DNA from: an uncultured Pseudomonadales bacterium
GTDB taxonomy: Bacteria > Patescibacteriota > Microgenomatia > UBA1400 > UBA1396
Assembly (NCBI GenBank): GCA_964603945.1
Contig: CAZRWP010000002.1
Coordinates: 123,880 to 187,879 of the forward strand
Direction: 5' to 3'
Length of the DNA stretch: 64,000 nucleotides
Shown: positions 1-64,000 of the stretch, piece after piece
How the letters are laid out: each line of letters starts with the position of its first letter
How positions within the stretch are numbered: the first letter of the stretch is position 1
Notes under the pieces: model-generated
What the model saw: only the letters and a program-made list of their open reading frames with translations
Databases searched by the model: none
Told to the model about the DNA's origin: nothing
Made by a program: the position numbers and the translations under genes

Positions 1-240
1 CCAATGCCAATTGTTGGCGCGAAAATTGCATAGGTTAATTGGGCAGCCTGAGCCCGCACCGTTGCCTCTCGTTCATCGACCGTAATTTTAGCTTTTGATC
101 TTACCAAAGCCATAAAGACCATACCCGTTAAGACACCCGCCCCGGCTAATAAATAACTATCCCGAGAAATGGCCAGGCCGACCATCGTGCCGACAAATAC
201 CGCTACGGCCACTCTTAACTGACGATATTTCTTGTTAGTC
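1..240 (-). CDS. hypothetical membrane protein, N-terminal part (continues past window start)
   Basis: ATG is the reverse complement of cat at 238-240. Translation MTNKKYRQLRVAVAVFVGTMVGLAISRDSYLLAGAGVLTGMV... is hydrophobic and the frame stays open to position 1. Confidence 0.4.
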
Positions 241-490
241 ATATATTTAGTGTAAGGCATTTCAGACAAAATGTCAAATATATATTACATTTAAATCAAT
301 TAGGTTATTAAGCTCACCATTTAATTAATTACTGAAAATGCAATCTGGATACCGCCCGCAACACTAATTATGATGGCAAATAGTTTGAAAACTATCGTTA
401 GAATAAGTATTTTCTTACCAGAACATTACGCCTTTATTAATAGTGGTTGATAAATAGTAGTCATGATGTTCTCATAGCGAAAGGAAATAT

Positions 491-637
491 ATGGGAATTA
501 TCGAACTGATTATCGGAATAATCATCTTTTTACTGCTGGCCAACGTCTTCTTGTCCTTAGTACCGATCCCGCGTGGCATTGCCGGCACCCTAATTACGCT
601 ACTTATTCTCTACTTAGTCTGGACGCTGGTATTTTGA
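491..637 (+). CDS. small hydrophobic membrane peptide (48 aa)
   Basis: ATG preceded by GAAAGGAAAT. Translation MGIIELIIGIIIFLLLANVFLSLVPIPRGIAGTLITLLILYLVWTLVF. Below the 60-aa ORF-track cutoff. Confidence 0.4.
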   Translation: MGIIELIIGIIIFLLLANVFLSLVPIPRGIAGTLITLLILYLVWTLVF

Positions 638-813
638 TCAACTAAGCTGAACTGAGTAGTTGATACCACAAATGGACCATCACTAAACTCATGACTAAAC
701 CCTGAGTAAAATTGACCAGATTAATCTTATCGTCTTGTTACTTGTTTTTGACTTAACTCATAAGGCGTCACATTAAACTTGTCTTAATATAAAACACGCC
801 AAAGGAGGTGTTT

Positions 814-981
814 ATGGCAAGAAAAGATCAGATAGATAGAGATAATATTGGGAATACCCCTGATGATATGAGACAGGATCCGGCCGAAACGGACATTGAC
901 ACCGATATGGATCCAATGGACAGCCCCAATATGGATCGACCGATGGATGATGACGATGAGATGGATGACATGAATCGATAG
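814..981 (+). CDS. small highly acidic protein (55 aa; D/M-rich)
   Basis: Strong SD AAAGGAGGTG lies 4 nt upstream of the ATG. Translation MARKDQIDRDNIGNTPDDMRQDPAETDIDTDMDPMDSPNMDRPMDDDDEMDDMNR, followed by a stem-loop. The listed minus-strand ORF 784..984 is judged an antisense artefact. Confidence 0.55.
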   Translation: MARKDQIDRDNIGNTPDDMRQDPAETDIDTDMDPMDSPNMDRPMDDDDEMDDMNR

Positions 982-1006
982 CATCTAGGTCTGACGCTAA
1001 ACCTTC

Positions 1007-1033
1007 AAGGCCTCCCTTCGGGGAGGCTTTGGA
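1007..1033 (+). terminator. stem-loop (CCTCCC-TTCG-GGGAGG), weak U tract
   Basis: aaggcctcccttcggggaggcttt lies immediately after the acidic small ORF and is also adjacent to the 3' end of pip on the other strand. Confidence 0.35.
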
Positions 1034-1106
1034 TTTGTGCGATAAATTGAAATTTCAAGTTTTATGGTTGAGATTAGTTGATAGTTTGCAAGGTTGAAGT
1101 GCCTAT

Positions 1107-2057
1107 TTAAGCGTAGCGCTTTAGGAAAGACTTGTAAGCAATGAACCTGGCCACTTCGCCGTCAGCGGTGAGTTTGTGGTTGCTGGTTGGCAGCATATAG
1201 GTTTCTACGTTATCTAAGCCTTTTTGTACCGCCCACATGGCCTCAGCCGGACAGAGGACATCGTAACGGCCATGCAGCAGAATCGCCGGAATTGACTTGA
1301 TCTTAGGCAGGTCGCGCAAAAGTTGATCAGGTTCCAAGAAGAAATTGTTAACCTGATAGTGCAGAAAAATTTTGACGCCAATAATATCCTCTTCGTCAAC
1401 CTCGTCGGGATGCAGATAGCTGATATCCGACTGAGCATTCATCAAGTTGTTTTCCCAGTTGGCGACGCCCGCCGTGATCTGGCGTTGAACTTCCAGTGAG
1501 CCTGTTAGGAGTTTGGCTAAGAGTTGTTTAGAAGCCTGGGCTGGTTCAATGGCCAATTGTTCTAGGAATGCCTGCCGTTTTTCCCAGACATCTGGAAATA
1601 AGCGCTCTACTCCACTGCCTGTGTTGGTGGAAAATGCCCAGGCGTCGTCGCGCGGCCTGGCGAGGAAGATACTGCTAAGCAGAAAGCCTTTGACTTTGTC
1701 TGGGTGAGCTTGGGCGTAAGCTAAAGCCAGGCCGCCGCCCCAACTACTGCCTGCGACAAACCAGCTGTCCAGTTTTAGCTCCGTTCTCAGCCGCTCCATG
1801 TCGGAAATAAGTGTGGGTAAAGTGTTATTGGCAAGTTCGCCGGCCGGTTCACTAAGACCGCAACCGCGCTGATCAAAGGTAATCACGTGGTATTTAGACA
1901 AATCAAACTCAGCCGCGTGTTTGGGCTTAGATTTAGAACCAGGACCGCCGTGCAGTCTGACCACGGCTGGGCCATCAGGATTGCCGTACTGAGAATAAAA
2001 TACTTTATGTCCGTCCTCTTCAGGTAAGTATCCGGTCTTAAATGATTGGGGATTCAT
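1107..2057 (-). CDS. pip: proline iminopeptidase (prolyl aminopeptidase, alpha/beta hydrolase S33)
   Basis: HGGPGS oxyanion motif and nucleophile elbow GSSWGG; length 316 aa; overall similarity to the Pip family. Confidence 0.85.
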   Translation of the reverse strand: MNPQSFKTGYLPEEDGHKVFYSQYGNPDGPAVVRLHGGPGSKSKPKHAAEFDLSKYHVITFDQRGCGLSEPAGELANNTLPTLISDMERLRTELKLDSWFVAGSSWGGGLALAYAQAHPDKVKGFLLSSIFLARPRDDAWAFSTNTGSGVERLFPDVWEKRQAFLEQLAIEPAQASKQLLAKLLTGSLEVQRQITAGVANWENNLMNAQSDISYLHPDEVDEEDIIGVKIFLHYQVNNFFLEPDQLLRDLPKIKSIPAILLHGRYDVLCPAEAMWAVQKGLDNVETYMLPTSNHKLTADGEVARFIAYKSFLKRYA

Positions 2058-2088
2058 GCCTGTAGTTTAGCAATTTCTAGAATTATGG

Positions 2089-2265
2089 CTAGATTTGCAG
2101 GCGCGACAAGATCTCGTAAACTACAAACCCAGGCCAAAAAATTGACTTAAAGATCCCCCAGAGAATCTCTGAAGCTCCGTTGGCGTACTGAAAGTTGTAG
2201 ACCAAGGCTCCCAAAAAGCCCATTCCATAAACCGGGTTTGGTGAACACGCGTTGATTTTAGACAT
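2089..2265 (-). CDS. small hydrophobic protein (58 aa), hypothetical
   Basis: ATG..TAG ORF MSKINACSPNPVYGMGFLGALVYNFQYANGASEILWGIFKSIFWPGFVVYEILSRLQI in the pip-guaA intergenic region. No strong SD, so speculative. Confidence 0.25.
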   Translation of the reverse strand: MSKINACSPNPVYGMGFLGALVYNFQYANGASEILWGIFKSIFWPGFVVYEILSRLQI

Positions 2266-2343
2266 AGATTTAGTATAGCAAAAATGGCTTTGGTGGCAAT
2301 AAAAAATACGTTAATGAAAATTTATATTACCATCGCAATTATT

Positions 2344-4215
2344 CTACTCCCACTCAGTTGTAGCTGGCGGCTTGCCAGTGAGGTCATAAGCAACTCGGCT
2401 AATACCAGGGACTTCCGCTAAGATCCGATCAACCATTTTATTAACAACATTTATTGAGATCTGTTTGCCTGGAGTAGCTGGAATTCCGGTCATAAAGTCA
2501 TTGGTGATAATGGTGCGGATCACGATAGTTCTTGAGCCAGGTTGATCAAAGCCGACCGGAATTAAAATGACAGGAGCTTGACTAATCTGGCGAATTTCGC
2601 CAGATTTAAGTAACTCTTGGGTGACAATATCATCCGCCCGTCTAAGTTGTTCAATTACTGGTGGTTGAAGTTTAGTTGGCGTGATCTCGGTAACTGGTTG
2701 AGTCAGAGTCGGACCAAACAAGTAGACCACGCGATTAAGCTGATGAATAGTTTTAGGCAATTTCTTGGCTAGTTCCATTAAGATAGGCCAGTCTGGTTTG
2801 CCGGAAATGGCGGCGGCGTAACTGTAGGTACGGCCGTCGCCTTGGACACCAACCGAACGGACCGGTAATAAGGAAATTTGATTATTATTGGTAGCAAATT
2901 TTTTCAATTCTTGATCAATCTTGTCAAAATCTGGGGTGATATAAGGTTCATCAGCACACAGAATTCGGATGGCTAAGCCGGGTCCTGGAAATGGATGGCG
3001 CCAAACAATTTCAGCGGGCAAACCAAGTTGCTCGCCTAGAATGCGCACCTCGTCTTTATGATAATCCGCTAAAGGTTCAATAATTTTTCCTTGACTTCGC
3101 AGTTGGCGGACAGTTGAGGTATCGTTGTGGTGAGTTTTGATTACTTCTGCCTTGCTGGTTACACCGCTTGACGCACTCTCGATCAAATCCGGACGCAAAG
3201 TACCTTGAACCAAAAAAGTATTGTCAGTTGGAAGGTTGAGCCTTTTGACTTCCCGCTCAGTAATTTTCATAAAGGTGTCGCCAATGATGTTGCGCTTCTC
3301 TTCTGGGTTAATAGTCTGATCTAAGCGGGCGGTTTGTTTTCCGTTTAAAGTGGTTTGAGCAGACAGAAAATCTTGAGTGGCATCCACAACCGTTAGCTTT
3401 AAGCCAAATTGCTTGAGTGATTTGCTAACAGCTGAGCTTTCATTTTGGCGCATGAAGCCAGTATCAATATGCAAAGCAAACACTCGGTCGGCACCAATTG
3501 CTTTAGTCACTAATGCTGCCGCTACCGTTGAGTCCACGCCTCCGCTTACTAAAACTAAGGCAGTACCGTCACCAACCTTGGATTTAATTTCCTTGATTGC
3601 CTGTTGAACGCGGTCTTCCATGGTGTAATTGGGTTGAAGCTTAGCAACTTTAAATAGGAAGTTTGACAGTATCTCTTTTCCGTACTTAGTTAAGTCAACT
3701 TCTGGATGAAATTGGACTCCATACCATGGGTATATATTGTGTTCAATACCGGAAATAAGATCGTTAGACATCGCAATAACTCTAAAATTATAGGCTACTT
3801 TATTTACTGTGTCACCATGCGTTAATAAAACTTCTTGGGTTGGTGGCAGTGAGTCAAATATTAATGAGTCAGCAGTAGTTTTAATTTGAAAAACGCCATC
3901 TTCTCTCTGCTCTTTCCGCTCCACCGTTCCGCCATGAACATAATTCATCAGTTGCATACCAAAACAAATACCCAGAATTGGTTTATCCAGTTTTAATAAC
4001 TCCGGATCATATTTGGGAACGCTGGCACTGTAGACACTTTCCGGACCACCAGAAATAATAATTGCTCCAAATTTGATGAGTTCAGTTATTGGAGTATCTA
4101 GGGGCAAGATTACTGATTCCACCGCTAAATCTCTTATCCGGCGGTCAATTACTTTGGCATACTGAGCACCGGCATCCAAAATAGCTACTTGGAATTGTTT
4201 ATTCGAATCAGACAT
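2344..4215 (-). CDS. guaA: GMP synthase (glutamine-hydrolysing), long eukaryote-type form
   Basis: N-terminal class-I GATase (GICFGMQ, HPE). ATP-PPase P-loop SGGVDS. C-terminal bipartite dimerisation domain (GDGRTYSY...NRVVYLFGP...IRTIITNDFMTGIPATPG...GISRVAYDLTGKPPATTEWE). Length 623 aa versus about 515 for typical bacterial GuaA. Confidence 0.9.
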   Translation of the reverse strand: MSDSNKQFQVAILDAGAQYAKVIDRRIRDLAVESVILPLDTPITELIKFGAIIISGGPESVYSASVPKYDPELLKLDKPILGICFGMQLMNYVHGGTVERKEQREDGVFQIKTTADSLIFDSLPPTQEVLLTHGDTVNKVAYNFRVIAMSNDLISGIEHNIYPWYGVQFHPEVDLTKYGKEILSNFLFKVAKLQPNYTMEDRVQQAIKEIKSKVGDGTALVLVSGGVDSTVAAALVTKAIGADRVFALHIDTGFMRQNESSAVSKSLKQFGLKLTVVDATQDFLSAQTTLNGKQTARLDQTINPEEKRNIIGDTFMKITEREVKRLNLPTDNTFLVQGTLRPDLIESASSGVTSKAEVIKTHHNDTSTVRQLRSQGKIIEPLADYHKDEVRILGEQLGLPAEIVWRHPFPGPGLAIRILCADEPYITPDFDKIDQELKKFATNNNQISLLPVRSVGVQGDGRTYSYAAAISGKPDWPILMELAKKLPKTIHQLNRVVYLFGPTLTQPVTEITPTKLQPPVIEQLRRADDIVTQELLKSGEIRQISQAPVILIPVGFDQPGSRTIVIRTIITNDFMTGIPATPGKQISINVVNKMVDRILAEVPGISRVAYDLTGKPPATTEWE

Positions 4216-4870
4216 CTGCGCTTATTCCTTGTACTGTTCCTTGGTTGTAACGTTCAGATTTAACTTGCTCCTGCAAGATGATCTCACCTGTTTTGGAGAT
4301 TGATTCTATTCTCATTAAAGAAAAGACCGGAACACCGGTTTCTTGTTGAATTTGCTCTACCCCTTTTTGCCAAACTTTGTCGAATATAATTGCCAAGCCA
4401 ACAATTTCCGCTTTTTTAGCTTGCAAAGCCTTAATGGCGGCAATTGCTGTTGTGCCATGCGCCACGACGTCGTCAACTAAAAGCAGTCTCATACCAGGTT
4501 TAACAAAGCCAATTTGGCTCACCACTTCGTCCTGGTCAGTTGTAAAGGAACTATTTTTAAAAGTAACAACTGATTCCCAAGATCCGGGAGCGGTGATAGT
4601 TCTTTTGGATGGCAGTATTTTTTTAACCCGAAGCATGTCGGCTACCATCGACACTAAGCGTGAGCCGGCGTCCGGCAGACCGACAATTGCCTCGATGCGT
4701 GGTTCTTCAATATAATGCTCAGCCCAACAGCGTGAAACTAGTGATAGTAGATCAGGATCTAGCGCCAAATTGAAAGGCGTAGCCTTGATATAACCTTTCT
4801 CAATGTCTTGAACTTGTGACAAATTTTTAAACTCGCGTCGTAAAATGGAAAGGGAATTAGATGCATTCAT
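4208..4870 (-). CDS. type I phosphoribosyltransferase (purine/adenine PRTase-like)
   Basis: PRPP-binding motif LLLVDDVVAHGTTAIAAI. The ORF overlaps guaA by 8 nt, suggesting an operon. Confidence 0.6.
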   Translation of the reverse strand: MNASNSLSILRREFKNLSQVQDIEKGYIKATPFNLALDPDLLSLVSRCWAEHYIEEPRIEAIVGLPDAGSRLVSMVADMLRVKKILPSKRTITAPGSWESVVTFKNSSFTTDQDEVVSQIGFVKPGMRLLLVDDVVAHGTTAIAAIKALQAKKAEIVGLAIIFDKVWQKGVEQIQQETGVPVFSLMRIESISKTGEIILQEQVKSERYNQGTVQGISADV

Positions 4871-5124
4871 AAAAATATCTTTCTGATTTTTTCCTTAATG
4901 AAACACTGCTTGAGGCCGAGACCTAGATCGAGACTGGAGCTGATGATTTATAGTTTGGCTAATGTTAGAGGTCGCGCCGTGAGAAAACTGAGTTGTAAAA
5001 TCTAAAATTTGGCTGAATGCGAGCTCAGCTAATGACATGGTTAGAGAGATCATAAAGAGAATCCGACCAAGAAGCAAGCAATTGCTAAGAGGTAGGTGAT
5101 GACTATTAAAACTTAAGCGGATAT

Positions 5125-5715
5125 CTACACTTTAAGCGCGCCACGCCAGCCCCGGGAGCTGTAGTAAGAGTCAGCTCCGTTATGGTAGACAAAGACGTGG
5201 TCATAGCGACGATCGGCAAAGAGCGCACCACCGAGCTTCCGAATTTCTGGCGGCGTAATTATCCAGGTGGATGTTTTAAGATCAAATTCACCTAATGTTT
5301 GTAGGTGGCGGTATTCGGACTCATTTAAAAGAGTTATGCCCATGGCCGCCGCCATGTCCAGCGCATTATTTTTGGGTGGATATTTTTTGCGTCCTGCTTG
5401 CGCTTCACGGTCATAACAAACGTTGCGGCGGCCGGCCGGAGTTTCAGCACTGCAATCATAAAAAATTAAATCTTTGGTTTTTTTATCCTGCCCCACCACA
5501 TCCGGCTCGCCGCCGGTATTTTCCATTTCATTAAGTGACCAAAGTTTTTGGGGATTAGTCTCAAGTTTTGCCCGAACTTTATCCCAGGACAGATTGGGGT
5601 GCCGATTTGGATTATCATCAAAGCGCGTTTGCAGTGTACTCAAAAGTTCTTCTTGCTCAGTCGATGACAACTTATTTTTAGATCCGGTTTGGGGTGAGGA
5701 TTTTTTGTCTGCCAT
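5125..5715 (-). CDS. DUF4256 family protein
   Basis: Conserved blocks LWSLNEMENTGGEPDVVG, FYDCSAE.P.GRR.VCYDREA, IRKLGGA.F.DRRYDHVFVYHNGA.SYY are recognised from the DUF4256 family. Confidence 0.55.
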   Translation of the reverse strand: MADKKSSPQTGSKNKLSSTEQEELLSTLQTRFDDNPNRHPNLSWDKVRAKLETNPQKLWSLNEMENTGGEPDVVGQDKKTKDLIFYDCSAETPAGRRNVCYDREAQAGRKKYPPKNNALDMAAAMGITLLNESEYRHLQTLGEFDLKTSTWIITPPEIRKLGGALFADRRYDHVFVYHNGADSYYSSRGWRGALKV

Positions 5716-5773
5716 ATAAGTGGTTAAGCATTATAGCGGGCGAATGTTTGGGTTAATGGAAGAAATTTGTAAG

Positions 5774-6205
5774 TTAAACTAGATTCCTCTTTCGATCCGA
5801 CTCTAAAATTAACTCAGCCACTAGCGGTGATATCACTAGTGACAGCAACACAAAAATCCATGTTTCGCCTTGCCAAAAATAGTAAGTCTTTAAAACTTCC
5901 TCAAAACTTAACTGCCGGACAAACATATTCATAAAGGTTTCAAACATAACGGTAAGCAGGATCCAGATGAGTCCGGCATTTACCAAGTCTTGGCGAGTAT
6001 ATTCACTCATCGTCCGCTTCAAAAAGATATATATGGCTGAAAAGAAAAGCAATATGGCCGTAACCGAGCTGATCTGGTGTGCCCAGTTGCCTATATAAGG
6101 AGTCAGCCAAGGCTTGTAGGTCAGTTCCCTAGTAATGGCATTGATAAAAGCTAGCACCAGTAAGACAAGCCAAAACAAGATCGCTTGTTTGTAAAAAGGT
6201 TTCAT
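5774..6205 (-). CDS. hypothetical integral membrane protein (about 4 TM)
   Basis: Hydrophobic segments throughout; no recognisable motif. Confidence 0.45.
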   Translation of the reverse strand: MKPFYKQAILFWLVLLVLAFINAITRELTYKPWLTPYIGNWAHQISSVTAILLFFSAIYIFLKRTMSEYTRQDLVNAGLIWILLTVMFETFMNMFVRQLSFEEVLKTYYFWQGETWIFVLLSLVISPLVAELILESDRKRNLV

Positions 6206-6243
6206 TTTATGACTAAATTATAACGCTTTTAGTTGGAAGAAAA

Positions 6244-6777
6244 TCAATTTATCTTTTTACTTTTCCGCCACCCGTAACCAAAAACAACAGCAAACGCCAG
6301 ACTCACCACGGGATACCAATAACTTAAGGCTCCTACCGCAAATCCAAATAGAAAAGCAAAAGATAATATGACCGATGTTATTAGCATCACATGATAGGAG
6401 CGGTGTGCGGTATCACGATCAACCTCTTGCCAATCCGGAGTGAGATCCGGACCTACTCGTGATTCAGGCACATGCCCAATTACTTCATATTTGGTAATAA
6501 TTAACAAAATCGGTGACCAGCGTGCCCGAATGATGTCGCCACGTCTTACAGGTGTATGCACTTGGCTATCTGGAATGGAAAGTGAGCGATCCCAACGCTC
6601 GGGCGTGAGATAGGTTTGGCTGTAATCTTCCTGGCTATAGTCCAGCAACCCCAGCTTGGCCGGTTCAGGATCGTCCACACCGGCAATCGTAAATTCATCG
6701 GTAAATTGATACATCATGATCAGTGCCCGGATGATTTTGGCGGCAATTCGGAGAGCTAGTTCTTGGGCGATAGTCAT
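6244..6777 (-). CDS. hypothetical protein with C-terminal TM segments
   Basis: ORF with hydrophobic C-terminus (VILSFAFLFGFAVGALSYWYPVVSLAFAVVFGYGW); no recognisable motif. Confidence 0.4.
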   Translation of the reverse strand: MTIAQELALRIAAKIIRALIMMYQFTDEFTIAGVDDPEPAKLGLLDYSQEDYSQTYLTPERWDRSLSIPDSQVHTPVRRGDIIRARWSPILLIITKYEVIGHVPESRVGPDLTPDWQEVDRDTAHRSYHVMLITSVILSFAFLFGFAVGALSYWYPVVSLAFAVVFGYGWRKSKKIN

Positions 6778-6787
6778 GGGATTATAT

Positions 6788-7768
6788 TTATAAACTTTTT
6801 GCCAGATCCAAGAGACTTTCAGATTGTTGATGCCAATCTTTAGTTTCTTGACTATTATCTCCCTGGGATATCAACTGAGAAGTTTTTAAATAATAGGCGG
6901 CGTAAGATGCTCGAATTAGCACGGGGAGTGAATCAATTTCAGCGGAAGAAAGCGGATGAAAATCCAGATAAACGTCAATAACCTCCGTCATTATTTGTGA
7001 ACGGTTGTGCCAATTATCTTCACTTAAACAAAACCAAGCTAAATAGGTAGATAAATCAACGACTTTTAAATCATGACTCATGCAACCAAAATCTAAAATA
7101 CAATACTGTCCCGCTAAATTACGCAAAACATGTTTGCGTTGCATATCGCCGTGAATGACACTTTTAGAAAAATTGCTGGTGTCAAGGTTGCGTAATTCGT
7201 TATCCACGATAGCCACTTTTTCTTTAACTATGAGGGATATATCTGCCGAGGAAGCATCAAATTCTTTAGCAAGATTTTTGTTCCCCCAATCATCGTAAGC
7301 TTCTGTCACCGGAAAAGTTAGGGTATTTAAACGGGCTAAGTACTCAGAAATTTCTTTCATTTCTTCAAGCTGAGGGGTGCGGTATTTATAATCTTCTCCA
7401 TTCCAAAAACGTGTTAAGTAATAAGGGATGGCGGTTAAATCATGATACTGACTGAAGTAGTCACCATGAGAATTAGGAATTAACTCAAGCACCGGCACAC
7501 CTACCTTAGGAGCTTCAACTAGGATCTTAATCAAGTCGGATATGTTTTCTTTTTGCCGATTTGATTCAAAAATCTTGAGTACATAATTGCCGTTTTCACA
7601 AATGAGGACAAAGTTAGCTGCTTCGTACCCTTCAACAATTGGCTTGACCGATTGAATAGCTCCAATCTTTGAGTAAGTGCTAATTAGCGAATTTAAAAAG
7701 TCGGAAAATGATGCCGTTAGCGCGGTTCGGCGTAGGAGCTGATCAACTTCTTTGCTATTAGCAAACAT
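6788..7768 (-). CDS. phosphotransferase family protein (APH/choline-kinase-like protein kinase fold)
   Basis: Catalytic loop HGDMQRKHVLRN (HGD..N) and ILDFGCMSHD (DFG-like); about 326 aa. Confidence 0.6.
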   Translation of the reverse strand: MFANSKEVDQLLRRTALTASFSDFLNSLISTYSKIGAIQSVKPIVEGYEAANFVLICENGNYVLKIFESNRQKENISDLIKILVEAPKVGVPVLELIPNSHGDYFSQYHDLTAIPYYLTRFWNGEDYKYRTPQLEEMKEISEYLARLNTLTFPVTEAYDDWGNKNLAKEFDASSADISLIVKEKVAIVDNELRNLDTSNFSKSVIHGDMQRKHVLRNLAGQYCILDFGCMSHDLKVVDLSTYLAWFCLSEDNWHNRSQIMTEVIDVYLDFHPLSSAEIDSLPVLIRASYAAYYLKTSQLISQGDNSQETKDWHQQSESLLDLAKSL

Positions 7769-7974
7769 AATTGAAGTTTAGCATTAACTTTTCAATAATT
7801 ATCGTTATGTTATCAATAATAATAAAATATAAGAATAATAATCCAAAGAATTTTGATTGATAATTTATATTGCATCGTTTTTATAGTATTGATAGTATAT
7901 CCCCTATTTATCATCTAAATCTATACTAATTGTTCTCAGCAAGATATAATTACGAAAATAATTAACGGATATAT

Positions 7975-8823
7975 ATGAGCAAAAAGGTAAAAACATCCGA
8001 AGCTAAGAATTATGAATCCAAAAAGTTAAGAAATGTTCCTGATGATGAAAATTCTATGGGCAAACCTTTCTTCAAAAGTCTTTATTCACTTTGGCTAATA
8101 TCTATTGTTATTTTTTTTGTATCTTTATTGATTGTGCAAACTGATAAACAAACAAATATTTGGTGGCAATTAATAGCACTTTCAGTAATAAGCGGCTTCT
8201 TATTTTTCATCGCATTAATAAGGCAACTTGATCGAAACTCTAGAAGTGAGAGTTGCTCACGCTTTAGGTATCTTTCTGTAGCTACTTTTATAGCCTTTTT
8301 TGTATTGCTCTTTAATTTTTCAGATGTGGCGGCAATGTTGGGATTTACAAACTCTAGCAACATTGAAAGCACAAGCCAAAATAAGCAAGTTGTCCCGTCA
8401 TCAAAACCATCTCCCAAGTCAACTTATAAGCCGATATCATCCACCCTTCCTAAGCCTGTGCCAAAAGTTTCGCAACCAGTTAATACAAATAGCAGTTCAT
8501 CAAGTCAAATTGACTGTACGGGACCTGATGGCAAGGTGTTTAAGACATCGCAAAAAGAATGTGATGACTTTAATAAGGCTTGGGGAAATGCACCACCTCC
8601 AGATCCGAATGAGGTCATTAAATGCGGTATCCATACTAATTGTGGAGGCGGATATAAAGAGATGAGAAGAGCTGATTGTGAAAAAATATTATGCTGCTCC
8701 TTGTCGAGTGGAAATATTATGACTTCAAAAAAAGATTGTAATGATAAACAAGAGCAAGAATGTATCGAAACTTCTATGGATTATGGTCTCTCCATAAGTG
8801 ATGCCATCGATGTGTGTGACTAG
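7975..8823 (+). CDS. secreted/membrane-anchored Cys-rich protein (paralog of 27259..27957)
   Basis: N-terminal TM segments, S/P-rich linker, then a Cys-rich domain. The shared module QIDCTGPDGKVFKTSQKECDDFNKAW matches QITCTGPDGKQFQTTQKVCDEFNAAW in 27259..27957. Confidence 0.5.
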   Translation: MSKKVKTSEAKNYESKKLRNVPDDENSMGKPFFKSLYSLWLISIVIFFVSLLIVQTDKQTNIWWQLIALSVISGFLFFIALIRQLDRNSRSESCSRFRYLSVATFIAFFVLLFNFSDVAAMLGFTNSSNIESTSQNKQVVPSSKPSPKSTYKPISSTLPKPVPKVSQPVNTNSSSSSQIDCTGPDGKVFKTSQKECDDFNKAWGNAPPPDPNEVIKCGIHTNCGGGYKEMRRADCEKILCCSLSSGNIMTSKKDCNDKQEQECIETSMDYGLSISDAIDVCD

Positions 8824-8958
8824 TAGGTTGCCAAGTTAGATATTAATCAAAATAAAATGTACCCTCAATCCATTGCCATTGTCTCCTTCTTTGACAATTT
8901 GATGTAGTAGCGTATAGTAAGTAAAGCGAGGAAAGAACCTCGCTTAATTTAGGAGCTT

Positions 8959-9315
8959 ATGGCAAAACTAAAGTTTGTGACTTTGCAAAAAATAGCCGCT
9001 CTGGCAATCAATCTAAGCTTCCTACTGCAAAATATCCTATCCCCCCTTGCGTTTTTAAGTCTGGCCAAGCCAGTTATGGCTGGGAAACTTTCAGACGTAG
9101 AAGTATCTCTCAAGCTTGATCAGAAAAAACATGAATTTGAGCTGGAATTAATTAATATTACTTCAGCTGAATATGATTTGAATTATCACTATGTTGAAGG
9201 CGATGTTATTGAAAATATTCATGACGAGCAAACCAGTGACGCTGATAAGAAAATTAGGAAAAATACTATGCTGGTGCTGAAAGTGGTGACTCAAAAATTC
9301 CATTTACCGTTTTAG
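8959..9315 (+). CDS. probable N-terminal (signal-peptide) fragment of the giant surface protein, split by an apparent frameshift
   Basis: Hydrophobic N-terminus IAALAINLSFLLQNILSPLAFLSLAKPVMA. The downstream giant ORF frame is open from 9258 and overlaps this ORF. An A5 run at 9259-9263 is the junction. Confidence 0.45.
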   Translation: MAKLKFVTLQKIAALAINLSFLLQNILSPLAFLSLAKPVMAGKLSDVEVSLKLDQKKHEFELELINITSAEYDLNYHYVEGDVIENIHDEQTSDADKKIRKNTMLVLKVVTQKFHLPF

Positions 9316-9362
9316 ATGGTGAACTCATAATTAAAGCAATTTCTTTAGATAACCAAACCTGG

Positions 9363-12300
9363 TTGTACCAAGAAAGTTTTGAAATTATCGATGATCAATT
9401 GGTTTTCCAATCAGAAAAAGAATTGCCAGGCTCTGATCTTGGCGCCATTCAATCACTTTCTGCTCCCATGATGATGACTTTGGCAGTGAGTAATGCAACT
9501 CCAAGTACAAACGATGCCAATAGAACTAACGGTTGGGCTCATGTGGACCAAGTCACACAAGGTGTTGGCAGTACAGAATTAGAGTTTATTAGTACAAGAA
9601 ATTTTTATAGTTGTTTTGAATATCGGACAGACGGTGATACGAGTCAAAAAATAAGTGACACAAACTTTAATGCAGAAATACTTGACGGTTTATATCCATA
9701 TCATTGTCAAATTAACAACTCCAGACCGAAAACCATAACCGCTAATGAGTATGTTGAGGTTCGAATGGTCTTTGGAGCGGAAAAAGATGAGCGCTTCGAT
9801 TGGACCCGTTTTGATGTGTATAAATTGGATGTACCCGAACAACTTGGTTACAACCTAAAAGATACAAATACTCCCCCAGGGCAAACTCCTCCTAACCTGA
9901 GTTGCAATAACAGCGTTACTAATATCAATGGTGCTTCTGTGGTTTGGACGGATGAAAATACCGATTCCAATATTAAGTATCAGAGACAGTATTCACTTAA
10001 TGGTGGCCAATCATGGTCAGGCAATGAAATCTATACCAGTAAATTTACAAACTTTAGACCTTTTGGTAATAGTGCTGGTATGGATATGAAAGTTAGTTCC
10101 AGAGTCCGTGCTTTCTATGACTTAAATACAGATGGAAAATTAAATAATGACGAACCTGCATCAGATTGGAGCAACGTCTGTGATATTACATTTGATGCAA
10201 CGACTCCAACTATTGAACTTACCAATCCTTCAAGCGGATTTGTAAATAATGTAGTTGATATTAGAGCTTCTGTTCAGGATGCTAACCCTCACCATTATTG
10301 GTTAGCTGCGTATAAGAAAAACGGGTCAGAAATATTCTCAAAAGTTCAAAATCATAGCGAGTCATTCTCTGATACTTCTATATATTCTTGGGATACAACT
10401 CTCGTAGAAGATGGCGAATACATAATTAAATTTGCTGAACGAGATGCTGCTGGAAATCGTACCTCTGACATTAGCGTTGAGGTTACAGTCGACAACCATG
10501 GTCCAGACGCACCAATAATTTCGTTCCCAGGAAATGAGCAATACTTCAAAGCTGCTCCCATTTTAAATCAATGGTCTTCAGTTACTGATCCTGCCGGTAT
10601 AAAAGAGTATCGAGTTGAATATGTCTATGATGATCTACACGATTTTTCCGATGCTCCATACCGCATTGTGACTGGCACTTCACGAAATCACAGTCCAGGC
10701 AATTCTGAACAGGGTGGTGTGACCATTCGTGTCCAAGCTTTTGACAATCTAGGAAACGAAGGTGCTTGGAGTGAGGCAGTTCACTATTATTATGATTCGG
10801 TAGCACCTGACGCACCAACACTAAAGAGTCCTGAAGATGGTTTTATTACCCAAGGTGTAAAGTTCGTCCAAACCTGGGAAGCAGTTGCTGGTGCAGTCAA
10901 GTATAACTATCGCAGCTGCCAAAACGATCCTACAACCGAGACCTGCCAGTTGAAATATAGTGATTCCTACACAAATCCAGTTAAAACCGTGAGTGCAGGT
11001 CAACCTGACAGTCACTTCTGGTGGCAAGTCCAGGCCATTGACGCGGCTGGAAATATTTCACCCTGGAGTGATGCATGGGAAATGACAATCGATAATACTG
11101 CGCCAGAAGGTACTATCGATTCAGTCAAGTACTCCAATGGCAAAGTGTCTGACAAATTCGTAACGAACTTTAACACTCCAGTGATTGTTGGAACTTTCCT
11201 TAGCGATGATGTTGAATCTGCCGTTCTAAGTGTCAATGGTCATGATTATTCAGTTAGCATTAATTCTTCTGACTGGGAAGCAACGATCACTGATGCCATT
11301 CCAGATGGGGATAATGAACTCACGCTGACCGTGACTGACAAAGCTGGCAATTCAAAGTCATTCGACAAAAACATCTTTATAGACACCAAAGCGCCGTCAG
11401 CTACGCATACATATTACAAAAATGGTGAGGCTGTTACTGATTCGATTGCCTACGCTAATAATATCTCTGAGCTAACTTTTACCGGCAATTATGAAGATCA
11501 AACACCTTCAGCCGGTTTATATTGGGATTCATTTGTAATCTTCCAGGCTCAAGATGATGGATCTTTCCGATTCGCTGCTAATGGCAAGAAATCATATTGT
11601 GGCTGGAGAAGCTCACCAAACTTGATCAACCTATCCGGATCAAGTTTCTCTCTTGCGACTCCTGCTCCGTTTTCGGACTGTGTCTCAAGTCTGGAAAATG
11701 GTGAGTATTATTTAGCCCACCAGATTTTCGACAATGCGACCAGAAAAGATATTCCTTCAATTAATCAATTTAGGGATGTTTTAGGGCTGCATTTTGTCAT
11801 CGACAACACCATCCCCACCAGCGCCATAACCGCTCCCATTACCTCGACTACAAATGAAACCTATATCACTAATGACTGGAACGGCTATCTCGCTGGCACA
11901 GCCGCTGATGTCGGTAGTCATGTGACTGAGGTTAAACTCTCAATTAAGCGCAATAATGGCGACTATTGGGATAAAGATAGCGCGAGCTGGATCTCCGATC
12001 CTGGCAATGAAGTTCTCTTCAACGCCGATGGCACGAATAACTGGACCTACACCCTTCCTAGTCACGACCCTGACACCTACACCGTTAGGTCGCACGCGGT
12101 GGATGCCGCCGGTAATCAGGAAAACACAGCCGAGTTGGTCATCATTTATGACCAGACCATTCCTGAAGTAAAGTTAACCATTAATCCAGATCAGGCGGAT
12201 GGACAAAACAATTGGTATGTGACTAAACCTACGGTTACTTTAGATCCTTCTGATGAGAATGGTATTAAATTAATCGAATACCAATGGGATAACACCTCGA

Positions 12301-13442
12301 ATTGGACTCAATACACTCAGCCAATTCAACCTCCAAGTGAAGGTTCTCATCTGCTGACTTATCGAGCCTTTGATCAGGCGAGTAACCCAAGCAAAGAAGG
12401 TGTTAGAACTATTCTCTACGACTCTACCGCACCTGGTCAGCCAGACATCAGCTTCAACCAGAACCCCACCAAGAAAAAAGAGGTGATGGTTATGTGGTCA
12501 GCCTCCCAGGATAACGTCGGCATTGTCCGCTACGATATCAGCTGGTCTGAGAAAGATGGCGACCGCTCATTTAGTAAATCCGTTGGCGGTGATGTCCTGG
12601 AAACCGAAATTGACGAACTGCGCGAAGGCAAGTGGACCGTTAAAGTCAAAGCTTATGATGACGCTGGTCACTCGACAGAATCAACCAGGACTCTGACCGT
12701 CGACACTTCTGCCCCACATGCTCCAGATTTAAAACTGGATAGCTATGTTGGTGGCACCGTTGAACTCAGCTGGGATAAAGTTGAGGATGGCGATGACTAT
12801 GTTGTGCTCTACGGCACCAGTTCTGGCGACTATCCTTTCGCCAAGCGGGTCGGTAATGTTGACTCCGTCACAATCAAAGATCTTAATGCCGGTCCCTACT
12901 ACTTTGTGGTCAAAGCTGAGGACAAGGCCAACAATGTTAGTAAAGCCTCTAATGAAGTCACCACTGCCCCAGATACGGCTGTTTTAGGCACGTCTGAGGT
13001 TGGCGGAGCTGATATTGCCTTAGTTCCGGCGGCTGGTTTTGCACCAACCGAGGAAGTGCTTGGTGACGATACCCAAGATGAAAAAGCTGGCAATATTTTG
13101 TCTGGCTCAGATGAATCAGAAACTCCAGGTGAAGTCTTGGGCGCGACGGACACCAACTCCTTTAACTGGTGGTGGTTGTCCTTGATCATCTACGTCATCA
13201 TGATGCTAATTACCTATGTCATGGCAGCGGAAAGCCGATCACTGCGCATTGTCGGTAACGTTATCGCTACCGCCATTGCCAGTTACTTGCTCTACCGCTG
13301 GCTGCCCCAGCCGCTAGTTTGGATTGGCGGATTGGTGGTCTTAAGCGCGATTATCGAAACATTGGTCTGGCTAAAATTTCCTGGCCAGGCAGTAATTAGC
13401 GTAACCAATAAGCCGACTGGCAGGTTCAAGCAAAATAGCTGA
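9363..13442 (+). CDS. giant surface protein, multi Ig/FN3-like beta-sandwich domains, C-terminal TM anchor (1359 aa as listed; frame open from 9258)
   Basis: Recurrent domain-boundary motifs about every 100 aa (VDNHGPDAP, YDSVAPDAP, IDNTAPEG, IDTKAPSA, IDNTIPTS, YDQTIPEV, YDSTAPGQP, VDTSAPHAP). C-terminal hydrophobic helices WWWLSLIIYVIMMLITYV.., VWIGGLVVLSAIIETLVWL. TTG is the first in-frame start, with no signal peptide of its own. Confidence 0.7.
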   Translation: MYQESFEIIDDQLVFQSEKELPGSDLGAIQSLSAPMMMTLAVSNATPSTNDANRTNGWAHVDQVTQGVGSTELEFISTRNFYSCFEYRTDGDTSQKISDTNFNAEILDGLYPYHCQINNSRPKTITANEYVEVRMVFGAEKDERFDWTRFDVYKLDVPEQLGYNLKDTNTPPGQTPPNLSCNNSVTNINGASVVWTDENTDSNIKYQRQYSLNGGQSWSGNEIYTSKFTNFRPFGNSAGMDMKVSSRVRAFYDLNTDGKLNNDEPASDWSNVCDITFDATTPTIELTNPSSGFVNNVVDIRASVQDANPHHYWLAAYKKNGSEIFSKVQNHSESFSDTSIYSWDTTLVEDGEYIIKFAERDAAGNRTSDISVEVTVDNHGPDAPIISFPGNEQYFKAAPILNQWSSVTDPAGIKEYRVEYVYDDLHDFSDAPYRIVTGTSRNHSPGNSEQGGVTIRVQAFDNLGNEGAWSEAVHYYYDSVAPDAPTLKSPEDGFITQGVKFVQTWEAVAGAVKYNYRSCQNDPTTETCQLKYSDSYTNPVKTVSAGQPDSHFWWQVQAIDAAGNISPWSDAWEMTIDNTAPEGTIDSVKYSNGKVSDKFVTNFNTPVIVGTFLSDDVESAVLSVNGHDYSVSINSSDWEATITDAIPDGDNELTLTVTDKAGNSKSFDKNIFIDTKAPSATHTYYKNGEAVTDSIAYANNISELTFTGNYEDQTPSAGLYWDSFVIFQAQDDGSFRFAANGKKSYCGWRSSPNLINLSGSSFSLATPAPFSDCVSSLENGEYYLAHQIFDNATRKDIPSINQFRDVLGLHFVIDNTIPTSAITAPITSTTNETYITNDWNGYLAGTAADVGSHVTEVKLSIKRNNGDYWDKDSASWISDPGNEVLFNADGTNNWTYTLPSHDPDTYTVRSHAVDAAGNQENTAELVIIYDQTIPEVKLTINPDQADGQNNWYVTKPTVTLDPSDENGIKLIEYQWDNTSNWTQYTQPIQPPSEGSHLLTYRAFDQASNPSKEGVRTILYDSTAPGQPDISFNQNPTKKKEVMVMWSASQDNVGIVRYDISWSEKDGDRSFSKSVGGDVLETEIDELREGKWTVKVKAYDDAGHSTESTRTLTVDTSAPHAPDLKLDSYVGGTVELSWDKVEDGDDYVVLYGTSSGDYPFAKRVGNVDSVTIKDLNAGPYYFVVKAEDKANNVSKASNEVTTAPDTAVLGTSEVGGADIALVPAAGFAPTEEVLGDDTQDEKAGNILSGSDESETPGEVLGATDTNSFNWWWLSLIIYVIMMLITYVMAAESRSLRIVGNVIATAIASYLLYRWLPQPLVWIGGLVVLSAIIETLVWLKFPGQAVISVTNKPTGRFKQNS

Positions 13443-13484
13443 TACTACAACTACCTTAAATGACCTTTATTTGGAGGGATTTGT

Positions 13485-14426
13485 ATGCAGAGGATACTTG
13501 TAACTGGAGCGTTTGGATTAGTTGGCAGTGAGCTGGTGCCTGCCCTACAAGCTATTTATGGTCAAGACAATGTGATTGCCCTCGCCCGCCAGACGGCGGA
13601 TGACAACTTTGTCGGTATTTTAGAGCGTGGCGATGTCAGTGATTTTCTAACTCTTAAAAATTTGATCAAAAAGTATGAAATTACGCAGGTTTACCATCTG
13701 GCCGGCCTTCTCTCTGCTGGTGGCGAGAAAAATCCGGACTTAGCCTGGAATGTAAATATTAACGGTTTGCGCAATGTCCTGGAACTTGCCCGTGAATTCA
13801 AGTTAAAGGTCTTTTGGCCCAGCTCGATTGCTGTTTTTGGTTCATCTACGCCTAAGCAAAACGTACCTCAGCACACTGTGCTTGAGCCGAGCACTATGTA
13901 TGGCGTGACCAAGGTGGCGGGAGAACTTTTGTGCCAATACTATGCTCAGCGTTATCACGTGGATGTGCGAAGTTTGCGCTATCCCGGCTTAAATGGCTGG
14001 AAGGCCGCGCCTGGCGATGGCACCACCGAGTACGCCATTCACATTTTTTACGGTGCCTTGCGTGATAACGCTTACACTTGCTTTTTAAAGCCTGACGCCC
14101 GCTTGCCCATGATGTATCTGGATGACGCCATTCGTGGCACCATTGAATTGATGGAAGCTGACGAGAGCCAAATTTCCATCCGTACCAGTTACAATTTTGG
14201 CGCTATTTCCTTTACCCCCGCTGAACTGGTGGCGGAAATAACTAAACTTTCCCCTGGTTTTACAGTTAAGTATGAGCCGGATTTTAGACAGGCTATTGCC
14301 GAGTCCTGGCCGCAAAGCATTGATGACTCGACTGCCCGCCATGACTGGGGTTGGCAGCCAAAATATGAACTAGCAGAAATGGCTAAGGATTTGTATCAGA
14401 ATATTGGAAAAAAGCTGGCAGAATAA
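13485..14426 (+). CDS. NAD-dependent epimerase/dehydratase family (GalE-like L-threonine 3-dehydrogenase-like)
   Basis: Rossmann motif VTGAFGLVGSEL, catalytic YGVTKVAGE (YxxxK), about 313 aa. Blocks PSSIAVFG, RYPGL, DDSTARHDWGW are recalled from the short-chain TDH family. Confidence 0.6.
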   Translation: MQRILVTGAFGLVGSELVPALQAIYGQDNVIALARQTADDNFVGILERGDVSDFLTLKNLIKKYEITQVYHLAGLLSAGGEKNPDLAWNVNINGLRNVLELAREFKLKVFWPSSIAVFGSSTPKQNVPQHTVLEPSTMYGVTKVAGELLCQYYAQRYHVDVRSLRYPGLNGWKAAPGDGTTEYAIHIFYGALRDNAYTCFLKPDARLPMMYLDDAIRGTIELMEADESQISIRTSYNFGAISFTPAELVAEITKLSPGFTVKYEPDFRQAIAESWPQSIDDSTARHDWGWQPKYELAEMAKDLYQNIGKKLAE

Positions 14427-14523
14427 GTATAAAGTTAGCAGAATAAGTATAAGATTAATATTTTTTTCCCCAAGAGTTGAGTTAAGTTTCATTCTATGCT
14501 TATAATGGCACTATAAATAGTTA

Positions 14524-17500
14524 ATGTTTGGTGTTGCCAGGGGTGTCATCTATCAAAAGACTGAATTCATGATTAGTAAATTAAACATTCTAAACCATAC
14601 AATTAATCGACTGCCTAAAATTGGTAAAGTTTTCTCGATAACGCTACTTGCCTTAACTTTAGGAGTCTTATTTTCAAGTTCAATTTCACAAGTAAAAGCC
14701 GAGCCATTAGTAGGTGAACTATCTTTTGACTCTACCGCTATAAATGTGACCGAAGGTGCGAATAACACCTATAGTATAGTCTTATTAAGCCAGCCAGTTA
14801 GTGATGTAGTTGTAACCTTAAGTCATGATGGCGAAATTTCGGTAGACAAAGACTCTGTGACCTTTACTGATTCTAATTGGGGAACGCCACAGATCATAAC
14901 GGTCACAGGTACTACTGATAATAAAGTTGAAGGGTCACACGATAGCACTATCACTCATTCTATTGCCACCGATACCGAAGTGGCCGAAGTCGTGGTTACA
15001 ATTGCAGATGCTACAGAAGCTGGTTATACGATACCAACCTCCAACTTTGAATTGGCCGAAAATAATCAAAGTGTCACTCGTGAAGTTGTATTGACCGCAC
15101 AACCAATTAATGACGTGGTATTTTCACTTACCTCTACCAATCCAGATAGGGTTATTGTAACGCCAGCAACTCTAACCTTTACAAATGCTAATTGGAGCAT
15201 CCAGCAAGAAATTTCTATTGCTTCTGTGGATGATTATATTCAGCAAACTTCTCCCGTAACAGCTGATATAAGTATTGGAATTGACGATGATAATAGTGAT
15301 CCACTTTGGGCGGATTTAACAGATAGTTCTTTTACCGTAACTCTCACCGATAACGATACCGCCGGCGTGACCGTTTCACCCACCTCCGTAAGTACCACTG
15401 AAGGTGGCGACACCGACGAGTACACAGTTAAACTGGACTCCCAGCCAACTGGCAACGTGGTAATTAACGTCATCCCAGACGGCCAAAGCTCCACCGATAA
15501 GTCAACGCTAACCTTTACCGCTGGCAATTGGGACTCCGACCAGACGGTTACGGTAACTGCGGTGGATGACACTTTAATTGAAGGCAACCACGCCTCCACC
15601 ATTACCCATGAAATTAACACCGCCTCTACCGATGACGCTCTTTATGACTCTTTAGACTCTCTAACGATTGTGACTAATAATATTTCAGATAACGACAATC
15701 CTGGCTTTTCTTTAAGCACGAAAAATTTGTCCGTAGAGGAAAATGGTGGCACCAATACTTTCTCCGTAGTTTTGTCCGCCCAGCCACAAGGCACCGTTAA
15801 CTTTGCTTTAGTTAGCAGTAGTACTGATGAGGCGACCGTTTCTCCGACCTCCATAACTTTTACTAACGCTAACTGGGATGAGGCGCAAGTTGTGACCGTG
15901 ACCGGCGTAGATGATGACCACCTCGGTAATGACACTGCCCAAATTAGCGTTAGCGTTGACAGTTCTGGATCTGACGCTAACTGGGACTCACTACCCACAG
16001 ACTCAGTTGATATTTTGCTCCTAAATAATGACGAGGCCGGCGTGACCGTTTCACCCACCTCCGTAAGTACCACTGAAGGTGGCGACACCGACGAGTACAC
16101 CTTGGTCTTAACTGCCCAACCCTCGTCGGAGGTAATAATTGATATCTCCCCAGACGACCAAAGCTTAGTAGATCCTAACCAAGTTACCTTTACTACTGGC
16201 AACTGGAACATAGCCCAAACCATTACCGTATCTGCAAATGATGACACGCTTCTGGAGCCGACTCACTCTAGTACTATTTCTCACAGTCTAAGTGGTGACA
16301 CTGACTTTAGTGAAGTTTCCATTAGTAGCGTTACTAACACCATTACAGACAATGACCAAGGTGCCATTGAAGTAGAAAGCACGTCTTTAGTTGTTGGTGA
16401 AAATGGTGGTGAAGGCTCGATTGCAGTTCGTCTAACTCAGCCTCCCACCGCTAGCGTGGTCGTCCAAGCGGTTTCTACTGACACTAGTGAGGCAACTGTT
16501 TCTCCTAGTGAACTCACCTTTACCACGGACAATTGGCAAGATTACCAGAACTTTTTAGTTGTGGGTGTAGATGACAATATTGACCGCAACGACAGCACCA
16601 CTATTTCCTTAAACATTGATGAAACCCGTTCTCCAGAAGAGTGGCAAGGCACGGACAGTGTCCAAGTAGAGATCTCTCTCACCGATAACGATACCGCCGG
16701 CGTGACCGTTTCACCCACCTCCGTAAGTACCACTGAAGGTGGCGACACCGACGAGTACACAGTTAAACTGGACTCCCAGCCAACTGGCAACGTGGTAATT
16801 AACGTCATCCCAGACGGCCAAAGCTCCACCGATAAGTCAACGCTAACCTTTACCGCTGGCAATTGGGACTCCGACCAGACGGTTACGGTAACTGCGGTGG
16901 ATGATGTAACGGTAGAAGGCACACATAGTAGTACTATCAATCACGAAATTAATACCAGCGACACTGAAGATTCTGTCTATTTAGAACTAGGTTCGTTATC
17001 TCAAGTAGCCAATAACATTACGGATAATGATAGTCCTGCTTACACTCTGTCAGATGAATCTACTTCAATTACTGAAGGGAGTTCTCAAGTTATAAGTATT
17101 AATTTGCAAACCCGCCCAACTTCAACTGATTCACCAATAAAACTAGAAATAAATTCTTCAGATACTAATGAAGCAAGTGTTGACCCCTCATTTGTTGAGT
17201 TTACCTATGACAATTGGAACACGCCAAAAAACTTTACGATTTATAGTATCGAAGACTACGTAGTACGTAGTGATACGGCTACTATTTCCATCTCACCAGC
17301 TGAGACTAATCCGACTAGCTGGAAAGGGGATCAGCTAGCTGATAAACAAATTAATGTCAGTTTTATTGACAATGACGTGCCTGCTTTTAGCGTTAGCCAG
17401 TTAGATGTGGGTATAGCTGAAGGAGATTCAGATACGGTTGAAGTTATGCTTGATGTAGCTCCGGAAAACCAAGTTGCATTGACTGTAGCTAGCAGTAATC

Positions 17501-18789
17501 CTTCATTAGCTACGGTATCACCGAACTCACTTATATTTACCAACGCTAATTGGGACACGCCACAAGTAGTTACCTTAGAGGCCGTAGAAAATGATGTTGT
17601 AGGAAATAGTACTTCGGAAATTTCTCTTTCCATTGACACTTCTAATTCTGATGCAGCCTGGCATGGATTAATGGTAGAAACTGTATCGCTCATGATTCAA
17701 GACAATGATTCTCCTCAAGTATTATTGTCTCCGACTGATATCGAACTTGAAGAAGGTAGTTCAGGCGCAGTCAGCTTGAGATTAGGTTCCCAACCCCAGA
17801 CAGACTCTGTTGTGGTAATTGAGCTAATTCCAAACACGACTGAGTTGGATTTAGGTAATGGATTTGCTTCCAATATGACAGTTAGTTTTGATAGCACCAA
17901 TTGGAATGTAAATCAACAAGTGCCAATTATGGTTCAGGATAACTCTTTAGTCGATGACAATCGGATGGCTGAAATAAGAGCCAATATAAGCGTTATTGAA
18001 ACTACTGATCCAGATTATCTTGACCTAGTCTGGGATGAAATTATTTATGTACAAATTCTTAATAATGATGATCCAGAAATTCCTGTGCCAGAAGAACCAA
18101 CGCCAGAAGAGCCAACACCGCCCAAGAAAAGCAGTAAAAAACCCAAGAGCGAGTCAGAAAACAGAAGCAAAGCTTGCACTAACAGCAGCCCAACCGGAAA
18201 GCCATATTTGTTTCAAATTAAGATGCAGGGATCTTCAGCAGAACTATTCTTTGCTCCTACCCAAAACACAACTGACTACTTAGTTATGTATAACGTTGTC
18301 AATAATGATCAACAACACTCAATGAAGTTTGCCCATAAAGATAATTCGGGAGTTGTGTCAACGACCATCAATGATCTGGCTACAAATACGCAGTATAGTT
18401 TTAGTGTGCGCTCATTCAATGAGTGCCAACCAGGTGAGTGGAGCAATGAAATGGTTGTCAAAACCAGTGCAAGCACCACGGCTACCCTATTTTATGCCGG
18501 TGGCGAATCCGAAGCGGCGGGCGGATCATCGGCGAATACTGACCTTGTCGGATCTGAACTTTCAACTGTGGATAATAATGAATCTGTATTACTTGAAGCT
18601 TCACCTGATGATTTTGTAGCCGATAAAGCAAATAACGACCCAACTAGCAATGATCGTGACGATGGTGAAAATGCGGACAATTCTCATCAACTTAGTGGAG
18701 CAACTAATTCAGTCGGCAATAATGAACAACCAAACAAATCTTGGTTAAGACGAGTTTGGGATACATTTACCAATATATTTTCCAGGTAA
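14524..18789 (+). CDS. giant secreted repeat protein (1421 aa): signal peptide, at least 10 tandem roughly 100-aa beta-sandwich (Calx-beta/cadherin-like) repeats, FN3-like domain, acidic low-complexity C-terminus
   Basis: Signal-like KIGKVFSITLLALTLGVLFSSSISQVKA (the true start may be the Met at about 14569). Repeat consensus ...VTVSPTS..T.EGG.T..Y.V.L..QP...V......TF...NW...Q.V.V.AVDD...EG.H..TI.H.... PEEPTPEEPTPPKK linker. Confidence 0.8.
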   Translation: MFGVARGVIYQKTEFMISKLNILNHTINRLPKIGKVFSITLLALTLGVLFSSSISQVKAEPLVGELSFDSTAINVTEGANNTYSIVLLSQPVSDVVVTLSHDGEISVDKDSVTFTDSNWGTPQIITVTGTTDNKVEGSHDSTITHSIATDTEVAEVVVTIADATEAGYTIPTSNFELAENNQSVTREVVLTAQPINDVVFSLTSTNPDRVIVTPATLTFTNANWSIQQEISIASVDDYIQQTSPVTADISIGIDDDNSDPLWADLTDSSFTVTLTDNDTAGVTVSPTSVSTTEGGDTDEYTVKLDSQPTGNVVINVIPDGQSSTDKSTLTFTAGNWDSDQTVTVTAVDDTLIEGNHASTITHEINTASTDDALYDSLDSLTIVTNNISDNDNPGFSLSTKNLSVEENGGTNTFSVVLSAQPQGTVNFALVSSSTDEATVSPTSITFTNANWDEAQVVTVTGVDDDHLGNDTAQISVSVDSSGSDANWDSLPTDSVDILLLNNDEAGVTVSPTSVSTTEGGDTDEYTLVLTAQPSSEVIIDISPDDQSLVDPNQVTFTTGNWNIAQTITVSANDDTLLEPTHSSTISHSLSGDTDFSEVSISSVTNTITDNDQGAIEVESTSLVVGENGGEGSIAVRLTQPPTASVVVQAVSTDTSEATVSPSELTFTTDNWQDYQNFLVVGVDDNIDRNDSTTISLNIDETRSPEEWQGTDSVQVEISLTDNDTAGVTVSPTSVSTTEGGDTDEYTVKLDSQPTGNVVINVIPDGQSSTDKSTLTFTAGNWDSDQTVTVTAVDDVTVEGTHSSTINHEINTSDTEDSVYLELGSLSQVANNITDNDSPAYTLSDESTSITEGSSQVISINLQTRPTSTDSPIKLEINSSDTNEASVDPSFVEFTYDNWNTPKNFTIYSIEDYVVRSDTATISISPAETNPTSWKGDQLADKQINVSFIDNDVPAFSVSQLDVGIAEGDSDTVEVMLDVAPENQVALTVASSNPSLATVSPNSLIFTNANWDTPQVVTLEAVENDVVGNSTSEISLSIDTSNSDAAWHGLMVETVSLMIQDNDSPQVLLSPTDIELEEGSSGAVSLRLGSQPQTDSVVVIELIPNTTELDLGNGFASNMTVSFDSTNWNVNQQVPIMVQDNSLVDDNRMAEIRANISVIETTDPDYLDLVWDEIIYVQILNNDDPEIPVPEEPTPEEPTPPKKSSKKPKSESENRSKACTNSSPTGKPYLFQIKMQGSSAELFFAPTQNTTDYLVMYNVVNNDQQHSMKFAHKDNSGVVSTTINDLATNTQYSFSVRSFNECQPGEWSNEMVVKTSASTTATLFYAGGESEAAGGSSANTDLVGSELSTVDNNESVLLEASPDDFVADKANNDPTSNDRDDGENADNSHQLSGATNSVGNNEQPNKSWLRRVWDTFTNIFSR
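15346..15579 (+). repeat. exact 234-nt intragenic direct repeat, copy 1 (copy 2 at 16681..16914; partial third copy 16036..16100)
   Basis: Base-by-base comparison of the two stretches shows 234/234 identity. The third copy shares the first 65 nt. Confidence 0.85.
16681..16914 (+). repeat. exact 234-nt intragenic direct repeat, copy 2
   Basis: Identical to 15346..15579. Confidence 0.85.
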
Positions 18790-19036
18790 GAATTGATTGA
18801 GCAATTAACCGGTTGACCGGAGATAAAGTTAAAATATATCGTTAGGCATAAGGAGACGCAATTATATAGATAGGTCGCGAAACACATACGACCCATACAA
18901 TGGTAGTGAAAATCATTTATATCGTGCTACAATTCATCTAATGCAAAACTTAAACCTGCACCACCATGCTTGGTATTTTAACCTTTCTGGGAGAGGCGCG
19001 TTTTTGGCATAACAAAAAATAAATTAAAACAGCACA

Positions 19037-19064
19037 ACCTCCCAGACGGGAGGTTTTTTGTTTT
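19037..19064 (+). terminator. rho-independent terminator (ACCTCCC-AGAC-GGGAGGT + TTTTTTGTTTT)
   Basis: Perfect 7-bp GC-rich stem plus a U tract; it lies 250 nt after the giant gene and 20 nt before the next RBS. Confidence 0.7.
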
Positions 19065-19083
19065 AGTAAAGAAAGAGGTGAAT

Positions 19084-20187
19084 ATGCTTACTCAAAAGCA
19101 GTTTATACAACAGTTAACTAAATTAGTCGAGTTTCCGTCTTTGACCGGAGACGTTGAGGTGAATGGTCAGGCCTTGGATTATATTGAATCTTTGATTTCC
19201 CCAATGGCTAAAGTTCAGCGTCTGACCAATGGGCAAGCTGAGATATTGCTAGCCAGTAATACCGATAGCTTGGAGCCTGAATTTGGTTATATGGTGCACG
19301 TAGATGTAGTGGCTGGTTCGGATAGTATGTTTAAGTTAAGACAGGACGGCGATCTTGTTTTTGGCCGCGGCGTGAGCGACATGAAGTTTTCCATTCCGAT
19401 CGGTATTGCCTTGCTCAATGAGTTATTGGAAGCCAAGAGTACAACCAGCTTCACCTTGGCCATTACTACAGATGAAGAAGTGGGCGGTTTTGAGGGTGCG
19501 GCCTTTTTGGCCAAGAGTATTAACTGGAGGCCAAAAGCTTTAATTGTGCCGGATGGCGGTGATAATTTACAGTTTGTTGAAAAGGCTAAAGGCGTTGCGC
19601 AGTTTGAGATTACGTCTAAAGGGACTTCAGCGCACGCCTCTAGGCCATGGATGGGCAAAAATGCCCTCCCCTCTTTGGGCAAACTAGTCGCCAAGTTAGA
19701 TGAGCGGTACGGACAAAATAATCTAGCAGAAAGTTGGGAGACGACCCTTAACTTTGGCCAATTAGTTGGTGGGATTTCTACTAACCAAGTTTGTGACTCG
19801 GCGGTGCTTAGGATTGATTTCCGTTATCCGGAAACTAACTCACTTGAACGCATTGAGAACGAAGTTAGGAATTTGATTGAGGAAATTGACCCAGCCCTGG
19901 AATCACTGACAATGAAGAAGTTGTCGACTGGTCTGCCGACTTTTACGGATGTGCGTTTGCCAGTCGTTAAGCGTTTTTTAAGCACTTTGGAAGCTGAGTA
20001 TGGTCAGTCGATCAAGATTGCGCCAACGTTTGGCGCGTCAGATGCTCGTCACTTTGCAGCCTTCAACATTCCAGTTTTAATGATCAAACCGCTTGGCGGT
20101 GATATCCACATGGAAAGCGAATACTTAGATGTGCCATCGACCATGACATTTTATGAGGCGTTGAGGAAGTTTGTGCAGGCGAGGTAA
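19084..20187 (+). CDS. M20 family metallopeptidase (ArgE/DapE-like deacylase)
   Basis: HVDVV metal-binding motif and GRGVSDMK. ATG at 19084 is preceded by AAAGAGGTG. The ORF track starts 6 nt earlier at GTG. Confidence 0.75.
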   Translation: MLTQKQFIQQLTKLVEFPSLTGDVEVNGQALDYIESLISPMAKVQRLTNGQAEILLASNTDSLEPEFGYMVHVDVVAGSDSMFKLRQDGDLVFGRGVSDMKFSIPIGIALLNELLEAKSTTSFTLAITTDEEVGGFEGAAFLAKSINWRPKALIVPDGGDNLQFVEKAKGVAQFEITSKGTSAHASRPWMGKNALPSLGKLVAKLDERYGQNNLAESWETTLNFGQLVGGISTNQVCDSAVLRIDFRYPETNSLERIENEVRNLIEEIDPALESLTMKKLSTGLPTFTDVRLPVVKRFLSTLEAEYGQSIKIAPTFGASDARHFAAFNIPVLMIKPLGGDIHMESEYLDVPSTMTFYEALRKFVQAR

Positions 20188-20229
20188 TATTAATGATTTC
20201 AATATCAAGCTAACAAAGGACTGTGCCCT

Positions 20230-20535
20230 CTAAATCAATCCCGCCAGAAGTAGAATCCACACGGCGGCCGTGAAAACGGCAAAAACGCCAACGGTACGGA
20301 TAAATAGGTTAACAGCCTGCTTTTTCTGCCCCTCAATAAAAAGTAGTAATGGCTGATAAAAAAACAGGTACGCCATAACGGCCGCTGACAAGGTAAAAAG
20401 GGACAAAAAGGCGACCGGCGCAAAAGCGGTGTCCGGTTTATCGCTTTGTGTCTGCGACACAAAATTTAACAGGCTAACAACCAGCGCAATATAACCTGAG
20501 GCGCCAAGGGCGTTGAGAATAGGGTTTTTGGACAT
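20230..20535 (-). CDS. hypothetical small membrane protein (3 TM)
   Basis: Hydrophobic 101-aa ORF. The overlapping alternative frame 20235..20462 is rejected. Confidence 0.4.
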   Translation of the reverse strand: MSKNPILNALGASGYIALVVSLLNFVSQTQSDKPDTAFAPVAFLSLFTLSAAVMAYLFFYQPLLLFIEGQKKQAVNLFIRTVGVFAVFTAAVWILLLAGLI

Positions 20536-20577
20536 AGGTTGATTATATATCAGTCTAAATTAACTCGATATATCCTT

Positions 20578-21660
20578 TTAGATCAGTAGAATAAATTCCT
20601 GGATCACCTGCTTAACATCAATAATACTTGCCAAGTCTACCCATTCTTTATCCTCATGTAGTTGCCCACCAATCGGCCCAAAAACTACAGCGGGAATTTT
20701 GCGATTAGTAAAGTGCCTGGCATCAGAGCTACCAAATTCTCTGCCAAAAATTGGTTCGATAGCTTGAGTTTCGACTGCATGGGCTAATTTTTGTAGATGT
20801 TGATCATCTTGTATAGTAAAAATTGGTGATTCGTTGCGGACGACCTCCACTTGAGAACCCTTAAATAATGATTTCATATTTACCACAATCTTTGCCGGTT
20901 CATCACTAGGCTCATAGCGCACATCGCACCACAATTCACACTTGTCAGGCACCTGGTTTATAGCATTTCCTCCCTGTATTTGCGACCAGTTGTAGGTAGT
21001 AGACCAAGTCTCATTGACAGGATCTGGATGTTTGCTTAGAAACTTATTCAATTGTTTTGTCTGCTTAATAATAGCGTTGTCTCCTTGCCAAAGCCGTGAA
21101 CCATGAGCATTGGAACCATTAGTAGTTATTTTAATTTGCATAATACCTTTAGCTAAATGTTTAAGTTCCAGGTTAGTTGGCTCACCAAATAGACCAAACT
21201 CAATTTTAGGTAATTTTTCAACCATCACCTTGGTTGTGTCACCACCAATTTCTTCATCACTAACCAATACAAATCTGATGCCTTTTTTAGTGGCTTGTTC
21301 GACTTCAGTTTTAGAAAGTGACAAAAAAACAGCGCACATTGCTTTAGTGTCGGCTGTACCCCTACCGAGTAGTTTGCCATCAATCTCCTTCGGCACAAAG
21401 CAGAAGTCAGGAGCCGGAACGACGTCGATATGAGTATTGAACAACACCTTAGCAGATTGTGATGTTGCTCCCCACTCTAGTGATGGGTGATCGGTATGCC
21501 AGTGGATTTTGGATTTGATGCCTTTAGCCTTCAGATAATACTGACAAAATTGCAGAGCTTTAAGATTACCGGGTATATCGGTAGATAGGTTTTTCATTTT
21601 TACCAAATCTATTAGCAAAGATTTCATCTCCATATCTGACTTGATTTTATTGACTGTCAT
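20578..21660 (-). CDS. M20 family metallopeptidase (ArgE/DapE-like), second paralog
   Basis: HIDVVPA, GRGTADTK, SDEEIGG motifs; convergent with the first M20 gene. Confidence 0.75.
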   Translation of the reverse strand: MTVNKIKSDMEMKSLLIDLVKMKNLSTDIPGNLKALQFCQYYLKAKGIKSKIHWHTDHPSLEWGATSQSAKVLFNTHIDVVPAPDFCFVPKEIDGKLLGRGTADTKAMCAVFLSLSKTEVEQATKKGIRFVLVSDEEIGGDTTKVMVEKLPKIEFGLFGEPTNLELKHLAKGIMQIKITTNGSNAHGSRLWQGDNAIIKQTKQLNKFLSKHPDPVNETWSTTYNWSQIQGGNAINQVPDKCELWCDVRYEPSDEPAKIVVNMKSLFKGSQVEVVRNESPIFTIQDDQHLQKLAHAVETQAIEPIFGREFGSSDARHFTNRKIPAVVFGPIGGQLHEDKEWVDLASIIDVKQVIQEFILLI

Positions 21661-21662
21661 AC

Positions 21663-22706
21663 TTATTTCCTTCCTTTCTTTCTAAAACTCCGGTCAATCT
21701 CACGCAAGGCTTGATGGGTTGGTTTACTAAAAGCACCATCTAAAAATCTAGTTGGTGCCAGCAGGACCTGAGAACGCAATCGACCTAAAAGCAAGACTGG
21801 ATGGCCAGTTGGTCCAGGGTTACGGTCAACTCCACATGGCAACCAATTATCAGACAAGCATTTAAGAATTAAACCAGCATTATCAGAAGTCATCTCAATC
21901 GGGAGCAAAATAAAGCGACTTTTTTCTAGCCCCTCTGTCGTCACCTTTTCTAAAGACGACCCCTTTATTTCAGGAACAGCCAAGGCAAATGGCTCTGTTT
22001 GGACTAGTTCAAAACCCTCATTATTTAAGCCTTGTTCATTTTTTGATTTTGCCTTGATTTGGTTGTCAAACAAATTGTTACTTAAAACTAAAGCAGGCCT
22101 AATGATTTTTTTAGCTGATTTGTTGTCCGGAATGAACGCCTGTTCCGTATTTTGTTTTGGTTGTGAACTAGCTAAAGCAAACATTTCCTGACGTACCGGC
22201 TCGCCATGACTGAACATTGGAGCTAAAGCGTGAGGAGTTAAGCCAATCTGATTAAATGAAATGTTTTGAGTAGCCATTCCGGATGGTACTCCGGCAAAAT
22301 TATCAGCTACTCTAACTTCCGCTACGATTGGATTACTGTTCTCATCCATATGATCTATACAAGCGCGCATAATAGCGATGCTGCCTAAACCCAGACCAGG
22401 ATTAAGAGCTACAGCTCGGCCTATTTCCACTGAACCATCGGCTTGTTTGATTAAGGCGGCCATCGCTACTGGTTTACCTTCTTCCAATACAAACCAACAA
22501 CGGCATTGACCAGAGGCAATACTTTCGACAACTGCAGAAGGATTCTTAGCGATTCCATGCTGAGAGTAGACTTGACTTAACAGGTCTATCATCCAGTTGG
22601 CCTGTTGGTTGGCAGGAACGCCATCAATTGGCGTGACCAGTTTAGTAGTTCCATTTAAGCCTTGTTCTTTTTGTTGTATTTTTTGTTTAATTATTTCTTT
22701 ATTCAT
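21663..22706 (-). CDS. hypothetical protein, possible N-terminal GNAT-like acyltransferase fold
   Basis: Probable start at the internal Met MNKEIIKQ. The ORF-track start at 22787 would overlap the terminator. Segment VALNPGLGLGSIAIMRACI loosely resembles GNAT motif A. Weak call. Confidence 0.35.
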   Translation of the reverse strand: MNKEIIKQKIQQKEQGLNGTTKLVTPIDGVPANQQANWMIDLLSQVYSQHGIAKNPSAVVESIASGQCRCWFVLEEGKPVAMAALIKQADGSVEIGRAVALNPGLGLGSIAIMRACIDHMDENSNPIVAEVRVADNFAGVPSGMATQNISFNQIGLTPHALAPMFSHGEPVRQEMFALASSQPKQNTEQAFIPDNKSAKKIIRPALVLSNNLFDNQIKAKSKNEQGLNNEGFELVQTEPFALAVPEIKGSSLEKVTTEGLEKSRFILLPIEMTSDNAGLILKCLSDNWLPCGVDRNPGPTGHPVLLLGRLRSQVLLAPTRFLDGAFSKPTHQALREIDRSFRKKGRK

Positions 22707-22786
22707 AATTTCTTTCTTGATTTTTTTTGTAAATTTGCCAATCAGGTTGATTCTTAATAAGACCTCTCGGCCAGCTCCTGACGGCA

Positions 22787-22809
22787 TAAAAAAACCTCCG
22801 GCGGAGGTT
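22787..22809 (-). terminator. rho-independent terminator for the 22974..24833 gene (palindrome ACCTCCG-G-CGGAGGT flanked by an A7 tract, read as U tract on minus strand)
   Basis: aaaaaaacctccggcggaggt; potentially bidirectional. Confidence 0.6.
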
Positions 22810-22973
22810 GAAATGTAGTTGTTTTTTATTTGTGAAAATTTAGCAATACATAGCCACCTCCGCCTTGGTATAGGAGGCGTAATATACGCTGGCGAAGATA
22901 GATTTGGCTATCATGTTGGAGTGATTATACACCAATTTAGAAATTGACAAGGATTGATTAGAAATTAATAATC

Positions 22974-24833
22974 CTATTTCCCATACTGCTTTTTTAACGA
23001 GTCGCCGGACACGGTCTGGCTGGTAGCGCGGATACCACCGCCGGATGAGTCCCAGTTTTCCTGGTTAGATTCCCAACTGCCACCCATGCCGGTAACATAT
23101 TTTTTGTAATCATCTTCATTATAAAAAGCCATTTTGACACTGCCCAAATTGCCGCTGTCATATTTAACAATATCAAAATAAACATAGACAATTCGGCCTT
23201 TGTCGTCAGTGGTTTTAACATCCGGTTCGCCCAGGTATTTTTCGACATTGGTGATATCTTTCAGTTCTCCGCTCTCATCTAGTTCGTTGTACTCGCTAAT
23301 GTGCATGGCTGAACCAGACTCACCAGAGTTAGCTTGATCAGCGTTAGCCTGTTTGCGTAATGAACCAGATGGCGCAAAGCCACCCATGTATTCTTGGCCT
23401 GGCTCAATTACTTCTTCACCAATGACCATTTTAGTTAAAACTAATGAACTACTATTTACCTTAAACTCATAGTGACCGAGTGCTTCATCCTCACCAAAGA
23501 GTTTGACCACGTCGCCTTCCTGCTTCCAATTTTTGAAGTTATTGCCACTAACGGTGCCGTCACTATTTAAGACAAATTCAAACTCAGTGCTTTGTTCTTC
23601 GTTGTTGCCACCAGACACACTCTGCAATGAACCTTTCCAGGTTATGCCAGTAAAGTTATTTTCCGGAGAATCGCCATCATTTTTTCCGTCAGCCTGATTG
23701 TTTGACTCATTTTTGTTTTGGTCTGCCGACTTTTTTTGCTCTTCTTGCTGAGGTGCTTCAACTGGTTCGGTAGAGGCTAAAAATTCTTTTATTTCTGCCT
23801 CAGTCATGGGGACATATTTTTTATTAAGGCTGGCTAACCAGGCCTCAACTTCTGCCTTTTCCATTTCAGCCGCTGAGACTGCTCCCGGATATTTGGCTTG
23901 GCGGATTCTTTGGAATGGTTTTTGATATTCAAAATTAGTTAAATCAACACCGACTACTTTGCCTTCTTGGGCGGATTCTCTAAAACTCTCCAAACCAACC
24001 ATGACGGAGTCAAATTTTCCAAAGCCCGTTCCCAGGCTGGCCGGTATATTGGTAATTGTCATGACATTGGCAATTGGCTCTGTTACGGTTCTGACATCGC
24101 CTACAAAAGAAGAGATTTTATTTTTATCGCCTAAGGCGATTTGCGCGCCATCTTCGGTGACCTCTAAAGCCAAATCAACGCCGGTAACCACGATGGTTGC
24201 TTTGGTCAATACACCAGCTGTAGCAATGCCAGCTGTGCCACCAGTTAAAACCACGCCACCTACAAAACCAACCACCTTGCAACCATCCTTAACGACGATA
24301 GCTTGATGCTCTAAATTTTCAAATGCATCGCCTTCTTCAATAAATATATCAGCTGAAGTCTCATCCTGAACTTGATTCAGAATTAGCTGAGCCCTTTTGG
24401 CATCCACTCCCAAATGTTTAGCCAAAGTGGCAATACCTTTGAATTTCGGCGCTTTGTCATAGATATCATTAATTTCCTTGGCCGTATACGCATTGGCCGT
24501 GTCCACTAAATTAAAATTTAAGGCGGTCGACTCGGATTCTTGAGCCGCCTCCTCTTCTAATGACTTGACCTTATTTTCATACTCGTTCCAAGCCTTAATA
24601 AGCTCCGACATGTCCTTGTCCCAACTGGCATGGTCTGGATAGCTTTCAGCATTTATCAAAATGTTATCAGTTTGCTGACGCAGTAGCAGATATTCCTTGG
24701 AGAGATAATAGGTAGACTCCAGAACCTGTTCTTCAGAACGGTCCCGCGACATGAAAAGACTAATCCCTAAGATTCCGATGGCGATGATGAACGCAATAAC
24801 GATTAAGGGTTTAATTTTCATGAACCTTTTCAT
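22974..24833 (-). CDS. hypothetical membrane-anchored protein (N-terminal TM, Gly-rich central domain, acidic low-complexity region)
   Basis: TM KIKPLIVIAFIIAIGILGISLFM. VGFVGGVVLTGGTAGIATAGVL segment. No recognisable catalytic motif. Confidence 0.45.
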   Translation of the reverse strand: MKRFMKIKPLIVIAFIIAIGILGISLFMSRDRSEEQVLESTYYLSKEYLLLRQQTDNILINAESYPDHASWDKDMSELIKAWNEYENKVKSLEEEAAQESESTALNFNLVDTANAYTAKEINDIYDKAPKFKGIATLAKHLGVDAKRAQLILNQVQDETSADIFIEEGDAFENLEHQAIVVKDGCKVVGFVGGVVLTGGTAGIATAGVLTKATIVVTGVDLALEVTEDGAQIALGDKNKISSFVGDVRTVTEPIANVMTITNIPASLGTGFGKFDSVMVGLESFRESAQEGKVVGVDLTNFEYQKPFQRIRQAKYPGAVSAAEMEKAEVEAWLASLNKKYVPMTEAEIKEFLASTEPVEAPQQEEQKKSADQNKNESNNQADGKNDGDSPENNFTGITWKGSLQSVSGGNNEEQSTEFEFVLNSDGTVSGNNFKNWKQEGDVVKLFGEDEALGHYEFKVNSSSLVLTKMVIGEEVIEPGQEYMGGFAPSGSLRKQANADQANSGESGSAMHISEYNELDESGELKDITNVEKYLGEPDVKTTDDKGRIVYVYFDIVKYDSGNLGSVKMAFYNEDDYKKYVTGMGGSWESNQENWDSSGGGIRATSQTVSGDSLKKQYGK

Positions 24834-24953
24834 GAGCTGATCATACTCAAAAATGGCTTATATAACAAGAAGAAGTATTGTTATTTAATAGTTGATTAGC
24901 ATAATCATAATTTTCCTGTAACTTTTTATTCAAAGCTATCGTGACAACACCAA

Positions 24954-25718
24954 CTACCTAAAATAACCCACCACCTCGTCATGCATCAGGCCGTTAGTGG
25001 CAATAATTGAATGCGAGCTTTTGGTGATGGTATTTCCTTGCAAGTCTGTAACTATTCCGCCGGCTTCTTCCACAATTATTGAAGCAGCCGCTATGTCCCA
25101 AATTTTGGTTGCGGCCTCAACCATAACCTCGATTTTTCCTTCGGCCAGTAGATGGTAGCTCCAAAAATCACCAATACCGCGGTGGCCTTGTGTGGAAGCT
25201 TCAAGATTGATTAAGTTATCCAGAAGATTATTTCGCTTAAAATAACCAAGACCGCCATAACTCAGATAGGCTTGGTCAAGTTTTAAAACATCAGAAACCG
25301 TTATTCTTTTGTCATTTAGGAAAGCGCCCTCCCCTTTTTCAGCCCAGATCAGTTCATTTATAGCCGGAGCGTTAGAGACACCTAGAATTATTTCGTCGCC
25401 TCTCATGAGGGCCAGCTGAGTGGCGAACAAGGGAATTTGGCGCAGATAATGTTTGGTGCCATCAATGGGGTCAATGATCCAAGTGTATTCTGAGCCAGTC
25501 GTGGTACTGCCTGACTCCTCGCCTAAAAAGGCGTGATCTGGAAAAGCAGTAGAAATGATGTTTTTAATGGCCTCTTCCGCTTCTTGGTCAGCGATAGTAA
25601 CTGGGGACTGATCTTGTTTCAGGGTTGCCCGGACGCCTGACTGATAATATTTATTGATTATTCCCTGGGCAGCCGAGACAGCTTGAAGCGCGATTTGCAA
25701 AAAAAGAGATTTATTCAT
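24954..25718 (-). CDS. inositol monophosphatase family protein (SuhB/IMPase-like)
   Basis: Motifs FLGEESG, WIIDPIDGTK, WDIAAASIIVEEAGG. Confidence 0.8.
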   Translation of the reverse strand: MNKSLFLQIALQAVSAAQGIINKYYQSGVRATLKQDQSPVTIADQEAEEAIKNIISTAFPDHAFLGEESGSTTTGSEYTWIIDPIDGTKHYLRQIPLFATQLALMRGDEIILGVSNAPAINELIWAEKGEGAFLNDKRITVSDVLKLDQAYLSYGGLGYFKRNNLLDNLINLEASTQGHRGIGDFWSYHLLAEGKIEVMVEAATKIWDIAAASIIVEEAGGIVTDLQGNTITKSSHSIIATNGLMHDEVVGYFR

Positions 25719-25824
25719 GCTGTTGATAATTTAGCATGAAAGCGTGAGGTGGGTGGTGGTTCGGACATGCGAATTGGGTATGATTATGGCACAATTGGAA
25801 CTTAAAACTAGGGAATAGGATGTC

Positions 25825-26445
25825 TTAATATGAACAAAAATTATTCAAATCTCTTACTTCCTGGATATGTTCCGATCGAACTTCATCATTATTGCAATTG
25901 AGATTAATTAAGGCATTATAGATATTGTCTCGTTGTTCAAATGTGTAGATATACTGCTTAAATTTGAGCATGGTGTCTAATAGCTGCTTAATGTTGCCAG
26001 CCTGAGAAGGATCTGTTCCCACGATTTTGTTAGCATTGGGAAAAACGACATAAGGAATGATGGGGGATTTTAATTGTGATCTTAAAGCAAGTTCCAAAGC
26101 TTGAGTGTGGGCATAGTTCTGTCTCATTGGATTGTAAAAACTGTTTCGGTATTTATAGATAATCTGAACCCATTTATCTTGTTTAGAATTTCCATAGATC
26201 CATCCCTTATTAGCTTTTGTTTCAATACAAAAAATTCCATAATTAGAAACAACAACATGGTCTATTTGAGTGTATTTAGTCTTACCATGAGAAGGTATCA
26301 TTAGATTGTTTATGACCTTATAAACTGCATTTGGAAGTTTCAGCAGATGACTTGATACCTGTAGCTCGGCAATTTCTCCAATATAAGTAGGAGATCTTCT
26401 ATTTGTTAAGTTGGGTAGAGAAAAGAAAAATTCCAAAAATGACAT
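25825..26445 (-). CDS. NERD (nuclease-related domain) protein
   Basis: GE.AE..V...L..L....YKV.NN..IP..GKT.YTQIDHVVVSNYGIFCIETKANKGWIYG...QDKW.QI.YKY...F.NP..QN..H..AL matches the NERD consensus. Confidence 0.6.
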   Translation of the reverse strand: MSFLEFFFSLPNLTNRRSPTYIGEIAELQVSSHLLKLPNAVYKVINNLMIPSHGKTKYTQIDHVVVSNYGIFCIETKANKGWIYGNSKQDKWVQIIYKYRNSFYNPMRQNYAHTQALELALRSQLKSPIIPYVVFPNANKIVGTDPSQAGNIKQLLDTMLKFKQYIYTFEQRDNIYNALINLNCNNDEVRSEHIQEVRDLNNFCSY

Positions 26446-26501
26446 ACTATCCCTAGAAGTTAAAGATGTTTAGTATCAAAGCGAAAATCATATATACCTA
26501 A

Positions 26502-27230
26502 CTATTCCGGATAACATCCCCAATTTTCGTACCAATTGTACCCTTCTAAGTTTTGGGTACAGCAATCTACGTCGTTACCAGCTGAACACTCGGTTGGGCA
26601 TATTCCATCAGATTCAGCACTACAGCTGGCCATTGATTTGGGATAACATCCCCAGTTTTCAAACCAATGGTAATCGGAAAGTTTTTGGTCACAGCAATCA
26701 GCATCGTTACCGGCTGAACAATACCAGTGGCAAATTCCGTCTGCTTGAGCAGAGCATAATAGCTCCTTGGGATAGCACCCCCAATTTTCATACCATTTAT
26801 AGTCTGATCTGTTTGAGCAACAATCATTATCGTTTCCAGCGGTGCAGTTGCTAGGACAAATGCCATCACTAACAGCTGAGCACTTTTGTATAGGTGTTGG
26901 AATGACTACTGGCTTTGATGTTGGTTTGCGAGTCGGTTCTGAGACAGGAACAAGTGGTGCTGAGTATGGTTTTTGAGTAGTTGCGGGTTTTGGTTCCGGT
27001 GCGGCTGGTTTAGGTGCGGTTGGAGTATTTCCTCCCCCATGACAATGTCGTTCATTCCAAGGTACGCCCCATTCGTCACAATTTGTCCGACAGTAGTGAC
27101 AGCCATCCGAGGCCGTCCTGCCAGGATGGGCCAAAGTAGATGTTGAAAACGTAAACAAGAAAGCTAAAACTGCAAGATATATAAGGATAATCTTAGTCAC
27201 TATGGTTTTAGTATAACCTGAAATACCCAA
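26502..27230 (-). CDS. secreted Cys-rich protein with triplicated 7-Cys roughly 40-aa module
   Basis: Signal peptide. PT-rich linker. Three tandem repeats CSA.SDGICP.NC.AGND.DCC.......Y.WYENWGCYP[KE]. Confidence 0.6.
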   Translation of the reverse strand: MGISGYTKTIVTKIILIYLAVLAFLFTFSTSTLAHPGRTASDGCHYCRTNCDEWGVPWNERHCHGGGNTPTAPKPAAPEPKPATTQKPYSAPLVPVSEPTRKPTSKPVVIPTPIQKCSAVSDGICPSNCTAGNDNDCCSNRSDYKWYENWGCYPKELLCSAQADGICHWYCSAGNDADCCDQKLSDYHWFENWGCYPKSMASCSAESDGICPTECSAGNDVDCCTQNLEGYNWYENWGCYPE

Positions 27231-27258
27231 GTCACAAGGATTTGATGGAAAGATGGGG

Positions 27259-27957
27259 TTAATTTATTGGGTAGCGTTGCTCACAAATAGAAATTTCCTG
27301 GCTCAGATTTCTTTCAATAATTTTCATGGAAGTCTCATATGCGCTACTATCTAAGGCACCGAGACTTCTTAGCTTATTCCTAATAGCAAGACTTTCTTGT
27401 CTATAATCATCTCTTGCGTCTTGTATACATTTTGAATTTTCGTAAGTGTAATCTATTTGCTCTTGTATGTTTAATTCATTTGCTTCGTAAAGTTCTGCAA
27501 AGAATTGTTGACTCTCTAGGTCTCTTTTTTTACTTGACTCACAGTTTTGTGGAGAAAGCTTATAAGTACCATAACTCAGCTCACAATCAACTGTTTCGTA
27601 CTTTGGTGCAGTGAAGTTGTAATATGCGTCGTCTGGTTTTTTAGTTGGAGTGAAAGTTGCTACTGGTTTTTTCTCCCAAGCTGCATTAAATTCATCACAC
27701 ACTTTTTGTGTAGTCTGAAATTGTTTTCCGTCAGGTCCAGTACAAGTTATTTGGGATGAGGTATTTGCTTTGGGAGCTGGCGCCTGGGGTGTAGACTTAG
27801 CTGAGGGTTTTGGCGTGGATTTAAAATTACGATTGATTACTTTTTCAACAGCAGGGCTTGGTGAAGGCTGTGCTTGAGGTGAAGTATTATCTAGTCCACT
27901 AGTGATAATAATACTAGAAGCTATTGCGACAATGAATGTAATTATTAATCCAGGCAT
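27259..27957 (-). CDS. secreted protein, paralog of 7975..8823 (shared CTGPDGK..F.T.QK.CD.FN.AW module)
   Basis: N-terminal TM/signal, S/P/K-rich linker, shared module, C-terminal helical region. Confidence 0.5.
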   Translation of the reverse strand: MPGLIITFIVAIASSIIITSGLDNTSPQAQPSPSPAVEKVINRNFKSTPKPSAKSTPQAPAPKANTSSQITCTGPDGKQFQTTQKVCDEFNAAWEKKPVATFTPTKKPDDAYYNFTAPKYETVDCELSYGTYKLSPQNCESSKKRDLESQQFFAELYEANELNIQEQIDYTYENSKCIQDARDDYRQESLAIRNKLRSLGALDSSAYETSMKIIERNLSQEISICEQRYPIN

Positions 27958-28044
27958 TATTCCTTTTTGTTATTATATCAAACAAATTCTGGCATACATA
28001 AGATCGTTAATTGATAAGGGGGAGTATCTATCAAGACCAACGTC

Positions 28045-28848
28045 CTATTTTACGTATTGAGCTAAAAACTGGATTTCTTCTTTGTACACTTGTTGAGCAA
28101 CGTCAAATTCCCAAGGGCTATGATCTTGTCCGGGTAAAATCATGTAAGGCTGCCCTTTTGCTTTGACTTGCTCAATTGTTTTCTCTCTTAGCTCTTTTGA
28201 AATATATCTATCATTTTCTCCATAAACTAAATGAATACCGCCATTATATTTTTCCATCGCGCCCAAGAAATCAGCGGCGCTCGCTTCAGTCCAAAACTTA
28301 CCCTTATATATTTGCCCGCCCTCTTCGTATGTCTGTTCAGGATTCACGCTTGTATTACTCTTGGCATCGGGCACCCACAGAATGACGCACGGAACTCGAT
28401 TTTTTAGATGATCTTTCCCAGCCACCACCATTGTAGTTGTAGCTCCCATGCTCTGACCAAGCAGAGCCACCTGATAACCCAGGTCTAGATACTTCTCAGC
28501 CAGATATGAAGTCGTTTCTAGCCACTCATTAAAAGAAGAATCAATATAATTGCCTTCGGAGTTGCCGCCGCAAGGCTGGTCAAATCGTAAAACCGAGAAC
28601 CCTTCCTTGAGGAGTAATTTCTCAAAAACAACAAAAGATCTAGCCGGTCCAATGGAACTTCCACGAAAACCATGGCTCATGATCACCATTTTCTTTTGGC
28701 TAGGTTCTGGCTCAGTCAGAATGCAGAAAACCTGTTTGTTATTTATGGTTTCAAAAAAAGTTGATTTCATATCATTTATTCTCTCATACTTATTGCCATG
28801 GTCGGTTAGGGAGTGGCTTATAACATATTTCTTAAATAATTTTCTCAC
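28045..28848 (-). CDS. alpha/beta hydrolase (esterase/dienelactone-hydrolase-like)
   Basis: VIMSHGFRGSS and the nucleophile elbow GQSMG. Confidence 0.65.
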   Translation of the reverse strand: MRKLFKKYVISHSLTDHGNKYERINDMKSTFFETINNKQVFCILTEPEPSQKKMVIMSHGFRGSSIGPARSFVVFEKLLLKEGFSVLRFDQPCGGNSEGNYIDSSFNEWLETTSYLAEKYLDLGYQVALLGQSMGATTTMVVAGKDHLKNRVPCVILWVPDAKSNTSVNPEQTYEEGGQIYKGKFWTEASAADFLGAMEKYNGGIHLVYGENDRYISKELREKTIEQVKAKGQPYMILPGQDHSPWEFDVAQQVYKEEIQFLAQYVK

Positions 28849-28892
28849 CCGTGATCATATCTAGTTGATTTCTCTCTCGCAACAATAGTAGT

Positions 28893-29153
28893 ATGAATTA
28901 TATGTTAGAGATTTTATCCATTTTGCTCGAATGCATAATTGTAATTTTGGCTCTGCTGATTGCCTACAAACATAAACGCCCCTACGGCTGCACGCTGGCT
29001 CTTACTTTTGGCTTATATGTCGCTTTTGACGCGGCCCGTAGGTTCCAGTTAGGTGTCTCAGCTGAGCTACTGAACTTGTTATTCTTTGTGGCTTCGCTGT
29101 CGGCTTTGTGGTCGGTGTGGAGCATTTATCAAGAAGGAAAGGGAAAAAGATAA
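28893..29153 (+). CDS. small membrane protein (86 aa); may be fused with the following ORF
   Basis: Two TM helices. Stop TAA overlaps the ATG of the next ORF (TAATG). An A5 run at 29144-29148 is the junction; one extra A would fuse the two ORFs. Confidence 0.4.
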   Translation: MNYMLEILSILLECIIVILALLIAYKHKRPYGCTLALTFGLYVAFDAARRFQLGVSAELLNLLFFVASLSALWSVWSIYQEGKGKR

Positions 29154-29371
29154 TGACACTTGTCGGACTTGCCCTGATAGTATTAGCCTGGATAATTCAG
29201 CTAAAGGGCAAAAAGCCCGCCGTGCTGGTCAAGGAGTTTCTACTGCTGTATGCCACCGGTGCTTTATTGCTGGCTGTGGATGGCGCCAATAGTAGCTTGT
29301 GGGCGATGTCACTACTTAATGCAACCACTGCTATGTTGGTGCTGTTGGTATTGAAGAGGCAGAAGAAGTAG
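29153..29371 (+). CDS. small membrane protein (72 aa)
   Basis: MTLVGLALIVLAWIIQLKGKK...; the ORF-track frame starts earlier at 29108. Confidence 0.4.
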   Translation: MTLVGLALIVLAWIIQLKGKKPAVLVKEFLLLYATGALLLAVDGANSSLWAMSLLNATTAMLVLLVLKRQKK

Positions 29372-29407
29372 AAGAAGTAGTAGTAGGTAAATCGCCTAGT
29401 TGAATTT

Positions 29408-29800
29408 TTACGCTCTGTTCTCCCCTTCAACTTCAACTTGAAAGCCACCGTAAGCCATCCGTTTCATGTCAAAAGGCATTGCCATGTCTTTATATTTATC
29501 TGCCTGATTATTCATTTCTGCCATGACTTTTGCATTAACCTCGTCTCGATGAGCTTTTGATTTAAAGACAATAAAAGAAAACCAAACTGTTTCATCAAGT
29601 GTGGCGCCAGCCATTTCAGGGAATGCCCGAGCTTTTTCGCCACCCATTTCCTGAGGGATCAGATCATCACCACGGCATTCATAGTATTCAAGCGCACCAT
29701 TTTTCAGCCACGTATCACGGCCGTCTTCTGCCATTTTCTTATATGCTTCAGCTTTGTCATTGGGAACTACTAAAACAAATCCATCTACATATTTGGTCAT
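29408..29800 (-). CDS. DUF1428 family protein
   Basis: MTKYVDGFVLVVPNDKAEAYKKMAEDG... matches the recalled DUF1428 family. Start placed at the internal Met, which has a GGAGGT RBS 6 nt upstream. Confidence 0.5.
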   Translation of the reverse strand: MTKYVDGFVLVVPNDKAEAYKKMAEDGRDTWLKNGALEYYECRGDDLIPQEMGGEKARAFPEMAGATLDETVWFSFIVFKSKAHRDEVNAKVMAEMNNQADKYKDMAMPFDMKRMAYGGFQVEVEGENRA

Positions 29801-29887
29801 ACAAACCTCCGCCTCATAAGTGTCTTCTAAATTCAGCATAGGTTATTAAAGAGAAAGAATAATAAGAATCAGCTAAGAAATGAGTAA

Positions 29888-30253
29888 GTAGAGTCAGACC
29901 GTACATGCACAACAATAATATGGCGAATTACTGAGGACGACTATGACAAATATGACAGTCAGTTCCGTGATGAGCTGGCTGATATAGACGCACGACTCAG
30001 AATGTTACAAGAAGCTGACGATCAGTTCTTTGTCTCGGCTAAATACATTCTTGAGCTTTCCAAAAGAGCGAAAGAATTATTCGAAAGTTCGAAAATCGAG
30101 CAAAGACGCCAAATTATCAAACTGGTACTTTCGAACCTAACATTAGAGGGTAAAAAATTGCGATATGAAGCCGTTAAACCATTCGACACAATCTTAAATT
30201 GTGCTGATGGTCAACGATGGCTCCCCCGCGAGGATTCGAACCTCGAACCTTGA
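29888..30253 (+). pseudogene. remnant of a recombinase C-terminal region (likely large serine recombinase tail), no start codon, reading into the tRNA-Asn 3' end
   Basis: Frame open from 29888 with the first ATG at 30002. Translation ...ITEDDYDKYDSQFRDELADIDARLRMLQEADDQFFVSAKYILELSKRAKELFESSKIEQRRQIIKLVLSNLTLEGKKLRYEAVKPFDTI... is coiled-coil/recombinase-tail-like. The last 12 codons are encoded by the tRNA. Confidence 0.35.
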
Positions 30254-30292
30254 AGTTAACAGCTTCCTGCTCTACCATTGAGCTACAGGGGA
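30218..30292 (-). tRNA. tRNA-Asn (GTT)
   Basis: Hand fold: acceptor UCCCCUG/CGGGGGA, D-arm GCUCAAUGGUAGAGC, anticodon loop CUGUUAA, T-arm CGAGGUUCGAAUCCUCG, CCA encoded. 5' U1 as in E. coli tRNA-Asn. Confidence 0.85.
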
Positions 30293-30454
30293 TCGGTTGT
30301 TAATGAACAGGCCTAATTATACCCAATTTAGTCAGGTTTCCAAATGGGGATTTGTTTCTTCAAAGTTTGAATTAATTTTGTCTATCAATTATCTTTCTCC
30401 ACTTCTTCTCTAAAAAATTACTGACCTCCAACTCCGCCAGCAGGCGGCGCACAA

Positions 30455-31504
30455 TTATCTTCCCCCATCCTCTAGCCCCGCTAGCAGGCGGCGCAAGCCT
30501 TCAGCACTATTGGAGGTCAGATCACCTGACTGCATCGGCAAATATTCCCGATATGCCGTAATGACCATGCTCACCCAATAGCCGCCGGTATGCTGGTTTA
30601 GGTATTTGGCCAGGTTGGGATTGCTCAGATCAATGCCCTGCCGCTGAGCCATGAATTCAACTTGGTCATTGGCGCTATTTAGAATAGCCAGAGGATGATA
30701 CTGCATGGCAAAGTAGGCGGAGCGCAAGGCTAACATTTGTTTAGAACTGCCCCAAACCGGGTGCTGGGCGATTAATTCGTGAATGTGCTCTTGTTTTTCT
30801 GGCACAACAGTTAGGCGCCCCTCAGCTGACAATAGTTCTTGGTACAAATACTCAAAAAAACTATGATCATTGACACGATTATTGCCAATTCGGACGTAGC
30901 GATTTCTGGTTGGCAAGATGGTGTCCTGGAGATTACCCTTTTGCAAGACCTGAATGGTGTCATCTTTGGTCAATCCAGCATAAAAACCGGCTAAGATGGC
31001 AAATCCCGCCCCATAATCCCGGGCAACCTGACGTAAGGTTCGTTCCCGATGTTTCCTATCCAGCTGAGCTAACTCTTGGCCAAAGACCGGCCAAATGGCT
31101 TGTTTTTGGTGAGTATTTAGAGGCTGCTGAGTAGTAATTGCCAGACGTCTGGATGGCAGTTGGCGGCTTTCACGCACGACATCCGAAAACTCGGCTGTTA
31201 TATTGAGAGGATTTTGCCTTAGTTCACGAATCAGGTCGCCAAGCACATCTTCATACACTCGATGCTGAGCGCCATGGGCGGAATAAGTTCGCGGATCCTG
31301 AATATCCTTGGCATTTTCAAATATCTGAATAAGTAAAGGGTTAAGCAGCTGCCGCTTGGAAAACCTAACGTGAGGAATTTCACGGTTTTGGTACTTAGCC
31401 AGAATGGTTCTATTTAACAACGGAAACATCTGCTCTAACTGCTCCATAATTGGCAGAATCAGCTCCTGAAATCTAGTTTCCTCTTCCGTGGGACGTGGTC
31501 TCAT
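30455..31504 (-). CDS. hypothetical protein (350 aa), uncharacterised
   Basis: Start placed at MRPRPTEEETRF; the ORF-track upstream extension is hydrophobic junk. No recognisable motif. Confidence 0.45.
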   Translation of the reverse strand: MRPRPTEEETRFQELILPIMEQLEQMFPLLNRTILAKYQNREIPHVRFSKRQLLNPLLIQIFENAKDIQDPRTYSAHGAQHRVYEDVLGDLIRELRQNPLNITAEFSDVVRESRQLPSRRLAITTQQPLNTHQKQAIWPVFGQELAQLDRKHRERTLRQVARDYGAGFAILAGFYAGLTKDDTIQVLQKGNLQDTILPTRNRYVRIGNNRVNDHSFFEYLYQELLSAEGRLTVVPEKQEHIHELIAQHPVWGSSKQMLALRSAYFAMQYHPLAILNSANDQVEFMAQRQGIDLSNPNLAKYLNQHTGGYWVSMVITAYREYLPMQSGDLTSNSAEGLRRLLAGLEDGGR

Positions 31505-31570
31505 GCAAAAATTTTGCAACCAGAGTGTAAAAGTTGGGTAAAAGTATTTTTTGTCGTATATACTGAAATT

Positions 31571-32238
31571 ATGAAGAATGCAAAAGCTGAACACCAATCC
31601 CCTATTGATGTGGATGACATAGAAACCAAAGGTTTCGATAGCCCAGAAACACAAAGAGATCATGCCTTAACAAGGCCCATGATTGATGTAAGGGGCAATC
31701 TTGCTCTTCCTAGTAGGCAAGAGGTTCACAGACTTTCGGTTCGGCAAATTGTAAAAAAATATCTGATAATAAAGAAGAAATTAAGAAGGCGTTTAAAAGT
31801 AAAAAGGAATTTCAACAAGCCATTGCAGAACTTTGGAGAAAACGCGGATTGGTTTTAAAGGATCTTGAGCCTCTTATTGATGCCTGGGATGAAGAAGTTA
31901 AAGAGGCAGAAGTATTTGACATACATATTGAGAGCCCACTGAGATTGGCTCATGAAATTAGACCAATACTCGATAAAATTAAATCTAGATCCGAAGTAAT
32001 CCATCTCGATAAATCAAAATATCGTGGATCTAACGATGAAAAACAAGAATTAATTTTACGATTAGATGAAGTAATTAAACAAATTAAGCCTGACAAATTT
32101 TCGCCTAAACAACTTGATAGGTTGAAAGATGCGGTGGAAATATTAAGACTTGAAGGTAGCTATGAGCCTCTAGAAAATTTTGTAAATAATTTAGTAAATC
32201 CTATAGAGGCAAAAGCCAGGCAAGCTCGCAATAATTAA
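31571..32238 (+). pseudogene. hypothetical protein split by a -1 frame change at an A7 run (ORFs 31514..31858 and 31849..32238)
   Basis: Frame A reads MKNAKAEHQSPID...RQIVKK. Frame B is protein-like from ...ISDNKEEIKKAFKSKKEFQQAIAELWRKRGLVLKDLE... Adding one A to the A7 run (about 31753-31760) joins them into one protein of about 220 aa. Confidence 0.45.
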
Positions 32239-32822
32239 TCAGAGAAAAATTCTTCTCCATTATCGCCTGCGGTTGCCTTAAAAGCCTGCTCGTTTTCTAG
32301 CCAAAAAATCTCGGCCTCTTGGGGGTCGTCTTGGCGCAAGGTCCAGCGGGCAATTAAATCCAGATAAGTGCGGGCGACTCCTAACTCATGGGCCAAGCGA
32401 AACTCGGCCAACAAGGCCTGACTGTGGCCAAAGTCACGGGCTGACCGGTCTTTGTGGCGGCGGGACCTCAGACCATATTGACTGATGTCGCTCCAGGCTT
32501 CAGCAATTTCATGCTCCTGCGTGATGCAGATGAGATCAGTATTGTCTTTACCATCAAGTTGAAAAACTGCCTGGTTGATGAAAAGTTGTGGATCTTTAAT
32601 AAAAATACGGCCGTTTTTGGTTTCAATATCGTAATTAACCCAGGCAATCGAAAATTCACCGGAAGTGTCAAATAAATCTAAATCTTCTGGTGGAATGACA
32701 ATCGTGTGATTGCGGAAAAACTCGTAAAACTTGGCTTTGCTGGCAGCTGAAAAATCAGTCAGCACCAGCGTAGTGGTCTGATCACTTAGTGTTTCCGAAT
32801 TGGTCTGGGCGGCTAAAGACAT
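32235..32822 (-). CDS. hypothetical protein (195 aa)
   Basis: ORF with no recognisable motif. Its stop overlaps the stop of the upstream convergent gene. Confidence 0.45.
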   Translation of the reverse strand: MSLAAQTNSETLSDQTTTLVLTDFSAASKAKFYEFFRNHTIVIPPEDLDLFDTSGEFSIAWVNYDIETKNGRIFIKDPQLFINQAVFQLDGKDNTDLICITQEHEIAEAWSDISQYGLRSRRHKDRSARDFGHSQALLAEFRLAHELGVARTYLDLIARWTLRQDDPQEAEIFWLENEQAFKATAGDNGEEFFSD

Positions 32823-32909
32823 GAAGGGTATTTAACCACACTAAATCGTAATAGTTGGGCTAATTTAAATAGATAGGAAAAGACTTATGCTAGATCGAAA
32901 TATTTCGTC

Positions 32910-34004
32910 TTACTCTAAAAAGTCTTGCAGGCGTTTGCGCATGCTGGGGTGGCGGAGTTTGCGCAAGGCCTTGGCCTCAATTTGACGAATTCGTTCACGA
33001 GTGACGCCAAACTTTTTGCCAACTTCTTCTAAGGTCATCGGGCGGGAGCTGTTTAAGCCAAACCTCATCCGCACCACCTTGGCTTCGCGGTCGGTCAGGG
33101 TTTGCAAAACGCGTTCAATGTCTTCTTTGAGCATGCGATTGGCCGTTGAGTCATAAGGCGAGAGCTGAGTTTCATCAGCTATAAAGTCACCTAGATAACT
33201 GTCGCCATCTTCACCGATTGGGGTTTCCAATGAAGTGGTCTTTTGGGAGATCTTGAGGATTTCACGGACGCGATCAGGCTCGATCTCCATGGCTGAGGCA
33301 ATCTCTTCCGGTAATGGCTCGCGGCCAAGTTCCTGCATCAGCTGACGCGAAATCCGCATCAGCTTATTAATGGTTTCAACCATGTGTACCGGAATACGAA
33401 TCGTACGGGCTTGGTCAGCAATAGCGCGGGTAATCGCCTGACGAATCCACCAGGTAGCGTAGGTACTGAACTTGAAGCCTTTGCGCCAATTGTATTTTTC
33501 AACCGCGCGGATTAAACCTTTATTGCCCTCCTGAATCAGATCCAGGAAAGTCATGCCGCGGCCAATATACTTTTTAGCAATGGACACAACCAAGCGCAAG
33601 TTAGCGTCAATCAGATGTTGTTTAGCCTTGGCATCAGCGGCTTCATTGCGCTGAGCCAGGTCAATTTCTTCCGTCCGGTTAAGTAGAGGAATCCGACCAA
33701 TTTCTTTAAGATACATTCGGACCGGGTCAGAAATATTGCTGCTCTCCAAAGAGGCGAGCACTTCCAGTTCCTGCTCCATGTCGGTGAGCTCTTTGTCTTC
33801 ATCAGCTTTGCCACTAGTGGAAACACTTTCAAAAACGTCGATACTTTCTTGGTCCAGGGTGTGGTAAAAATCGTCAAGTTTATCCAAACTATTTTCAGGC
33901 TCAGTAAAAACAGCCAGCACATCTTCCTGGGCAATAAAGCCCTGTTTACGGGCTTTTTCTAATAATTGCTGAACCAGCTTATCAGCGGTTGTGAGTGAGG
34001 GCAT
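32910..34004 (-). CDS. rpoD: RNA polymerase primary sigma factor (sigma-70)
   Basis: Region 2 [55 protein letters not shown]. Region 4 [15 protein letters not shown]...[30 protein letters not shown]. Confidence 0.92.
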
Positions 34005-34064
34005 TAGGCTGATCCTTTCGCGTAGTGAAGAGCTTTTGTGTTCATTTCAAATTCAGAAGTATAA

Positions 34065-35930
34065 TTATACTTGGTCAATCTGGTTTTGCAATGATTTGGT
34101 CAGTTTCATGTGCTCAGCGAAGAGAGTCTGCTGTTGTGTTTCCTGCTCCTGACTTAGTGTTTCCAGCTGATCGAACTCCTTTAGTTTTTGACTAATCTCC
34201 TGAAGGCGCTGGCGATACTGGCGTATTTGAATCTGCCCCAACGTGTCCTGCCAAATTTTGGCGATTTGATCTTCTGGAAAATCTTTATTGATGACATAAA
34301 GTCTGGTGACGATGTCGGTTAGTTCGCCTGGAATTGACTTGGCAAAATCAGACATGGCAAATTGTTTGTGATTTTTTAGGAATTTTTGAAGTTCATTTTG
34401 TAGTTTAGTGAGTAGCGGATCGGTGAAATTTAGCTTGGTTAGTTCCTGGACGGTTTGATTGGGATCTGGATGCTGCCAGGCTAATTGCCAGATGGTTTCT
34501 TCAAGTTTGTCGGTGGGAGTGGCGGTTTCTTCTTGATCTGAGTTGTTGTTTGTATTTGGCGAGTCATTTAGCGACTTGGCTGACTGATTTCCAGCTTGGG
34601 CTGACTGGCCATGGCTAGCGTAGCGGGCACGCTTACCAGTAGAAATTTCCTGTTTACGCTGCAGGCGATTTAGCTGATCTTCCAACACGTGGACTGGCGT
34701 GCTTAGGGTCTCACCCAATTTTTGCAAGTAGAAATTGCGCTCCACCGGATGCTCCACTTTTAAAACCAACCCCAACAATTCATCCGACACCGCGCGCTGG
34801 CCGGCGGCAGATTTTAGATCATGCTGTTTGCTGACCTGTACCAGGAGGTAATCAAAGGCGGCCTGGTGTTGCTTGACCAGTTCGCGCCACTGGGCGGGGT
34901 TTTGCCGGGCTAGGTCGTCTGGGTCCTTGCCGCCGGCCACGGGGATGACCCGCAAGGCAATCTCAAAGCCTTGGACGGCCTCAATCGCCCGTTTGGTGGC
35001 TTCGATACCGGCTGAGTCAGCGTCCAGCGACAGATAAATAGTTTTAGCCACTCGGCTTAACAAGCGGATTTGTTCAGTCGCCAAAGCTGAGCCTTTAACG
35101 GCCACCACGTTTTTGACATGCGCTTGCATGGAACTGAGCACATCAAACTCTCCCTCAACGACAATAGCGGCTTCCTTTTCCCGAATGGCGTTTAGGTTTT
35201 GCGTGTAGCCAAACAGCAAGTTGCGTTTGTGATATACCATGGTTTCCGGCGAATTAATGTACTTGGCTTCCTTGACGTCGGCGGCCAGCGTCCGTCCGCT
35301 AAAGCCCACCACCCTACCCCGATGGTCATGCAACGGGAACATCACGCGGTTACGAAAGCGGTCATAAACTCGGTTGTTTTTGCCCTCAATGACCAGGCCG
35401 GCCGCGATTAATTCCTCTGTGGTGAACTTTTTCTTTTTGGTGAGATAAGTGGTGAGGTGATCCCAGCCGTCGGCGGCAAATCCCAGGCCAAAATTCTTAA
35501 TGGTGGAGGCGGTAGTTTGGCGGTTTTTAAGATAAGCGCGGCCGGCCTCGCCCACTTTATGTTCATTTAGCAGATAGGCAAAATACTTCTGAGCCGCATC
35601 TAGAGCAGCCAGGACCCGCTGACGCATTTGCTCCTGCGGATCAAAGGTATCATTAATTAGTTCGATACCGACTTTCTTAGCCAGTAACTCCAAGCCCTCA
35701 CGGAAAGTCAGTCGCTCATATTCTTCCAAAAAGGTGAAAACGTCGCCCTGCTTGCCGCAGCCAAAACATTTAAAGGTCTGCAAATCTGGCGAGACAAAAA
35801 ATGACGGCGACTTTTCACTGTGAAATGGACAGAGACCACGATAATTTTTGCCACTGCGTTGCAGTTTCACCCGCTCGCCGACAATCTCAACTAGATCAAC
35901 TCGTTCTTTTATTTCTTGTATTTGGGACAT
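34065..35930 (-). CDS. dnaG: DNA primase
   Basis: Zinc-binding motif CPFHSEKSPSFFVSP...FKCFGCGKQGDVFTF. TOPRIM EGEFDVLS...DADSAG. Conserved dnaG-rpoD gene order. Confidence 0.92.
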   Translation of the reverse strand: MSQIQEIKERVDLVEIVGERVKLQRSGKNYRGLCPFHSEKSPSFFVSPDLQTFKCFGCGKQGDVFTFLEEYERLTFREGLELLAKKVGIELINDTFDPQEQMRQRVLAALDAAQKYFAYLLNEHKVGEAGRAYLKNRQTTASTIKNFGLGFAADGWDHLTTYLTKKKKFTTEELIAAGLVIEGKNNRVYDRFRNRVMFPLHDHRGRVVGFSGRTLAADVKEAKYINSPETMVYHKRNLLFGYTQNLNAIREKEAAIVVEGEFDVLSSMQAHVKNVVAVKGSALATEQIRLLSRVAKTIYLSLDADSAGIEATKRAIEAVQGFEIALRVIPVAGGKDPDDLARQNPAQWRELVKQHQAAFDYLLVQVSKQHDLKSAAGQRAVSDELLGLVLKVEHPVERNFYLQKLGETLSTPVHVLEDQLNRLQRKQEISTGKRARYASHGQSAQAGNQSAKSLNDSPNTNNNSDQEETATPTDKLEETIWQLAWQHPDPNQTVQELTKLNFTDPLLTKLQNELQKFLKNHKQFAMSDFAKSIPGELTDIVTRLYVINKDFPEDQIAKIWQDTLGQIQIRQYRQRLQEISQKLKEFDQLETLSQEQETQQQTLFAEHMKLTKSLQNQIDQV

Positions 35931-35970
35931 GTTCGGTTTAAGGCTAGTATAACGTAAAAAATGCAGGGTG

Positions 35971-36056
35971 AAGGATCATCCTTGCCCCTTCTCTTGCCTG
36001 GAAGGATCATCCTAGGATGATCCTTCTTGAGGAAACTAACCGCAAGGATGATCCTT
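35971..36056. promoter_or_regulatory. four copies of a 13-bp motif AAGGATCATCCTT / AAGGATGATCCTT (including one perfect 24-bp palindrome) in the dnaG upstream region
   Basis: Copies at about 35971-35983, 36002-36014, 36013-36025 (inverted, forming AAGGATCATCCTAGGATGATCCTT) and 36044-36056. The dnaG start is at 35930. Confidence 0.45.
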
Positions 36057-36138
36057 CTATAGCAAAAATAGCATAAGTCTTATTAAAAAAGAGTTAAGAA
36101 ACAACTTCAACAAATTTAAACAAGATTAGTCAGGCTGT

Positions 36139-37293
36139 CTATTTAAATCGCCCGAACACATTACGTCTCAAAGTATTTAAAGTCTGCCTGCAATCGGCTT
36201 CAGCTAAACGCACCTGTTGAACCAGGTGAATCATTATCCCACCAACTAAATAAAGTTCCGCCAGTTCTTCCCAGGCGACATATTTCCAGGGACCATGATT
36301 GCGTCTCAACCAGACATAAAGCACGATCATGGCAAAATTTATAAACAGATACCCACTTGGAATAAATAATTTTACTCGGTTGGCAATGATGCCCTTTTTG
36401 GGCAGTAATTCAGTCGCCAACCACTTGGGAATCCAGGCCAGCATGCCATATAGTCCAATCAGCAAATAGCCAGTGTAAACATACGGCCAGACGATTTCCG
36501 AATTATGTAAATTAATTTCACTTTGCCGATTTTGTTCTGCGATAATGGCGGGAGTTTGAAACTCAAAAATCCGTTGTCCCCAGGAAATTTCTTCACCTCC
36601 CACAACAAAAAAAGCTATTCCGGCCAATAAAAACAAATATTGAAACAAGTACTTTTCCCACTTTTTAGTACCCCATTTTTCCGCGTAACGGCTGAGCCAA
36701 ACAGACAAGCCAGCACTGGCAAAATAACCAAGAGCGGTTAAGTTTTCAATTAATCCATCTTCAGCTCTGATAGTTTTAAATAATTGAGGATTCTGCAGAT
36801 GAAGGTAACCTGCCCAGAGCAAGAGTCCGAGTAAGCCGTAGAAATAAAACATTTTTAGGCGTTTTTTTAGCCAGTTCGCAGGCGCATGGCTTAAGCCAAA
36901 CATGATGATGATTAAAGTTAAGGGAAAAAGTCCGGCGTAATGAAATCTAAAATTCACAAAAAAGTAGTTTGGGAACATGGGGCCATATTCTTCCAGGCAA
37001 AATAGCAAGGCCGGTAGGATGCCTAAGACCGGTGCCACAAAGGACAAGCTCACTTTGGCAAAACTTTTAGGTAAGTGATAATGATGCGTTAAACGAATAA
37101 GTAGATGAATCACCGCCGCCACTGCGCCCAGCATCAAAGGAGAAAATTTCAAGTGATTTTGAACTACACCGTTATAAACAATAATGTCAACCAAAGCTAA
37201 AGCAATAACACCCAGATAAGAAAGTTTGATGGCCAAGGGAAACCATTTGGGAAGAGGTTTTTTGGGAGATTTGCCAATAAAGGGTGCGTCCAT
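36139..37293 (-). CDS. polytopic membrane protein (about 10 TM), paralog of 40540..41655
   Basis: Shared blocks RAEDGL[IF]E..TA.G[YF]F and EEISWGQRIF.FQTP..IA..N.Q.EI..HN.E...PYVY.GY...LYG. Confidence 0.5.
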   Translation of the reverse strand: MDAPFIGKSPKKPLPKWFPLAIKLSYLGVIALALVDIIVYNGVVQNHLKFSPLMLGAVAAVIHLLIRLTHHYHLPKSFAKVSLSFVAPVLGILPALLFCLEEYGPMFPNYFFVNFRFHYAGLFPLTLIIIMFGLSHAPANWLKKRLKMFYFYGLLGLLLWAGYLHLQNPQLFKTIRAEDGLIENLTALGYFASAGLSVWLSRYAEKWGTKKWEKYLFQYLFLLAGIAFFVVGGEEISWGQRIFEFQTPAIIAEQNRQSEINLHNSEIVWPYVYTGYLLIGLYGMLAWIPKWLATELLPKKGIIANRVKLFIPSGYLFINFAMIVLYVWLRRNHGPWKYVAWEELAELYLVGGIMIHLVQQVRLAEADCRQTLNTLRRNVFGRFK

Positions 37294-37295
37294 AA

Positions 37296-37985
37296 TTACA
37301 CCAGAGGTTGATATTGAAGCAGTGTCAGTCTTACGGTTTTATCCATTTTGGTCAATGTTTGACGCAATTTTTCTAAATCGGTATTTGACTTGGGTTTAAC
37401 CAGAAACATCATAACTTGTTCCTTTTCCTGAGATAGACGAATAAGTTTAATTTGATGGCAGTGACTTTCTAACACCTTAAGGACTTCTGGAAGTGGTTGT
37501 GGCTGCGCAAAGACAATCTCCAGGTGAAGTGAGTCCTTGTCAGTAAATAAGCGGCTCAGTTGTCGTCTCAGCAGGGCTTGTCCTAAAATTACCGTCATAA
37601 TTACCCCAAAAAAGATCAGCGTAATTATTGGTTGATTGGCACCAAAACCTAGGCCCAAAGCAATTGTCAGGAAAATATAAGCCAGTTCTTCCGGATCCTT
37701 GATGGCGGAACGGAAACGCACGATCGACAAAGCACCAACGAGGCCTAGTGACAAAGCCAAAGAAGATTGAATAATCGAAATAATCAACATGGTAGTCAAG
37801 GACATCAGCGGCAAGATGACAGCTAACCGGCTACGGTTGGATAAGGAATTGCCCAAATAATAATAGGTGATGGCGACCAGGCTGGATAAAGCAATTAAAA
37901 TCAAAGAATAGATAAAAGTTTGACCTGGGTCAAAAGTTCCGCTAACTGAAAAATATTCGCGAAGTAAATCTAGCTGCATAACCAA
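37296..37985 (-). CDS. DUF4956 family membrane protein (Vtc1-like)
   Basis: Signature LVGALSIVRFRSAIKDPEELAYIFLTIALGLGFGA plus multiple TM helices. Recalled co-occurrence with CotH and VTC-domain genes. Confidence 0.55.
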   Translation of the reverse strand: MVMQLDLLREYFSVSGTFDPGQTFIYSLILIALSSLVAITYYYLGNSLSNRSRLAVILPLMSLTTMLIISIIQSSLALSLGLVGALSIVRFRSAIKDPEELAYIFLTIALGLGFGANQPIITLIFFGVIMTVILGQALLRRQLSRLFTDKDSLHLEIVFAQPQPLPEVLKVLESHCHQIKLIRLSQEKEQVMMFLVKPKSNTDLEKLRQTLTKMDKTVRLTLLQYQPLV

Positions 37986-38010
37986 ATAAGTATAGCATTG
38001 GTTATCTTAA

Positions 38011-39771
38011 TTATTGAGTAACGGTATTAGCTTGAGTGAAGAAATCTTGCGAGTGCTGTGTGAAGGCGGCCGGCCTGGCCCTGAGGTAGTCCTTTAACAG
38101 TTCTACTCGCCTCTCCCACTCTTCCACCGAAGCCACGCTTGGCACCGGCGCAGAGTAGCTACCCAGATGGCTGAGCGCTTCTTGATCTACTAATTCCGAT
38201 TGACCGTTCTGGCCGGCCGCCGATTCTTGATCCATTCCAGCCTGGCTGGCAAGATCCGCCGACTCACTGGCCTTTACTCCGCCCCAGCGTTCCACTTGAC
38301 GCGGCATTTCTGGTCTAATTTCTTCAGCCAAGCGGTCAACCGTAGCCGTCATATTATCGCCGCTCAAAGTAGTTTGAGTTAGCTCGGCCAGTCGCTCAGT
38401 CCACTGTTTTTGGAATGGCCGGTTAAAAAACAAGTTGCGGAATGGAAATTCATGATCCTCAAAATTAGTAAAAGGATTGCCATTGGCTGACTTGATCATT
38501 CTTTCGGTTGAGTCGTTACTGCCACCCATTGATACGTCTAGATCAAACAATAGCCAGCGCCAGCGGCCATCTAATTCCGGCACCATTTGGGATTCAACGG
38601 GCGCGGCAATTTCTGTCCGGTAACGCCAAGCCTTGGTGTTGTTATAAGGCCAGTCAATGTTGGCAAAAAAGAATTCAAAAAGCAGATAGTCTAGCAAATT
38701 ATTGATATCACTCAGGCTATTAACATGACTGTAACTTGCACAATGGGTACAAGCTCTGATATCAGATAAAAGACGGTTATAAAGTGCCGCCTCCCCTTCC
38801 ATTTGCTTGGTGTCGCCAACAGCCCGACCACGGTTCACGCCATTGTCTAAAGGTATATCAACTACCGCCAAGGCTTCCGGATCTACTCGATATTTTTCCT
38901 CAAAGTAAGTTTCGTCAAAGCGCTCGCGGACATAATAAAGTCCCCAGTACTCACCATTCAGATACAGGACGACTGGCCTGGCTGCTTGGGCGTCCAACGT
39001 AGAATCACTTTGTTCAACTAACTCCGCCGCCAAGCGATCACGCATAAAGGCGTTTTGGGCATCACCGCCACCATTTCTTAAAATTAATGAAGAATGTTGT
39101 CGGTTGCCCTCCTCGCCAAAAATTGGATAAGTAAGTTTTTCTTCTCGGCCATTTTCATCCTGAATGTAAATGCGAAATGATTTCTGAGCCATGCCACGCA
39201 TGGCATTTCCATGTAATCTCAGGCCAATGGTATGCTCAAAACCAATCTTCTGATCTGGTTCATACCAACGCATCATGGCCGGCCGTTCCCACTTATCGCC
39301 ACTTTGACGATGATTGTTGTTGTTGCCTTCGATGTAAATACCAATCTCTGGATCCCAGAGTGAAGCCGGCGGCAAATTAATCGAAATAATCGGTAGAGTG
39401 TGTTCAGTACCGATAAAGAAATCCTGACGCTGGGGTTTGGTCAGTACTTGCCCATTTTGATCGGTAATCGTAGTTTGCAACACCACAGTTTTATTAATCT
39501 CAACTGGCTCTCTATAAATTAGTGAATCCGATCCAGGTGACGACCCATCAAGAGTGTAGCGAATATCACCATTAATCGGTGAGCTCAAACTAACGGAAAT
39601 TGGCTCCTTAAAAAATTGACCGCGCGGTGAGATCGCCACCGGCTCAGACAGTAAATTTCTAAGCAAAAAATTGGACTGCCAAAACGCTAAAACCACGAGT
39701 AATAAAACTCCAAAAACCAGCCCAAACAGCCGACTATTTTGAGAAATTGGACTAACACGATAAAGCTGCAT
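38011..39771 (-). CDS. CotH kinase family protein (N-terminal TM anchor)
   Basis: CotH-like blocks LILRNGGGD, RD.LAAEL, LYLNGEYWGLYYVRERFDETYFEEKY. N-terminal TM. Confidence 0.65.
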   Translation of the reverse strand: MQLYRVSPISQNSRLFGLVFGVLLLVVLAFWQSNFLLRNLLSEPVAISPRGQFFKEPISVSLSSPINGDIRYTLDGSSPGSDSLIYREPVEINKTVVLQTTITDQNGQVLTKPQRQDFFIGTEHTLPIISINLPPASLWDPEIGIYIEGNNNNHRQSGDKWERPAMMRWYEPDQKIGFEHTIGLRLHGNAMRGMAQKSFRIYIQDENGREEKLTYPIFGEEGNRQHSSLILRNGGGDAQNAFMRDRLAAELVEQSDSTLDAQAARPVVLYLNGEYWGLYYVRERFDETYFEEKYRVDPEALAVVDIPLDNGVNRGRAVGDTKQMEGEAALYNRLLSDIRACTHCASYSHVNSLSDINNLLDYLLFEFFFANIDWPYNNTKAWRYRTEIAAPVESQMVPELDGRWRWLLFDLDVSMGGSNDSTERMIKSANGNPFTNFEDHEFPFRNLFFNRPFQKQWTERLAELTQTTLSGDNMTATVDRLAEEIRPEMPRQVERWGGVKASESADLASQAGMDQESAAGQNGQSELVDQEALSHLGSYSAPVPSVASVEEWERRVELLKDYLRARPAAFTQHSQDFFTQANTVTQ

Positions 39772-39772
39772 G

Positions 39773-40504
39773 CTAATGGTAGTATACGTCGTTGGGATGA
39801 CACTGTTGCATCCCCATCACGAATTTTGATGACTTGCTGACCCTTAAGGGCAGTCCCTGAGCCAAGCTTGGTAGTTTTGTATCGTCTGAGATGGGATATT
39901 TGGCTTCCAATATGGTAATCGGGAGTTGTCGGGTGGTCAGATTATTTTCCCAATCGGTAATAGTGGAAAAGTGCAGATCACTATCAATGGTTATCCTTAA
40001 ATCATTTTGCGCCGAGGTGAAATAGCGGCGTTGGTAGTGATTTAATAGGGCGGGTTGCAAAATTCCACTCTCTTCTAAATGAGTCTCAAGCTGTTGTCGG
40101 ACCAAGTCAGTTAGCTCAGCTAAGGAAAGATCTTTTATAGTGGTTTGAAACGGATAAGTAAGTTTGAGCATGACCTCGCCATCGCGACGTTTTAACTCAA
40201 TTTGAAGCTTATCCAACTTATTGTCTTTGTCTGAATACCATCTGACACGCGCCTTGACCCGTTGCGGTTGGCCTAAAAGATTTTGCTGATAATACTCATA
40301 TTCTGGCGTATCAAAGTACAGAGTCCAAATTTGACGCGGTACAAAAGCCGGCCGGAAAATATCCGGGTGCATTAAAAGACGCTGTTCCAACTGGTCGGGA
40401 TCGTAAACGTCACTCAAATATTTGCGCTCATAGCGGTAGACGGTCAAAGGAGCTGTAGATGATGTGCCAGAGCCTGAATTCATAAAAGAAGGCATAACTT
40501 CCAT
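39773..40504 (-). CDS. VTC-domain (CYTH-like polyphosphate-polymerase-type) protein
   Basis: N-terminal YRYERKYL and about 240 aa, consistent with bacterial VTC-domain proteins. One nt from the CotH start. Confidence 0.5.
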   Translation of the reverse strand: MEVMPSFMNSGSGTSSTAPLTVYRYERKYLSDVYDPDQLEQRLLMHPDIFRPAFVPRQIWTLYFDTPEYEYYQQNLLGQPQRVKARVRWYSDKDNKLDKLQIELKRRDGEVMLKLTYPFQTTIKDLSLAELTDLVRQQLETHLEESGILQPALLNHYQRRYFTSAQNDLRITIDSDLHFSTITDWENNLTTRQLPITILEAKYPISDDTKLPSLAQGLPLRVSKSSKFVMGMQQCHPNDVYYH

Positions 40505-40539
40505 AGTATACGTAAGTTTAAGCTAAAATAAGTTATACT

Positions 40540-41655
40540 TTGGCTATGCAATTACCAATCAAGAATTCCGCCCATCCCCGACTTATTAATATTCTTTATG
40601 GTTCTTTGGTTGGCGGCGGATTAGCTATTTTTGGACTTTATCTCTTGGAAGCCATATTTTACCCTGGCGCCGTAGCAGCTCGTTTGGGAATTAGTCTCCT
40701 GCCAGTCACGATTTTGTATCTATTATTTCTAGCGATGGTTAAGTTTATTGAACCGCCTAATTTAATAAAACAAGCAGCGACCAGCACACTGCTCTATTTT
40801 TCGCCAGCGCTCGCCATGAGTTCCTTATTTTTAGATTTTGCCAATGACGTTTTATTTGATAATTTTAGTTTCAGCACATTTCATCTTCATCCGGTTCAGC
40901 TGCATTTAGCCGGAATGTTTTTAGCTCTTTTTTGCTTATTTTTAGCTGATTGGCGCCGGCTTTTGGCTAATTGGCAGCGTTGGTTATTTGGTTCTAGTTT
41001 AATTGTGTTTACCTTGGTTGCTTATCTTAAACGAGTTTATTTGGCCACTTGGTTTCATACTTTGAGGGCAGAGGACGGATTGTTTGAATATTTTACCGCC
41101 ATTGGATTTTTTATTGGCGGTGTAATCATGTTAAGAATTGCTCGTCATCTTTGGCAAACAAAAAACTATAACTGGAGAAATGTTCTACTGCCTTTTTGCG
41201 TCTTGGTGGGTTTGGCATTATGCGTAATTGCGATGGAAGAAATATCCTGGGGTCAAAGAATATTCAACTTCCAGACTCCACAATTTATTGCTGATAGTAA
41301 TACTCAAGATGAAATTACGATTCACAATAACGAGGCTATTTTGCCCTATGTTTATTATGGTTACTTCATTGTGTCTTTATATGGATTCATATCACCGCTC
41401 ATTAAGCTGGTGATTAAACGCTATAAATTATTAGCTGATAAATTTAAAATCTGGCTGGAATTCATCATGCCCGACTGGTATTCCATTCCTTTATTTTTGC
41501 CGACTTTATATTACACATCTTATCGCCTGACCATTGGTTGGGAATATTATGAGATCGGCCAATGGGAAGAAACGACCGAAATGTTTTTAGGAGCGGCCGC
41601 CGCCGTTTTTGCTTTAGGTTTATACAACAAGGTTGTCAGGCAGATTAGAAGCTGA
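40540..41655 (+). CDS. polytopic membrane protein, paralog of 36139..37293
   Basis: Shared EEISWGQRIFNFQTPQFIADSNTQDEITIHNNEAILPYVYYGY block; about 10 TM. Confidence 0.5.
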   Translation: MAMQLPIKNSAHPRLINILYGSLVGGGLAIFGLYLLEAIFYPGAVAARLGISLLPVTILYLLFLAMVKFIEPPNLIKQAATSTLLYFSPALAMSSLFLDFANDVLFDNFSFSTFHLHPVQLHLAGMFLALFCLFLADWRRLLANWQRWLFGSSLIVFTLVAYLKRVYLATWFHTLRAEDGLFEYFTAIGFFIGGVIMLRIARHLWQTKNYNWRNVLLPFCVLVGLALCVIAMEEISWGQRIFNFQTPQFIADSNTQDEITIHNNEAILPYVYYGYFIVSLYGFISPLIKLVIKRYKLLADKFKIWLEFIMPDWYSIPLFLPTLYYTSYRLTIGWEYYEIGQWEETTEMFLGAAAAVFALGLYNKVVRQIRS

Positions 41656-41718
41656 AATAACTATATTCACCAAAATTTCTTCTCACCTAAACTCAGCTAA
41701 AGCCATTACTCATAAAGA

Positions 41719-43492
41719 TTGATACACTTATTAAATATGAATTTTCTAAATTGGAATGAATTTTCTCGATATGCTACTTATTTTGTGCTGATATTTGTCT
41801 TATTACTAACCTTGATATTTAGATTTTGGCAGCTTGAGTTGATACCCAGCGGCTTAAATTGGGATGAAGCAGCTTATGGTTATAACTCTTATAGTTTGCT
41901 TTTAACCGGAAATGACGAATGGGGTGTTAGCTGGCCAATTTTTCTTAGGTCATTTGGTGATTTCAAACCGGCTCTACTAAGCTATCTGCAAATACCTCTG
42001 ATTTATTTTAATGGTTTAACAACAAATTCATTGCGTATTCCAGTTGCCCTATTGGGAGTGATTAGCTTGATAAGCTGGTGGACGATCCAAAATAAGTTGG
42101 AGCTATTTTCAACCAAAAATATTCCAAATTAATGCCGCTAATTGGTTTGTTACTATTAGCTACCTCTCCTTGGCATATTCATTACAGCCGGTCAGCCATG
42201 GACCCGATTGTTTCATTTGCTTTTTTAATGATGGGATACGCTTTATTTATTCAAAAACAGGCAGCGCTTAGATGGTTTGGCGTAGCCTCCCTAATTTTAT
42301 CCATGTATACCTACAATTCAGCTCGCCTGTTTGTACCCATATTACTTTTACTGCACTTAATAATTTTTGAATTGCCCATTATCCAAAAATATAGGAAGAA
42401 CCTATATCGGCTTTGGCAATTCGTTGTCATCTGGCTTAGTTGTTTATTAATTTTAGCTGCGACTTTATTTACTGAGGTGGGGTCACGCGCCCAATCTGTC
42501 TTTATTTTGAATAAACCGCAAATCCAGGATCAAACTAATGAGTCTATTTATCGTTCAACTGCCCTGGGAATGAAAGGCTTAAGGTTTTACAGCAACAAGG
42601 CCATAACCGCCACTTATGAAGTCACAAAAAATTACATTTCGCACTTTGATCCGCTCTTTTTATACTTTGATCACAATTTAAGTGCCCGCCACGGATTTAG
42701 TCGGCATGGCAATCTTTTACTTATTACTTTACCGTTTTTAGTTTGGGGATTATTTTCCGCCAATGTAAAAAATCCAAGCGAAATTTGTTTTTTTTGTTAT
42801 GGCTGATTTTGGCACCAATTCCTTCAGCTTTAAGCGATGATGTACCCCACTCCGGACGAACCTTAATTATGCTGCCAGCAATAATTTATTTTATCTCAAT
42901 GGGCATGGAAAAGTTTTTCCTAATGGCTGACAGCGTAAAATTACGACTTCATAAAAAGTTGCCTAATTATCTTCTACCAATGTTGGTTGTTGTCGGATTG
43001 TCATTAAATGCTGGTCTATACTTTGTAGATTTGTACCGTTACTTTCCTGAAGATTCCTACTTTGATTGGCAAGGTGATGCCCACACAATTGTTGAATTAA
43101 TTAAGGAAATAGATACCGAGGAAGATGAATCAATTGTTGTCACTAATGAACTCCTGGAATCCTATATTTTCTATGCCTTTTATACTCAGCTTGATCCTAA
43201 AGTGTTGCAGGCTCAGCATAATGCGGTTGATTTAAACACATATGGAGAAGTATCTATTGATGATGTAGATGTTTGCACCTTACTTAAACCAAATACCTTG
43301 GTTATAACCACGCAAGACTACACTTTGAGTTTGCCAAAAGCTGTATTAGATGAAAATGAAAAATTATACTCAGAAACAATCTGGCCCTTTAACCGATTCT
43401 CACAGGGGAAACCCTTAGGTTATGTGTATAGATCAAACCTCATAACTCCGAAAGCGCAGGCGGCAATTGAGGGATTGTGCGAGGTAGATTAA
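41719..43492 (+). pseudogene. GT39-family (PMT/ArnT-like, undecaprenyl/dolichyl-phosphate-dependent) glycosyltransferase split into three ORFs by two -1 frame changes at homopolymers
   Basis: ORF1 41719..42132 (WDEAAYGYNSY...FKPALLSYL). ORF2 42132..42806 (LLLATSPWHIHYSRSAMDP). ORF3 42743..43492. Junction 1 at an A5 run (about 42115-42119). Junction 2 at a T8 run (42788-42795). In each case +1 nt restores a continuous protein of about 590 aa. Confidence 0.6.
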
Positions 43493-43502
43493 TAGGGTGC
43501 GG

Positions 43503-43563
43503 AGGGAGTGGTCACTCGTCAGGCATGACTCGTGACATTAGCCACGCTCGCCTACGGCATGAG
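43503..43563. repeat. conserved roughly 60-nt element (copy A), immediately 3' of tRNA-Ser and flanked by 13-bp direct repeats of the tRNA 3' end (GCGGAGGGAGTGG)
   Basis: cactcgtcaggcatgactcgtgacattagccacgctcgcctacggcatgagc aligns at about 85% with 49411..49460. Flank repeats at 43498-43510 and 43568-43580. Confidence 0.5.
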
Positions 43564-43565
43564 CT

Positions 43566-43653
43566 TGGCGGAGGGAGTGGGATTCGGACCCACGGTATCT
43601 TGCGATACGGCGGTTTAGTAAACCGCTGCACTAGACCACTATGCGATCCCTCC
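43566..43653 (-). tRNA. tRNA-Ser (class II, long variable arm); anticodon reads ACT in the hand fold
   Basis: Acceptor GGAGGGA/UCCCUCC, G73, CCA encoded, D-arm GCA-UAGUGGUCUAG-UGC, anticodon stem GCGGU/ACCGC with loop UUACUAA, 17-nt variable arm, T-arm GUGGG-UCCGAAU-CCCAC. Anticodon needs tRNAscan confirmation. Confidence 0.7.
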
Positions 43654-43783
43654 AAATATATGCGAGTTGATTTCTTAAATACCCATATCAGGATGTTTAA
43701 ATATCAAACGTAAAGATATTATAAGTCAGTCTAAGCCAAAACTAGTCACAAAAAACTAATCAAATCTATTTTAAATATCTTAA

Positions 43784-44413
43784 CTAGAATCCCAAGTCTT
43801 CTTCAACCAATATAATATGAACTTTTCTACCAGAGTAAGGATTCTCATTTTTAAATATTACGATTTTATTGAGTGAAGTATCAGAACCATAAGCTGATTG
43901 ACTACGTGTGTTTTCCAACGGGACTACGTGTTTTTCTAAGCGATCAAAACCGGCATCCATGGTTGCAACAATCTTTTTGGTGCTGACAACTAAAATTAAG
44001 TTTTTGGCATTGTAGACCAAGCTAGGCAGTTGATTACCGGTGTTGGAAGCGACAATAAATTCACCATTCGTGATAAGCGCGTGCACACTGCCTAAATAGT
44101 AATCTGCCAAACTAGCCTGCCGACGCAGATTTCTTTGTTTTTCGATATCTTTCTCTGCCAAAATTTCAGCTTGCAGGTTTCTCCATTCATGTTGACCTGA
44201 CTTTAAAAGATCCGTAAATCCGATTTGTTTTAAGGAGTATGAAGTGCCGCTAATCACTGAAGCATCAGTTGGAACTATCTCTTTTATTTTGGCAAGAGCA
44301 CCGGCACCATTAGGAACTTTATGTACCTGATATTGCTTTTTAGTCAGAGCTTTAATGGTAACTTCCAGATTGGTTGGTGAGGCAAGTGCGTTGTAGTCCA
44401 TGTGTTTCATCAT
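43784..44413 (-). CDS. LUD-domain protein (LutC/YkgG-like)
   Basis: Block EFIVASNTGNQLPSLVYNAKNLILVVSTKKIV resembles the LUD-domain core; about 209 aa. Confidence 0.4.
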   Translation of the reverse strand: MMKHMDYNALASPTNLEVTIKALTKKQYQVHKVPNGAGALAKIKEIVPTDASVISGTSYSLKQIGFTDLLKSGQHEWRNLQAEILAEKDIEKQRNLRRQASLADYYLGSVHALITNGEFIVASNTGNQLPSLVYNAKNLILVVSTKKIVATMDAGFDRLEKHVVPLENTRSQSAYGSDTSLNKIVIFKNENPYSGRKVHIILVEEDLGF

Positions 44414-44476
44414 ACCTAATTTAAAATTAAGATGCCAGTCAATGGGAAAAGTGATACAGTCGAATTATGAGCCTAG

Positions 44477-45229
44477 TTGATGCAGAAGAAGCAAATAATT
44501 CGGTTGAATCCACAACTCCCAGTAATAATCGGTGGGAAAAGGCTAATAGATTTTCTATTTAATAGCACTAGTCTGATGGAATTACTAGCAATGCTATATG
44601 ACTCTTTTCCTGATCAGATATCAAATTGGCCAATCCCTGAGGCGAAACTAGATGATGACGATCTTAATACTTCTTTTCCATTTGAGATCGCCCAAAATCT
44701 AAATTTATTATTACAAAAAATTAATTCATCAGATGAAGCTAAAGAATTTCCATTTTCGATTCTATCTGTTCTAAGTGGTGGTGAATTAAATCTAAATGAA
44801 TTACGTAATTTATATAAAGCAGATGAGGCCGACTTACTTAAATCAAGAGTGGTTGAATTTGATCCGACTTTAGCTCAAATGGCAATCAATGAAGTTGCTG
44901 CAGATGATGTTCTAAATGCTTTTGTACTTTGTCACACTCATCCAGGCTTGCCAGCCGAAGAAACTCAGGACACTATCGCCGCTCAACTTGGTGACGAAAT
45001 CAAACAAACATATAAAATTAAGCCACCCGGTCTAAACTTATCTGCTCAAGATTTGTATCAGTTGGTCACTGTACATGAGCAACTCAAAGACAAAATGACC
45101 GTTTATTTAGGTGTGTTGATGTTTGATGGAAAATTGGTTTTAGTCAGGATTAAAGATAACAAATTTGTTAAAACAGAGATTAAAATTCCAGTAAATAATG
45201 ACACCTCTGTTCAAGCTGACAGTAATTAA
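44477..45229 (+). CDS. hypothetical protein, possible divergent JAB/MPN-like motif
   Basis: AFVLCHTHPGLPAEETQD resembles the JAMM motif H.H.(7).S..D but is one residue short. Start uncertain (possibly an internal Met). Confidence 0.35.
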   Translation: MMQKKQIIRLNPQLPVIIGGKRLIDFLFNSTSLMELLAMLYDSFPDQISNWPIPEAKLDDDDLNTSFPFEIAQNLNLLLQKINSSDEAKEFPFSILSVLSGGELNLNELRNLYKADEADLLKSRVVEFDPTLAQMAINEVAADDVLNAFVLCHTHPGLPAEETQDTIAAQLGDEIKQTYKIKPPGLNLSAQDLYQLVTVHEQLKDKMTVYLGVLMFDGKLVLVRIKDNKFVKTEIKIPVNNDTSVQADSN

Positions 45230-45541
45230 TTAACTCTCCTTAATCATCACAAGCATCATCTTAAAAGCTTGATTAGCCTTTAAAGCGTGGGGCTTGCCAG
45301 CCGGCATCATCAGCATCTCGCCAGTCTTGACCAAATGTTTGTCGCCAGCAACCGTAATTTCCGCTGTGCCATCAATGATTATCGCCAGGGCAGAAAAAGG
45401 CGCGGTGTGCTCACTCAAACCTTGATCCTGATCAAAGGCAAACAACGTCACCGTGCCACCGGATTGTTTAACAATTTCCTTACTAACCACTGCTCCATTT
45501 TGATAATTTATAGCTTGGTTGAGATTTTGGACTTCGGTCAT
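45230..45541 (-). CDS. cupin-domain protein
   Basis: G.T..LFAFD....SEH.A....L..II.G.A.I....K......GE...MPAGKPHAL cupin motifs; 103 aa. Confidence 0.6.
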   Translation of the reverse strand: MTEVQNLNQAINYQNGAVVSKEIVKQSGGTVTLFAFDQDQGLSEHTAPFSALAIIIDGTAEITVAGDKHLVKTGEMLMMPAGKPHALKANQAFKMMLVMIKES

Positions 45542-45667
45542 AATAGATTGAGTTTAGCAGATCATCGCGACTGGGTTGAAAAATCCAATCTATGGCGAGT
45601 TAAATATATTTATCCAGCAAAGCAAATGCTAGAATGTCTTTCTATGACGCAAAAATATGGTTGAGTT

Positions 45668-46645
45668 ATGAGCCAAAGCATTATTGCCAGTGATTTAAAG
45701 CTAGACTTTACTATTACACGCAAACAACCTGGTTTGCAGGGGGCGGTGCGCAACATTTTTTCTCCACTTAAGACAACCTATACGGCGGTTGATGAAGTGA
45801 ATTTCTCCATTGGTTCAGGTGAACTGGTTGGTTTTATTGGTCCAAACGGAGCTGGCAAGACTACAACGCTTAAAATGCTGTCCGGTTTATTGGCGCCAAC
45901 AAGCGGTTCAGTCAGCGTACTTGGCTATAAGCCGTTTGATCGTCACTATGACTTTTTAAAACAAATATCTCTAGTGATGGGTCAAAAAAATCAACTGATG
46001 TGGGATCTGCCCGCCACCGATACTTTTCTGCTAAATAAAGCGATCTATGATTTGCCAGATAAAGAATATAAGCAAATGTTTGATGATTTAGTTGATCTAA
46101 TGGGTGTGAGTGAGCAATTGCAGATCCCAGCACGCAAGCTGTCGCTTGGTCAGCGGATGAAAATGGAGTTGATTGCCGCCCTGCTCCACCGGCCCAAAAT
46201 ATTATATTTGGATGAACCGACCATTGGGCTAGATGTGGTGGTACAGCGCAATCTGCGTGATTTTATCCGTGAATACAACCGAAGCCAGGAAGCAACGGTT
46301 TTACTTACTAGTCACTATATGGGCGATGTTCAGGAACTTTGTTCACGAGTGATTATTATCTCGCATGGCAAAATTATGTTTGATGGACGCCTGCAGGCCT
46401 TGATTAACCGTTATTCTCCCAATCGGGTGATTCGGTTCACCATACGCAAAGATTTAAATCGGGCCAAGCTGGCCAAATTAGGTGAAATTCAGGACTGGAA
46501 TCCGCCCAATATTTCCTTGTTGGTTAAGCGAGATCAGGCTACCAAACAGGCGGCTAAACTTTTGCAAGTTTTTGACTTGACTGATCTGACCATTGAGGAA
46601 ACGCCGATTGAAGACACGATTCGGGCGATTTTCCATGAGGACTAA
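45668..46645 (+). CDS. ABC transporter ATP-binding protein
   Basis: Walker A GPNGAGKTTTLKM, signature LSLGQRMK, Walker B ILYLDEPT. Confidence 0.88.
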   Translation: MSQSIIASDLKLDFTITRKQPGLQGAVRNIFSPLKTTYTAVDEVNFSIGSGELVGFIGPNGAGKTTTLKMLSGLLAPTSGSVSVLGYKPFDRHYDFLKQISLVMGQKNQLMWDLPATDTFLLNKAIYDLPDKEYKQMFDDLVDLMGVSEQLQIPARKLSLGQRMKMELIAALLHRPKILYLDEPTIGLDVVVQRNLRDFIREYNRSQEATVLLTSHYMGDVQELCSRVIIISHGKIMFDGRLQALINRYSPNRVIRFTIRKDLNRAKLAKLGEIQDWNPPNISLLVKRDQATKQAAKLLQVFDLTDLTIEETPIEDTIRAIFHED

Positions 46646-46655
46646 GAGGACTAAT

Positions 46656-47510
46656 ATGAGTTTTCCCAGGTCAACCTTCCAGAATATCGGAGTTAAATTT
46701 CCCCGATTCAGTCGCCACTTGGATATCTTTAAAATTCGCATGATTGAGGTTTTTAATTATCGTCTGCGCGCTTTGGTTTGGTTCGCAGTTGGGCTAGTTA
46801 ATACTTTAGTGTTACTGTTTTTCTGGTGGGCGGCCTTGTCCGGCGGTGATTCAGCTAACACCAACACCACGCTTACTATTCCGGCTATCACGACCTACTA
46901 CCTATTAATGACTTCACTAGCTACGACCACAATCTGTCATCAGGAAGAGGATATTTCCAACCGAGATATTTATAAAGGCAATCTGTATGGCTATTTACTT
47001 CAGCCTTACCCCTATTTATTAGCAAAGTTTCAAGAAGAAATAGTTTGGCGCTTATTAGGTGGTTTTTGGGCACTGCTGACCATAATTATTGTTTCAGCTT
47101 TAGGTTTTAATTTGACTATCTCTGCCTCTCCGTTTGTCTGGCTGCTGACTTTTTTAAGTGCCTCCATGGGCATAATGGTTTCCTACTTTTGGAAATCAAT
47201 TCTGGGATTATTGGCAATTTGGCTGACTAATTTACAGGGCTTGCTGGATTTGGAAGGCATCTTTCAAATAATTCTGGCTGGTTTTATTTTGCCACTTAAT
47301 TTACTGCCTCAACCATTACAAAATATTGCCTTATTTTCACCCTGGGCGGCTCCAGTCTATTACCCAATCGCCATCTTAACGCAGTCATTGCCAATGGGCA
47401 CAATAATAACTTTTTTTGCCATGCAGTTATTTTGGATGATTGTTTTTGGCGCCACTTCTAAGCTGGTTTTCAAAAAGGGTCTTATAGCTTACACCGGAGT
47501 CAGCCAATGA
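46656..47510 (+). CDS. ABC-2 type transporter permease
   Basis: Six TM segments. Start placed at MSFPRSTF 11 nt after the ATPase stop; the ORF-track start at 46593 overlaps the ATPase gene. Confidence 0.55.
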   Translation: MSFPRSTFQNIGVKFPRFSRHLDIFKIRMIEVFNYRLRALVWFAVGLVNTLVLLFFWWAALSGGDSANTNTTLTIPAITTYYLLMTSLATTTICHQEEDISNRDIYKGNLYGYLLQPYPYLLAKFQEEIVWRLLGGFWALLTIIIVSALGFNLTISASPFVWLLTFLSASMGIMVSYFWKSILGLLAIWLTNLQGLLDLEGIFQIILAGFILPLNLLPQPLQNIALFSPWAAPVYYPIAILTQSLPMGTIITFFAMQLFWMIVFGATSKLVFKKGLIAYTGVSQ

Positions 47511-48295
47511 AACGCAATTTTGTAGTCTTGCGCCAGCTGTTAATTTCATATTTGGCCATAGCCCTAACCTACCGTGCCGATTTTATTCAGAGCGTGTTGG
47601 CTAGTGTGCTTTGGAGTGCCTTTAGCTTTTTATCTGCCTATTTAGTCACCAGTCAAACTCCAGCTATTTTTGGACTAACCAGGGCGGATCTCTTGCTGTT
47701 AGCGTCCACTTATGGCATCATTGTCGGAATTCATCATTGGTTATTTACCAGAGGTTTTCATGGAGTTTGGCACGTTATTCATCGGGGTGAATTAGATGGT
47801 TATCTGTTGAGACCTTTTAATACGCTGACATTTTTATCTTTAAGAAGCATTGCCTGGGGAAGTGTGTTCAGAGTCGCCGGATCGGTTCTGACCACTGCCT
47901 GGATAATTAATCACTACGGCATAATAGTTGAGTGGTGGCAAGTGGTTTTATTTAGTGCACTGACCATTCCGGCCATCTTAGCGATTTATGCATTTTATTC
48001 CATCAGTGTCACGGTGCTTATCTGGCATCCATACTTATCCAACTTGTTAGATTTGATGGGCGTGACGGTGAGTACGGCGCGTTATCCACTGGATATAGTC
48101 AGGTATACACCAATTTGGTTTGTTGGTTGGATTGTGCCGTTTTTAGCGGTGGTAAATATGCCTACCAGAGCCTTGACTAATCGCTTGGGCGTGGCTGATG
48201 GCCTGGTTTTTGTTGGATTTTGCGTTGGCTTATGGTTATTTTCCCGCTGGTTTTGGCGCTACGCCTTAAAGTTTTACACCAGTGCGAGTGGGTAG
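47507..48295 (+). CDS. ABC-2 type transporter permease (second subunit)
   Basis: ATGA overlap with the previous permease; multi-TM. Confidence 0.55.
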   Translation: MKRNFVVLRQLLISYLAIALTYRADFIQSVLASVLWSAFSFLSAYLVTSQTPAIFGLTRADLLLLASTYGIIVGIHHWLFTRGFHGVWHVIHRGELDGYLLRPFNTLTFLSLRSIAWGSVFRVAGSVLTTAWIINHYGIIVEWWQVVLFSALTIPAILAIYAFYSISVTVLIWHPYLSNLLDLMGVTVSTARYPLDIVRYTPIWFVGWIVPFLAVVNMPTRALTNRLGVADGLVFVGFCVGLWLFSRWFWRYALKFYTSASG

Positions 48296-49378
48296 AGGCT
48301 CCTCAACGGAATCCTGCTCAATTTCCTTAGGCAGTAAATCAATGACACTCGTTAATATTTGCAATTGAGCCGATACTTCAACTGTAGTTGGTAAGATATT
48401 CTGTAATATTGATGGAACTTCTCTAAACAATTCCAGATTTCCTGGCCAATGGCGATGATGAGTAGTAGTAGCGGCTATGTCAGCGTATCTAAACTGAAAC
48501 AGGAGGGTGAAAAATCTCACGATAAGATCAGGTCTATTTTCCGGTAATGTTGGTAGTAGAACATTAGCAATTTCCGTTTTAAGCCAGTTGGTTAAAGAAC
48601 CATTTTTATCAGAACCTTTAAAAATAAAGTCGTGATGATGCATAATGACATTTAGTAATAGATGTGACTGATCCTCAGTGAGTTGCTGGGTTGAATTGTT
48701 TTGCTTGATGTAATCTAAAAGTTTTTTTGTAATAACTGTGCCGATTAAAGAATGACTTGGATGGGTATGTTTGCCATCGTTTTTATACTCCTCTTGCAAT
48801 TTGCTTCTGAGATCTAGGTCATAGACGGCGTCAGTCGGCAAGAAATTTACCCCTGCCATTTTGCCGATATCATGTAGCCATGGTAATATTTGGGCTACAA
48901 TTATGTCTTCGTAATATATTGGTAATTCAATATAATTGTTCGCCACACGGCTAATATGATCAAAGGGTGTGACCTTATTTCCTGGCTGTGACAACTGTTC
49001 TTTTGAGACAATTATTGAAGTGGAACCTAAAGCTTGAAAAAGTGGGGACTGACTCAATATTTTAGTAATATTCCCTATTTCTGAGTCAGAAAGTTTTGTG
49101 CTGGATTTTGTTCTTAAGTATTTTAATAGATAAGCAAGAGTTTCGCTGTCTTGTTCTAAACTTTCCCAATCTAAGTTTATAGTTTGCTCACCGTTTTCTA
49201 GGTCACAGTTAAATTTGAAGAAAGCAGGTTGACCTTGTTTTTCGGCAACCAGCATATCAAGGGCGGCCTTTTGTTTTTCGACCAAAATACGCATGATGAT
49301 CCAAGTTAAATCAGTCTCAGTTAAAGGTCTCGATGGATAAAATTCAGAAATTTCTACATCTGGCATAAATGGGATCAT
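48266..49378 (-). CDS. HD-domain phosphohydrolase-like protein
   Basis: LPWLHDIGKMAG (HD motif), HTHPSHSLIG, IMHHHDFIF. Confidence 0.55.
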   Translation of the reverse strand: MIPFMPDVEISEFYPSRPLTETDLTWIIMRILVEKQKAALDMLVAEKQGQPAFFKFNCDLENGEQTINLDWESLEQDSETLAYLLKYLRTKSSTKLSDSEIGNITKILSQSPLFQALGSTSIIVSKEQLSQPGNKVTPFDHISRVANNYIELPIYYEDIIVAQILPWLHDIGKMAGVNFLPTDAVYDLDLRSKLQEEYKNDGKHTHPSHSLIGTVITKKLLDYIKQNNSTQQLTEDQSHLLLNVIMHHHDFIFKGSDKNGSLTNWLKTEIANVLLPTLPENRPDLIVRFFTLLFQFRYADIAATTTHHRHWPGNLELFREVPSILQNILPTTVEVSAQLQILTSVIDLLPKEIEQDSVEEPLPTRTGVKL

Positions 49379-49403
49379 AACATGTCAAAAATGAAAATAG
49401 GAG

Positions 49404-49460
49404 AGGGTGGACACTCGTAAGGTATAACTCGTGACATTAGTCACGCTCGCCTACGGCATG
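49404..49460. repeat. conserved roughly 60-nt element (copy B), flanked by partial tRNA-Ser 3'-end-like repeats (GGAGAGGGTGG ... GGTGGTGGGATTC), about 170 nt from tRNA-Ser(GGA)
   Basis: gacactcgtaaggtataactcgtgacattagtcacgctcgcctacggcatgggttt aligns with copy A at 43503..43563. Confidence 0.5.
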
Positions 49461-49591
49461 GGTTTGGTGGTGGGATTCCCCGACTCGACCTGATTTCATC
49501 AGGGCTCGCTGGACTAGTCAATTGTTCGCAATAAATTGCTCACCTTTGCCGTCGGAACATAGGCTTCGCTCCGTTACACCATCAGTATACC

Positions 49592-49619
49592 AAAAAAGAC
49601 GTATGTATACGTCTTTTTT
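49592..49619. terminator. bidirectional rho-independent terminator (A6-GACGTAT-GT-ATACGTC-T6)
   Basis: Perfect palindrome flanked by A and T tracts, directly downstream of the tRNA-Ser(GGA) 3' end. Confidence 0.65.
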
Positions 49620-49625
49620 AGTATG

Positions 49626-49708
49626 CGGAGGTGGTGGGATTCGAACCCACGGAGCCCGAAGGCTCACGCTTTCCAGGCGTGTGCAATTGACCACTATGCG
49701 ACACCTCC
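49626..49708 (-). tRNA. tRNA-Ser (GGA), class II; CCA not encoded
   Basis: Acceptor GGAGGUG/CACCUCC, G73, anticodon stem CACGC/GCGUG with loop CUGGAAA, variable arm AGCCUUCGGGCUCC, T-arm GUGGG-UUCGAAU-CCCAC. Confidence 0.8.
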
Positions 49709-49824
49709 TTATTTTCGCGTCCCCTAAAACGCCAAATAAACAGCCGCGAACTCAATAATTATACAAGGCTTGGCTATTATTCTCAGGAGGAGTTGCACGT
49801 GGCTAAAAATTATTCAGTTAGAAA

Positions 49825-50142
49825 TTATTTCTTGTAATCAAAAGCTTTTTTAATTTCGTCAAATTCAGCCATAAGAGATGAAAATCTAGCTTCAAGCATG
49901 CCAGCTTTTTCGCCGGTGAAGGCGCCAATCGGCATGTCGGTGGCGGCAGAAATAGCCTGCATTTGCGTGATCGATGGTTCTACGCGCCCAACTTCTAGTG
50001 CTGAGACGCTTTTATCGGATATACCAATAATCTCAGCTAATTCACTTTGGGTAAGTCCCCTAGCCTGTCTAGCCTCGCGAATTCGTTTGCCGACATTTGG
50101 TAGATTTTGTTTGAAATACTCAACAGTTTTGTTATCTGCCAT
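49825..50142 (-). CDS. XRE-family helix-turn-helix transcriptional regulator
   Basis: RQARGLTQSELAEIIGISDKSVSALEVGRVEPSITQMQAI is a classic XRE HTH. Confidence 0.75.
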   Translation of the reverse strand: MADNKTVEYFKQNLPNVGKRIREARQARGLTQSELAEIIGISDKSVSALEVGRVEPSITQMQAISAATDMPIGAFTGEKAGMLEARFSSLMAEFDEIKKAFDYKK

Positions 50143-50252
50143 ATAGCCTACCTTCCTTTATCATTGTACTGATAGAGTCTATCTAATCAAGCCCACTTAT
50201 ATCATTATAAGTTTGTAAGAATATAGTAAGTATTAACTGTTAGTCTGCAGAG

Positions 50253-50921
50253 GTGAGAAACATTAAATCTCAGGCTCGTGCGGCTCAGCCTAGGGAAAAA
50301 TTGATGCATTTTGGTGCTGGACAGTTAAGCTTGGCAGAGTTATGGATGTGCGTTTTGGGACATGGTACATCTGGAAAACCGGTGCAAGTGTTGGCACAGG
50401 AGCTTACTGCCATTTTACAGCAGGCAAATATTAAAACTTTGAAACCGGAGACATTACACATGCTTAGTCGTCTGCTAAGCCGGGCACAGTTAGTCAGAGT
50501 TCTTGCGGTACTTGAGTTGTGGCAAAGGTGGACTCAGCATGAACAGCGGGTATTTCGCTCTCCCAAGGATGCTTTGCTACTTTTGCATGATCTGGCTACA
50601 GCGGCTCAGGAGCGAGTAGTGTGTTTGTACTTGTCGGCTAGTGCACAAATACTTCTGCAGGAGACGTTGGCGATTGGTAGTTGGAACACAGCTCTCTTAC
50701 AGCCCAGGGAGATATTTTTTCCGATCCGTTACTTGCCGGTAGATGCTTTGGTTTTGTGCCACAACCATCCGTCTGGAAAATTATTGCCATCTGATCAGGA
50801 TAAGCGGTTTACCAAGCGCGTTCAGGCGGCGGCAAACATATTAGGAATTCAGTTTTATGACCATCTAATTTTGGCCGAAACAGGATATTTCTCATTCAGA
50901 GAAGCGAATCTGCTTAACTAA
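50253..50921 (+). CDS. RadC-like JAB/MPN domain protein (UPF0758)
   Basis: JAMM motif HNHPSGKLLPSDQD (H.H.(7).S..D); about 222 aa; GTG start. Confidence 0.75.
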   Translation: MRNIKSQARAAQPREKLMHFGAGQLSLAELWMCVLGHGTSGKPVQVLAQELTAILQQANIKTLKPETLHMLSRLLSRAQLVRVLAVLELWQRWTQHEQRVFRSPKDALLLLHDLATAAQERVVCLYLSASAQILLQETLAIGSWNTALLQPREIFFPIRYLPVDALVLCHNHPSGKLLPSDQDKRFTKRVQAAANILGIQFYDHLILAETGYFSFREANLLN

Positions 50922-50964
50922 GAAACAATTAAAATCAAAAACAAAACACCTGACATACCGGATA

Positions 50965-51681
50965 TTATTCCGATTGAGGCGGGTAAATTGACTGGCGATG
51001 TTCACCGTTATTTTCAGCTAAACCAGAATAGGGAGAACTTTGAATAGTAGTTTCTTCTTTAACTAAAACTTTATCCTTGCCCTGAGAATCTACAGCCCGA
51101 ACCTCTGACAATAAAAAGCCCTCACAATTAATACCTTTATCTTTGAAATATTGAGACAGATCCTGCTGAACTCTTTGCTCAATCTCGGTGCGATGTGAAG
51201 TAATCTCATCAATTGTCAGCTTGGAAAAAGCGGCCGAAATCCGTGAGCGTGAAACTGGGCGAACAACTTTAGAGACAAATCTCTCGCCGATATTTTCCCA
51301 GAGCTCAGGCGCATTATGCCGATCTATTCTGAATAAAACGGAACCTTCAATGGAAATTGTCTGATTGTCAGAAGTTTGGGTAATGATTGGCTCGTCACCT
51401 AGATTTTCACGATTATGAGTTGATTCAAAGCCGCGGCGAATAGCGTATTCCAGAATTTGAGCGTTAAAAAGCTTTGCCACCTGCCAAAAAGGGATCTTAA
51501 GATGCAGGCCAGGTCCCCAGGTTTTATTGAGGACTCCCCTGCCCCGGTCATAAACACAGGCTATGTGTCCCGGAGGTACGGAGATAAAAAATCCACCCAC
51601 AATTTCATCAACTAAAAAGCCCACAACGAGGCGATCGAATTCCATTCTTTCAATTATAGCAATGAATGAGGTTATAATCAC
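50965..51681 (-). CDS. SPFH/band-7 domain protein (stomatin/prohibitin-like)
   Basis: Block VPPGHIACVYDRGRGVLNKTWGPGLHLKIPFWQ is typical of the SPFH N-terminal region. Start may be the internal Met MEFDRL. Confidence 0.6.
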   Translation of the reverse strand: MIITSFIAIIERMEFDRLVVGFLVDEIVGGFFISVPPGHIACVYDRGRGVLNKTWGPGLHLKIPFWQVAKLFNAQILEYAIRRGFESTHNRENLGDEPIITQTSDNQTISIEGSVLFRIDRHNAPELWENIGERFVSKVVRPVSRSRISAAFSKLTIDEITSHRTEIEQRVQQDLSQYFKDKGINCEGFLLSEVRAVDSQGKDKVLVKEETTIQSSPYSGLAENNGEHRQSIYPPQSE

Positions 51682-51684
51682 CTA

Positions 51685-52062
51685 ATGGCTGTTCATACTA
51701 ATAATTTACGTCGACTAGCGATTCTCTATTGGCGTCATTCTAAGGATGACAAGGAGAATTCCTGGACCAAGGAGCTCTATGAGGCTCTGATTTATGATGA
51801 TGAGTTGCGGATTCGCCAAAGATATGACACTGAATTTATCTTTGCCAATGTTAATCGCCGGACTGAAAGCTACATTCAAAACAAGGATGTTGTGGAAGCA
51901 CTTCGGCGCCACAAGGAGCGTTATCATCCCTTGGTTTATATGGATCTAGTTTTCCCCAACGAGCGCGGTAGCCGTGAAGAAATCAGAATTATTTATAGCC
52001 AGAATGATATCCGCGAAGTTATTAAACGGATAAAGTACTACATTATTGAGTACGAAAAGTAA
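51685..52062 (+). CDS. hypothetical protein (125 aa)
   Basis: ORF only. Confidence 0.35.
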   Translation: MAVHTNNLRRLAILYWRHSKDDKENSWTKELYEALIYDDELRIRQRYDTEFIFANVNRRTESYIQNKDVVEALRRHKERYHPLVYMDLVFPNERGSREEIRIIYSQNDIREVIKRIKYYIIEYEK

Positions 52063-52083
52063 TTTTTAAGAGCCTTTTTAGAT

Positions 52084-54564
52084 TTAGTTGCCGAAAGTTG
52101 GCGGTTTTGGTGGCTGAAGCCCGGCTGGTGCGGCTGGCTGGATGTCTTGTCCAGTGGTTGGTTGGGCAGGAAGTTGTTCAGAGGTTGGCTGAGTAGGAGG
52201 CTGTTCGTCTGCCTGAGGTCCGACTGGCGAATTAACTGTTGGCTGGGTTACATCCTGTGAATCAACTGGTGGTTGTGTTGTTGTTGATTCAACCGATTGA
52301 GGCATATTTGGCGGTGTCAAAGCTGAGTCTGTTGATAAAGTCTCATTAAAAGAAACATTTGAGGGATAGGTGGGGGCGGATGAAGGCATAGCTGATGGTG
52401 CTGGCGTACCGGTAACCGGCGCATCTGAGCTGGATCCGGTCTCAGTAGATGGTACTGTTTGAACTGCCTCGGCTCCTTGGCTGGAGTCCTCTAATGGAGA
52501 CATTTCATCATCTGAAAGAACCACTGGAATGTCTTGAACCATTTGTACTAGTTCATTCAAGCTATCTTGAACCTCATCTGCATTGTCAGGGATTTCAAGG
52601 GTTTCAGGGGACTGGGTTGGTGCAGGTGTAGGACTGGATGTTGGCGCGGGAGTTGTTTCATCTGCTCCCATTTTGCTTAATTCTTGATTCCCTGGCTGTT
52701 CTGGCTCAGAAAATACTTCAGCTGGCGTAAAATCTGTCCCCTGATCTGAAGATTCGTTATTTTCGATTGACAAATCAAGAGTTGGAGTTGAGGTTTGAGC
52801 AGGCGTTGATGCCTGGGCAGGAGCAGGTGTAGGTGTTGGTGCGGAAGTTCGCATAGGTGCTGGTGCCGAAGCAGGTTCTTGCGTTGGCGTTGGCACTGAA
52901 TCTGCTGTCGGTGTTTGTGATAAATCTGGCACTGGCTTAATAGATGGCATTGCATTTGGCATAGCCGATGTTGGCGTTGAAATTGGTGCCTCTGCCGGCA
53001 GAGGAGTTGGTTCTGATGAAGGTGAACTATTTACCTCAGCATTGGGCTGTGGTTGAGCATTGGGCTGTGGTTCAACATTTGGTGGGGTTTGAGCTACCTG
53101 ATCTGTTGGCGTTGTATCTGACATAGCAATACTTTCTAAGTTTGTTGGGTCTTGAGACATTGGGCTAGGTTGAGGTGTGGAAATAGGTGCTTGAGCAGGA
53201 ACTGGCTCAGTTGCCGGAGCTGGCATTTGGGCTGTTTGATTAGAAGGCTCAGGCTGAGAAGCAGGATAAGTCGGAGAAGTTGGAGCAGTTTGCATAGCAG
53301 GTTGTGTGGAAGCCATCAGAATTTCTTCAATTCTTAAAAGCCGATTATATTTAACGACTCTTTCACCTCTGGATGGGGCGCCAAATTTAACGTAATCAGT
53401 TCCAATGCCGACGGCAATATCTGCTAAAACGTCATCAGTAGTTTCGCTAGAACGGTGCGACATGATGGTGTGCCAGCCGGCTTGCTTGGCAATACTGGCT
53501 ACTTCAATAGCTTCCGTAATAGTTCCAATCCGGTTAGGCTTAATGACCAAAGCATTGCAGGCCTTTTCTTCAATTGCTTTCATGAGTAACGTTTTGTTGG
53601 TGGCGATCAGGTCATCAGCGATAATCATTGCTGTCTCGCCCATCTCACCAGTAATAAATTTCCAATCACTCCAGGCTTCCGGTACTAATGGATCCTCAAA
53701 AGCGAAAACCCGATATTGTTCATGCAGTTTTTTAAGATACTTGGCAAAATCCTTGCCACTCATTGGCTGAGATTGATCTTTAATGGTGTATTTGCCGCTT
53801 TTATGGAAGTTATCTGAGCCGACATCAATTCCTAAAAAGGCATCCTTAGAAATGGTGTAGTTAGCGGCTTTAGCGGCTTCGGCAAAAATTTCCAAGGCAT
53901 CTGTATTGGTAGCCAGGTTAGGTGCAAAACCACCCTCCAGACCAACATTGGTTAGAGCACCCTTTTGTTTGAGCACTTCCTCAATTGACATGAACATCTC
54001 CACACCAATTTTTAGAGCTTGGTTGTATGGTAGATGGCTGGCAGGAACAAGTTGGAACTCCTGGAAATCCAAGGTGCCGCCACCATGGCGGCCGCCATTA
54101 ATTAAATTAAAAATGGGTGAAGGAATGCGGAAAGCATCGATTAATTGGTATTTTTCTTTAACATAGACAAACAGCGGCAAACGCAAGGAAGCCGCGGCCG
54201 CCTTCATCACTGCCTGGGAAACCGCCAGAATCGTATTAGAGCCTAAGCGTGATTTATTTTTGGTACCGTCTAGATCCACCAGCAGCTGGTCAATCTTAGT
54301 CTGGTAAAGTGGATCTTGCCCGGCTAGTTTTTGGTTGATTTCCACATTTATCAAAGCGACTGCTTTTGAGACGCCCAGGCCAAAATACTCAGTTGGCACA
54401 TGATCGCGCAGCTCAACCGCCTCCACTTGCTCATTGCTTATGTTACCTGAGGGAACCGATGAAGTCGCAATGGTGCCATCGGACAGGGTGACGGTAGCCT
54501 CAACCGTTGGGCGTCCTCTGGAATCAAGTATTTGACGGGCGGTGATAAGTTGAATATTTGACAT
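52084..54564 (-). CDS. eno: enolase fused to a roughly 390-aa Pro/Thr/Ser/Ala/Gln-rich low-complexity C-terminal extension
   Basis: Enolase blocks SRGRPTVEATV, SHRSSETTDDVLADIAVG, KFGAPSRGERVVKYNRLLRIEEIL. After the enolase domain at about 430 aa the frame continues into ...TAPTSPTYPASQPEPSNQTAQMPAPATEPVPAQ... through ...PPKPPTFGN. Confidence 0.85.
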   Translation of the reverse strand: MSNIQLITARQILDSRGRPTVEATVTLSDGTIATSSVPSGNISNEQVEAVELRDHVPTEYFGLGVSKAVALINVEINQKLAGQDPLYQTKIDQLLVDLDGTKNKSRLGSNTILAVSQAVMKAAAASLRLPLFVYVKEKYQLIDAFRIPSPIFNLINGGRHGGGTLDFQEFQLVPASHLPYNQALKIGVEMFMSIEEVLKQKGALTNVGLEGGFAPNLATNTDALEIFAEAAKAANYTISKDAFLGIDVGSDNFHKSGKYTIKDQSQPMSGKDFAKYLKKLHEQYRVFAFEDPLVPEAWSDWKFITGEMGETAMIIADDLIATNKTLLMKAIEEKACNALVIKPNRIGTITEAIEVASIAKQAGWHTIMSHRSSETTDDVLADIAVGIGTDYVKFGAPSRGERVVKYNRLLRIEEILMASTQPAMQTAPTSPTYPASQPEPSNQTAQMPAPATEPVPAQAPISTPQPSPMSQDPTNLESIAMSDTTPTDQVAQTPPNVEPQPNAQPQPNAEVNSSPSSEPTPLPAEAPISTPTSAMPNAMPSIKPVPDLSQTPTADSVPTPTQEPASAPAPMRTSAPTPTPAPAQASTPAQTSTPTLDLSIENNESSDQGTDFTPAEVFSEPEQPGNQELSKMGADETTPAPTSSPTPAPTQSPETLEIPDNADEVQDSLNELVQMVQDIPVVLSDDEMSPLEDSSQGAEAVQTVPSTETGSSSDAPVTGTPAPSAMPSSAPTYPSNVSFNETLSTDSALTPPNMPQSVESTTTQPPVDSQDVTQPTVNSPVGPQADEQPPTQPTSEQLPAQPTTGQDIQPAAPAGLQPPKPPTFGN

Positions 54565-54576
54565 GGCAAGTTATTA

Positions 54577-56856
54577 TTACTTTTTAATTCTGGCTTCGGT
54601 GTCGGCAATTAACTGCCTGGCAGTATAAATGGCGTCCGGTGTAACCGAAACCGAGGTCACTCCCCACTCTACCAATTTTTCCAGCATGGTGTGATGGGTA
54701 GTTGGTGCTTGTCCACAAACTGAGATAGTAACATTGTGCTGTCTGGCTTTACGCACCAGGCGTTCCAAAGCCCACATTACTGATGGATGTGTTTCATCAT
54801 AAGCGGGTGCGACATTTTCATTATCGCGGTCGGTTCCCAACATCAGCATGGTTAAGTCATTAGTACCCACTGAAATGCCGTCAATACCGGCTTTGATGTA
54901 GTCTTCGATCATCAGCACATTTTCCGGGATTTCCGCCATCATCCAGAGCTTAAAGGTGGAGCTTCGGCGAATACCAGCTTTATAAATTAGTTCCTTAGCC
55001 GCTTCCAGTTCCTGGACGGAGCGGATAAAGGGAATCATCATCCACAGGTTTTTGTGTTTTTCTCTGACTTTTTTGATCGCCTCGAGTTCCAAATTGAATA
55101 CCTTGGCGTCATGAATATAGCGGAAACAACCCCGGTAACCAATCATGGGATTTTCCTCATGAGGCTCATACTCTTCACCGCCAATTAAGTGACGATATTC
55201 ATTAGTTTTGAAATCAGTTGCCCGGTAAACCACGGGTCGGTCACCAAAAGCTTCACAAAACGTAGATATACCAGCCGCCAGTTCTTTAACAAAAACTTTT
55301 TCACGCTTTTTAGCCAGTAAGGCGCGGGGGTGGTGGCCTAATTCGGCAATCATAAACTCTGCGCGTAAAAGTCCAACTCCATCAACATGTAAACCAGCTA
55401 CTTTTTCTGATAAATCTGGTTCGGCTAAATTAACATAAACTTTAGTTTTGGTTTTCAGTTTTTCTGAGGTATCTTGAGCGGTGGCCGCCTCAAATTCAGC
55501 CAAAACTTCTTCCGCAATTTCACCCTCATAGACTTCACCGGTTTGACCATTAAGAGTCACTAACTGACCATTTTTTAATTTCTTAGAGGCACTGCCAGTA
55601 CCGACCACACAGGGCAAACCAAGTTCACGCGACACAATAGCGGCATGAGAGGTTTGTCCACCTTTATCGGTTACCAAGCCGCCGGCTTTTTTCATGGCTG
55701 GGACAAAATCTGGCGTGGTCATGGCCGTGACCATAATTTCGCCGACTTCCAGCTTATGAATCTCACTAGGTGTTTTAATGTGCTTAACTTTGCCGGAAAT
55801 GATACCTGGCGATGCTGGCTCACCATCCAGAATTTTAGTCATTTTACTAAGCATTGACTGCATCTGGTCATTAACTTCAGCTTTATCATTAATAGTTTTT
55901 ATGGTGGTAATTGGGCGGGTTTGGACGATATAAATTTTGTCGTCTTCAATTGCCCACTCAATATCTTGCGGATGATTGTAATGCTCCTGAAGTTTGACAG
56001 CTAATTTGGCCAAATCGGCGGCTTGTTTATCGGTGAGCTTACGCTTTTCCTGACGTGATTTAGGAACTTTGTAATTTTTAGTACGGCCAAGTTTACGAAC
56101 CATCTCAATATTTTGTTTAACCTTTTGCGCTTTGGTAACTTCCCAGTCTTTCTTTCTGACTACGTAATGATCTGGCGTAACTGTTCCCTGGACAATATTT
56201 TCACCCAGACCCCAAATTGCTTCAACAATGACAAAATCATCATTATTATTGATTGGATTAATTGAAAACATGATGCCGGAAACATCAGACTGCACCATTT
56301 TTTGGACTGGCACGGCAATTCCCACTTTAAAATGGTCAAAACCCTGATTTACCCGATAAAAAATTGCTCTAGCTTCAAACAGTGAAGCCCAAGCGGCTTG
56401 GGTATATTTGAGTACTTTTTTATCTTTATGAATATTAAGAAAAGTAGCCTGCTGTCCCGCAAAAGACGCTTCCGGCAGATCCTCTGCCGTGGCTGATGAA
56501 CGGATGGCTACATTTACATTTTTACCCAGCTTGTGATAAGCCGTAATAATATTGGTTGCCAGCTCATCTGGCATTTTGGCCTTAAGAATAATTTCCTGAA
56601 CCTGCTTAGCGGCCTTTTGGAGTTTTTGGGAATTATTAACATCCAACGGTTCCAAAATCGCACGAACTTTGTCTTCGAGATTATTAGCCTTGATAAAACG
56701 AAAATATGCCTGGGCAGTAATAACAAAACCGTCCGGCACCGGAAAACCGGATTGGACCATTTCTCCCAAGTTGGCACCTTTGCCACCAACTTCGGCACCG
56801 CTCTTTCGGTCTATTTCTTTGAACCACAAAACATCGGTCGGGGCAGATTTCGACAT
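54577..56856 (-). CDS. ppsA: phosphoenolpyruvate synthase (pyruvate, water dikinase)
   Basis: N-terminal ATP-grasp GGKGANLGEM. Phospho-His domain GGQTSHAAIVSRELGLPCVVG. C-terminal PEP-utilising domain. 759 aa. Confidence 0.8.
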   Translation of the reverse strand: MSKSAPTDVLWFKEIDRKSGAEVGGKGANLGEMVQSGFPVPDGFVITAQAYFRFIKANNLEDKVRAILEPLDVNNSQKLQKAAKQVQEIILKAKMPDELATNIITAYHKLGKNVNVAIRSSATAEDLPEASFAGQQATFLNIHKDKKVLKYTQAAWASLFEARAIFYRVNQGFDHFKVGIAVPVQKMVQSDVSGIMFSINPINNNDDFVIVEAIWGLGENIVQGTVTPDHYVVRKKDWEVTKAQKVKQNIEMVRKLGRTKNYKVPKSRQEKRKLTDKQAADLAKLAVKLQEHYNHPQDIEWAIEDDKIYIVQTRPITTIKTINDKAEVNDQMQSMLSKMTKILDGEPASPGIISGKVKHIKTPSEIHKLEVGEIMVTAMTTPDFVPAMKKAGGLVTDKGGQTSHAAIVSRELGLPCVVGTGSASKKLKNGQLVTLNGQTGEVYEGEIAEEVLAEFEAATAQDTSEKLKTKTKVYVNLAEPDLSEKVAGLHVDGVGLLRAEFMIAELGHHPRALLAKKREKVFVKELAAGISTFCEAFGDRPVVYRATDFKTNEYRHLIGGEEYEPHEENPMIGYRGCFRYIHDAKVFNLELEAIKKVREKHKNLWMMIPFIRSVQELEAAKELIYKAGIRRSSTFKLWMMAEIPENVLMIEDYIKAGIDGISVGTNDLTMLMLGTDRDNENVAPAYDETHPSVMWALERLVRKARQHNVTISVCGQAPTTHHTMLEKLVEWGVTSVSVTPDAIYTARQLIADTEARIKK

Positions 56857-57130
56857 ATACTTTAGTATGCAGATTTAAGCGTAGAAACGCAACCCACTTA
56901 ACTTGACTGAGGGATGGATATACTGGCAAATATTGCAATTGTCGTCAGTTTATTGCCAACTTTGGTTAAGTTTTATTAATAGATCAAATGGTGAAAAAAG
57001 TTGAAAAAGGCAGCAAGCCAATTTTCACAAGGCTGGAATTTAAATAAGCGAAAAAGCCAATCTGCCGTTACAATACACTTACTGCGCTAGCCGAGTCTAA
57101 GTTAAATATACTGACTAAGTAGCGTTTAAT

Positions 57131-57212
57131 GCCCAGGTGGCGGAATTGGTATACGCGCACGGCTTAGAACCGTGTGGAGCAATCCTTGGAGGTTCGAGTC
57201 CTCTCCTGGGCA
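57131..57212 (+). tRNA. tRNA-Leu (TAG), class II; CCA not encoded
   Basis: Acceptor GCCCAGG/CCUGGGC, A73, anticodon stem CACGG/CCGUG with loop CUUAGAA, long variable arm, T-loop UUCGAGU. Confidence 0.8.
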
Positions 57213-57274
57213 CAAATATGTTCTGGCATTTATCTTGCGCAATTATGCCAAGCTCATATTTCTTAAATGAATGC

Positions 57275-57604
57275 TTAGGTTAAATCTTCTATTGAGTATG
57301 GAAAAAGATCTTGACGCCTCTTTATCAAGGTACTTTTTTCATAGCCTTCAGGTAAATCATCTATTACTATTTGCATATAACGGTAAATTTCTTGATTTTC
57401 AGGCATGATTGAATGGGCGTCTGCAAGTAAATTGAATGATTCAGTATGATTCATGATTTCTCCACCTATGGCTTGATTAATTAACCACTTAACCTCTCGT
57501 TGTTTGCGTAATTCTTTGTCTTTAGGATCGGGCTGCTGATAATTAGGTGGTGGCTCGACGAAAGTTATGGGAGTTGCTTCAACAGGACTGTCTTGACCAT
57601 CCAA
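57275..57604 (-). CDS. hypothetical acidic protein; possibly the C-terminal continuation of 57737..60028 (same frame, separated by one TAA)
   Basis: TTG start as listed. The 44 in-frame codons upstream, back to the TAA at 57737-57739, are protein-like but contain no start codon. Confidence 0.35.
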   Translation of the reverse strand: MDGQDSPVEATPITFVEPPPNYQQPDPKDKELRKQREVKWLINQAIGGEIMNHTESFNLLADAHSIMPENQEIYRYMQIVIDDLPEGYEKSTLIKRRQDLFPYSIEDLT

Positions 57605-57736
57605 CTCTTCTAGATCGTCGGGCTCGTTAGCTAATTCATCAAAAGCATCCCAGTCATAAGGTGCATCATCAGGATTATCACCAGGGGGATTGGGTGGTAT
57701 TACCTCAGCAATTGGCGCAGACCTTGCCTGTTGTTC

Positions 57737-60028
57737 TTAAAAGTCTTCATCTACTTCGGCTTGATGCTCTTTTAAAGTTTTATCATAATCTTCATTATTT
57801 ACTTGAAGATCTTTAAGCCTTAATTTCAAAACATTGATCTTGTCTTGATTTGATATGCCTTTAACTAAGTAAAAATACTCAATATAACGTTTATCTTTTT
57901 TTGCATCATATTGAATAGCCGGCAAGACAATAGTGTCAAAATCAAGTTTTCCAGTGTTTAAGTCTGCAAGGATTTCTTCGTACAACGAAATGAGCTTGAT
58001 TTTGGCTGATAAGTAATTGGTTTTAAACAATTCTACGATTTCATCACCCTCATCAGCATAATGTTTTTGAAGAATTTTTAAATTCTCTTTCCTTTTCTGT
58101 GATTGATCATTTGATTCTGTGCGTCTTAACAAACGCTTCCACCATTTCTTTTTTGGTACATTATTGTCTGGTTCTTGATTATTGGGAAATATTGGCCGAG
58201 GATCGTTATTACCTTCACGAACTTCTTTATGGTCGCTTGTGCCGAGATGGGGCGTTTCTTCTGGTTTGTTCTTGAATAGAGATCTGTACTTAGGATCTGC
58301 AAAAACTCGTTGGACTGCATTCCAAAAACTAAAAGGCGTTGTTATGTCAAAATTATATATTTCAGCTAATATTTCAAGTGGAATATTGTTGGCTGTTAAT
58401 TCATTACCATTAGACAACCTTAATGTTATGCCTTTATCTTTATAGCTCTTAATTACTTGATTAAACGTATTGAGCGCATCTTCAGGAGAAATTTTATCGG
58501 CGTGCGACTGTAAAAATTCCTCTACTGTTTGAGGTTGTGGGGATTGATTGGGTTTTCGCTCTGAATTAATTGCACTAGTTGGTCTTGTGTCGTCATCTGA
58601 TATTGGTGGCTCGTCAATAGTAGGTTGGTTTACAGGGGTGATCGGAGTAGTAATCTCAGGAGATGAGTCAGCATTTACAACACCAGTACTTATAGGTTCA
58701 TCTGATGGTTGATCTTCATTTAACCATTCTTGAAGCCAATTCGGTGCACTTTCTTCCTTTGCGGGATCGGATATCGGTTCGGGATTCTGACTGTCAGTGA
58801 CGACAGTTGGGCTTGGCTCTACTGATTCAGGTTGAACAACTGACTCGATCGGGTTGACAAGGCTATCAAGCCTGCTTGAAGCATCATCAGAAGGTACAGA
58901 TTTAGTTGGAGCTTGCGATGTTGGTTGAGTTGTTGCAAGACTTTCAGGTTCACCAGCGCCTTCTGCTTCTAAGCTTGGGTTTGTATCTAGTGATACATGA
59001 AGCTCTTGACGTTTTTTAATCTCTTCCTTAGAAACTTCTGGTCCTGGACCAGTATCCACCCCTTTTGCCCTAAGCTGTTTTTGTAGCTTGGCTATCCTGG
59101 CCTCTGAATTATCAAGATAATTACTAACCAATGTTTTTTCTAAACTTGCAGCCTCATCTCGTAGCTGTTTAATTTGATCAAGATTATCATTTACCATCTT
59201 TAAAATCTCATCTTGTCTAGTTTGTGCCTCGGCAAATGCTTGCTGAGCTTCTTTTAGTAAAAACTCTGCTGTTTGGAAATCATTCATTTTTGCAACGTGT
59301 TCATCAGAAAGAATTTCCTCTTCTTCTGGATCGAATTCATTGTTGGATTTAAGTATTGTTTCCTGTTCGTCTCGGATCTGAAAAGCGGTTTTAATTTCGC
59401 TTGTAGCATGGGCTAGGGAGATATGCGCATCTCTGGCATCAGGAAATAAAGATTTATTAGCTTGGCTCAGTTCTTCAATTGCAGATCTTATTTGAGACAA
59501 TCTTTCATGGGAAGCTTGAAACTCAGCTTTTTTTCGTGCATTTTTAGCCTGTTGCTCACGGTAAGCTTGCTTGGCATCTTCGTATAGTTTGATAGTTTCA
59601 ATGTTTCTAGTCTCAAGACCTTGATACATTCCAAGCTCAATGGCCAGTGCCTCTCTCACTTTCTCATTACCCGCTTCCTCAATACGTTTTTCTAGATCAG
59701 CGATAATTGAGCTGAAATCAACTTTACTTCGATCTTTTATTTCTTTATCCAAATCTTTGACAAAAGCATGTCCGGTCTCTTCTAGAGCATCTTCACGGAC
59801 AGCAGTATTAGCAACTCTTAGATTTCGATCAAGATCATGCCCAAGTTGCTCAGAAAAATCGTGAGGAAGATCTTGTGAGCGCAAACCACTTGGAAATTCA
59901 GGGTTATTCTTTAATTTATCATCTAGCTGTTGTCTAAATTCTGCCTCTGAGGCAATGTGAAAGGGTTCATCTATTGTTTCATTAGGTTGAGTTGTTTGGT
60001 CAGATACTTCTTGTCGATTTGCAGTCAT
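57737..60028 (-). CDS. large hypothetical protein (763 aa), coiled-coil N-terminal half with a Pro/Ser-rich disordered centre
   Basis: Heptad-like charged segments. PESVEPSPTVVTDSQNPEPISDPAKEE low-complexity region. Confidence 0.5.
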   Translation of the reverse strand: MTANRQEVSDQTTQPNETIDEPFHIASEAEFRQQLDDKLKNNPEFPSGLRSQDLPHDFSEQLGHDLDRNLRVANTAVREDALEETGHAFVKDLDKEIKDRSKVDFSSIIADLEKRIEEAGNEKVREALAIELGMYQGLETRNIETIKLYEDAKQAYREQQAKNARKKAEFQASHERLSQIRSAIEELSQANKSLFPDARDAHISLAHATSEIKTAFQIRDEQETILKSNNEFDPEEEEILSDEHVAKMNDFQTAEFLLKEAQQAFAEAQTRQDEILKMVNDNLDQIKQLRDEAASLEKTLVSNYLDNSEARIAKLQKQLRAKGVDTGPGPEVSKEEIKKRQELHVSLDTNPSLEAEGAGEPESLATTQPTSQAPTKSVPSDDASSRLDSLVNPIESVVQPESVEPSPTVVTDSQNPEPISDPAKEESAPNWLQEWLNEDQPSDEPISTGVVNADSSPEITTPITPVNQPTIDEPPISDDDTRPTSAINSERKPNQSPQPQTVEEFLQSHADKISPEDALNTFNQVIKSYKDKGITLRLSNGNELTANNIPLEILAEIYNFDITTPFSFWNAVQRVFADPKYRSLFKNKPEETPHLGTSDHKEVREGNNDPRPIFPNNQEPDNNVPKKKWWKRLLRRTESNDQSQKRKENLKILQKHYADEGDEIVELFKTNYLSAKIKLISLYEEILADLNTGKLDFDTIVLPAIQYDAKKDKRYIEYFYLVKGISNQDKINVLKLRLKDLQVNNEDYDKTLKEHQAEVDEDF

Positions 60029-60085
60029 ATTTTCCTTAATCTTCCTTTATATTCTCTCAAAGTTTTTAATCCGTAACAACAGCTA

Positions 60086-61078
60086 TTATCCCAATCCTGG
60101 CAGATTTAATATTGTTACGCCAATATATTCTAGGATGATGATTGAAAAGATGATGAAAAGTAGTCCACTAATAGCCGCTGTTATTAACTCTTTAGCTTGT
60201 TTAACTTTACCTGATTCACCACGTGAGGTGGTGAAGATAAAGGAAGAGGCCAAAATTGATAGGAATGAAGCCATACCAGCGACCCCTAATAATATCTTGA
60301 TTAAACTGGCGGCAAAGACGTTAAATTTTCCATCTTGAGCTACCTGAATACACCCAACCGCGGTAAAGATATACTCGCCTTCTATTCCTTTATTAACACA
60401 AGCTTGACAAGCTCCTCTTTGAGTTGAAGGGTCATTAATATCTCCAGGAACTTGATTGCAGTAGTCGAATGGAATTCCCGCTGTTGATTGTTTTACTTCG
60501 CAAGCATAAGAACTTTCACAGCACCATCGACTGTCGTAAGATGATGTTTCTACATCTTGAGTACAAAAGGATCCTCCAGCTTTGGCGCAAAACTCTCGTG
60601 CTGATGTATCAGTTGGAAATTCAGTGTGAGATAAATCTAAGCATCCTTCAGTAACTCGACATACGCCATCTGACGCACAAGAACCTCTTAAGCATTCGGA
60701 GTCATTCTTGCACGCGCCTCCTAGGTCAGATAAGCGTCCGGCAGAGAAGCACTCGCAAACTGATAGACCACCGCCAGATACTGTCTTTTTTCCTTCAAAA
60801 CACCAAGCGGCTGACGGGAAATCACCAAGCTCTGAATCATAGCAACAATATTGTCCGTAGCCACCACAGTTGGGAAAAGCTGATCTATCACTAGGATCTT
60901 TGCAGATTCCACTAAAGCCTGAGCCAAGGTCATTTCTCTCACAAAATAATCCAGGAGCACATCCGCTATCTAGTTTGGTGTAATCACAGGATTCTCCAGC
61001 TGCTATTTGAGCTTTGACACTAGATTGGAAGAAAAAGAAATAAAATAATACTAATAATAGTAAAGTAATCCTTTTCAC
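60086..61078 (-). CDS. TrbC/VirB2-like pilin with a large N-terminal Cys-rich ectodomain
   Basis: Signal peptide. About 230-aa domain with more than 30 Cys. C-terminal LLGVAGMASFLSILASSFIFTTSRGESGKVKQAKELITAAISGLLFIIFSIIILEYIG resembles the VirB2/TrbC pilin core. Confidence 0.55.
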   Translation of the reverse strand: MKRITLLLLVLFYFFFFQSSVKAQIAAGESCDYTKLDSGCAPGLFCERNDLGSGFSGICKDPSDRSAFPNCGGYGQYCCYDSELGDFPSAAWCFEGKKTVSGGGLSVCECFSAGRLSDLGGACKNDSECLRGSCASDGVCRVTEGCLDLSHTEFPTDTSAREFCAKAGGSFCTQDVETSSYDSRWCCESSYACEVKQSTAGIPFDYCNQVPGDINDPSTQRGACQACVNKGIEGEYIFTAVGCIQVAQDGKFNVFAASLIKILLGVAGMASFLSILASSFIFTTSRGESGKVKQAKELITAAISGLLFIIFSIIILEYIGVTILNLPGLG

Positions 61079-61121
61079 CTGGTTATTCTATCATTTACCT
61101 TATTTGAAAAGGAATAATTCT

Positions 61122-61799
61122 CTACTCCCCCGTATATTCCAGTAAATCGTTGTTTTTGCGGTCTTCACGGGCGCGGTCGCGGTCGTTGTATTCCATTTCC
61201 ACAATCCACTGATTGACGGAAAATGCCCAGGAGCCATTGCTGGAGGGGGTGTATTTGGTCATGATCTCTTCTGGTGTAGTGAGGCCGATATCGATGTAGC
61301 GCTCCTTGATTTCCCGGGCGGCGCGGTCAAAGCCAGCTTCGTAGTTTTCAAAACCTAAGGTGCCACGAGCGTGCACACCAAAGCCTAAGCAATTATAAGA
61401 ACCAGGTGGAATTGATTTGCAGAGGTTGCTTTCCTGCATCATGATGGCTGGCAGTAAGCGGTAGTCAAGATCATAGCGGTCAGCTGTTTCTACTAAGACT
61501 CGGCCAAAGTGATCATAGGGTTCCAGGGGTGAGCTATGGCGTTCCAGGAAATTGGCCACAATAAAAGTTCGGGCATCAGCGGTTTGAACAGCAGTCTTTA
61601 AGCCGGTGTCGCTTAGAGGAATAGGGATCGTGCGTTCGGAGGTGGTGCCGTCTGAGGTGGCAATAGTCACACCTGTACCTGGTTCTGGCTTTAATTCAAT
61701 TGTTCGCATTCGCCAGGCGCTAATGCTTAGCAAACTAAACAACAACACTGGAGCCAAAGACAAAAATAATCCACTGACAATATAACGCCACGCTGACAT
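61122..61799 (-). CDS. putative lytic transglycosylase-like protein (SLT-like), N-terminal TM
   Basis: LLPAIMMQESNLCKSIPPGSYNCLGFG resembles the SLT catalytic Glu-Ser region. Adjacent to the VirB2-like gene, so a VirB1-like role is possible. Weak. Confidence 0.4.
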   Translation of the reverse strand: MSAWRYIVSGLFLSLAPVLLFSLLSISAWRMRTIELKPEPGTGVTIATSDGTTSERTIPIPLSDTGLKTAVQTADARTFIVANFLERHSSPLEPYDHFGRVLVETADRYDLDYRLLPAIMMQESNLCKSIPPGSYNCLGFGVHARGTLGFENYEAGFDRAAREIKERYIDIGLTTPEEIMTKYTPSSNGSWAFSVNQWIVEMEYNDRDRAREDRKNNDLLEYTGE

Positions 61800-61859
61800 C
61801 CTTTATCATCCTAGCGATTTTTTCACTTGGCTACAAGCTATAGTCAAGACACTGAAAAT

Positions 61860-63041
61860 TTACAGACGCCTGACGAGCTTTTTGGAACTACTTGATTGGG
61901 TTGACCTAGTCTTAAGGGCTGACTTGCGTTTCGGCATTGTTTGCTCACGAATCAACCGGAACAGTATTCCCAGGCCGGCTAGACTCGAGACATAAGCCGA
62001 GCCCCCATAAGAAACCAAAGGCAAGGGAATGCCAGTTAATGGCAGAAGGGCGACCATAGCCGCCAGATTAATTAATATCTGCATGGCAAACCAAGTCGTG
62101 ATGCCCGCCGCCACTAAAAATTGAAACGGTTCCTTTTGTGATTTAGCAACTTCTACCCCAGTGCCAAGTAATAAGACGTACAGACCAATCAAAAATAGAG
62201 AGCCAATAAAGCCGGTTTCTTCAGCGTAAACGGCAAAAATAGAGTCATTAGCGGCTTCAGGAATGTAGTGTTGTTTTTGTTTAGACAGACCTATACCCTG
62301 CCCCAACCAACCTCCCCGGCCTAAAGCAATGGTTATTTGTCTGATGTGGTAAGACTTGACCAAAGGGTCGCTGGCCGGATTTATAAACGTCATCAAGCGT
62401 TCGCGCCGGTATTCAGCCCCAAAAATTAAAGCAATTCCCGCCACCAAAGAAATAGCTAAAAACACAAAGAGTGGTTTAAGATTGCCGCCAGCCAAAAAAT
62501 ACATGACGGCGCCAATGGAAAATAAGATGACGGCCGTACTCATGTTGGGTTGTGCGAGGATCAGCGTGGAAATTAAGGCAGAAAAAAACAAAAAAGGTGC
62601 AAAACGTTGATGTCTGGAAAGCCAGGACGCAAAAAAGACTATTAGCGCCAGTTTAGTAATTTCAGCTGGCTGAATGGGAATATCGCCAAGCATAATCCAA
62701 CGTTGAGCGCCTTGTAGACGAACTCCCACGCCAGGGATCAAGACAATGAATAATAGAAGCACCGCCATTCCAAAAAGCCAGGGCGCGGCCTTTTGCCAAA
62801 ATTGAGACGGAATCGTGCCTAAAAATAAATAAACAGTTAAGCCTATCGCCAGCCAGACGCTATGTCGGGCGGCAAAATGCCAGGAATTTCCATATGTCCG
62901 CAGACTGTCGGGTACCGAGGCGTCAAAGATAAATAGCAATCCAAACAAGGAAAAAAAGATTACAAACCAGGTAAATGGCCAAGGATGATTCAGCCATTCC
63001 AAAATATTGCGATGGGTGGGCAGTTGGCGGGTTCTTTTCAT
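61860..63041 (-). CDS. ftsW: SEDS family peptidoglycan polymerase FtsW/RodA
   Basis: About 10 TM. Motifs PGVGVRLQGAQRWI, DIPIQPAEITKLALI. Immediately downstream of murD, which is the dcw order. Confidence 0.8.
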   Translation of the reverse strand: MKRTRQLPTHRNILEWLNHPWPFTWFVIFFSLFGLLFIFDASVPDSLRTYGNSWHFAARHSVWLAIGLTVYLFLGTIPSQFWQKAAPWLFGMAVLLLFIVLIPGVGVRLQGAQRWIMLGDIPIQPAEITKLALIVFFASWLSRHQRFAPFLFFSALISTLILAQPNMSTAVILFSIGAVMYFLAGGNLKPLFVFLAISLVAGIALIFGAEYRRERLMTFINPASDPLVKSYHIRQITIALGRGGWLGQGIGLSKQKQHYIPEAANDSIFAVYAEETGFIGSLFLIGLYVLLLGTGVEVAKSQKEPFQFLVAAGITTWFAMQILINLAAMVALLPLTGIPLPLVSYGGSAYVSSLAGLGILFRLIREQTMPKRKSALKTRSTQSSSSKKLVRRL

Positions 63042-63042
63042 G

Positions 63043-64000
63043 CTATTCCGGAAGCTGGCGGACTAGTTCGTTAAATTGTTCGCCACGGTCAAATTCATTC
63101 GTAAACATTTCAAATGAGGTAAAGCCAGGTGAAAGTAGCACGGCTTCAGCTTTAAAATCTTGAGCCAGTTGACTAGCTTTTTGCACAGCCTCGGCTAATG
63201 ATTCAGCCAAAAAAAGTTGAGTTGGCGCCAAGTTCTGTTGATTGAAAGCCGTTTGAATTTCCTGTTGTCCGCTACCGCGCAGAAGAATAAGGGCGGTTGG
63301 CTGATTAGCTAGCTGGTTAATTAATTCGGGTGAAAGCGGCAGGTGTTTGGTGGCACCGCCAGCAATTAGGATAATTTTCTGATTTTTATAGGCATCTAGC
63401 GCTTTTTCCAAGGCGGTTGGCGTGGTGGCGGTAGTATCGTTGATATAGGTTACGCCTTGCTTGACGGCAATTGTCTCCAAGCGAAATGGCACGCCGTTAA
63501 AAGTTGCCATAGCCGACTGAATTTGCTCATTAGTAAGACCAAAAGACTGTACAGCCTGAATCGCTAAGGCAATATTTTCCCAATTGTGATCGCCTGGCAA
63601 GTTTGTTTGATATTGCTGACGTAGATCAGTAATCATTTCTTGAGTTATCTGATAAATATTAACCTCATCAGCTAGAGCATCTTCTAGCCAGGGAGACCAA
63701 TCACGATCAGCTTGATAAATGGCAGTATCTCCAGGTTTTTGATAAGAAAATAAATCGGTTTTGGCTTGTAGATAAGCCGACCAGTCTTGGTAACGGTTGA
63801 GATGATCTGGATAAATACTGGTGATGACGGCAATTTGCGCTGATGTTTTTGTGTATCGCAATGACTCAATTTGGAATGAAGAAATCTCAACTACTGTCCA
63901 GGTTTGATCATCTAGATTTATTAGCTGAGGTAATAGTGGACTGCCTGGAATATTGCCGGCTAAGACATGAGGAATATTAGCTGTTTGCAGAAAGTGAGAA
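63043..64000 (-). CDS. murD: UDP-N-acetylmuramoylalanine--D-glutamate ligase, C-terminal part (continues past window end)
   Basis: Frame open to 64000 (...TWTVVEISSFQIESL = the MurD ELSSFQLE block). DHLNRY. Mur-ligase C-terminal domain. The ORF-track start at 63861 is an internal TTG. Confidence 0.75.
   Translation of the reverse strand, partial: SHFLQTANIPHVLAGNIPGSPLLPQLINLDDQTWTVVEISSFQIESLRYTKTSAQIAVITSIYPDHLNRYQDWSAYLQAKTDLFSYQKPGDTAIYQADRDWSPWLEDALADEVNIYQITQEMITDLRQQYQTNLPGDHNWENIALAIQAVQSFGLTNEQIQSAMATFNGVPFRLETIAVKQGVTYINDTTATTPTALEKALDAYKNQKIILIAGGATKHLPLSPELINQLANQPTALILLRGSGQQEIQTAFNQQNLAPTQLFLAESLAEAVQKASQLAQDFKAEAVLLSPGFTSFEMFTNEFDRGEQFNELVRQLPE

Follow-up and report, generated by a model that had tools for sequence, protein, structure and literature searches.

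Small disulfide-rich repeats are a familiar kind of extracellular building block. The LDL-receptor class A (LDLa), hevein/CBM18 and Excalibur domains are all about 40 aa long, extracellular and found in tandem, LDLa with six cysteines. Among wall-binding repeats and carbohydrate-binding modules, a signal peptide is followed by a head or functional domain, a PT-rich linker and tandem small modules at the C terminus. A further described element, YHYH_alt, is a short His-rich motif placed right after the signal peptide; it starts with H-x-G-x-T-x-x-x-G-x-H, ends with an H-x-H pair and is frequent on secreted thermonuclease-family proteins. To our knowledge, host recognition and attachment by the ultrasmall cells of Patescibacteria and DPANN archaea are largely unknown beyond type IV pili.

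We analyzed a gene whose predicted product recalls each of these systems. It lies in what we call the window, that is, the whole stretch of 64,000 nucleotides under analysis. As the first-pass annotation had claimed, an open reading frame spans 26502..27230; it was found on the minus strand, where it is the maximal one (242 aa, upstream limit TTG 27230), and it encodes the protein sequence given there. The true start is probably GTG 27200 and not TTG 27230, since homologues begin there, the first residue of the 94%-identical homologue P0001 being the equivalent of GTG 27200, and since a gene called independently on a Logan contig encodes the identical 232-aa protein (Table 1). A promoter-like sequence, TTGTGA-16-TATACT, is located at 27237..27210 on the minus strand, within the longer version of the reading frame and ending 10 nt before GTG 27200; together with this start it would mean a nearly leaderless transcript. 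Sites of this type are not more numerous in the region than expected from shuffled sequence.

Table 1. Features of the target gene and its immediate neighbors, in window coordinates
Feature	Position	Strand	Remarks
Most likely CDS (232 aa + stop)	26502..27200	minus	GTG start at 27200; supported by homologue starts and independent gene call
Sec-type signal peptide, 24 aa, VTKIILIYLAVLAFLFTFSTSTLA	27129..27200	minus	Predicted cleavage between TLA and HPG
Head of mature protein, 30 aa, HPGRTASDGCHYCRTNCDEWGVPWNERHCH	27039..27128	minus	4 Cys + 4 His; YHYH_alt resemblance; highest constraint
Pro/Thr/Lys-rich disordered spacer, 52 aa	26883..27038	minus	pLDDT < 50 for residues 70-93
Six-Cys module 1, CSAVSDGICPSNCTAGNDNDCCSNRSDYKWYENWGCYP	26769..26882	minus	Family profile match
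Six-Cys module 2, CSAQADGICHWYCSAGNDADCCDQKLSDYHWFENWGCYP	26640..26756	minus	Family profile match
Six-Cys module 3, CSAESDGICPTECSAGNDVDCCTQNLEGYNWYENWGCYPE	26505..26624	minus	Family profile match; protein ends 2 residues past the module
NERD-domain gene, directly downstream of target	25825..26445	minus	Weak PglW-like PADLOC match
Unrelated exported 232-aa protein, 56 nt upstream of target	27259..27957	minus	No significant Pfam match

The gene is real and under strong purifying selection, with pN/pS values of 0.15/0.67 against the orthologue in locus L001 and 0.18/0.70 against the one in locus L015. When the parts of the protein were compared separately with orthologues in related contigs, pN was lowest in the head (0.04-0.07), higher in the repeats (0.11-0.16) and highest in the spacer (0.25-0.31). 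The first-pass annotation had assumed an origin in Patescibacteria. The RpoD encoded in the window shows this to be correct, its best named relatives being those of the Microgenomates group, Woesebacteria, Pacebacteria and other Patescibacteria (71-75% identity). Several MAG records that hold close homologues (L005-L008 and L010) are titled "uncultured Pseudomonadales bacterium", while RpoD and synteny place the lineage in Patescibacteria; these titles are probably placeholders or mislabels.

A signal peptide had been proposed for the protein, and the homologues bear this out. The AF2 full-length model contains a hydrophobic helix at residues 2-17. Furthermore, all 104 homologues that share the HPGRT...RHCH head have an alanine at position -1 of the cleavage site, their residue at -3 is V, A, I, T or S, hence small or aliphatic, and the first histidine of the head stands at median position 25. 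The predicted helix and the residues at -1 and -3 of the homologues thus give what is expected of a Sec substrate, an N-terminal signal peptide with a type I cleavage site. In the mature protein, the head (AF2 pLDDT of 59-77) is followed by a spacer that contains 14 prolines and 7 threonines among 49 residues and varies in length among homologues.

The C-terminal part consists of three tandem copies of about 40 aa. This repetition, already noticed in the first-pass annotation, is real and far beyond chance: each copy matches the family profile with a domain E-value of about 1e-21, and any two copies share 25-27 of 38 residues. Two details had to be corrected. Each module, 38-40 aa long, contains six cysteines rather than seven, in the pattern C-x7-C-x3-C-x7-CC-x13/14-C, and the WYENWGCYP motif that had been ascribed to all copies is present in copies 1 and 3 but reads WFENWGCYP in copy 2. 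All three copies fit the expression C-x7-C-x3-C-x2-G-[NS]-D-x-D-C-C-x(8-10)-W-x(4)-G-C-Y within an exported protein, and the modules account for 18 of its 22 cysteines, the head for the other 4. When 72 single modules of about 33 close homologues were aligned, C3, C11, C15, G18, D20, D22, C23, C24, W32, G37 and C38 proved invariant, and S4, D8 and Y39 nearly so. The triplication appears to be old, since the copies are too diverged at the DNA level for Tandem Repeats Finder, which reported nothing. Moreover, among homologues with three modules each copy is orthologous to its counterpart at the same position (in 9/10, 10/10 and 10/10 cases for modules 1, 2 and 3), indicating that each copy is individually maintained.

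We then compared the module with described domains. The earlier statement that it belongs to no recognizable family stands: no match was obtained in Pfam-A, NCBIfam, the PDB or the Foldseek searches. For the whole protein, no Pfam-A family was found at an E-value of 1 or below and none reached its gathering threshold, and the 72 single modules gave scattered chance matches only, the best with an E-value of 0.0073 in 1 of 72. NCBIfam contained no match to the module, a PADLOC scan of the protein and of single modules returned nothing, and sequence and profile searches of the PDB gave no real match. From the 72-module alignment, AF2 built a single-module model with a mean pLDDT of 93.5, in which the N-terminal half is irregular and is followed by a short helix around the CC pair (21-25) and a beta-hairpin formed by 30-33 and 37-40. 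When the whole protein was modeled, each of the three modules scored above 90 and the spacer came out disordered. Foldseek, which had been suggested as a check, found nothing below E = 0.7 among the solved and viral structures of the PDB and BFVD.

A characterized Cys-rich family was also sought by direct comparison. With hhalign, the probability was 1.0% against hevein/CBM18, a chitin-binding motif of eight cysteines, and 0.5% against LDLa, which has an acidic SDE cluster, both weak tests with a single sequence as template, and 0.9% against the Excalibur-like segment of homologue P0115; PF05901 itself was not matched in Pfam. The cysteine spacing of the module differs from that of LDLa, and its loop, G-N-D-x-D-C-C, differs from the Excalibur loop DxDxDGxxCE. 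No characterized Cys-rich family was thus recovered in Pfam-A, NCBIfam, the PDB or these three alignments, and no description of the six-Cys module was found in the literature. What remains is a set of likenesses: the same length, extracellular location and tandem arrangement as LDLa, hevein/CBM18 and Excalibur, six cysteines as in LDLa, an acidic loop that recalls both LDLa and the Ca2+-binding domain of Excalibur, and an aromatic patch that recalls hevein. By analogy, the module may work like these domains, as a ligand- or Ca2+-binding bead. We conclude that the module represents a small domain family that has not been described before and has no detectable relative in the solved structures; it is possibly a new small disulfide-rich fold and a candidate new Pfam family.

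The module is not confined to this protein. The first-pass annotation had proposed to look for it elsewhere in Patescibacteria, and when 1.84 billion representatives were searched exhaustively with the profile, only 84 proteins were recovered at E<=1e-3, from Patescibacteria and DPANN archaea. The named archaeal members belong to Woesearchaeota, Nanoarchaeia and Nanoarchaeota, and neither viral contigs nor a phage collection contained a copy; as far as seen, the module is restricted to Patescibacteria and DPANN. The wider consensus, common to 170 module instances, is CSxxxDGxCPxxCxAGSDxDCCxxxGxxWxxGxGCY, and all six cysteines are kept in 166 of the 170 full instances. Residues 13-54 of P0142 form the only instance that lacks two of them, C2 and C5 being missing together, a weak hint in the sequence that C2 may pair with C5. 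In the wider family, module columns 10 and 31 repeatedly carry additional cysteines.

The close family has a single architecture (signal peptide, Cys/His head, PT-rich spacer and two or three modules). In the wider family, the module is found almost always in exported proteins and usually at their extreme C terminus: it ends within 6 residues of the protein end in 52 of 79 proteins, and an N-terminal hydrophobic signal or anchor is present in 61 of 79, many of the rest being fragments. Small proteins, in which a membrane anchor and a coiled-coil stalk carry one module at the end, make up about half of the wider family. The larger carriers include a 1498-aa S8 subtilase that combines FG-GAP and PEGA domains with terminal modules, five or six of them depending on the count, and proteins with fn3, CARDB or Kre9_KNH Ig-like domains; Pfam matches in the large relatives fall only on non-module domains. 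One carrier starts with a methylation domain of the prepilin type (TIGR02532, 17.2 bits, cutoff 16.3; it bears the same name in JGI), and the N terminus of a Woesearchaeota carrier (MKGQTSTEYLII...) reads like an archaeal pilin signal. The order of parts, with tandem small modules behind a PT-rich linker, and the co-occurrence with subtilase, fn3, CARDB and Ig-like domains resemble what is known from wall-binding repeats and carbohydrate-binding modules, but this is an architectural analogy only, as no homology was detected.

As for the head, a search with the whole protein gave 497 matches, most of which share nothing but this part, placed immediately behind the signal peptide, and about 100 of the best 120 carry the HPGRT...RHCH form, often with SNase. 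In these head-only proteins, the head and a PT spacer lead to one of three elements: a staphylococcal-nuclease domain (PF00565), a segment resembling Excalibur (PF05901, below threshold) or a hydrophobic tail at the C terminus. The last arrangement, a head on a PT-rich stalk with such a tail, was seen in 21 of the best matches. With hundreds of Patescibacteria proteins, the head is by far the commoner element of the two. The HPGRT...RHCH form (P0031-P0120) is widespread on secreted proteins of Patescibacteria and always adjoins the signal-peptide cleavage site.

Against the NCBIfam profile NF033223 (YHYH_alt), the head scored 16.5 bits (E 0.0078, residues 33-64 of the 242-aa reading frame), below the cutoff of 30 bits; related heads from Patescibacteria relatives scored 15.9-19.1 bits, likewise all below it. 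The alignment covers profile positions 2-25 with an insert and sets the R-H-C-H terminus of the head against Y-H-Y-H. The head shares with YHYH_alt the features introduced above, but it differs in an insert of about 15 aa with extra cysteines (YCRTNCDxWGVPWNE) and in ending with RHCH instead of YHYH. The match recurs consistently among the relatives but stays below the cutoff, and the resemblance is weak; the head is not a certified YHYH_alt member. The YHYH described in jumbo phages (PMC7824862), a histidine-triad/aspartate domain fused to phage tail proteins, appears, judged by its description, to be the larger Pfam YHYH and not the 25-aa YHYH_alt. A copper site of the histidine-brace type, which uses an N-terminal His1, was set aside for the head, the alternative heads starting with Arg, Lys or Gln.

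Three different heads share one slot among the close homologues: HPGRT...RHCH, RSGCCSHHGGVCGCGCCDG... and KSGCCSGHDGVNC..., the latter two without a match in NCBIfam. Alternative Cys-rich heads are found in P0007, P0008, P0013, P0017, P0019, P0022, P0023, P0025, P0028-P0030 and P0042. The presence of three heads in one slot indicates that the module array is the constant part of these proteins and the head an exchangeable one. As for its role, the head could be a metal- or disulfide-stabilized docking knob.

The neighborhood of the gene names no partner. In the window it is surrounded by genes for a NERD protein, an IMPase, a hydrolase and an unrelated exported protein, and no conserved partner gene was found across 10 related loci; the upstream exported gene is kept in one close relative only (L015, 54% identity, same position). 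The synteny of DnaG and RpoD with L001 simply reflects common descent. A helicase of the SLFN-g3 type adjoins the homologue or lies near it in three loci (L003, 4354..6551; L006, 2427..4626; L001, 10950..12536), accompanied by a MazG-like gene in two of them (L003 and L006), which suggests that the gene sits in a variable, defense-island-like region rather than in an operon.

Several other exported or surface-type proteins were observed in the window. The upstream neighbor and the product of 7975..8823 (plus strand), both exported or membrane anchored, have the motif CTGPDGKxFxTxQKxCDxFNxAW in common, behind a spacer rich in Pro and Ser; the latter matches PF14293 (YWFCY) below threshold (21.3 bits, cutoff 24.4) and has no significant Pfam match. 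A second, unrelated Cys-rich exported protein is encoded at 60086..61078 (minus strand; 330 aa, signal peptide, 24 Cys, hydrophobic C-terminal helices, no Pfam match). Surface-type proteins with Big_13/fn3 domains (9363..13442, plus strand, 1359 aa) and with fn3_6 domains (14524..18789, plus strand, 1421 aa) are also present, as is a CotH-kinase protein with a chitobiase C-terminal domain (38011..39771, minus strand). Overall, the proteome of the window is poor in cysteine, most reading frames having 0-3; the few exceptions mostly begin with a hydrophobic segment for export or anchoring, and even counts, 22 and 24, are found in the two Cys-richest reading frames.

Taken together, we propose, with about even confidence for and against, that the gene encodes an exported, disulfide-stabilized, multivalent and non-enzymatic binding protein of the adhesin-like kind, either held at the surface or secreted. 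Sec would export it from a Patescibacteria (Microgenomates-like) cell, and cleavage between TLA and HPG would leave a mature protein of about 208 aa: the Cys4/His4 head, a flexible Pro/Thr-rich spacer and three autonomous modules of 38-40 aa, arranged like beads on a string. Each module, according to its confident model, has an irregular N-terminal half with a conserved acidic and glycine-containing loop (D8, G18, N/S19, D20, D22), then the helix that includes the CC pair, and finally an aromatic beta-hairpin, Y-x-W-Y-E-N-W-G-C-Y. Three disulfides would hold it together. We infer them from cysteines that are invariant and even in number, in a window otherwise poor in cysteine, and from the enrichment of CPR genomes in MdbA-like oxidoreductase and VKOR (bioRxiv 10.1101/335083). 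The aromatic hairpin would bind the ligand, for which glycans and envelope polymers, either those of a host or the cell's own, are candidates, possibly assisted by Ca2+ at the acidic loop, where D8, [NS]19, D20 and D22 form a possible cation site. Multivalent surface attachment is the most likely role, since the family typically sits at the distal C terminus of surface enzymes, pilin-like proteins and membrane-anchored stalks, with partner domains of the surface-adhesion type. As no membrane or wall anchor is evident in the mature protein itself, it may be released rather than displayed.

The same C-terminal position allows another interpretation, as tandem repeats at the end of secreted enzymes can equally be anchors to the own envelope, which, like the unconserved gene neighborhood, counts against the reading just given. 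The six-Cys array would then hold the protein, and the proteases and other enzymes of its relatives, on the wall or S-layer of the producer, and the head would be the functional part. This is how known wall-binding repeats are placed, behind subtilase, other catalytic or Ig-like domains, and in other proteins the head is itself displayed, at the end of the PT-rich stalks with a hydrophobic tail described above. We nevertheless regard this retention as unlikely, because about half of the wider family is already anchored at the N terminus with the module at the distal tip of the stalk, where a second anchor would be needless, and because the pilin-like carriers point outward. It is also conceivable that the module binds nothing and merely serves as a protease-resistant structural spacer or stalk element. 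Tandem, compact, disulfide-rich beads are used as rigid spacers in many extracellular proteins; here, the predominantly terminal and not internal position of the module, the frequency of single-copy tips and the position-specific conserved residues kept by each of the three copies make such a role distinctly improbable.

Handling of Ca2+, Zn2+ or Cu outside the cell, which the head, the acidic loops or both would sequester or deliver with the cysteines as ligands, is quite improbable in our opinion. The four cysteines and four histidines within 30 residues of the head, its resemblance to YHYH_alt and its fusion to Ca2+-dependent SNase and Excalibur-like domains in relatives are what would be expected, as are the invariant D20 and D22 and near-invariant D8 of the module. 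The modules, however, have no conserved histidine, their six cysteines, so widely conserved, even in number and in an exported protein, follow the pattern of structural disulfides, and the alternative heads (RSGCCSHHGG..., KSGCCSGHDG...) differ in their sets of ligands. The first-pass annotation had suggested a binding module of toxin, bacteriocin or adhesin-like nature, of which we retain the adhesin-like part. A small, secreted, Cys-rich product whose fold has no neighbor in the PDB could be a toxin, a bacteriocin or the precursor of an antimicrobial peptide, but this is very improbable: the window and the 10 related loci contain no conserved adjacent immunity, ABC-transporter, protease or modification genes, there are no processing sites between the modules, and the module is embedded in surface proteins of 500-1500 aa and in pilins, and PADLOC gave no match and the phage and viral collections contained no copy.

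We therefore favor the adhesin-like binding protein. On present evidence its module is one more uncharacterized surface domain, and the family, although itself undescribed, is not a new kind of system. Being compact, confidently foldable and restricted to these ultrasmall lineages, and forming the tip of anchored surface proteins and of pilin-like ones, the module may nonetheless represent a concrete, expressible candidate for a recognition element of ultrasmall episymbionts. A bolder possibility, which we put forward as speculative and doubtful, is that a structurally unprecedented module has been exchanged between Patescibacteria and DPANN archaea and acts as a lectin-like, possibly Ca2+-dependent tip for host recognition, with the heads docking adaptors and nucleases to the surface of the symbiont. 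If this were true, a lectin-like tip on pili, stalks and secreted adaptors would be a shared tool of the ultrasmall episymbiont lifestyle.

Follow-up and report, generated by a model that had tools for sequence, protein, structure and literature searches.

Our preferred reading of the analyzed DNA, to which we assign a probability of about 0.75, is that the short start-less ORF which runs into tRNA-Asn from the left is all that remains of a large serine recombinase (LSR), namely its tail, that the mobile island to which it belonged has been deleted from the strain represented by the window (the whole 64-kb stretch of DNA under analysis), and that the three uncharacterized genes between tRNA-Asn and rpoD are a species-specific, selected set and not the cargo of that island. 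The coordinates of the relevant features are collected in Table 1.

Table 1. Features of the window between the left chromosomal flank and rpoD
Feature	Position	Strand	Remarks
DUF1428 gene	29408..29839	-	Pfam PF07237, E-value 2e-27; native chromosomal flank common to all conspecific contigs
Start-less ORF (tail)	29888..30253	+	29927-30253 correspond to the last 109 codons of the L088-type LSR
Deletion scar (site L), TGGCGA/ATTACT	29921..29932	.	native DNA to 29926, LSR codon 389 from 29927
tRNA-Asn (GTT)	30218..30292	-	ARAGORN; Rfam RF00005, 66.3 bits
Attachment core GCTCCCCCG	30220..30228	.	tRNA positions 66-74, acceptor-stem end; displaced junctions
Promoter-like site TTGGAA-16-TATAAT	30316..30343	-	24 nt upstream of tRNA-Asn; best match in the region, 10/12
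Terminator-like structure	30412..30520	-	12-bp closing stem (30509-30520 with 30421-30432), then UAAUUUUUU
p349, 349 aa	30455..31504	-	small uncharacterized family of ~340 aa, conserved HGAEH motif
Middle gene, 222 aa if intact	31571..32238	+	strain-variable, frameshifted in the A7 run 31753-31759
p195, 195 aa	32235..32822	-	orphan; only relatives of at least 88% identity found (word-indexed search)
rpoD	32910..34004	-	conserved anchor of the interval; annotated "RNA polymerase primary sigma factor"; 599 tblastn relatives

A serine recombinase tail next to tRNA-Asn

The frame of the start-less ORF is preceded by a TAA codon (29885-29887), remains open from 29888 to a TGA stop (30251-30253) and has its earliest start codon, an ATG, at 30002. 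In a tblastn comparison, 109 aa of the ORF aligned at 97% identity with the C-terminal end of an intact 497-aa LSR encoded on a conspecific contig (L088), where the latter adjoins the same tRNA-Asn beside an AlwI restriction-modification (RM) system and exhibits the Resolvase, Recombinase (residues 186-264) and Zn_ribbon_recom (residues 282-326) domains. The tail is also related to that of a 535-aa LSR from contig L002 (BLASTP: 26% identity, E-value 9e-13), which is unrelated to the L088 type, and these two matches identify in it the C-terminal helical region homologous to bona fide LSRs; additionally, a weak match to a PHROG integrase was reported (E-value 0.011). The Resolvase (PF00239), Recombinase (PF07508) and zinc-ribbon (PF13408) domains gave no Pfam match in the tail and are absent from the window, and no N-terminal LSR sequence was found in its 64 kb. 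A scan of viral contigs with the L088 LSR returned no match.

On these alignments we regard the recombinase identity of the tail, already proposed in the initial annotation, as established at the level of sequence; a fragment devoid of recombinase similarity, named there as the contrary outcome, is not what was found. The final 12 codons of the ORF (WLPREDSNLEP followed by the stop) are indeed the reverse complement of the tRNA-Asn 3' end, and the intact three-domain protein at the same tRNA in L088 bears out the description of the locus as the footprint of a decayed element at a tRNA attachment site.

The deletion scar and the native left flank

An identical DUF1428 protein is encoded on 10 contigs, and homology to the window reaches 29926 in L115, L117 and L121; L115 and L117 continue from there with TATTTACTAAAA... 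into an 859-nt segment, which contains a gene for a 188-aa protein and terminates in a displaced copy of the attachment core. From the opposite direction, the homology of the L088 LSR DNA to the window ends at 29923, and the intact LSR genes of L088, L092 and L093 match the window only rightwards from 29923-29927. These boundaries, compared between contigs, place the scar with confidence at site L. In the window, native DNA up to 29926 is followed directly by the tail, with no cargo separating the latter from the left flank; a second core, an element arm and an LSR N-terminus are all missing.

We propose that the native order of genes in the species is p349, tRNA-Asn, the 188-aa gene and DUF1428; the 188-aa segment is presumed to be native on a sole basis, its position between the shared flank and the displaced core in two contigs. 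The window strain would descend from a carrier of an L088-type island, and a single later deletion would have eliminated the cargo together with LSR codons 1-388 and the 188-aa gene, joining native intergenic DNA at 29926 to codon 389 at 29927 and leaving a presumably inert 109-codon tail without a start codon of its own until 30002. This order of events, with the island preceding the deletion, is the likely one. The far end of the L088-type island is predicted to read ...188-aa segment-GGGAATAAAAGG-GCTCCC(CCG)-element arm, where both the type of the arm and its join to the 188-aa segment are presumptive.

At least four independent deletions, in different genomes, terminate at the same LSR codon, and attB and site L (sequence CAACAGCGTATTACTGAGGATGAC) both read GC-N8-GAGGAT. 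We speculate that the LSR itself might make such stumps, an internal pseudo-site (codons 387-392), similar to the tRNA-side half of the enzyme's attachment site, occasionally recombining with sites to the left, an idea that we consider unlikely. Self-truncation of this kind would cost the LSR its catalytic domain and the island its cargo, with a fixed tail of 109 codons left next to tRNA-Asn; such tails might be retained in the role of homology patches or of inhibitory peptides and so influence later integrations. Two other interpretations of the scar were rejected: an attachment site inside the LSR gene at site L, as in SSV1, disagrees with the single tail copy in L093 and with the non-tail segment at the same left junction in L115 and L117, and the TGGC that precedes the scar is no displaced CCA end of the tRNA, since TGGCGA belongs to the native flank in the latter two contigs.

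tRNA-Asn as an attachment site for defense-rich islands

The attachment core was defined by junctions in L090, L095, L115 (two), L117 and L118; GCTCCC(CCG) is all that the displaced ones (L090, L115 (two), L117 and L118) have in common, and after it comes one of two types of element arm. Comparison of the junctions firmly assigns the core to the end of the acceptor stem. In our model the tRNA-Asn 3' end would be an attachment site for this LSR family, with the integrated reading frames extending into the tRNA and the crossover taking place within the 6-9 nt of the core; because of this position of the crossover, the final 10-13 codons of an integrated LSR are expected to be read from the host tRNA. 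The T-stem of tRNA-Asn varies between species with compensating changes, and is therefore host-derived. No further copy of the tRNA 3' end or of the core is present in the 64-kb window, including the vicinity of 32.8 kb, where a search for a direct repeat had been suggested, and a search of the region against Rfam found only the tRNA.

Intact LSR genes adjoin the tRNA-Asn 3' end in six contigs (L002, L003, L088, L093, L098 and L101), while the window has only the remnant. In L002 and L003 the gene encodes the second, 535-aa type, and homology to the window ends at 30218; for conspecific contigs with different islands in general, the breaks fall at 30218-30228 and at 29926. L118 and L119 contain the flank and tail of the window, followed by the core and a new element arm. 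All observed element DNA is located on the 3' side of the tRNA (window coordinates below 30218), away from rpoD, and presence/absence polymorphism of islands among close relatives was observed to the left of 30218-30228 or of 29926, so that strain polymorphism at this site can be taken as established from the aligned contigs. Islands of several kb, at times in tandem, occupy the site in other strains and in related species, and many of them bear RM and other defense-type genes; the cargo includes PrimPol and SocA/Panacea, type I RM, HaeIII RM and an AlwI REase accompanied by methyltransferases. Judged from the contigs compared, the tRNA-Asn 3' end is an integration hot spot for LSR-borne, defense-rich islands that lie to the left of the tRNA. 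We found no description of this system in the literature.

The interval between tRNA-Asn and rpoD

Every conspecific contig spanning the interval has the genes for p195 and p349 between rpoD and tRNA-Asn (the cassette is present in L001, L002, L088, L089 and L116, and partially in L003-L007), and the make-up of the cassette is identical whichever island sits at the tRNA (L002, L088). In eight relatives (L008, L038, L083, L091-L093, L096 and L097) the interval lacks the cassette: rpoD and tRNA-Asn are separated by 85-165 nt in L083, L096 and L097, and other genes fill the space in L008, L038, L091 and L092. Among species representatives, the best matches to rpoD are at 65-69% (unclassified MAGs). 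The comparison with relatives thus agrees with the initial annotation in that the three genes are not a syntenic core in related species, and departs from it in that p195 and p349 are constant among conspecifics, the polymorphic side being that of the islands.

The frameshifted plus-strand gene and the 195-aa ORF were described correctly, and so was the ORF at 30455..31504, which we read as 349 aa on the minus strand. The middle gene is read as 31571-31858 and then 31849-32238; L002 has A8 at 31753-31759, and introducing that extra A into the window sequence yields a single 222-aa ORF. The gene is absent from L004-L007, L088 and L089, in which p349 directly follows p195, and it is flanked by a tract of 6-9% divergence in the 3' half of p195. 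We suggest that it is an accessory insertion in some strains, probably inactivated here by the homopolymer frameshift. Homologues of the middle gene were found neither in family libraries nor by PDB profile search nor in the viral-contig scan, with a best PADLOC E-value of 0.029.

The dN/dS ratios (p195: 0.03-0.04; p349: 0.11 versus L089) lead us to count strong purifying selection on both genes as established from the substitution patterns. Synonymous divergence of the cassette exceeds that of the adjacent rpoD ~15-fold and is distributed as a block-wise mosaic, and its GC content is not unusual. p195 and p349 would accordingly represent a cassette peculiar to the species, on the same strand as rpoD and retained by purifying selection. 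As had been noted from the letters alone, the encoded proteins contain no recognizable domains: searches of Pfam, NCBIfam, PADLOC, PHROGs and PDB sequences gave no match of use for p195, the middle gene, p349 or the tail. PDB sequence and profile searches reported only noise (symerythrin, E-value 0.12; fibrinogen coiled coil, E-value 0.004), and two single-sequence AlphaFold2 models, made before the remote homologues were known, were unusable (pLDDT 39-40).

p349 belongs to a small family. The word-indexed search revealed only near-identical relatives, and the full HMMER search identified 17 representatives at E-values of 1e-3 or lower (best: 35% identity, E-value 1e-54), with full-length similarity, a conserved D..D..YS.HGAEH motif and the invariant residues P28, H77, H81 and T316. 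A 16-member family used as the query against Pfam, NCBIfam, PADLOC and PHROGs retrieved nothing usable (in PADLOC, two unrelated single matches). Relatives of p349 sit singly among housekeeping genes and have no conserved partner gene; one of them, at 26% identity, adjoins a malic-enzyme gene in L108. A 191-aa neighbor of one relative was considered as a possible homologue of p195 and rejected as not homologous. Our best guess for p349 is a soluble protein, helical for the most part, in which the conserved His pair binds a metal; any biochemical role ascribed to p195 or p349 is to be read as presumptive.

The inverted-repeat region between p349 and tRNA-Asn

The structured region recognized in the initial annotation contains the perfect 11-bp arms described there (CTGACCTCCAA at 30421-30431 and TTGGAGGTCAG at 30510-30520) as well as both GC[CT]AGCAGGCGGCGCA copies (30436-30451 and 30480-30495); however, it is not wholly intergenic, as had been thought, because 30455-30520 make up the C-terminal 22 codons of p349. 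The 64 kb contain about 7 places with perfect inverted repeats of this kind (11 bp or longer, within 120 nt) versus ~2.5 expected from Markov shuffles, i.e. somewhat above chance. The closing stem of the predicted RNA structure (-52.6 kcal/mol, z -2.6) encloses two small hairpins, its 5' arm lies in the final 22 codons of p349, and a C-to-T change in this arm in L089 preserves the pair as G-U. The 115 nt past the p349 stop codon are invariant in L089, whereas the adjoining coding DNA is ~9% diverged. A consensus scan for simple terminators did not list the large structure, whose loop is beyond the limit of the scan. In the most plausible reading, the p349 gene ends here in a terminator-like structure, after which comes a putative promoter of the tRNA, both roles being predicted from the sequence features alone; the structure would close the cassette, with the tRNA's own promoter coming next.

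Alternative explanations

The initial annotation regarded 29.9-32.8 kb as one decayed integrative islet, with p349, the middle gene and p195 as its novel defense or toxin cargo. The 2.6 kb are lineage-specific, as the short intervals in L083, L096 and L097 indicate, the proteins are orphans or near-orphans, the site is a defense-island hot spot in other strains, and loci under balancing selection can look like this divergent mosaic. However, the element DNA observed lies entirely 3' of the tRNA, with breaks at 30218-30228 and 29926, the cassette is the same in strains with different islands, and the rpoD side has neither an att repeat nor a recombinase. A defense or toxin function is further opposed by the lack of any defense, toxin, nucleotidyltransferase, HEPN or Abi signal by sequence and of a consistent PADLOC match, by the partnerless p349 relatives among housekeeping genes and by dN/dS values that speak against diversifying selection. 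We therefore consider this explanation highly improbable, and the attribution of the three genes to the element was not upheld. A better case, if still a rather unlikely one, can be made for an ancestral cassette that was lost from the rpoD-tRNA interval in the sampled relatives instead of being inserted in this species: the malic-enzyme gene that neighbors the p349 relative in L108 is found three genes from rpoD in L091, the GC content is unremarkable, and no insertion signatures were found. Against this stand the eight relatives, at several distances, all without the cassette in the interval, and the failure of the word-indexed search to detect a p195 relative outside the species.

The tail itself could be a retained functional gene or a landing pad, either as a coiled-coil peptide hindering incoming LSRs or as a homology patch for the entry and exit of islands by homologous recombination. 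Open-frame tails without an N-terminus are indeed found repeatedly (P0001-P0009, L090, L091, L094, L095 and L102-L106), and pairs of remnants differ mostly at synonymous sites (dS 0.3-0.68, omega 0.02-0.14). A synonymous bias of this strength is also seen in the intact genes; it fits recent derivation or gene conversion, and is compatible with a function of the tail's own. Tail DNA is ~90% identical between species versus ~72% for rpoD DNA, mismatches become more frequent farther away from the tRNA (successive 100-nt bins, counted from it, have 1, 3 and 6), and P0006 is a mosaic; both the gradient and the mosaic fit repeated recombination with incoming tails. On the other hand, there is no conserved start codon, stops occur 1-2 codons ahead of site L in L091 and L094, no promoter-like site is present upstream in the window, and the remnants do not group apart from the intact genes but are interspersed with them, as expected if the remnants are recent or repeatedly overwritten. 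A retained function is in our opinion quite improbable, and we prefer the reading of the tail as debris of a deleted island.

Comparison with known systems

Serine integrases are known from temperate phages and integrative elements (phiC31, Bxb1 and the A118/LI integrases), and the Ccr recombinases of SCCmec are further LSRs. The LSRs of L088, L002 and L093 resemble them in the succession of Resolvase, Recombinase, Zn-ribbon and helical C-terminus and in their location at the edge of an element, by the attachment site, with islands of cargo. They differ in targeting the extreme 3' end of a tRNA gene, usually the target of tyrosine integrases, and in a frame that runs 36 nt into the tRNA, so that the C-terminus varies with the state of integration; of the 497 codons, moreover, the window keeps just 109, and the catalytic domain is not among them. 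Genomic islands that use tyrosine integrases at tRNA genes, among them P4-like islands and arrays of islands in tandem, share with the present locus the integration at the tRNA 3' end, displaced copies of the tRNA end as marks of former junctions, accretion in tandem, fragments of decayed integrases and defense cargo. Here, however, the enzyme is a serine recombinase, the shared core is just 6-9 nt, and the far-end repeat was apparently deleted from the window together with the island. In the archaeal virus SSV1 the attachment site lies inside the integrase gene, which is partitioned by integration itself. Gene fragments by a tRNA are integration footprints in both cases, but here the core coincides with the final codons, the gene can be integrated and still intact (L088, L093), and the split between codons 388 and 389 would be due to a deletion that also took native DNA. 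The terminator-like structure resembles intrinsic (Rho-independent) terminators in its GC-containing closing stem, the immediate U run at the end of a gene and the stem-preserving change in a diverged strain, and differs from them as a 100-nt branched structure with a coding 5' arm, known from a predicted fold.

Significance

The analysis corrects the map of the locus: mobile DNA is found to the left of tRNA-Asn, and the window strain would represent its "emptied" state. It identifies a tRNA-Asn site that is used by serine rather than tyrosine recombinases in a poorly sampled bacterial lineage, and at which restriction-modification and other defense-type genes are swapped between strains. It also defines a small family of uncharacterized proteins under selection, represented by p349 with its HGAEH motif. 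Finally, the repeated truncation of LSR genes at one codon is a testable puzzle, which, if caused by the enzyme, would amount to a new route to the fixation of integrative elements.

Layout of the locus

To the right of tRNA-Asn the gene order in the window is p349, middle gene, p195, rpoD and dnaG; the closest rpoD sequences among species representatives exhibit 65-69% identity and all come from unclassified MAGs. The window also contains several repeats and one unusual tRNA (see the table).

Features of the window and of tRNA-Asn islands in other strains and species
Feature	Position	Strand	Remarks
Direct repeats	15341-16904		three of 229 nt, spacing 660-675 nt; two identical
Cysteine-rich 242-aa protein	26502-27230	minus	three repeats of ~130 nt
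DUF1428 protein gene	29408-29839
Open frame	29888-30253	plus	preceded by TAA stop; start-less before ATG at 30002
tRNA-Asn(GTT)	30218-30292	minus
p349	30455-31504	minus	349-aa ORF
Middle gene, two frames	31571-31858 and 31849-32238	plus
p195	32235-32822	minus	195-aa ORF
rpoD	32910-34004	minus	dnaG beyond
Perfect inverted repeats	35970-36047		11-16 bp, clustered immediately upstream of dnaG
tRNA-Ser, anticodon ACT	43566-43653	minus	unusual A at position 34 (ARAGORN); Rfam tRNA 51.7 bits
Island	L088:4290-8484		AlwI restriction-modification
Island	L090:6511-16320		type I restriction-modification with HNH-WYL; PrimPol
Island	L091:1486-9750		HaeIII restriction-modification with SocA/Panacea; MazG; Schlafen-like helicase
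Island	L092:7451-9803		Eco57I-like methyltransferase

The recombinase tail

The initial annotation described a start-less ORF reading into the tRNA-Asn 3' end, and indeed its final 12 codons (WLPREDSNLEP) lie inside the tRNA as the reverse complement of that end. A Pfam search of this fragment reported no match. Conspecific contigs from other samples were recovered by an exact-protein look-up of p349, and one of them (L088) exhibits the order rpoD (100% aa identity), p195, p349 (99%), tRNA-Asn, an intact 497-aa large serine recombinase (LSR) with Resolvase, Recombinase and Zn-ribbon domains, an AlwI-type endonuclease and two methyltransferases. The ORF of the window is 97% identical to the C-terminal 109 residues of this LSR, and represents a serine recombinase tail; the DNA homology with L088 ends at 29923, and no LSR N-terminal sequence was found in the 64-kb window. 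The initial observation is correct, and its proposal of a decayed integrative element at tRNA-Asn is borne out. In two further conspecific contigs (L002 and L003) the same p349 and tRNA are found, and the LSR that comes next is another one, of 535 aa. Its tail shows 26% identity to that of the window (E-value 9e-13) and likewise terminates with WLPREDSNLEP; homology between these contigs and the window breaks off at 30218.

Insertion site and islands

In four conspecific or related contigs (L090, L115 (twice), L117 and L118), and also in L095 from a more distant lineage, an LSR tail or the native flank is followed by GCTCCC(CCG) and then by non-tRNA DNA of two alternative arm types, GATGGTTGGTATGCGAAC... 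or GTTCATGAGCTTATTCGGAAT.... The tRNA T-stem is host DNA, since it varies from one species to the next and the changes on its two strands compensate each other. Taken together, the displaced core junctions and the host-derived T-stem indicate that the crossover occurs inside the core GCTCCCCCG (30220-30228), where the acceptor stem ends. An integrated LSR takes its C-terminal 10-13 residues from the host tRNA, and displaced tails have other endings, for instance WLPVHELIRN... and WLPLLDSFHN.... The island DNA lies entirely 3' of tRNA-Asn, i.e. to the left in window coordinates.

Other arrangements were observed at the same tRNA. In one conspecific contig (L115:3059-3096 and 6970-7008) two tRNA-end cores are displaced and the same arm type follows both, which makes a tandem element array. 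In L093 (Ga0255343_1001390, positions 10300-10600) about 208 nt interrupt tRNA-Asn in the anticodon-loop region and ARAGORN makes no tRNA call; the interruption may be a tRNA intron. In L104 (6600-6860 and 16100-16173), from another lineage, a displaced fragment covers the 3' portion of the tRNA up to the anticodon loop and is found, with an old LSR tail, 9.3 kb from the live tRNA-Asn; it seems that a different integrase, with a crossover in the anticodon loop, uses the same tRNA there.

The emptied site and the deletion scar

A look-up of the DUF1428 protein revealed conspecific contigs in three states. L116 and L120 resemble the window. L115 and L117 follow the window to 29926 (...AATAATATGGCGA) and continue with TATTTACTAAAA... 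into a segment of 859 nt, which contains a 188-aa gene and closes with GGGAATAAAAG(G/A)-GCTCCC before the element arms. L118 and L119 exhibit the window-type flank and tail, then the core and a new arm: a second element has integrated beside the old stump. Beyond the DUF1428 gene, L118 additionally has an IS1595-family transposase (1685-2386) where the two genes for small membrane proteins are otherwise located.

We read the 859-nt segment, from its position in these contigs, as the native neighbor of tRNA-Asn. On this reading the window carries a deletion with its junction at 29926/29927, the right end being codon 389 of the LSR gene of an L088-type element. Lost with it were the 188-aa gene, the cargo of the island and the catalytic portion of the recombinase. 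Over a short stretch the parental sequences resemble each other (GCGATATTTACT vs GCGTATTACT). No second core, element arm or recombinase is left in the 64-kb window; the direct repeat of the tRNA-Asn 3' end that the initial annotation suggested looking for near 32.8 kb is absent.

The p195-p349 cassette and the middle gene

The three genes between tRNA-Asn and rpoD had been proposed as cargo of the element and as a possible defense or toxin system. However, the LSR island lay on the other side of tRNA-Asn, where only its stump is left; the three genes were not carried by it, and no evidence connects them with defense. p349 and p195 are present in all conspecific contigs that span the rpoD-tRNA interval, regardless of the island at the tRNA, while in related species this interval is only 85-165 nt long (L083, L096, L097) or contains unrelated genes (L008, L038, L091, L092), in agreement with the view that they are not syntenic core genes. 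The cassette is therefore peculiar to this species and independent of the recombinase element.

Both p349 and p195 are real genes under selection, as judged from dN/dS values of 0.11 and 0.04, respectively, against a diverged conspecific contig (L089). Synonymous divergence from L089 is 0.34-0.42 in the two genes against 0.024 in the adjacent rpoD, an approximately 15-fold difference, and is distributed in blocks that stop at the p349 stop codon, which points to recombination between diverged haplotypes; in the same comparison L088 departs from the window only in the 3' half of p195.

A search among 5.8 billion proteins identified only relatives of p195 with at least 88% identity. For p349, a full HMMER scan reported 17 remote relatives (best: 35% identity, E-value 1e-54), all but two of them 330-375 aa long, with the common motif D..D..YS.HGAEH, in which H77 and H81 are invariant. 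The four that could be placed occur singly among housekeeping genes (e.g. NusG/SecE, Cpn10, peptide deformylase, malic enzyme), with no conserved partner gene common to them. Members of the family have no match in Pfam, NCBIfam, PHROGs or PDB, and PADLOC matches were not consistent.

The middle gene is missing from L004-L007, L088 and L089, and in the window a tract of diverged sequence in p195 flanks it. The gene was correctly described as frameshifted, the frame being broken at an A7 run (A8 in L002); the estimated ~220 aa become 222 aa after repair, and no relatives of the repaired protein were found.

Both the inverted and the direct repeats described for 30421-30520 exist, but 30455-30520 is the coding end of p349 rather than intergenic DNA. 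On the minus strand, 30400-30535 is predicted to form a branched fold (-52.6 kcal/mol, z -2.6) with a 12-bp closing stem (30509-30520 with 30421-30432), directly followed by UAAUUUUUU. The best match to a promoter in this region, TTGGAA-16-TATAAT (30343-30316, minus), is located 24 nt upstream of tRNA-Asn. In L089 the 115 nt past the p349 stop codon are invariant, compared to ~9% divergence in coding DNA, and a single change in the 5' arm of the stem keeps the pairing as G-U. We read the region as a putative p349 terminator and a putative tRNA promoter; perfect inverted repeats of such size are only moderately over-represented within the window.

The recurrent breakpoint

Codon 388/389 of the LSR gene is an end point in the window (29923-29940) and at L090:5930, L091:9926 and L094:1232, in at least four independent deletions. 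In the window the tail begins between QR and ITEDD (DNA ...CAGC|GT|ATTACTGAGGAT). The deletions of the other three contigs have the same point at the right, and their left ends, which are mutually unrelated, lie within the gene for a 393-aa cargo protein of an L093-type element (L090), in the LSR gene itself at codon 63 (L091) and within an unrelated gene (L094). Additionally, in four tail-like proteins (P0002, P0003, P0006, P0009; 46-91% identical to the tail) the LSR sequence starts exactly at IT(E/D). If deletion end points fell at random along a gene of 1.5 kb, such a recurrence would be very unlikely, with a chance of roughly 1e-8 for three further coincidences within 3 nt. In two other LSR lineages the stump starts ~43 codons later.

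The breakpoint resembles the tRNA-side half of attB, with GC-N8-GAGGAT in both. Three of the left partners terminate with ATGGC or AGGC, which resemble GATGGC at the end of the LSR tail. The remnant tails diverge mainly at synonymous sites, like intact genes, and mismatches between the window and L088 become more frequent with increasing distance from the tRNA. It is possible that the recombinase acts on a pseudo-site within the gene that encodes it. A fragile site of short homology could also be responsible. Alternatively, an old junction may have been overwritten repeatedly by recombination with incoming tails.

Altogether, the element at this site is an LSR island that is gone except for its stump, and the locus represents modestly interesting hot-spot biology together with one genuine puzzle, namely the recurrent breakpoint in the LSR gene.

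Follow-up and report, generated by a model that had tools for sequence, protein, structure and literature searches.

Organization of the gene cluster

The window analyzed here, a 64-kb stretch of DNA, contained a real gene cluster, confirming the observation made in an earlier note. At its core was a widespread trio of genes encoding a VTC-domain protein, a CotH-family kinase, and a DUF4956 membrane protein, joined here to two copies of a membrane protein gene (memA and memB) and a broken glycosyltransferase gene. The features were as follows.

36139–37293, minus strand: memA, 384 aa, member of an unnamed family of polytopic membrane proteins, fourth in the operon
37296–37985, minus strand: DUF4956 membrane protein, 229 aa, Pfam PF16316
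38011–39771, minus strand: CotH-family kinase, 586 aa, Pfam PF08757
39773–40504, minus strand: VTC/TTM-domain protein, 243 aa (240 aa from the ATG at 40495), Pfam PF09359
40540–41655, plus strand: memB, 371 aa (369 aa from the ATG at 40546), 10-TM paralogue of memA
41737–43492, plus strand: GT-C (ArnT/PMT-like) glycosyltransferase gene, interrupted, three frames
41719–42132, 42132–42806, and 42743–43492, plus strand: ORFs representing fragments of the GT-C gene, in three different frames
42115–42119, plus strand: first frameshift site of the GT-C gene, poly-A run of 5 here versus 6 in the intact allele
42767–42772, plus strand: second frameshift site of the GT-C gene, poly-A run of 6 here versus 4 in the intact allele

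The VTC, CotH, DUF4956, and memA genes formed a four-gene run on the minus strand with gaps of 1 nt (VTC/CotH), 25 nt (CotH/DUF4956), and 2 nt (DUF4956/memA), in agreement with the coordinates and the spacing of 1–25 nt described previously. Transcription of memB was divergent from that of VTC, the two start codons being only 35–50 bp apart. The domains assigned earlier to the three core proteins were also correct, with Pfam matches (E 2.5e-25 for VTC, 1.4e-45 for CotH, and 9e-16 for DUF4956) all well over the gathering scores.

Predicted proteins of the trio

The PF09359 match of the VTC protein (89.8 bits) covered 234 of the 235 profile positions. No TM-like segment was found in this protein, which is predicted to be soluble and cytoplasmic. 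With a profile built from 26 bacterial VTC homologues, the only PDB matches were yeast Vtc2, Vtc4, and Vtc3 (E 1e-9 to 1e-8), and no CYTH cyclases or triphosphatases were among them. Residues invariant in the alignment of the 26 homologues were R24, E26, K28, R86, R88, E103, K105, R159, Y161, R170, E200, K202, S226, and K227; R86/R88 and E103/K105 of the window protein aligned with the Vtc4 motifs RLRW and ERK, and three of the conserved residues aligned with Vtc4 residues that we take to be tunnel residues. Judged from its sequence, the protein is a VTC-type triphosphate-tunnel enzyme that retains the motif residues conserved in its family. The tunnel domain and the presence of a membrane protein encoded alongside are shared with the eukaryotic VTC polymerase/translocase (Vtc4 with Vtc1/2/3). 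Unlike the eukaryotic complex, neither an SPX domain nor a fused TM region was found in the bacterial VTC protein by Pfam search and TM scan, and the constant third partner was an extracytoplasmic kinase.

The DUF4956 protein was modeled as five TM helices followed by a C-terminal ACT-like domain (beta-alpha-beta-beta-alpha-beta) resembling, among others, the C-terminal domain of MgtC. It possessed an invariant basic patch, R-F-R..K, with R90, R92, and K96 at the predicted cytoplasmic end of TM3. No other Pfam family was found in this protein at E up to 0.1 beyond a weak DUF6439 match. A remote match to MgtC/SapB gave 27 bits against a family cutoff of 214, and the protein differed from the MgtC/SapB/YhiD family in having its own invariant motif. 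MgtC/SapB proteins, the nearest named relatives, are known as regulators, not transporters, and to our knowledge MgtC lacks the obligatory association with VTC and CotH that characterizes the DUF4956 protein. The resemblance to the Vtc1 membrane channel proposed in the earlier note was rejected: with its five TM helices, its ACT-like domain, and its remote likeness to MgtC, the protein had no detectable similarity to the TM domain of Vtc1 or the Vtc1/Vtc4 channel.

The CotH protein possessed a single hydrophobic segment (aa 15–33, nt 39673–39729), which corresponded to the N-terminal TM anchor proposed for it earlier, followed by CHB_HEX_C_1/Fn3_assoc domains (aa 49–108; CHB_HEX_C_1 E 1e-11 in Pfam) and the kinase domain (aa 184–568, nt 38068–39222). 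By prediction, the anchor holds the protein on the outer face, with the catalytic part outside the membrane. The CHB_HEX_C_1/Fn3_assoc region is of a kind common in surface or glycan-binding proteins. The CotH profile matched B. cereus CotH (5jd9) with E 8e-46, and the motif residues K197, D373, N377/N378, and D410 were all present. The B. cereus spore-coat CotH is an ATP-dependent kinase. Homology to the Bacillus protein (PDB 5jd9/5jda) extended over the full length of the kinase domain and included the Lys/Asp/Asn/Asp motif residues, whereas the membrane anchor, the predicted outside location of the catalytic domain, the extra CHB_HEX_C_1/Fn3_assoc domain, and the absence of a sporulation context distinguished the protein described here.

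Distribution of the trio

The complete trio was present in 54 of 80 DUF4956 loci, on one strand within 4.5 kb, and most of the remaining loci were cut by contig ends. The loci with the trio came from Bacteroidota, Chloroflexota, Planctomycetota, Verrucomicrobiota, Proteobacteria, Gemmatimonadota, and others; in Chloroflexota, DUF4956 was fused to a lectin-like 3keto-disac_hyd domain. The order VTC-CotH-DUF4956 seen in the window was absent from the 80 genome loci. No TM-like segment was found in any of 66 trio VTC ORFs, and an N-terminal hydrophobic segment occurred in 71 of 80 trio-linked CotH ORFs, whose accessory domains were of kinds associated with the cell surface or with glycan binding (Beta_helix, 11; CHB_HEX_C_1, 6; PKD, 6; LTD, 3). 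Among 77 flanking ORFs no constant fourth neighbor was found, the most frequent families being inorganic pyrophosphatase (5), Por_Secre_tail (4), and GT2 (3). Thus, the trio is a self-contained three-gene module in many phyla with a constant layout: inside, membrane, and outside.

The trio was not a new observation, since cotH, polyP polymerase (VTC), and DUF4956 have been described as an accessory gene group in the pel loci of Gram-positive bacteria (Whitfield et al., bioRxiv 10.1101/768473) and the trio of S. intermedius, SIR_1592-1594, has been studied by mutants (PMC12345266). Deletion of DUF4956 or CotH in that organism changed Pel levels, in opposite directions for the two genes, and reduced aggregation by >50% in artificial sputum medium, while no phenotype was reported for deletion of the VTC gene (PMC12345266). 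The pel-locus trio resembles the one in the window in having the same three families in tandem, a CotH predicted to be secreted or outside, and a DUF4956 for which an MgtC-type TM domain and an ACT domain were described, in agreement with the model made here. Unlike in pel loci, there were no pel genes among the scanned ORFs of the window and no DUF4832 match among the eight cluster ORFs scanned, and the trio was flanked by the paralogous memA and memB and by a GT-C gene. Synteny of the trio was not found beyond pel loci by the previous authors (PMC12345266), whereas it was found here in many phyla. What is new here is the trio as a self-contained, multi-phylum module that has no constant neighbor and that occurs in the window without pel genes.

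The mem proteins and the GT-C glycosyltransferase

MemA and MemB shared 29% identity over 358 aa (BLASTP, E 2e-38) and a common EEISWGQRIF.FQTP...PYVY block, and sequence comparison identified them as true paralogues; neither matched any Pfam model, in line with the paralogous proteins of unnamed family described in the earlier note. This is a large family (about 7,400 clusters) that is not represented in Pfam and gave no match among solved folds. Elsewhere, the neighbors of mem-family genes leaned toward genes for glycans and lipid carriers (PMT_2, 4; GT1, 4; GT2, 3; PAP2, 3; Polysacc_synt, 2; of 86). An invariant acidic/His motif was located on the predicted outer face, and the MemB loops contained 10 K+R on the N-terminal side versus 3 on the motif side.

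The GT-C gene was split by two poly-A indels. An intact ORF of 584 aa was present in 99.5%-identical contigs (L003/L004), and over 1.75 kb the two alleles differed solely in the two homopolymer lengths, without substitutions. It is plausible, if on balance doubtful, that the interruption merely reflects an error of sequencing or assembly and that the organism has an intact gene. Such an error would agree with the lack of substitutions, and the frameshifted assemblies (the NCBI contig and two Logan runs of neighboring accessions) may come from shared reads; however, both indels recurred in the separate assemblies of runs SRR7082966 and SRR7082968, and in our judgement a two-base change in a run of 4–6 A is unexpected for short-read error. 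The GT39 gene of the earlier note proved to be three frameshifted fragments, and neither these nor the intact protein matched Pfam PMT or PMT_2, the intact protein being below all Pfam thresholds, but its placement in the GT-C family was upheld through homologues. These shared 25–40% identity, carried the PMT/PMT_2 domains PF02366/PF13231, and were named GT39 or ArnT-like; the family profile matched ArnT 5ezm only, weakly (E 2e-4). The assignment to the ArnT/PMT type (GT-C, GT83/GT39), whose members depend on lipid carriers, is based on these homologues and this profile match. An invariant D43-E44 pair, another likeness to ArnT/PMT, lay just past the first predicted TM segment (aa 13–31).

The arrangement VTC-CotH-DUF4956-mem plus a GT-C gene recurred in three other lineages (L089/L090, L091/L092, and L098). 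The genes directly after DUF4956 were memA orthologues in L089 (55% identity) and L091 (50% identity) and a mem gene in the memA position in L098, and in all three the trio was adjoined by another mem copy and by a GT-C gene, with differences in subfamily and strand. Co-conservation of the genes, as expected in the earlier note, was thus observed both for the trio and for the mem/GT-C block. No mem or GT-C genes were found in the 80 trio loci from other phyla, and only 1 of 80 mem loci carried the trio; the association of these genes with the trio is thus specific to the clade. In this lineage, probably of the Patescibacteria, the module is extended by memA in the operon, memB upstream and divergent, and an adjoining ArnT/PMT-type GT-C gene.

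Alternatively, memB and the GT-C gene, perhaps with memA, might form an independent glycosylation pathway beside the trio, the cluster being two units. Of the MemB homologues, the closest (50% and 47% identity) were encoded next to PMT_2 and GT584-like genes without the trio, and L109 likewise had mem followed by a GT584-like gene. This separation would also agree with the clade-specific link, with the position of memB and the GT-C gene on the strand opposite the trio, and with the loss of the GT-C gene by frameshift while the trio is still intact. It is nevertheless considered unlikely, given the 2-nt spacing of memA after DUF4956, the retention of this position in L089, L091, and L098, and the repeated occurrence of a second mem and a GT-C gene by the trio in these lineages.

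Possible function of the cluster

The earlier interpretation of the cluster was supported in part, namely in the three domain assignments, the co-conservation, the TM anchor of CotH, and the paralogy of the flanking proteins; synthesis and translocation of polyP by VTC and DUF4956 is a putative function. The reading that we favor, tentatively and as yet unproven, is that phosphoryl groups of intracellular origin would be supplied to an extracellular kinase acting on a polymer of the envelope. At the inner face, NTP would be converted by the VTC enzyme to polyphosphate or a different phosphoanhydride; DUF4956 would take this product and pass it, or gate its transfer, across the membrane; and the surface CotH kinase would use it to phosphorylate a glycan or protein of the envelope. 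An outside CotH would draw on the supplied product because there is no ATP pool outside the cell, although we know of no CotH-fold kinase using polyP. The mem proteins, through their outer-face acidic/His site, and the GT-C enzyme may act on the extracytoplasmic substrate of CotH. The lack of similarity between DUF4956 and the Vtc1/Vtc4 channel, the regulatory role known for its MgtC/SapB relatives, the clade-specific association of the mem and GT-C genes with the trio, and the disruption of the GT-C gene in this window argue against such a relay.

Less probably, nothing is translocated, and DUF4956 and the VTC/TTM protein monitor or adjust the phosphate or energy status of the cell and tune the envelope-polymer machinery, the VTC/TTM protein being a triphosphatase or an enzyme that forms or degrades a small signal and CotH acting separately on the surface. 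The remote MgtC/SapB match and the ACT-like domain are consistent with this, as is inorganic pyrophosphatase, the commonest trio neighbor (5 of 77), which fits a PPi-releasing TTM reaction. Since the S. intermedius DUF4956 and CotH mutants were opposite in Pel and the VTC mutant had no reported phenotype, regulation would fit those data better than a linear supply chain. However, the strict inside/membrane/outside layout and the tight operon linkage across phyla suggest a physical relay over separate roles, the solved structures closest to the VTC protein were Vtc2/3/4 with no CYTH enzymes, and the phosphoryl donor of the extracellular kinase would be left unexplained.

That polyP is itself the end product, put on the surface by VTC and DUF4956 for cation binding, matrix, or a phosphate store and bound, anchored, or capped by CotH with no use as donor, is improbable: the conserved Vtc4-like residues, the basic R90/R92/K96, and the literature tie of the trio to the matrix polysaccharide Pel are in its favor, but the retained kinase motif residues of CotH argue for catalysis, and the VTC mutant of S. 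intermedius had no reported phenotype.

A related arrangement is known from NELoc-2 of C. perfringens, a Firmicute pathogenicity locus in which VTC-domain genes are each followed by a gene for a membrane protein of about 225 aa annotated as 'tubulin/FtsZ', with CotH and a glycosyltransferase after these pairs (PMC2879425). It differs from the cluster described here in its duplicated VTC pair, its resolvase, a chitin-synthase-like GT2 instead of GT-C, and the lack of reported mem genes (PMC2879425). The 'tubulin/FtsZ' membrane protein is possibly a DUF4956 protein.

Organization of the gene cluster

The earlier note had described a CotH/VTC/DUF4956 cluster with two paralogous membrane proteins and a GT39 gene, read as a possible VTC-like polyphosphate (polyP) module, and the ORFs were recovered where it had placed them, as follows:

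36139-37293, minus strand: memA, 384-aa membrane protein without a Pfam family (ORF call)
37296-37985, minus strand: DUF4956 gene (ORF call and Pfam)
38011-39771, minus strand: cotH (ORF call and Pfam)
39773-40504, minus strand: VTC gene (ORF call and Pfam)
40540-41655, plus strand: memB, membrane protein gene divergent from the VTC gene, without a Pfam family (ORF call)
41737-43492, plus strand: GT gene, glycosyltransferase

On the minus strand, the spacing in the order VTC-CotH-DUF4956-memA was 1, 25, and 2 nt. The VTC and memB start codons diverged with 35-50 bp between them (window 40505-40545), so that their promoters necessarily share sequence with a coding region or with one another; scans of 35800-43800 for consensus promoters and terminators gave matches at chance level and were uninformative. 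The proteins of memA and memB shared 29% identity (E 2e-38) and are paralogues, as had been proposed. The cotH, VTC, and DUF4956 genes, hereafter the trio, lie adjacent to one another and form a gene set of the type described as accessory to pel.

The cluster was bordered by dnaG/rpoD, recognized from ORF translations, on one side and by a tRNA-Ser on the other. This tRNA gene, located by ARAGORN at 43566-43653 (minus strand) just downstream of the GT gene, was assigned the anticodon ACT; A at position 34 would be unusual in a bacterial tRNA-Ser. Elsewhere in the window, an enolase ORF (52084-54564, minus strand) encoded 826 aa, of which the Pfam enolase domains spanned aa 1-420 only, the C-terminal residues (about 400) having no family match. 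Pfam assigned no family, at the thresholds applied, to five further sizeable minus-strand ORFs, namely 21663-22787 (374 aa), 22974-24833 (619 aa), 30455-31663 (402 aa), 57737-60028 (763 aa), and 60086-61078 (330 aa).

Predicted products of the trio

The three domain assignments of the earlier note were borne out by Pfam. The VTC protein matched PF09359 with 89.8 bits (cutoff 23; E 2.5e-25) over profile positions 2-234 of 235. Single-sequence PDB searches with the VTC, DUF4956, and CotH proteins gave weak or no matches, and profiles were needed; with a profile of 26 bacterial VTC homologues, the only PDB matches were yeast Vtc2, Vtc4, and Vtc3 (E 1e-9 to 1e-8). Residues R24, E26, K28, R86, R88, E103, K105, R159, Y161, R170, E200, K202, S226, and K227 were invariant in these 26 homologues, and R86/R88 and E103/K105 lined up with the RLRW and ERK motifs of Vtc4, the other equivalences being from motif reading only. 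Vtc4 tunnel residues reportedly described by Hothorn et al. in 2009 are K200, R264, R266, K281, R361, E426, and K458, with which the invariant residues presumably agree. Judged from its sequence, the VTC protein appears to be a functional triphosphate-tunnel enzyme belonging to the VTC branch. In the eukaryotic VTC complex the catalytic domain is joined to SPX and a Vtc1-type transmembrane (TM) domain, whereas the window protein showed no TM segment and no SPX match.

The DUF4956 protein matched PF16316 with 58.5 bits (cutoff 30.6; E 9e-16) and had more than 7,700 relatives. Unlike the Vtc1-like channel subunits of the eukaryotic complex, to which it had been likened earlier, it had neither a sequence nor a fold match to VTC-complex chains, and that likeness was not upheld. 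A remote relationship to the MgtC/SapB family, with its MgtC-type TM domain and ACT-like C-terminal domain, is possible, the score of 27 bits lying well under the family cutoff of 214.

The CotH protein matched PF08757 with 156.6 bits (E 1.4e-45) and carried N-terminal CHB_HEX_C_1/Fn3_assoc domains. A profile of trio-linked CotH homologues matched B. cereus CotH (5jd9) over residues 28-357, the entire kinase domain (E 8e-46). K197 (QKSFRIY), D373 and N377/N378 (ANIDWPYNN), and D410 (LLFDLD), the last nearly invariant, were retained, presumably with the catalytic roles assigned to such residues in the CotH structure. The TM anchor claimed for this protein was found as a single segment at aa 15-33. 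Since this N-terminal segment follows basic residues, the CotH domain is predicted to face outward and should lie outside the membrane. Bacillus CotH belongs to a spore-coat context, whereas the window protein has an N-terminal TM anchor and surface-type domains; these features, together with the absence of sporulation genes among the window ORFs scanned, led to rejection of a spore-coat role.

Conservation of the trio

A DUF4956 alignment scanned against the genome collection yielded 80 loci from Bacteroidota, Chloroflexota, Planctomycetota, Verrucomicrobiota, Proteobacteria (including Pelagibacteraceae), Gemmatimonadota, and others. With iterated profiles, DUF4956, CotH, and VTC genes were found on one strand within 4.5 kb at 54 of the 80 loci, and most of the rest ended at contig boundaries; co-conservation in other genomes therefore holds across many phyla. 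The count depends partly on the iterated profile, because the Pfam CotH model (E up to 1e-5) confirmed 38 of 60 sampled trio-linked CotH ORFs, the remainder being detected by the iterated profile alone, the consensus of which retains the CotH motifs.

Families most often flanking the trio were inorganic pyrophosphatase (5), Por_Secre_tail (4), and GT2 (3) among 77 flanking ORFs. Since the neighbouring genes are heterogeneous, the trio is a self-contained module; pyrophosphatase as the commonest neighbour could hint at a PPi-releasing step. Of 80 CotH ORFs, 71 had an N-terminal hydrophobic segment, which all 66 VTC ORFs lacked, and the predicted inside/membrane/outside layout of the trio is constant across the loci. 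Additional domains of trio-linked CotH proteins were of surface or glycan-binding types (Beta_helix, CHB_HEX_C_1, PKD, and LTD). In four Chloroflexota MAGs (Anaerolineae/Chloroflexia; L011, L025, L030, and L043), the DUF4956 proteins were extended to about 460-530 aa. The extension carried an N-terminal lectin-like 3keto-disac_hyd domain (PF06439) in L011 and L043, with a weak match in L025 and none in L030; this predicted fusion points to contact with extracytoplasmic carbohydrate.

VTC-DUF4956 gene fusions, which would have indicated physical coupling, were not found, the apparent overlaps in two loci (L075 and L053) being an artefact of stop-to-stop ORF calling. In a Kordiimonadaceae MAG (L064, 9213-20656), a single contig carried several adjacent VTC/DUF4956/CotH sets, distributed over its two strands. 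A MAG assigned to Candidatus Woesearchaeota (L046, 9887-12158) had a DUF4956-CotH pair on a contig that stops before any VTC gene is visible, and this archaeal pair may reflect inter-domain transfer or a binning error.

Relationship to pel accessory genes

The trio as an observation is already published and not new. Whitfield et al. described cotH, polyP polymerase, DUF4956, and DUF4832 genes as an accessory group beside the pel operons of streptococci, clostridia, and bifidobacteria (bioRxiv 10.1101/768473), and a similar gene set occurs in NELoc-2 of C. perfringens (PMC2879425). In S. intermedius, deletion of the DUF4956 gene raised Pel and deletion of the CotH gene lowered it, either deletion reduced aggregation in artificial sputum medium by more than 50%, and no phenotype was reported for a VTC deletion; in that study, the trio synteny was not encountered beyond pel loci (PMC12345266). 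Pel accessory genes are contiguous with pelDEA(DA)FG. A pel-accessory role in the window was rejected, as no pel-type family occurred among the 28 ORFs scanned with Pfam (the window has 58 ORFs of at least 120 aa). No biochemical study of any bacterial trio member, the VTC protein included, was found in the literature searches. The window cluster is a clade-specific variant of a module already noticed but uncharacterised.

Flanking mem and GT-C genes

The glycosyltransferase gene, named GT39 earlier, was split in the window into three ORFs in three frames. The fragments and the intact 584-aa protein (GT584) encoded by two contigs of about 99.5% identity from other samples had no Pfam match, PF02366 and PF13231 included, at E up to 0.01; fragment 1 had a weak match to NCBIfam Agl23 (E 2e-4). 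Homologues with PMT/PMT_2 domains (E 1e-108 to 1e-30, 25-40% identity) are named GT39 or ArnT-like and come mostly from Patescibacteria or Pacebacteria, names that suggest a patescibacterial origin for the window. The sole match of the family profile was ArnT (5ezm, E 2e-4), and the acidic pair D43-E44, which follows the first TM segment, was invariant. By transitive homology the predicted protein is a GT-C enzyme; the earlier assignment is kept to that extent, without the single ORF or the direct Pfam match.

The mem family, which grouped into about 7,400 clusters when 50% identity was applied, has no Pfam model and matched no described family or solved fold. Its structure was modelled with confidence and had no solved counterpart, an invariant acidic/His site lying on the predicted outer face. 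Domain fusions, sought as a functional clue, were limited to TPR tails. At 80 mem loci the neighbours (n = 86) tended towards glycan and lipid-carrier genes: PMT_2 (4), GT1 (4), GT2 (3), PAP2 (3), Polysacc_synt (2), and epimerase (2). In our reading, the family is a general partner of the machinery for extracytoplasmic glycosylation.

The 80 DUF4956 loci contained no mem or GT584-like gene, and the nearest memB homologues adjoined PMT_2 and GT584-like genes in the absence of the trio. The flanks might belong to a system separate from the trio, which we consider somewhat unlikely; the conserved position of memA directly after DUF4956 counts against it. A narrower separate unit of memB and the GT gene is possible. 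In the closest relatives, the block recurred in full: L089/L090 (DUF4956 69% identical) and L091/L092 (67%) had a PMT gene and a divergent mem gene followed by VTC-CotH-DUF4956-mem, and L092 ran on into dnaG-rpoD, like the window. The mem gene after DUF4956 was a true memA orthologue (55% and 50% identity, respectively), and the upstream copy belonged to another subfamily with the motif GDEISWGQRL. A more distant metagenome locus (L098) had a GT584-like gene and then VTC-CotH-DUF4956-mem, and L093 (DUF4956 55% identical) had the trio only. We read these arrangements as one clade in which a memA-type gene joined the trio operon as its fourth member.

Possible function

The polyP reading in the earlier note was supported only in part, its underlying observation having stood. 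Starting from the observed domain identities, conserved motif residues, inside/membrane/outside layout, and operon conservation, a tentative scheme can be drawn, which we regard as possible and no firmer. The VTC enzyme would make polyP or a related product, DUF4956 would pass or gate it across the membrane, and the surface CotH kinase would spend it on phosphorylating a glycan or protein of the envelope; the GT-C enzyme and the mem proteins of the window's clade would share the substrate of CotH.

The main rival takes DUF4956, as a putative MgtC-like/ACT protein, and the triphosphate-tunnel enzyme for a regulatory module. It fits the opposite phenotypes of the DUF4956 and CotH mutants better, and we nonetheless judge it unlikely.

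A more specific form of the phosphorylation scheme, doubtful in our estimate, casts the trio as a machine for phosphoryl supply across the membrane. PolyP would be made at the inner face by a bacterial polymerase of the Vtc4 type and threaded outward by a DUF4956 oligomer, and the surface-anchored CotH would take it as donor, with envelope glycans or proteins as targets; in the window's clade, mem would represent a new outer-face enzyme class, its fold lacking a solved counterpart, and would share its substrate with the GT-C enzyme. If true, this would explain how bacteria phosphorylate extracellular material where no ATP pool exists, and the constant arrangement, with an enzyme in the cytoplasm, a protein in the membrane, and a kinase at the surface, would be a concrete and testable answer to the phosphoryl supply of an extracytoplasmic kinase. 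The known bacterial routes to polyP are PPK1 and PPK2, beside which synthesis by a bacterial VTC-domain protein would, if true, be a third. A mechanism would have wide reach, given that carriers of the trio span many phyla, abundant marine and gut groups among them, and that the trio is tied to the biofilm matrix in pathogens. Worth pursuing further are the breadth of the trio, the constancy of its topology, and the mem family, which has no name and offers structural and functional studies a large target; the result for the window itself is more modest.

Variation among closely related strains

Compared with the intact allele, the GT gene of the window had A5 versus A6 at 42115-42119 and A6 versus A4 at 42767-42772, these two poly-A lengths being the sole differences, with no substitutions. 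The gene was therefore either freshly inactivated in the window strain, possibly by slippage, or mis-assembled. Of about 35 substitutions separating the window strain from the two contigs with the intact allele (L003/L004), 17 fell within 217 bp (39920-40136) inside the VTC gene, and only 4 residues differed in the whole VTC protein; this pattern suggests recombination over a short tract, with purifying selection acting on it.

Follow-up and report, generated by a model that had tools for sequence, protein, structure and literature searches.

A conserved non-coding element of 54 nt, found at both tRNA-Ser genes of the 64-kb stretch of DNA analysed here (the window), is probably the module that forms the right end of a small insertion without genes. 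The insertion lies at the extreme 3′ end of tRNA-Ser genes, in a Microgenomates-type lineage of the candidate phyla radiation (CPR). The insertion keeps the tRNA intact and duplicates, or displaces, the last 12–14 nt of the gene. The loci are most likely a mobile-DNA footprint and not a tRNA-processing signal, and their best reading is that of a miniature non-autonomous tRNA-Ser-targeting insertion or an att scar. The 3′ ends of tRNA genes are classical landing sites of mobile DNA, whose known occupants are kilobase-sized and bring their own integrase. The units described here are unusual in that they measure 56–225 nt, contain no gene, and present a conserved two-hairpin end that abuts the duplicated target, while bearing the full signature of a site-specific insertion. 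Mobile elements are poorly known in the CPR/Microgenomates lineage that hosts them. What makes them valuable is chiefly the conserved two-hairpin end, together with a second, unexplained module that accompanies it, here called X.

The element at the two tRNA-Ser genes of the window

The window is a probable chromosomal segment of a CPR organism, with genes for sigma-70, primase, GMP synthase, FtsW and a Mur ligase. Four tRNA genes were recognised in it (ARAGORN, Rfam), two of them tRNA-Ser genes on the minus strand, and both copies of the element, A and B, sit at these two genes on the minus strand, in the tRNA sense (Table 1). The full 54-nt alignment of the copies shows 46 identical positions out of 53 (~87%), in agreement with the original prediction, which had described a related element, ~85% identical, at both tRNA-Ser loci. 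A 34-nt core (ACTCGTGACATTAGYCACGCTCGCCTACGGCATG) matches the window solely at 43528–43561 and 49427–49460, with a chance expectation of 0, and a covariance model of the element (R1) scores copy A at 97 bits and copy B at 75 bits. The element is real and non-random. Identical or near-identical DNA is present in independent metagenome assemblies (L001, L002, L008, L009 and L013), so that the features are not assembly artefacts. A neighbouring LUD-domain protein has homologues labelled Roizmanbacteria or Collierbacteria at source; in a synteny comparison, the nearest of them (63% identical) had no adjacent tRNA-Ser.

Table 1. Coordinates of the features at locus A and locus B in the window
Feature	Position	Strand	Basis and remarks
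tRNA-Ser, anticodon ACU, target gene of locus A	43566..43653	-	ARAGORN; Rfam tRNA model 51.7 bits
Left copy of the 13-nt direct repeat, CCACTCCCTCCGC (tRNA sense)	43568..43580	-	inside tRNA-Ser(ACU); plus-strand form GCGGAGGGAGTGG, exact in both copies
Right copy of the 13-nt repeat, duplicated/displaced tRNA-Ser 3′ end	43499..43511	-	exact match
Element copy A, 54 nt	43512-43565	-	borders the encoded CCA of tRNA-Ser(ACU)
Interval between the repeats at locus A, 56 nt	43512..43567	-	reads CAAGCTCA...GAGTGA
tRNA-Ser(GGA), complete, upstream of locus B	49625..49708	-	ARAGORN, Rfam
Bidirectional intrinsic-terminator-like hairpin, AAAAAAGACGTAT-ACA-ATACGTCTTTTTT	49592..49619	-	directly after tRNA-Ser(GGA); inverted repeat search
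Module X, conserved ~125-nt non-coding segment	49465..49591	-	nhmmer and alignment; tRNA-like tail GAATCCCACCACCA
Element copy B, 54 nt	49411-49464	-	~160 nt downstream of tRNA-Ser(GGA)
Remnant repeat GGAGAGGGTGG, tRNA sense CCACCCTCTCC	49400..49410	-	T-stem and acceptor 3′ strand of GGAGAGG-type tRNA-Ser

Copy A adjoins the 3′ end of its tRNA-Ser gene, as had been noticed, and in every copy the start of the element is immediately preceded by CCA. The tRNA-Ser(ACU) gene, which is also present in L001, L002 and L009, has an atypical T-loop (UCCGAAU). Its CCA is encoded in the genome, which is not the case for most tRNA genes of these genomes. The left copy of its repeat spans the 3′ strand of the T-stem, the acceptor 3′ strand, the discriminator G and one more C. 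The right copy, beyond the element, is followed by ACC and not by CCA.

Locus B, read from tRNA-Ser(GGA), consists of the terminator-like hairpin, module X, the element, the remnant repeat and an HD-domain gene. The hairpin was not called by a consensus terminator scan; hairpins of different sequence occupy the equivalent place in three related loci (L005, L043 and L039). Module X, for which no matching Rfam family was obtained, ends in a degenerate tRNA-Ser 3′ half (...GTCGGGGAATCCCACCACCA). Two homologues of X, 68% identical to the window copy, are found in L039, each preceded by a tRNA-Ser 3′ end, or the remnant of one, and a terminator, and truncated homologues are found in L005 and L043. 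As a tRNA, tmRNA or allo-tRNA, module X was rejected, given that no acceptable cloverleaf could be drawn and both ARAGORN and Rfam were silent.

According to the original prediction, both copies of the element were bracketed by direct repeats of the tRNA-Ser 3′ end. This stands for locus A, with its exact 13-nt repeat, but not for locus B, whose two flanks differ. One of these flanks (GGTGGTGGGATTC, at 49466–49478) is indeed identical to positions 49630–49642 within tRNA-Ser(GGA), and belongs to the tRNA-like tail of module X. The other one, the remnant at 49400–49410, agrees with tRNA-Ser(GGA) at only 9 of 14 positions; in the tRNA sense its match is the acceptor 3′ strand of another tRNA-Ser, of the GGAGAGG type, which is present in L039, L043 and L030. 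Since the two flanks differ, locus B cannot be described as a single tRNA end in duplicate.

In the window as well as in the strain variant L008, copy B carries helix-breaking substitutions and has lost the two-hairpin fold of the other copies (z-score −1.2). The two variants differ at three positions in the 54-nt element, at one in the remnant (mutated to CTACCCTCTCC in L008) and at two in the 127-nt module X. Judged by its sequence, copy B is decaying or drifting. Locus B would be an old, decaying copy with flanks mismatched by a later rearrangement between two tRNA-Ser loci, and a later exchange between two occupied loci is what best explains these flanks. In L039 the order is GGAGAGG-type tRNA-Ser, terminator, X and HD-like gene, an arrangement that is presumably older than locus B. 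If locus B is rearranged, the reciprocal junction should lead from a GGAGAGG-type tRNA-Ser through X/element into CCACCACCTCCGC.

Locus-specific repeats and empty sites

Related loci were reached via the neighbour genes of L005, which encode a low-molecular-weight phosphatase and a ComF-like protein. They contain two additional occurrences of the element, one in L005 and a variant in L043, each of them after a tRNA-Ser gene. The order in L005 is ComF, tRNA-Ser(UGA) ending in ...CCCACCCCTTCCGCA, a terminator hairpin, a truncated X ending in GAGAATCCTGCCGCCA, the element, CCACCCCTTCCGCA and ACAGTTGAAAAGTTCTGATAGACCCG; the element lies 140 nt after tRNA-Ser(UGA) and is followed by an exact 14-nt copy of the tRNA end. 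This element is ~83% identical to copy A (counted by hand from the alignment), while the adjacent insert sequence cannot be aligned. In L043 the order is ComF, tRNA-Ser(UGA), a terminator, GAGAATCCTGCCGCCA, a 38-nt variant of the element and CACCCTCTCCGC, and the tRNA-Ser(UGA) of this locus has a different acceptor stem, ending in ...CACCCTCTCCGCA.

In three of the loci the tRNA end is repeated exactly and in the same orientation behind the insert: CCACTCCCTCCGC (13 nt, at +54) at locus A, CCACCCCTTCCGCA (14 nt, at +140) in L005 and CACCCTCTCCGC (12 nt, at +120) in L043. These are three different sequences, each exact to the local tRNA-Ser. Because the repeat varies with the local tRNA, it marks an insertion. 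The duplicated stretch, which is placed beyond the insert, comprises (C)CAC of the T-stem 3′ strand, the 7-nt acceptor strand, and G and C(A); the repeats are conserved at their ends, (C)CAC...CGC(A), and variable in the middle, and their lengths of 12, 13 and 14 nt are to be read with boundaries that chance identity may blur. In the window and the related loci, ~28 tRNA genes were compared: a copy of at least 12 nt of the gene's own 3′ end lies downstream of the element-bearing tRNA-Ser genes only, and none of the other ~24 genes checked has one. By hand arithmetic, roughly 0.01 repeats of at least 12 nt would be expected by chance.

An empty site is available for comparison. In L041, ComF and tRNA-Ser(UGA) are followed straight away by ACAATTGAAAAGTTCTGACAGACCCG, and the tRNA-Ser(UGA) genes of L041 and L005 are of one sequence type, with two positions that differ. 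As this empty site has the distal flank of L005, it follows that L005 contains 139 inserted nt together with a duplicated tRNA end of 14 nt. A flank of the L041/L005 type also lies directly behind tRNA-Ser(UGA) in L028, L030 and L031. The possibility that everything to the left of the repeat in L005 is a large foreign segment was discarded, since L041 shows that tRNA and ComF are native and that 139 nt were inserted. Both nhmmer and covariance model R1 (filters off) found the element absent from the orthologous or related tRNA-Ser genes of L028, L030, L039 and L041, and R1 found no additional copies in ~200 kb of related loci. The insertion measures 56 nt at locus A and 139–225 nt elsewhere, where it comprises the terminator hairpin, module X and the element. 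What had been described as an insert of about 60 nt is in most cases just the right-hand portion of a 139–225-nt insertion.

The intact tRNA, the exact copy of the local tRNA end, the empty site, the absence of the element from related loci, the decay of one copy and the presence of other inserts at these sites together make up the signature of a site-specific insertion. Of the two explanations offered at the outset, a miniature or decayed tRNA-Ser-targeting element agrees with the locus-specific exact repeats, the empty L041 site and the decay of copy B. With only four independent loci known, the polarity rests on parsimony, as an “empty” site would also come back through deletion from one repeat to the other.

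Seen in the light of L005, locus A may be a deletion derivative that has lost the terminator and X between the tRNA ...CCGC and the X-tail ...CCGC. The junction CCGCCA/AGCTCA, at which the element starts after CCA, is identical in locus A and L005. Such a loss of terminator and X would explain the encoded CCA of tRNA-Ser(ACU). For annotation this is a warning that an encoded CCA or other odd features of a tRNA gene, as in tRNA-Ser(ACU) here, may derive from an insert.

Wider searches were also carried out. A single metagenome exact-word scan returned true matches in L005, L008, L009 and L013 together with 8 chance matches. In GTDB genomes, two exact patterns gave 0 matches and 7 chance matches, with no true copy; in viral contigs, four exact patterns gave chance matches only, in GC-rich coding DNA; and neither phage nor plasmid collections gave a blastn match to the element. 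No larger, gene-carrying relative of the element was present in the viral, genome, metagenome, phage or plasmid collections, and this counts against the insertion or att reading.

The two-hairpin fold and readings based on RNA

The minimum free energy structures of copy A, L005 and L043 share one architecture: hairpin alpha, a UAAU linker, hairpin beta, and (C)CAC with the acceptor 3′ strand. Hairpin alpha is closed by GCCA.GC/GC.UGGC, in which the CCA is included; in copy A this closing stem is GCCAAGC/GCGUGGC, and the G and C of the tRNA end take part in it. Hairpin beta of copy A reads GUCAC-GA-GUCA-UGCC-UGAC-GA-GUGAC. The fold of copy A has an energy of −27 kcal/mol and a z-score of −3.2, and the z-scores of the intact copies (A, L005 and L043) range from −3.2 to −4.0. 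The strongest conservation within the element falls on the words CCGCCAAGC and GCRUGGCUAAU, which the shared two-hairpin fold explains. In L043 hairpin beta has a wholly different sequence at unchanged position and register.

In the covariance analysis, the 3 compensatory pairs all derive from L043, a single lineage, the observed values being reached by 5–7 of 500 shuffles, and when L043 is left out a single compensatory pair remains, a value reached by 122 of 500 shuffles. The balance of G-U against A-U changes favours the tRNA-sense strand, which also folds slightly better than the antisense one.

These features raise the question of whether the tRNA strand yields a structured RNA with a function, which could be a 3′-trailer processing element, a self-cleaving ribozyme that releases tRNA-CCA, or a small RNA that mimics the tRNA-Ser 3′ end; the original prediction had offered a structured RNA or processing signal as its second explanation. 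Every copy of the element begins right behind CCA, L043 retains the two-hairpin architecture despite its different sequence, the strand preference points to the tRNA sense, and the hand-counted ~83% identity between organisms stands out against a neighbouring insert that cannot be aligned. Nonetheless, at three of the four loci (B, L005 and L043) the tRNA and the element are separated by a terminator hairpin, the element is missing at orthologous tRNA-Ser genes, copy B is decaying with a repeat that is mismatched to the local tRNA, and all the covariation comes from a single lineage. Rfam 15 returned only tRNAs or noise for the window, both loci and L039, at the gathering threshold as well as at E values up to 10. 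Two ribozyme candidates were rejected. In the case of the hammerhead, suggested by CUGACGAG in copy A, the core CUGANGA is not conserved (AUGACGA in L005, UUACGA in B); in that of an HDV-like ribozyme, none of the copies can form a P1 that starts at the base following CCA. A structured RNA with a function of its own is thus quite improbable, although the two-hairpin architecture exists.

The same architecture can be compared with a tRNA. Hairpin alpha could stand for the anticodon arm, UAAU for the variable loop and hairpin beta for the T arm, in which case the element would be the relic of a local tandem duplication, that is, a degenerate second tRNA-Ser without the 5′ acceptor strand and the T-loop. 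The succession of hairpin, 4 nt, hairpin and acceptor 3′ strand does resemble the 3′ two-thirds of a tRNA, and module X likewise ends in a degenerate tRNA-Ser 3′ half. However, the tRNA model has no match on the element, which is conserved across the loci of three isoacceptors, only the terminal 12–14 nt being locus-specific. Moreover, the junction ...GAGTGA/CCAC is the same in A and L005 (GAGTGT/CCAC in B), and a shared junction is not the product of independent local decay. A tandem-duplication relic is for these reasons most improbable.

Possible mechanism of insertion and comparison with known systems

Under the preferred reading, a miniature tRNA-Ser-targeting insertion, the two hairpins beside the duplicated target could be the site of action of a recombinase supplied in trans. 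The candidate enzyme would most likely be a tRNA-targeting tyrosine integrase that acts in the T-stem/acceptor region. An island that integrates into a tRNA gene restores the gene, and a displaced 3′ fragment stays behind in direct orientation (the Islander principle, PMC4383910). Decay of such elements yields gene-less attL–attR units, known as CIMEs (PMC5704250); the present loci may be miniature non-autonomous integrated elements or att scars of a comparable kind. The search for a cognate integrase, proposed at the outset, covered the 40 window ORFs of at least 150 aa and recognised none; the same holds for transposases, Cas1 and reverse transcriptases. Two further observations count against an att origin. 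The 56-nt insert of locus A is far too small for a free circular attP, and the three different perfect repeats fit a staggered cut with fill-in better than a fixed attP core. In an att/integrase model, perfect repeats require that only those inserts survived which restored a functional acceptor stem. Selection for a functional tRNA would be plausible under this model for single-copy tRNA genes.

The latter observation leads to a transposon footprint left by a staggered cut, in which the 12–14-nt repeat would be a true target-site duplication and locus A a “solo end”, or else a MITE- or SINE-like element. Besides the three perfect repeats with their conserved ends and variable middle, it is in line with a hairpin that immediately adjoins the duplicated target. 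The closest formal parallel is provided by the casposons of Methanosarcina, which leave solo-TIRs and 14-bp target-site duplications at tRNA-Leu 3′ ends; these duplications vary in the centre and conserve a tetranucleotide (PMC4779613). The likeness extends to the length of the duplication (12–14 nt here and 14 bp there), the conserved terminal nucleotides with a variable centre, the tRNA 3′ end as target site, and the short terminal sequence left as an orphan between the duplications. A casposon solo-TIR is flanked by a duplication of fixed length, about 14–15 bp; the repeats here measure 12, 13 and 14 nt, within boundaries that may be blurred. Casposons, in contrast, are archaeal and have Cas1 and PolB, and their TIRs are defined by full-length copies; here a full-length element was not found in the collections searched, and neither Cas1 nor a DDE transposase nor a reverse transcriptase was among the scanned ORFs of the window. 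No terminal inverted repeats join the two ends of any copy, the only hairpins being internal, and the nucleotides next to the repeats are not conserved (CATGT, TTACA and TACTA on the left; GTGA, GTGT and GGGG on the right). Taking both sides into account, a staggered-cut footprint is rather unlikely.

A bolder version of the insertion hypothesis can also be formulated. The 54-nt module and the abutting copy of the tRNA-Ser 3′ end might be the working end of an undescribed group of very small non-autonomous CPR mobile elements, which would home to tRNA-Ser with duplication of the target by a casposase-like, a target-primed or an RNA/ssDNA-hairpin-guided route; this is speculative and unlikely to be correct. 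The transcript of the element might, as a further option, mimic the tRNA 3′ end, which would account for a repeat kept identical to the local tRNA.

Among the known systems, the islands and prophages that tyrosine integrases insert into tRNA genes share several features with the miniature insertions: an intact tRNA, a copy of its own 3′ end, direct orientation, an empty site in a relative (L041 as against L005, and also L028, L030 and L031), a terminator supplied by the insert after the tRNA, and tandem inserts at one tRNA. They differ in that the inserts described here are 56–225 nt long and non-coding, with neither genes nor an integrase between tRNA and fragment, that the repeat covers 12–14 nt from the T-stem 3′ strand onwards, and that no autonomous relative was found. 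Sublocation classes have been distinguished for integration into tRNA genes (Williams, 2002, as cited in PMC4383910).

CIMEs (cis-mobilizable elements) are decayed ICEs or IMEs with attL and attR and without genes for integration or transfer (PMC5704250). The loci match them in form only, as gene-less units with att-like repeats at a tRNA 3′ end and with accretion of other inserts. Described CIMEs are kilobases long and have an identifiable parent ICE. The units at the tRNA-Ser genes are one to two orders of magnitude smaller, and the collections searched contained no parent ICE or IME.

MITE- and REP-like elements are, like the present one, short, non-coding, hairpin-forming, repeated and non-autonomous. 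The element differs from them in being strictly located at tRNA-Ser 3′ ends, with two copies in 64 kb and no TIRs, and its duplication exceeds that of most MITEs in length. Short conserved sequences directly after a tRNA 3′ end occur in two other settings, namely the HDV-like “theta” ribozymes downstream of phage tRNAs, and the tyrT gene of E. coli, which is followed by 178-bp repeats that each contain the tRNA 3′ end. Unlike the former, the element has no HDV-like fold and no Rfam match; unlike the tyrT repeats, which are local tandem duplications at one gene, it is shared between isoacceptors and organisms.

If the miniature units are still mobile, they define the minimal substrate of a tRNA-Ser-specific recombinase; if they are scars, they can be used to trace integrations of the past and rearrangements between tRNA-Ser loci. 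Other insertions are present at the same sites as well. In L029, an island with a large serine recombinase occupies the tRNA-Ser intergenic site, and remnants are found in L036, L037 and L043. Several contigs end exactly at tRNA-Ser 3′ ends.

tRNA-Ser 3′ ends as insertion sites

The intergenic site between tRNA-Ser(UGA) and the neighbouring low-molecular-weight phosphatase gene (LMWPc) is an insertion hot spot, which in one related contig (L029) is occupied by an island encoding a large serine recombinase. A different remnant, ...GGTTCCAGACCCACATGCTC..., is common to L036 and L037, downstream of LMWPc, and to L043 (~400-430); a (GCAAGGT)n microsatellite is also present in L036 and L037. The L029 tRNA-like sequence carries an insertion of ~40 nt near the anticodon region and received no tRNA call from ARAGORN; it may represent an intron-containing or disrupted tRNA. 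Several metagenome contigs end exactly at, or inside, a tRNA-Ser 3′ end, as would fit a sequence that is repeated or polymorphic at these places.

Features of the window and of related contigs
Feature	Location	Strand	Remarks
Apparent split membrane protein	window 41719-43492	+	three overlapping ORFs, upstream of locus A
tRNA-Ser(ACU)	window 43566-43653	-	unusual anticodon ACU (A34); T-loop UCCGAAU; genome-encoded CCA
HD-domain gene	window 48266-49366	-	
Extended -10-like box TGTTATGAT	window 49366-49395	-	precedes HD-domain gene
Module X	window 49465-49591	-	conserved ~125-nt non-coding segment
Module X	L039 2584-2708 and 1350-1471	both -	two copies in one contig
Enolase ORF	window 52084-54564	-	826 aa, unusually long
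Island	L029 3294-7962		large serine recombinase; tRNA-Ser(UGA)/LMWPc site
tRNA-like sequence GCATCCATAGTTTAATAGG...GGCAGTTCGATTCTGCCTGGATGCA	L029 roughly 3400-3520	reverse	
Contig ends at tRNA-Ser 3′ end	L030 end (9636-9724); L034 and L035 ends; L038 start		

The serine tRNA of locus A and module X

At locus A, where a 56-nt element adjoins tRNA-Ser(ACU), the T-loop of this tRNA contains C at the place of the near-universal U55, and the same tRNA sequence is found in L001, L002 and L009. No tRNA-Ser(GCU) occurs within the 64-kb window. The tRNA-Ser(ACU) may be odd yet functional, or it may have arisen as a by-product of the adjoining insertion. As regards 3′ ends, most tRNA genes of the candidate-phyla DNA in the window, L024, L028 and L030 finish with the discriminator followed by CA, not CCA; among these, CCA is encoded only in tRNA-Asn (30218-30292), tRNA-Ser(ACU) and the L030 tRNA-Ser(CGA).

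Module X, in the window and in L039, always lies 3′ of a terminator that is accompanied by either the 3′ end of a tRNA-Ser or a remnant, and shares 68% identity between organisms. A long-range pairing (UUCCGAC/GUCGGGG) is predicted in it, and comparison with Rfam gave no family match. Candidate identities for this segment are an att arm and an as yet unknown small RNA.

Neighbouring protein genes

The three ORFs upstream of locus A apparently correspond to one membrane protein, whose counterpart in L024, a relative, is a 514-aa PMT_2 glycosyltransferase; the window fragments had no Pfam match. The same split is seen in independent assemblies (L001), and the gene may be a pseudogene or undergo programmed frameshifts. 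The -10-like box of the HD-domain gene, kept in L039, is only about 7 nt ahead of the ATG, which suggests a leaderless mRNA. Judging by the Pfam marks on its identical gene in L002, the enolase ORF contains Enolase_N, Enolase_C and additional sequence.
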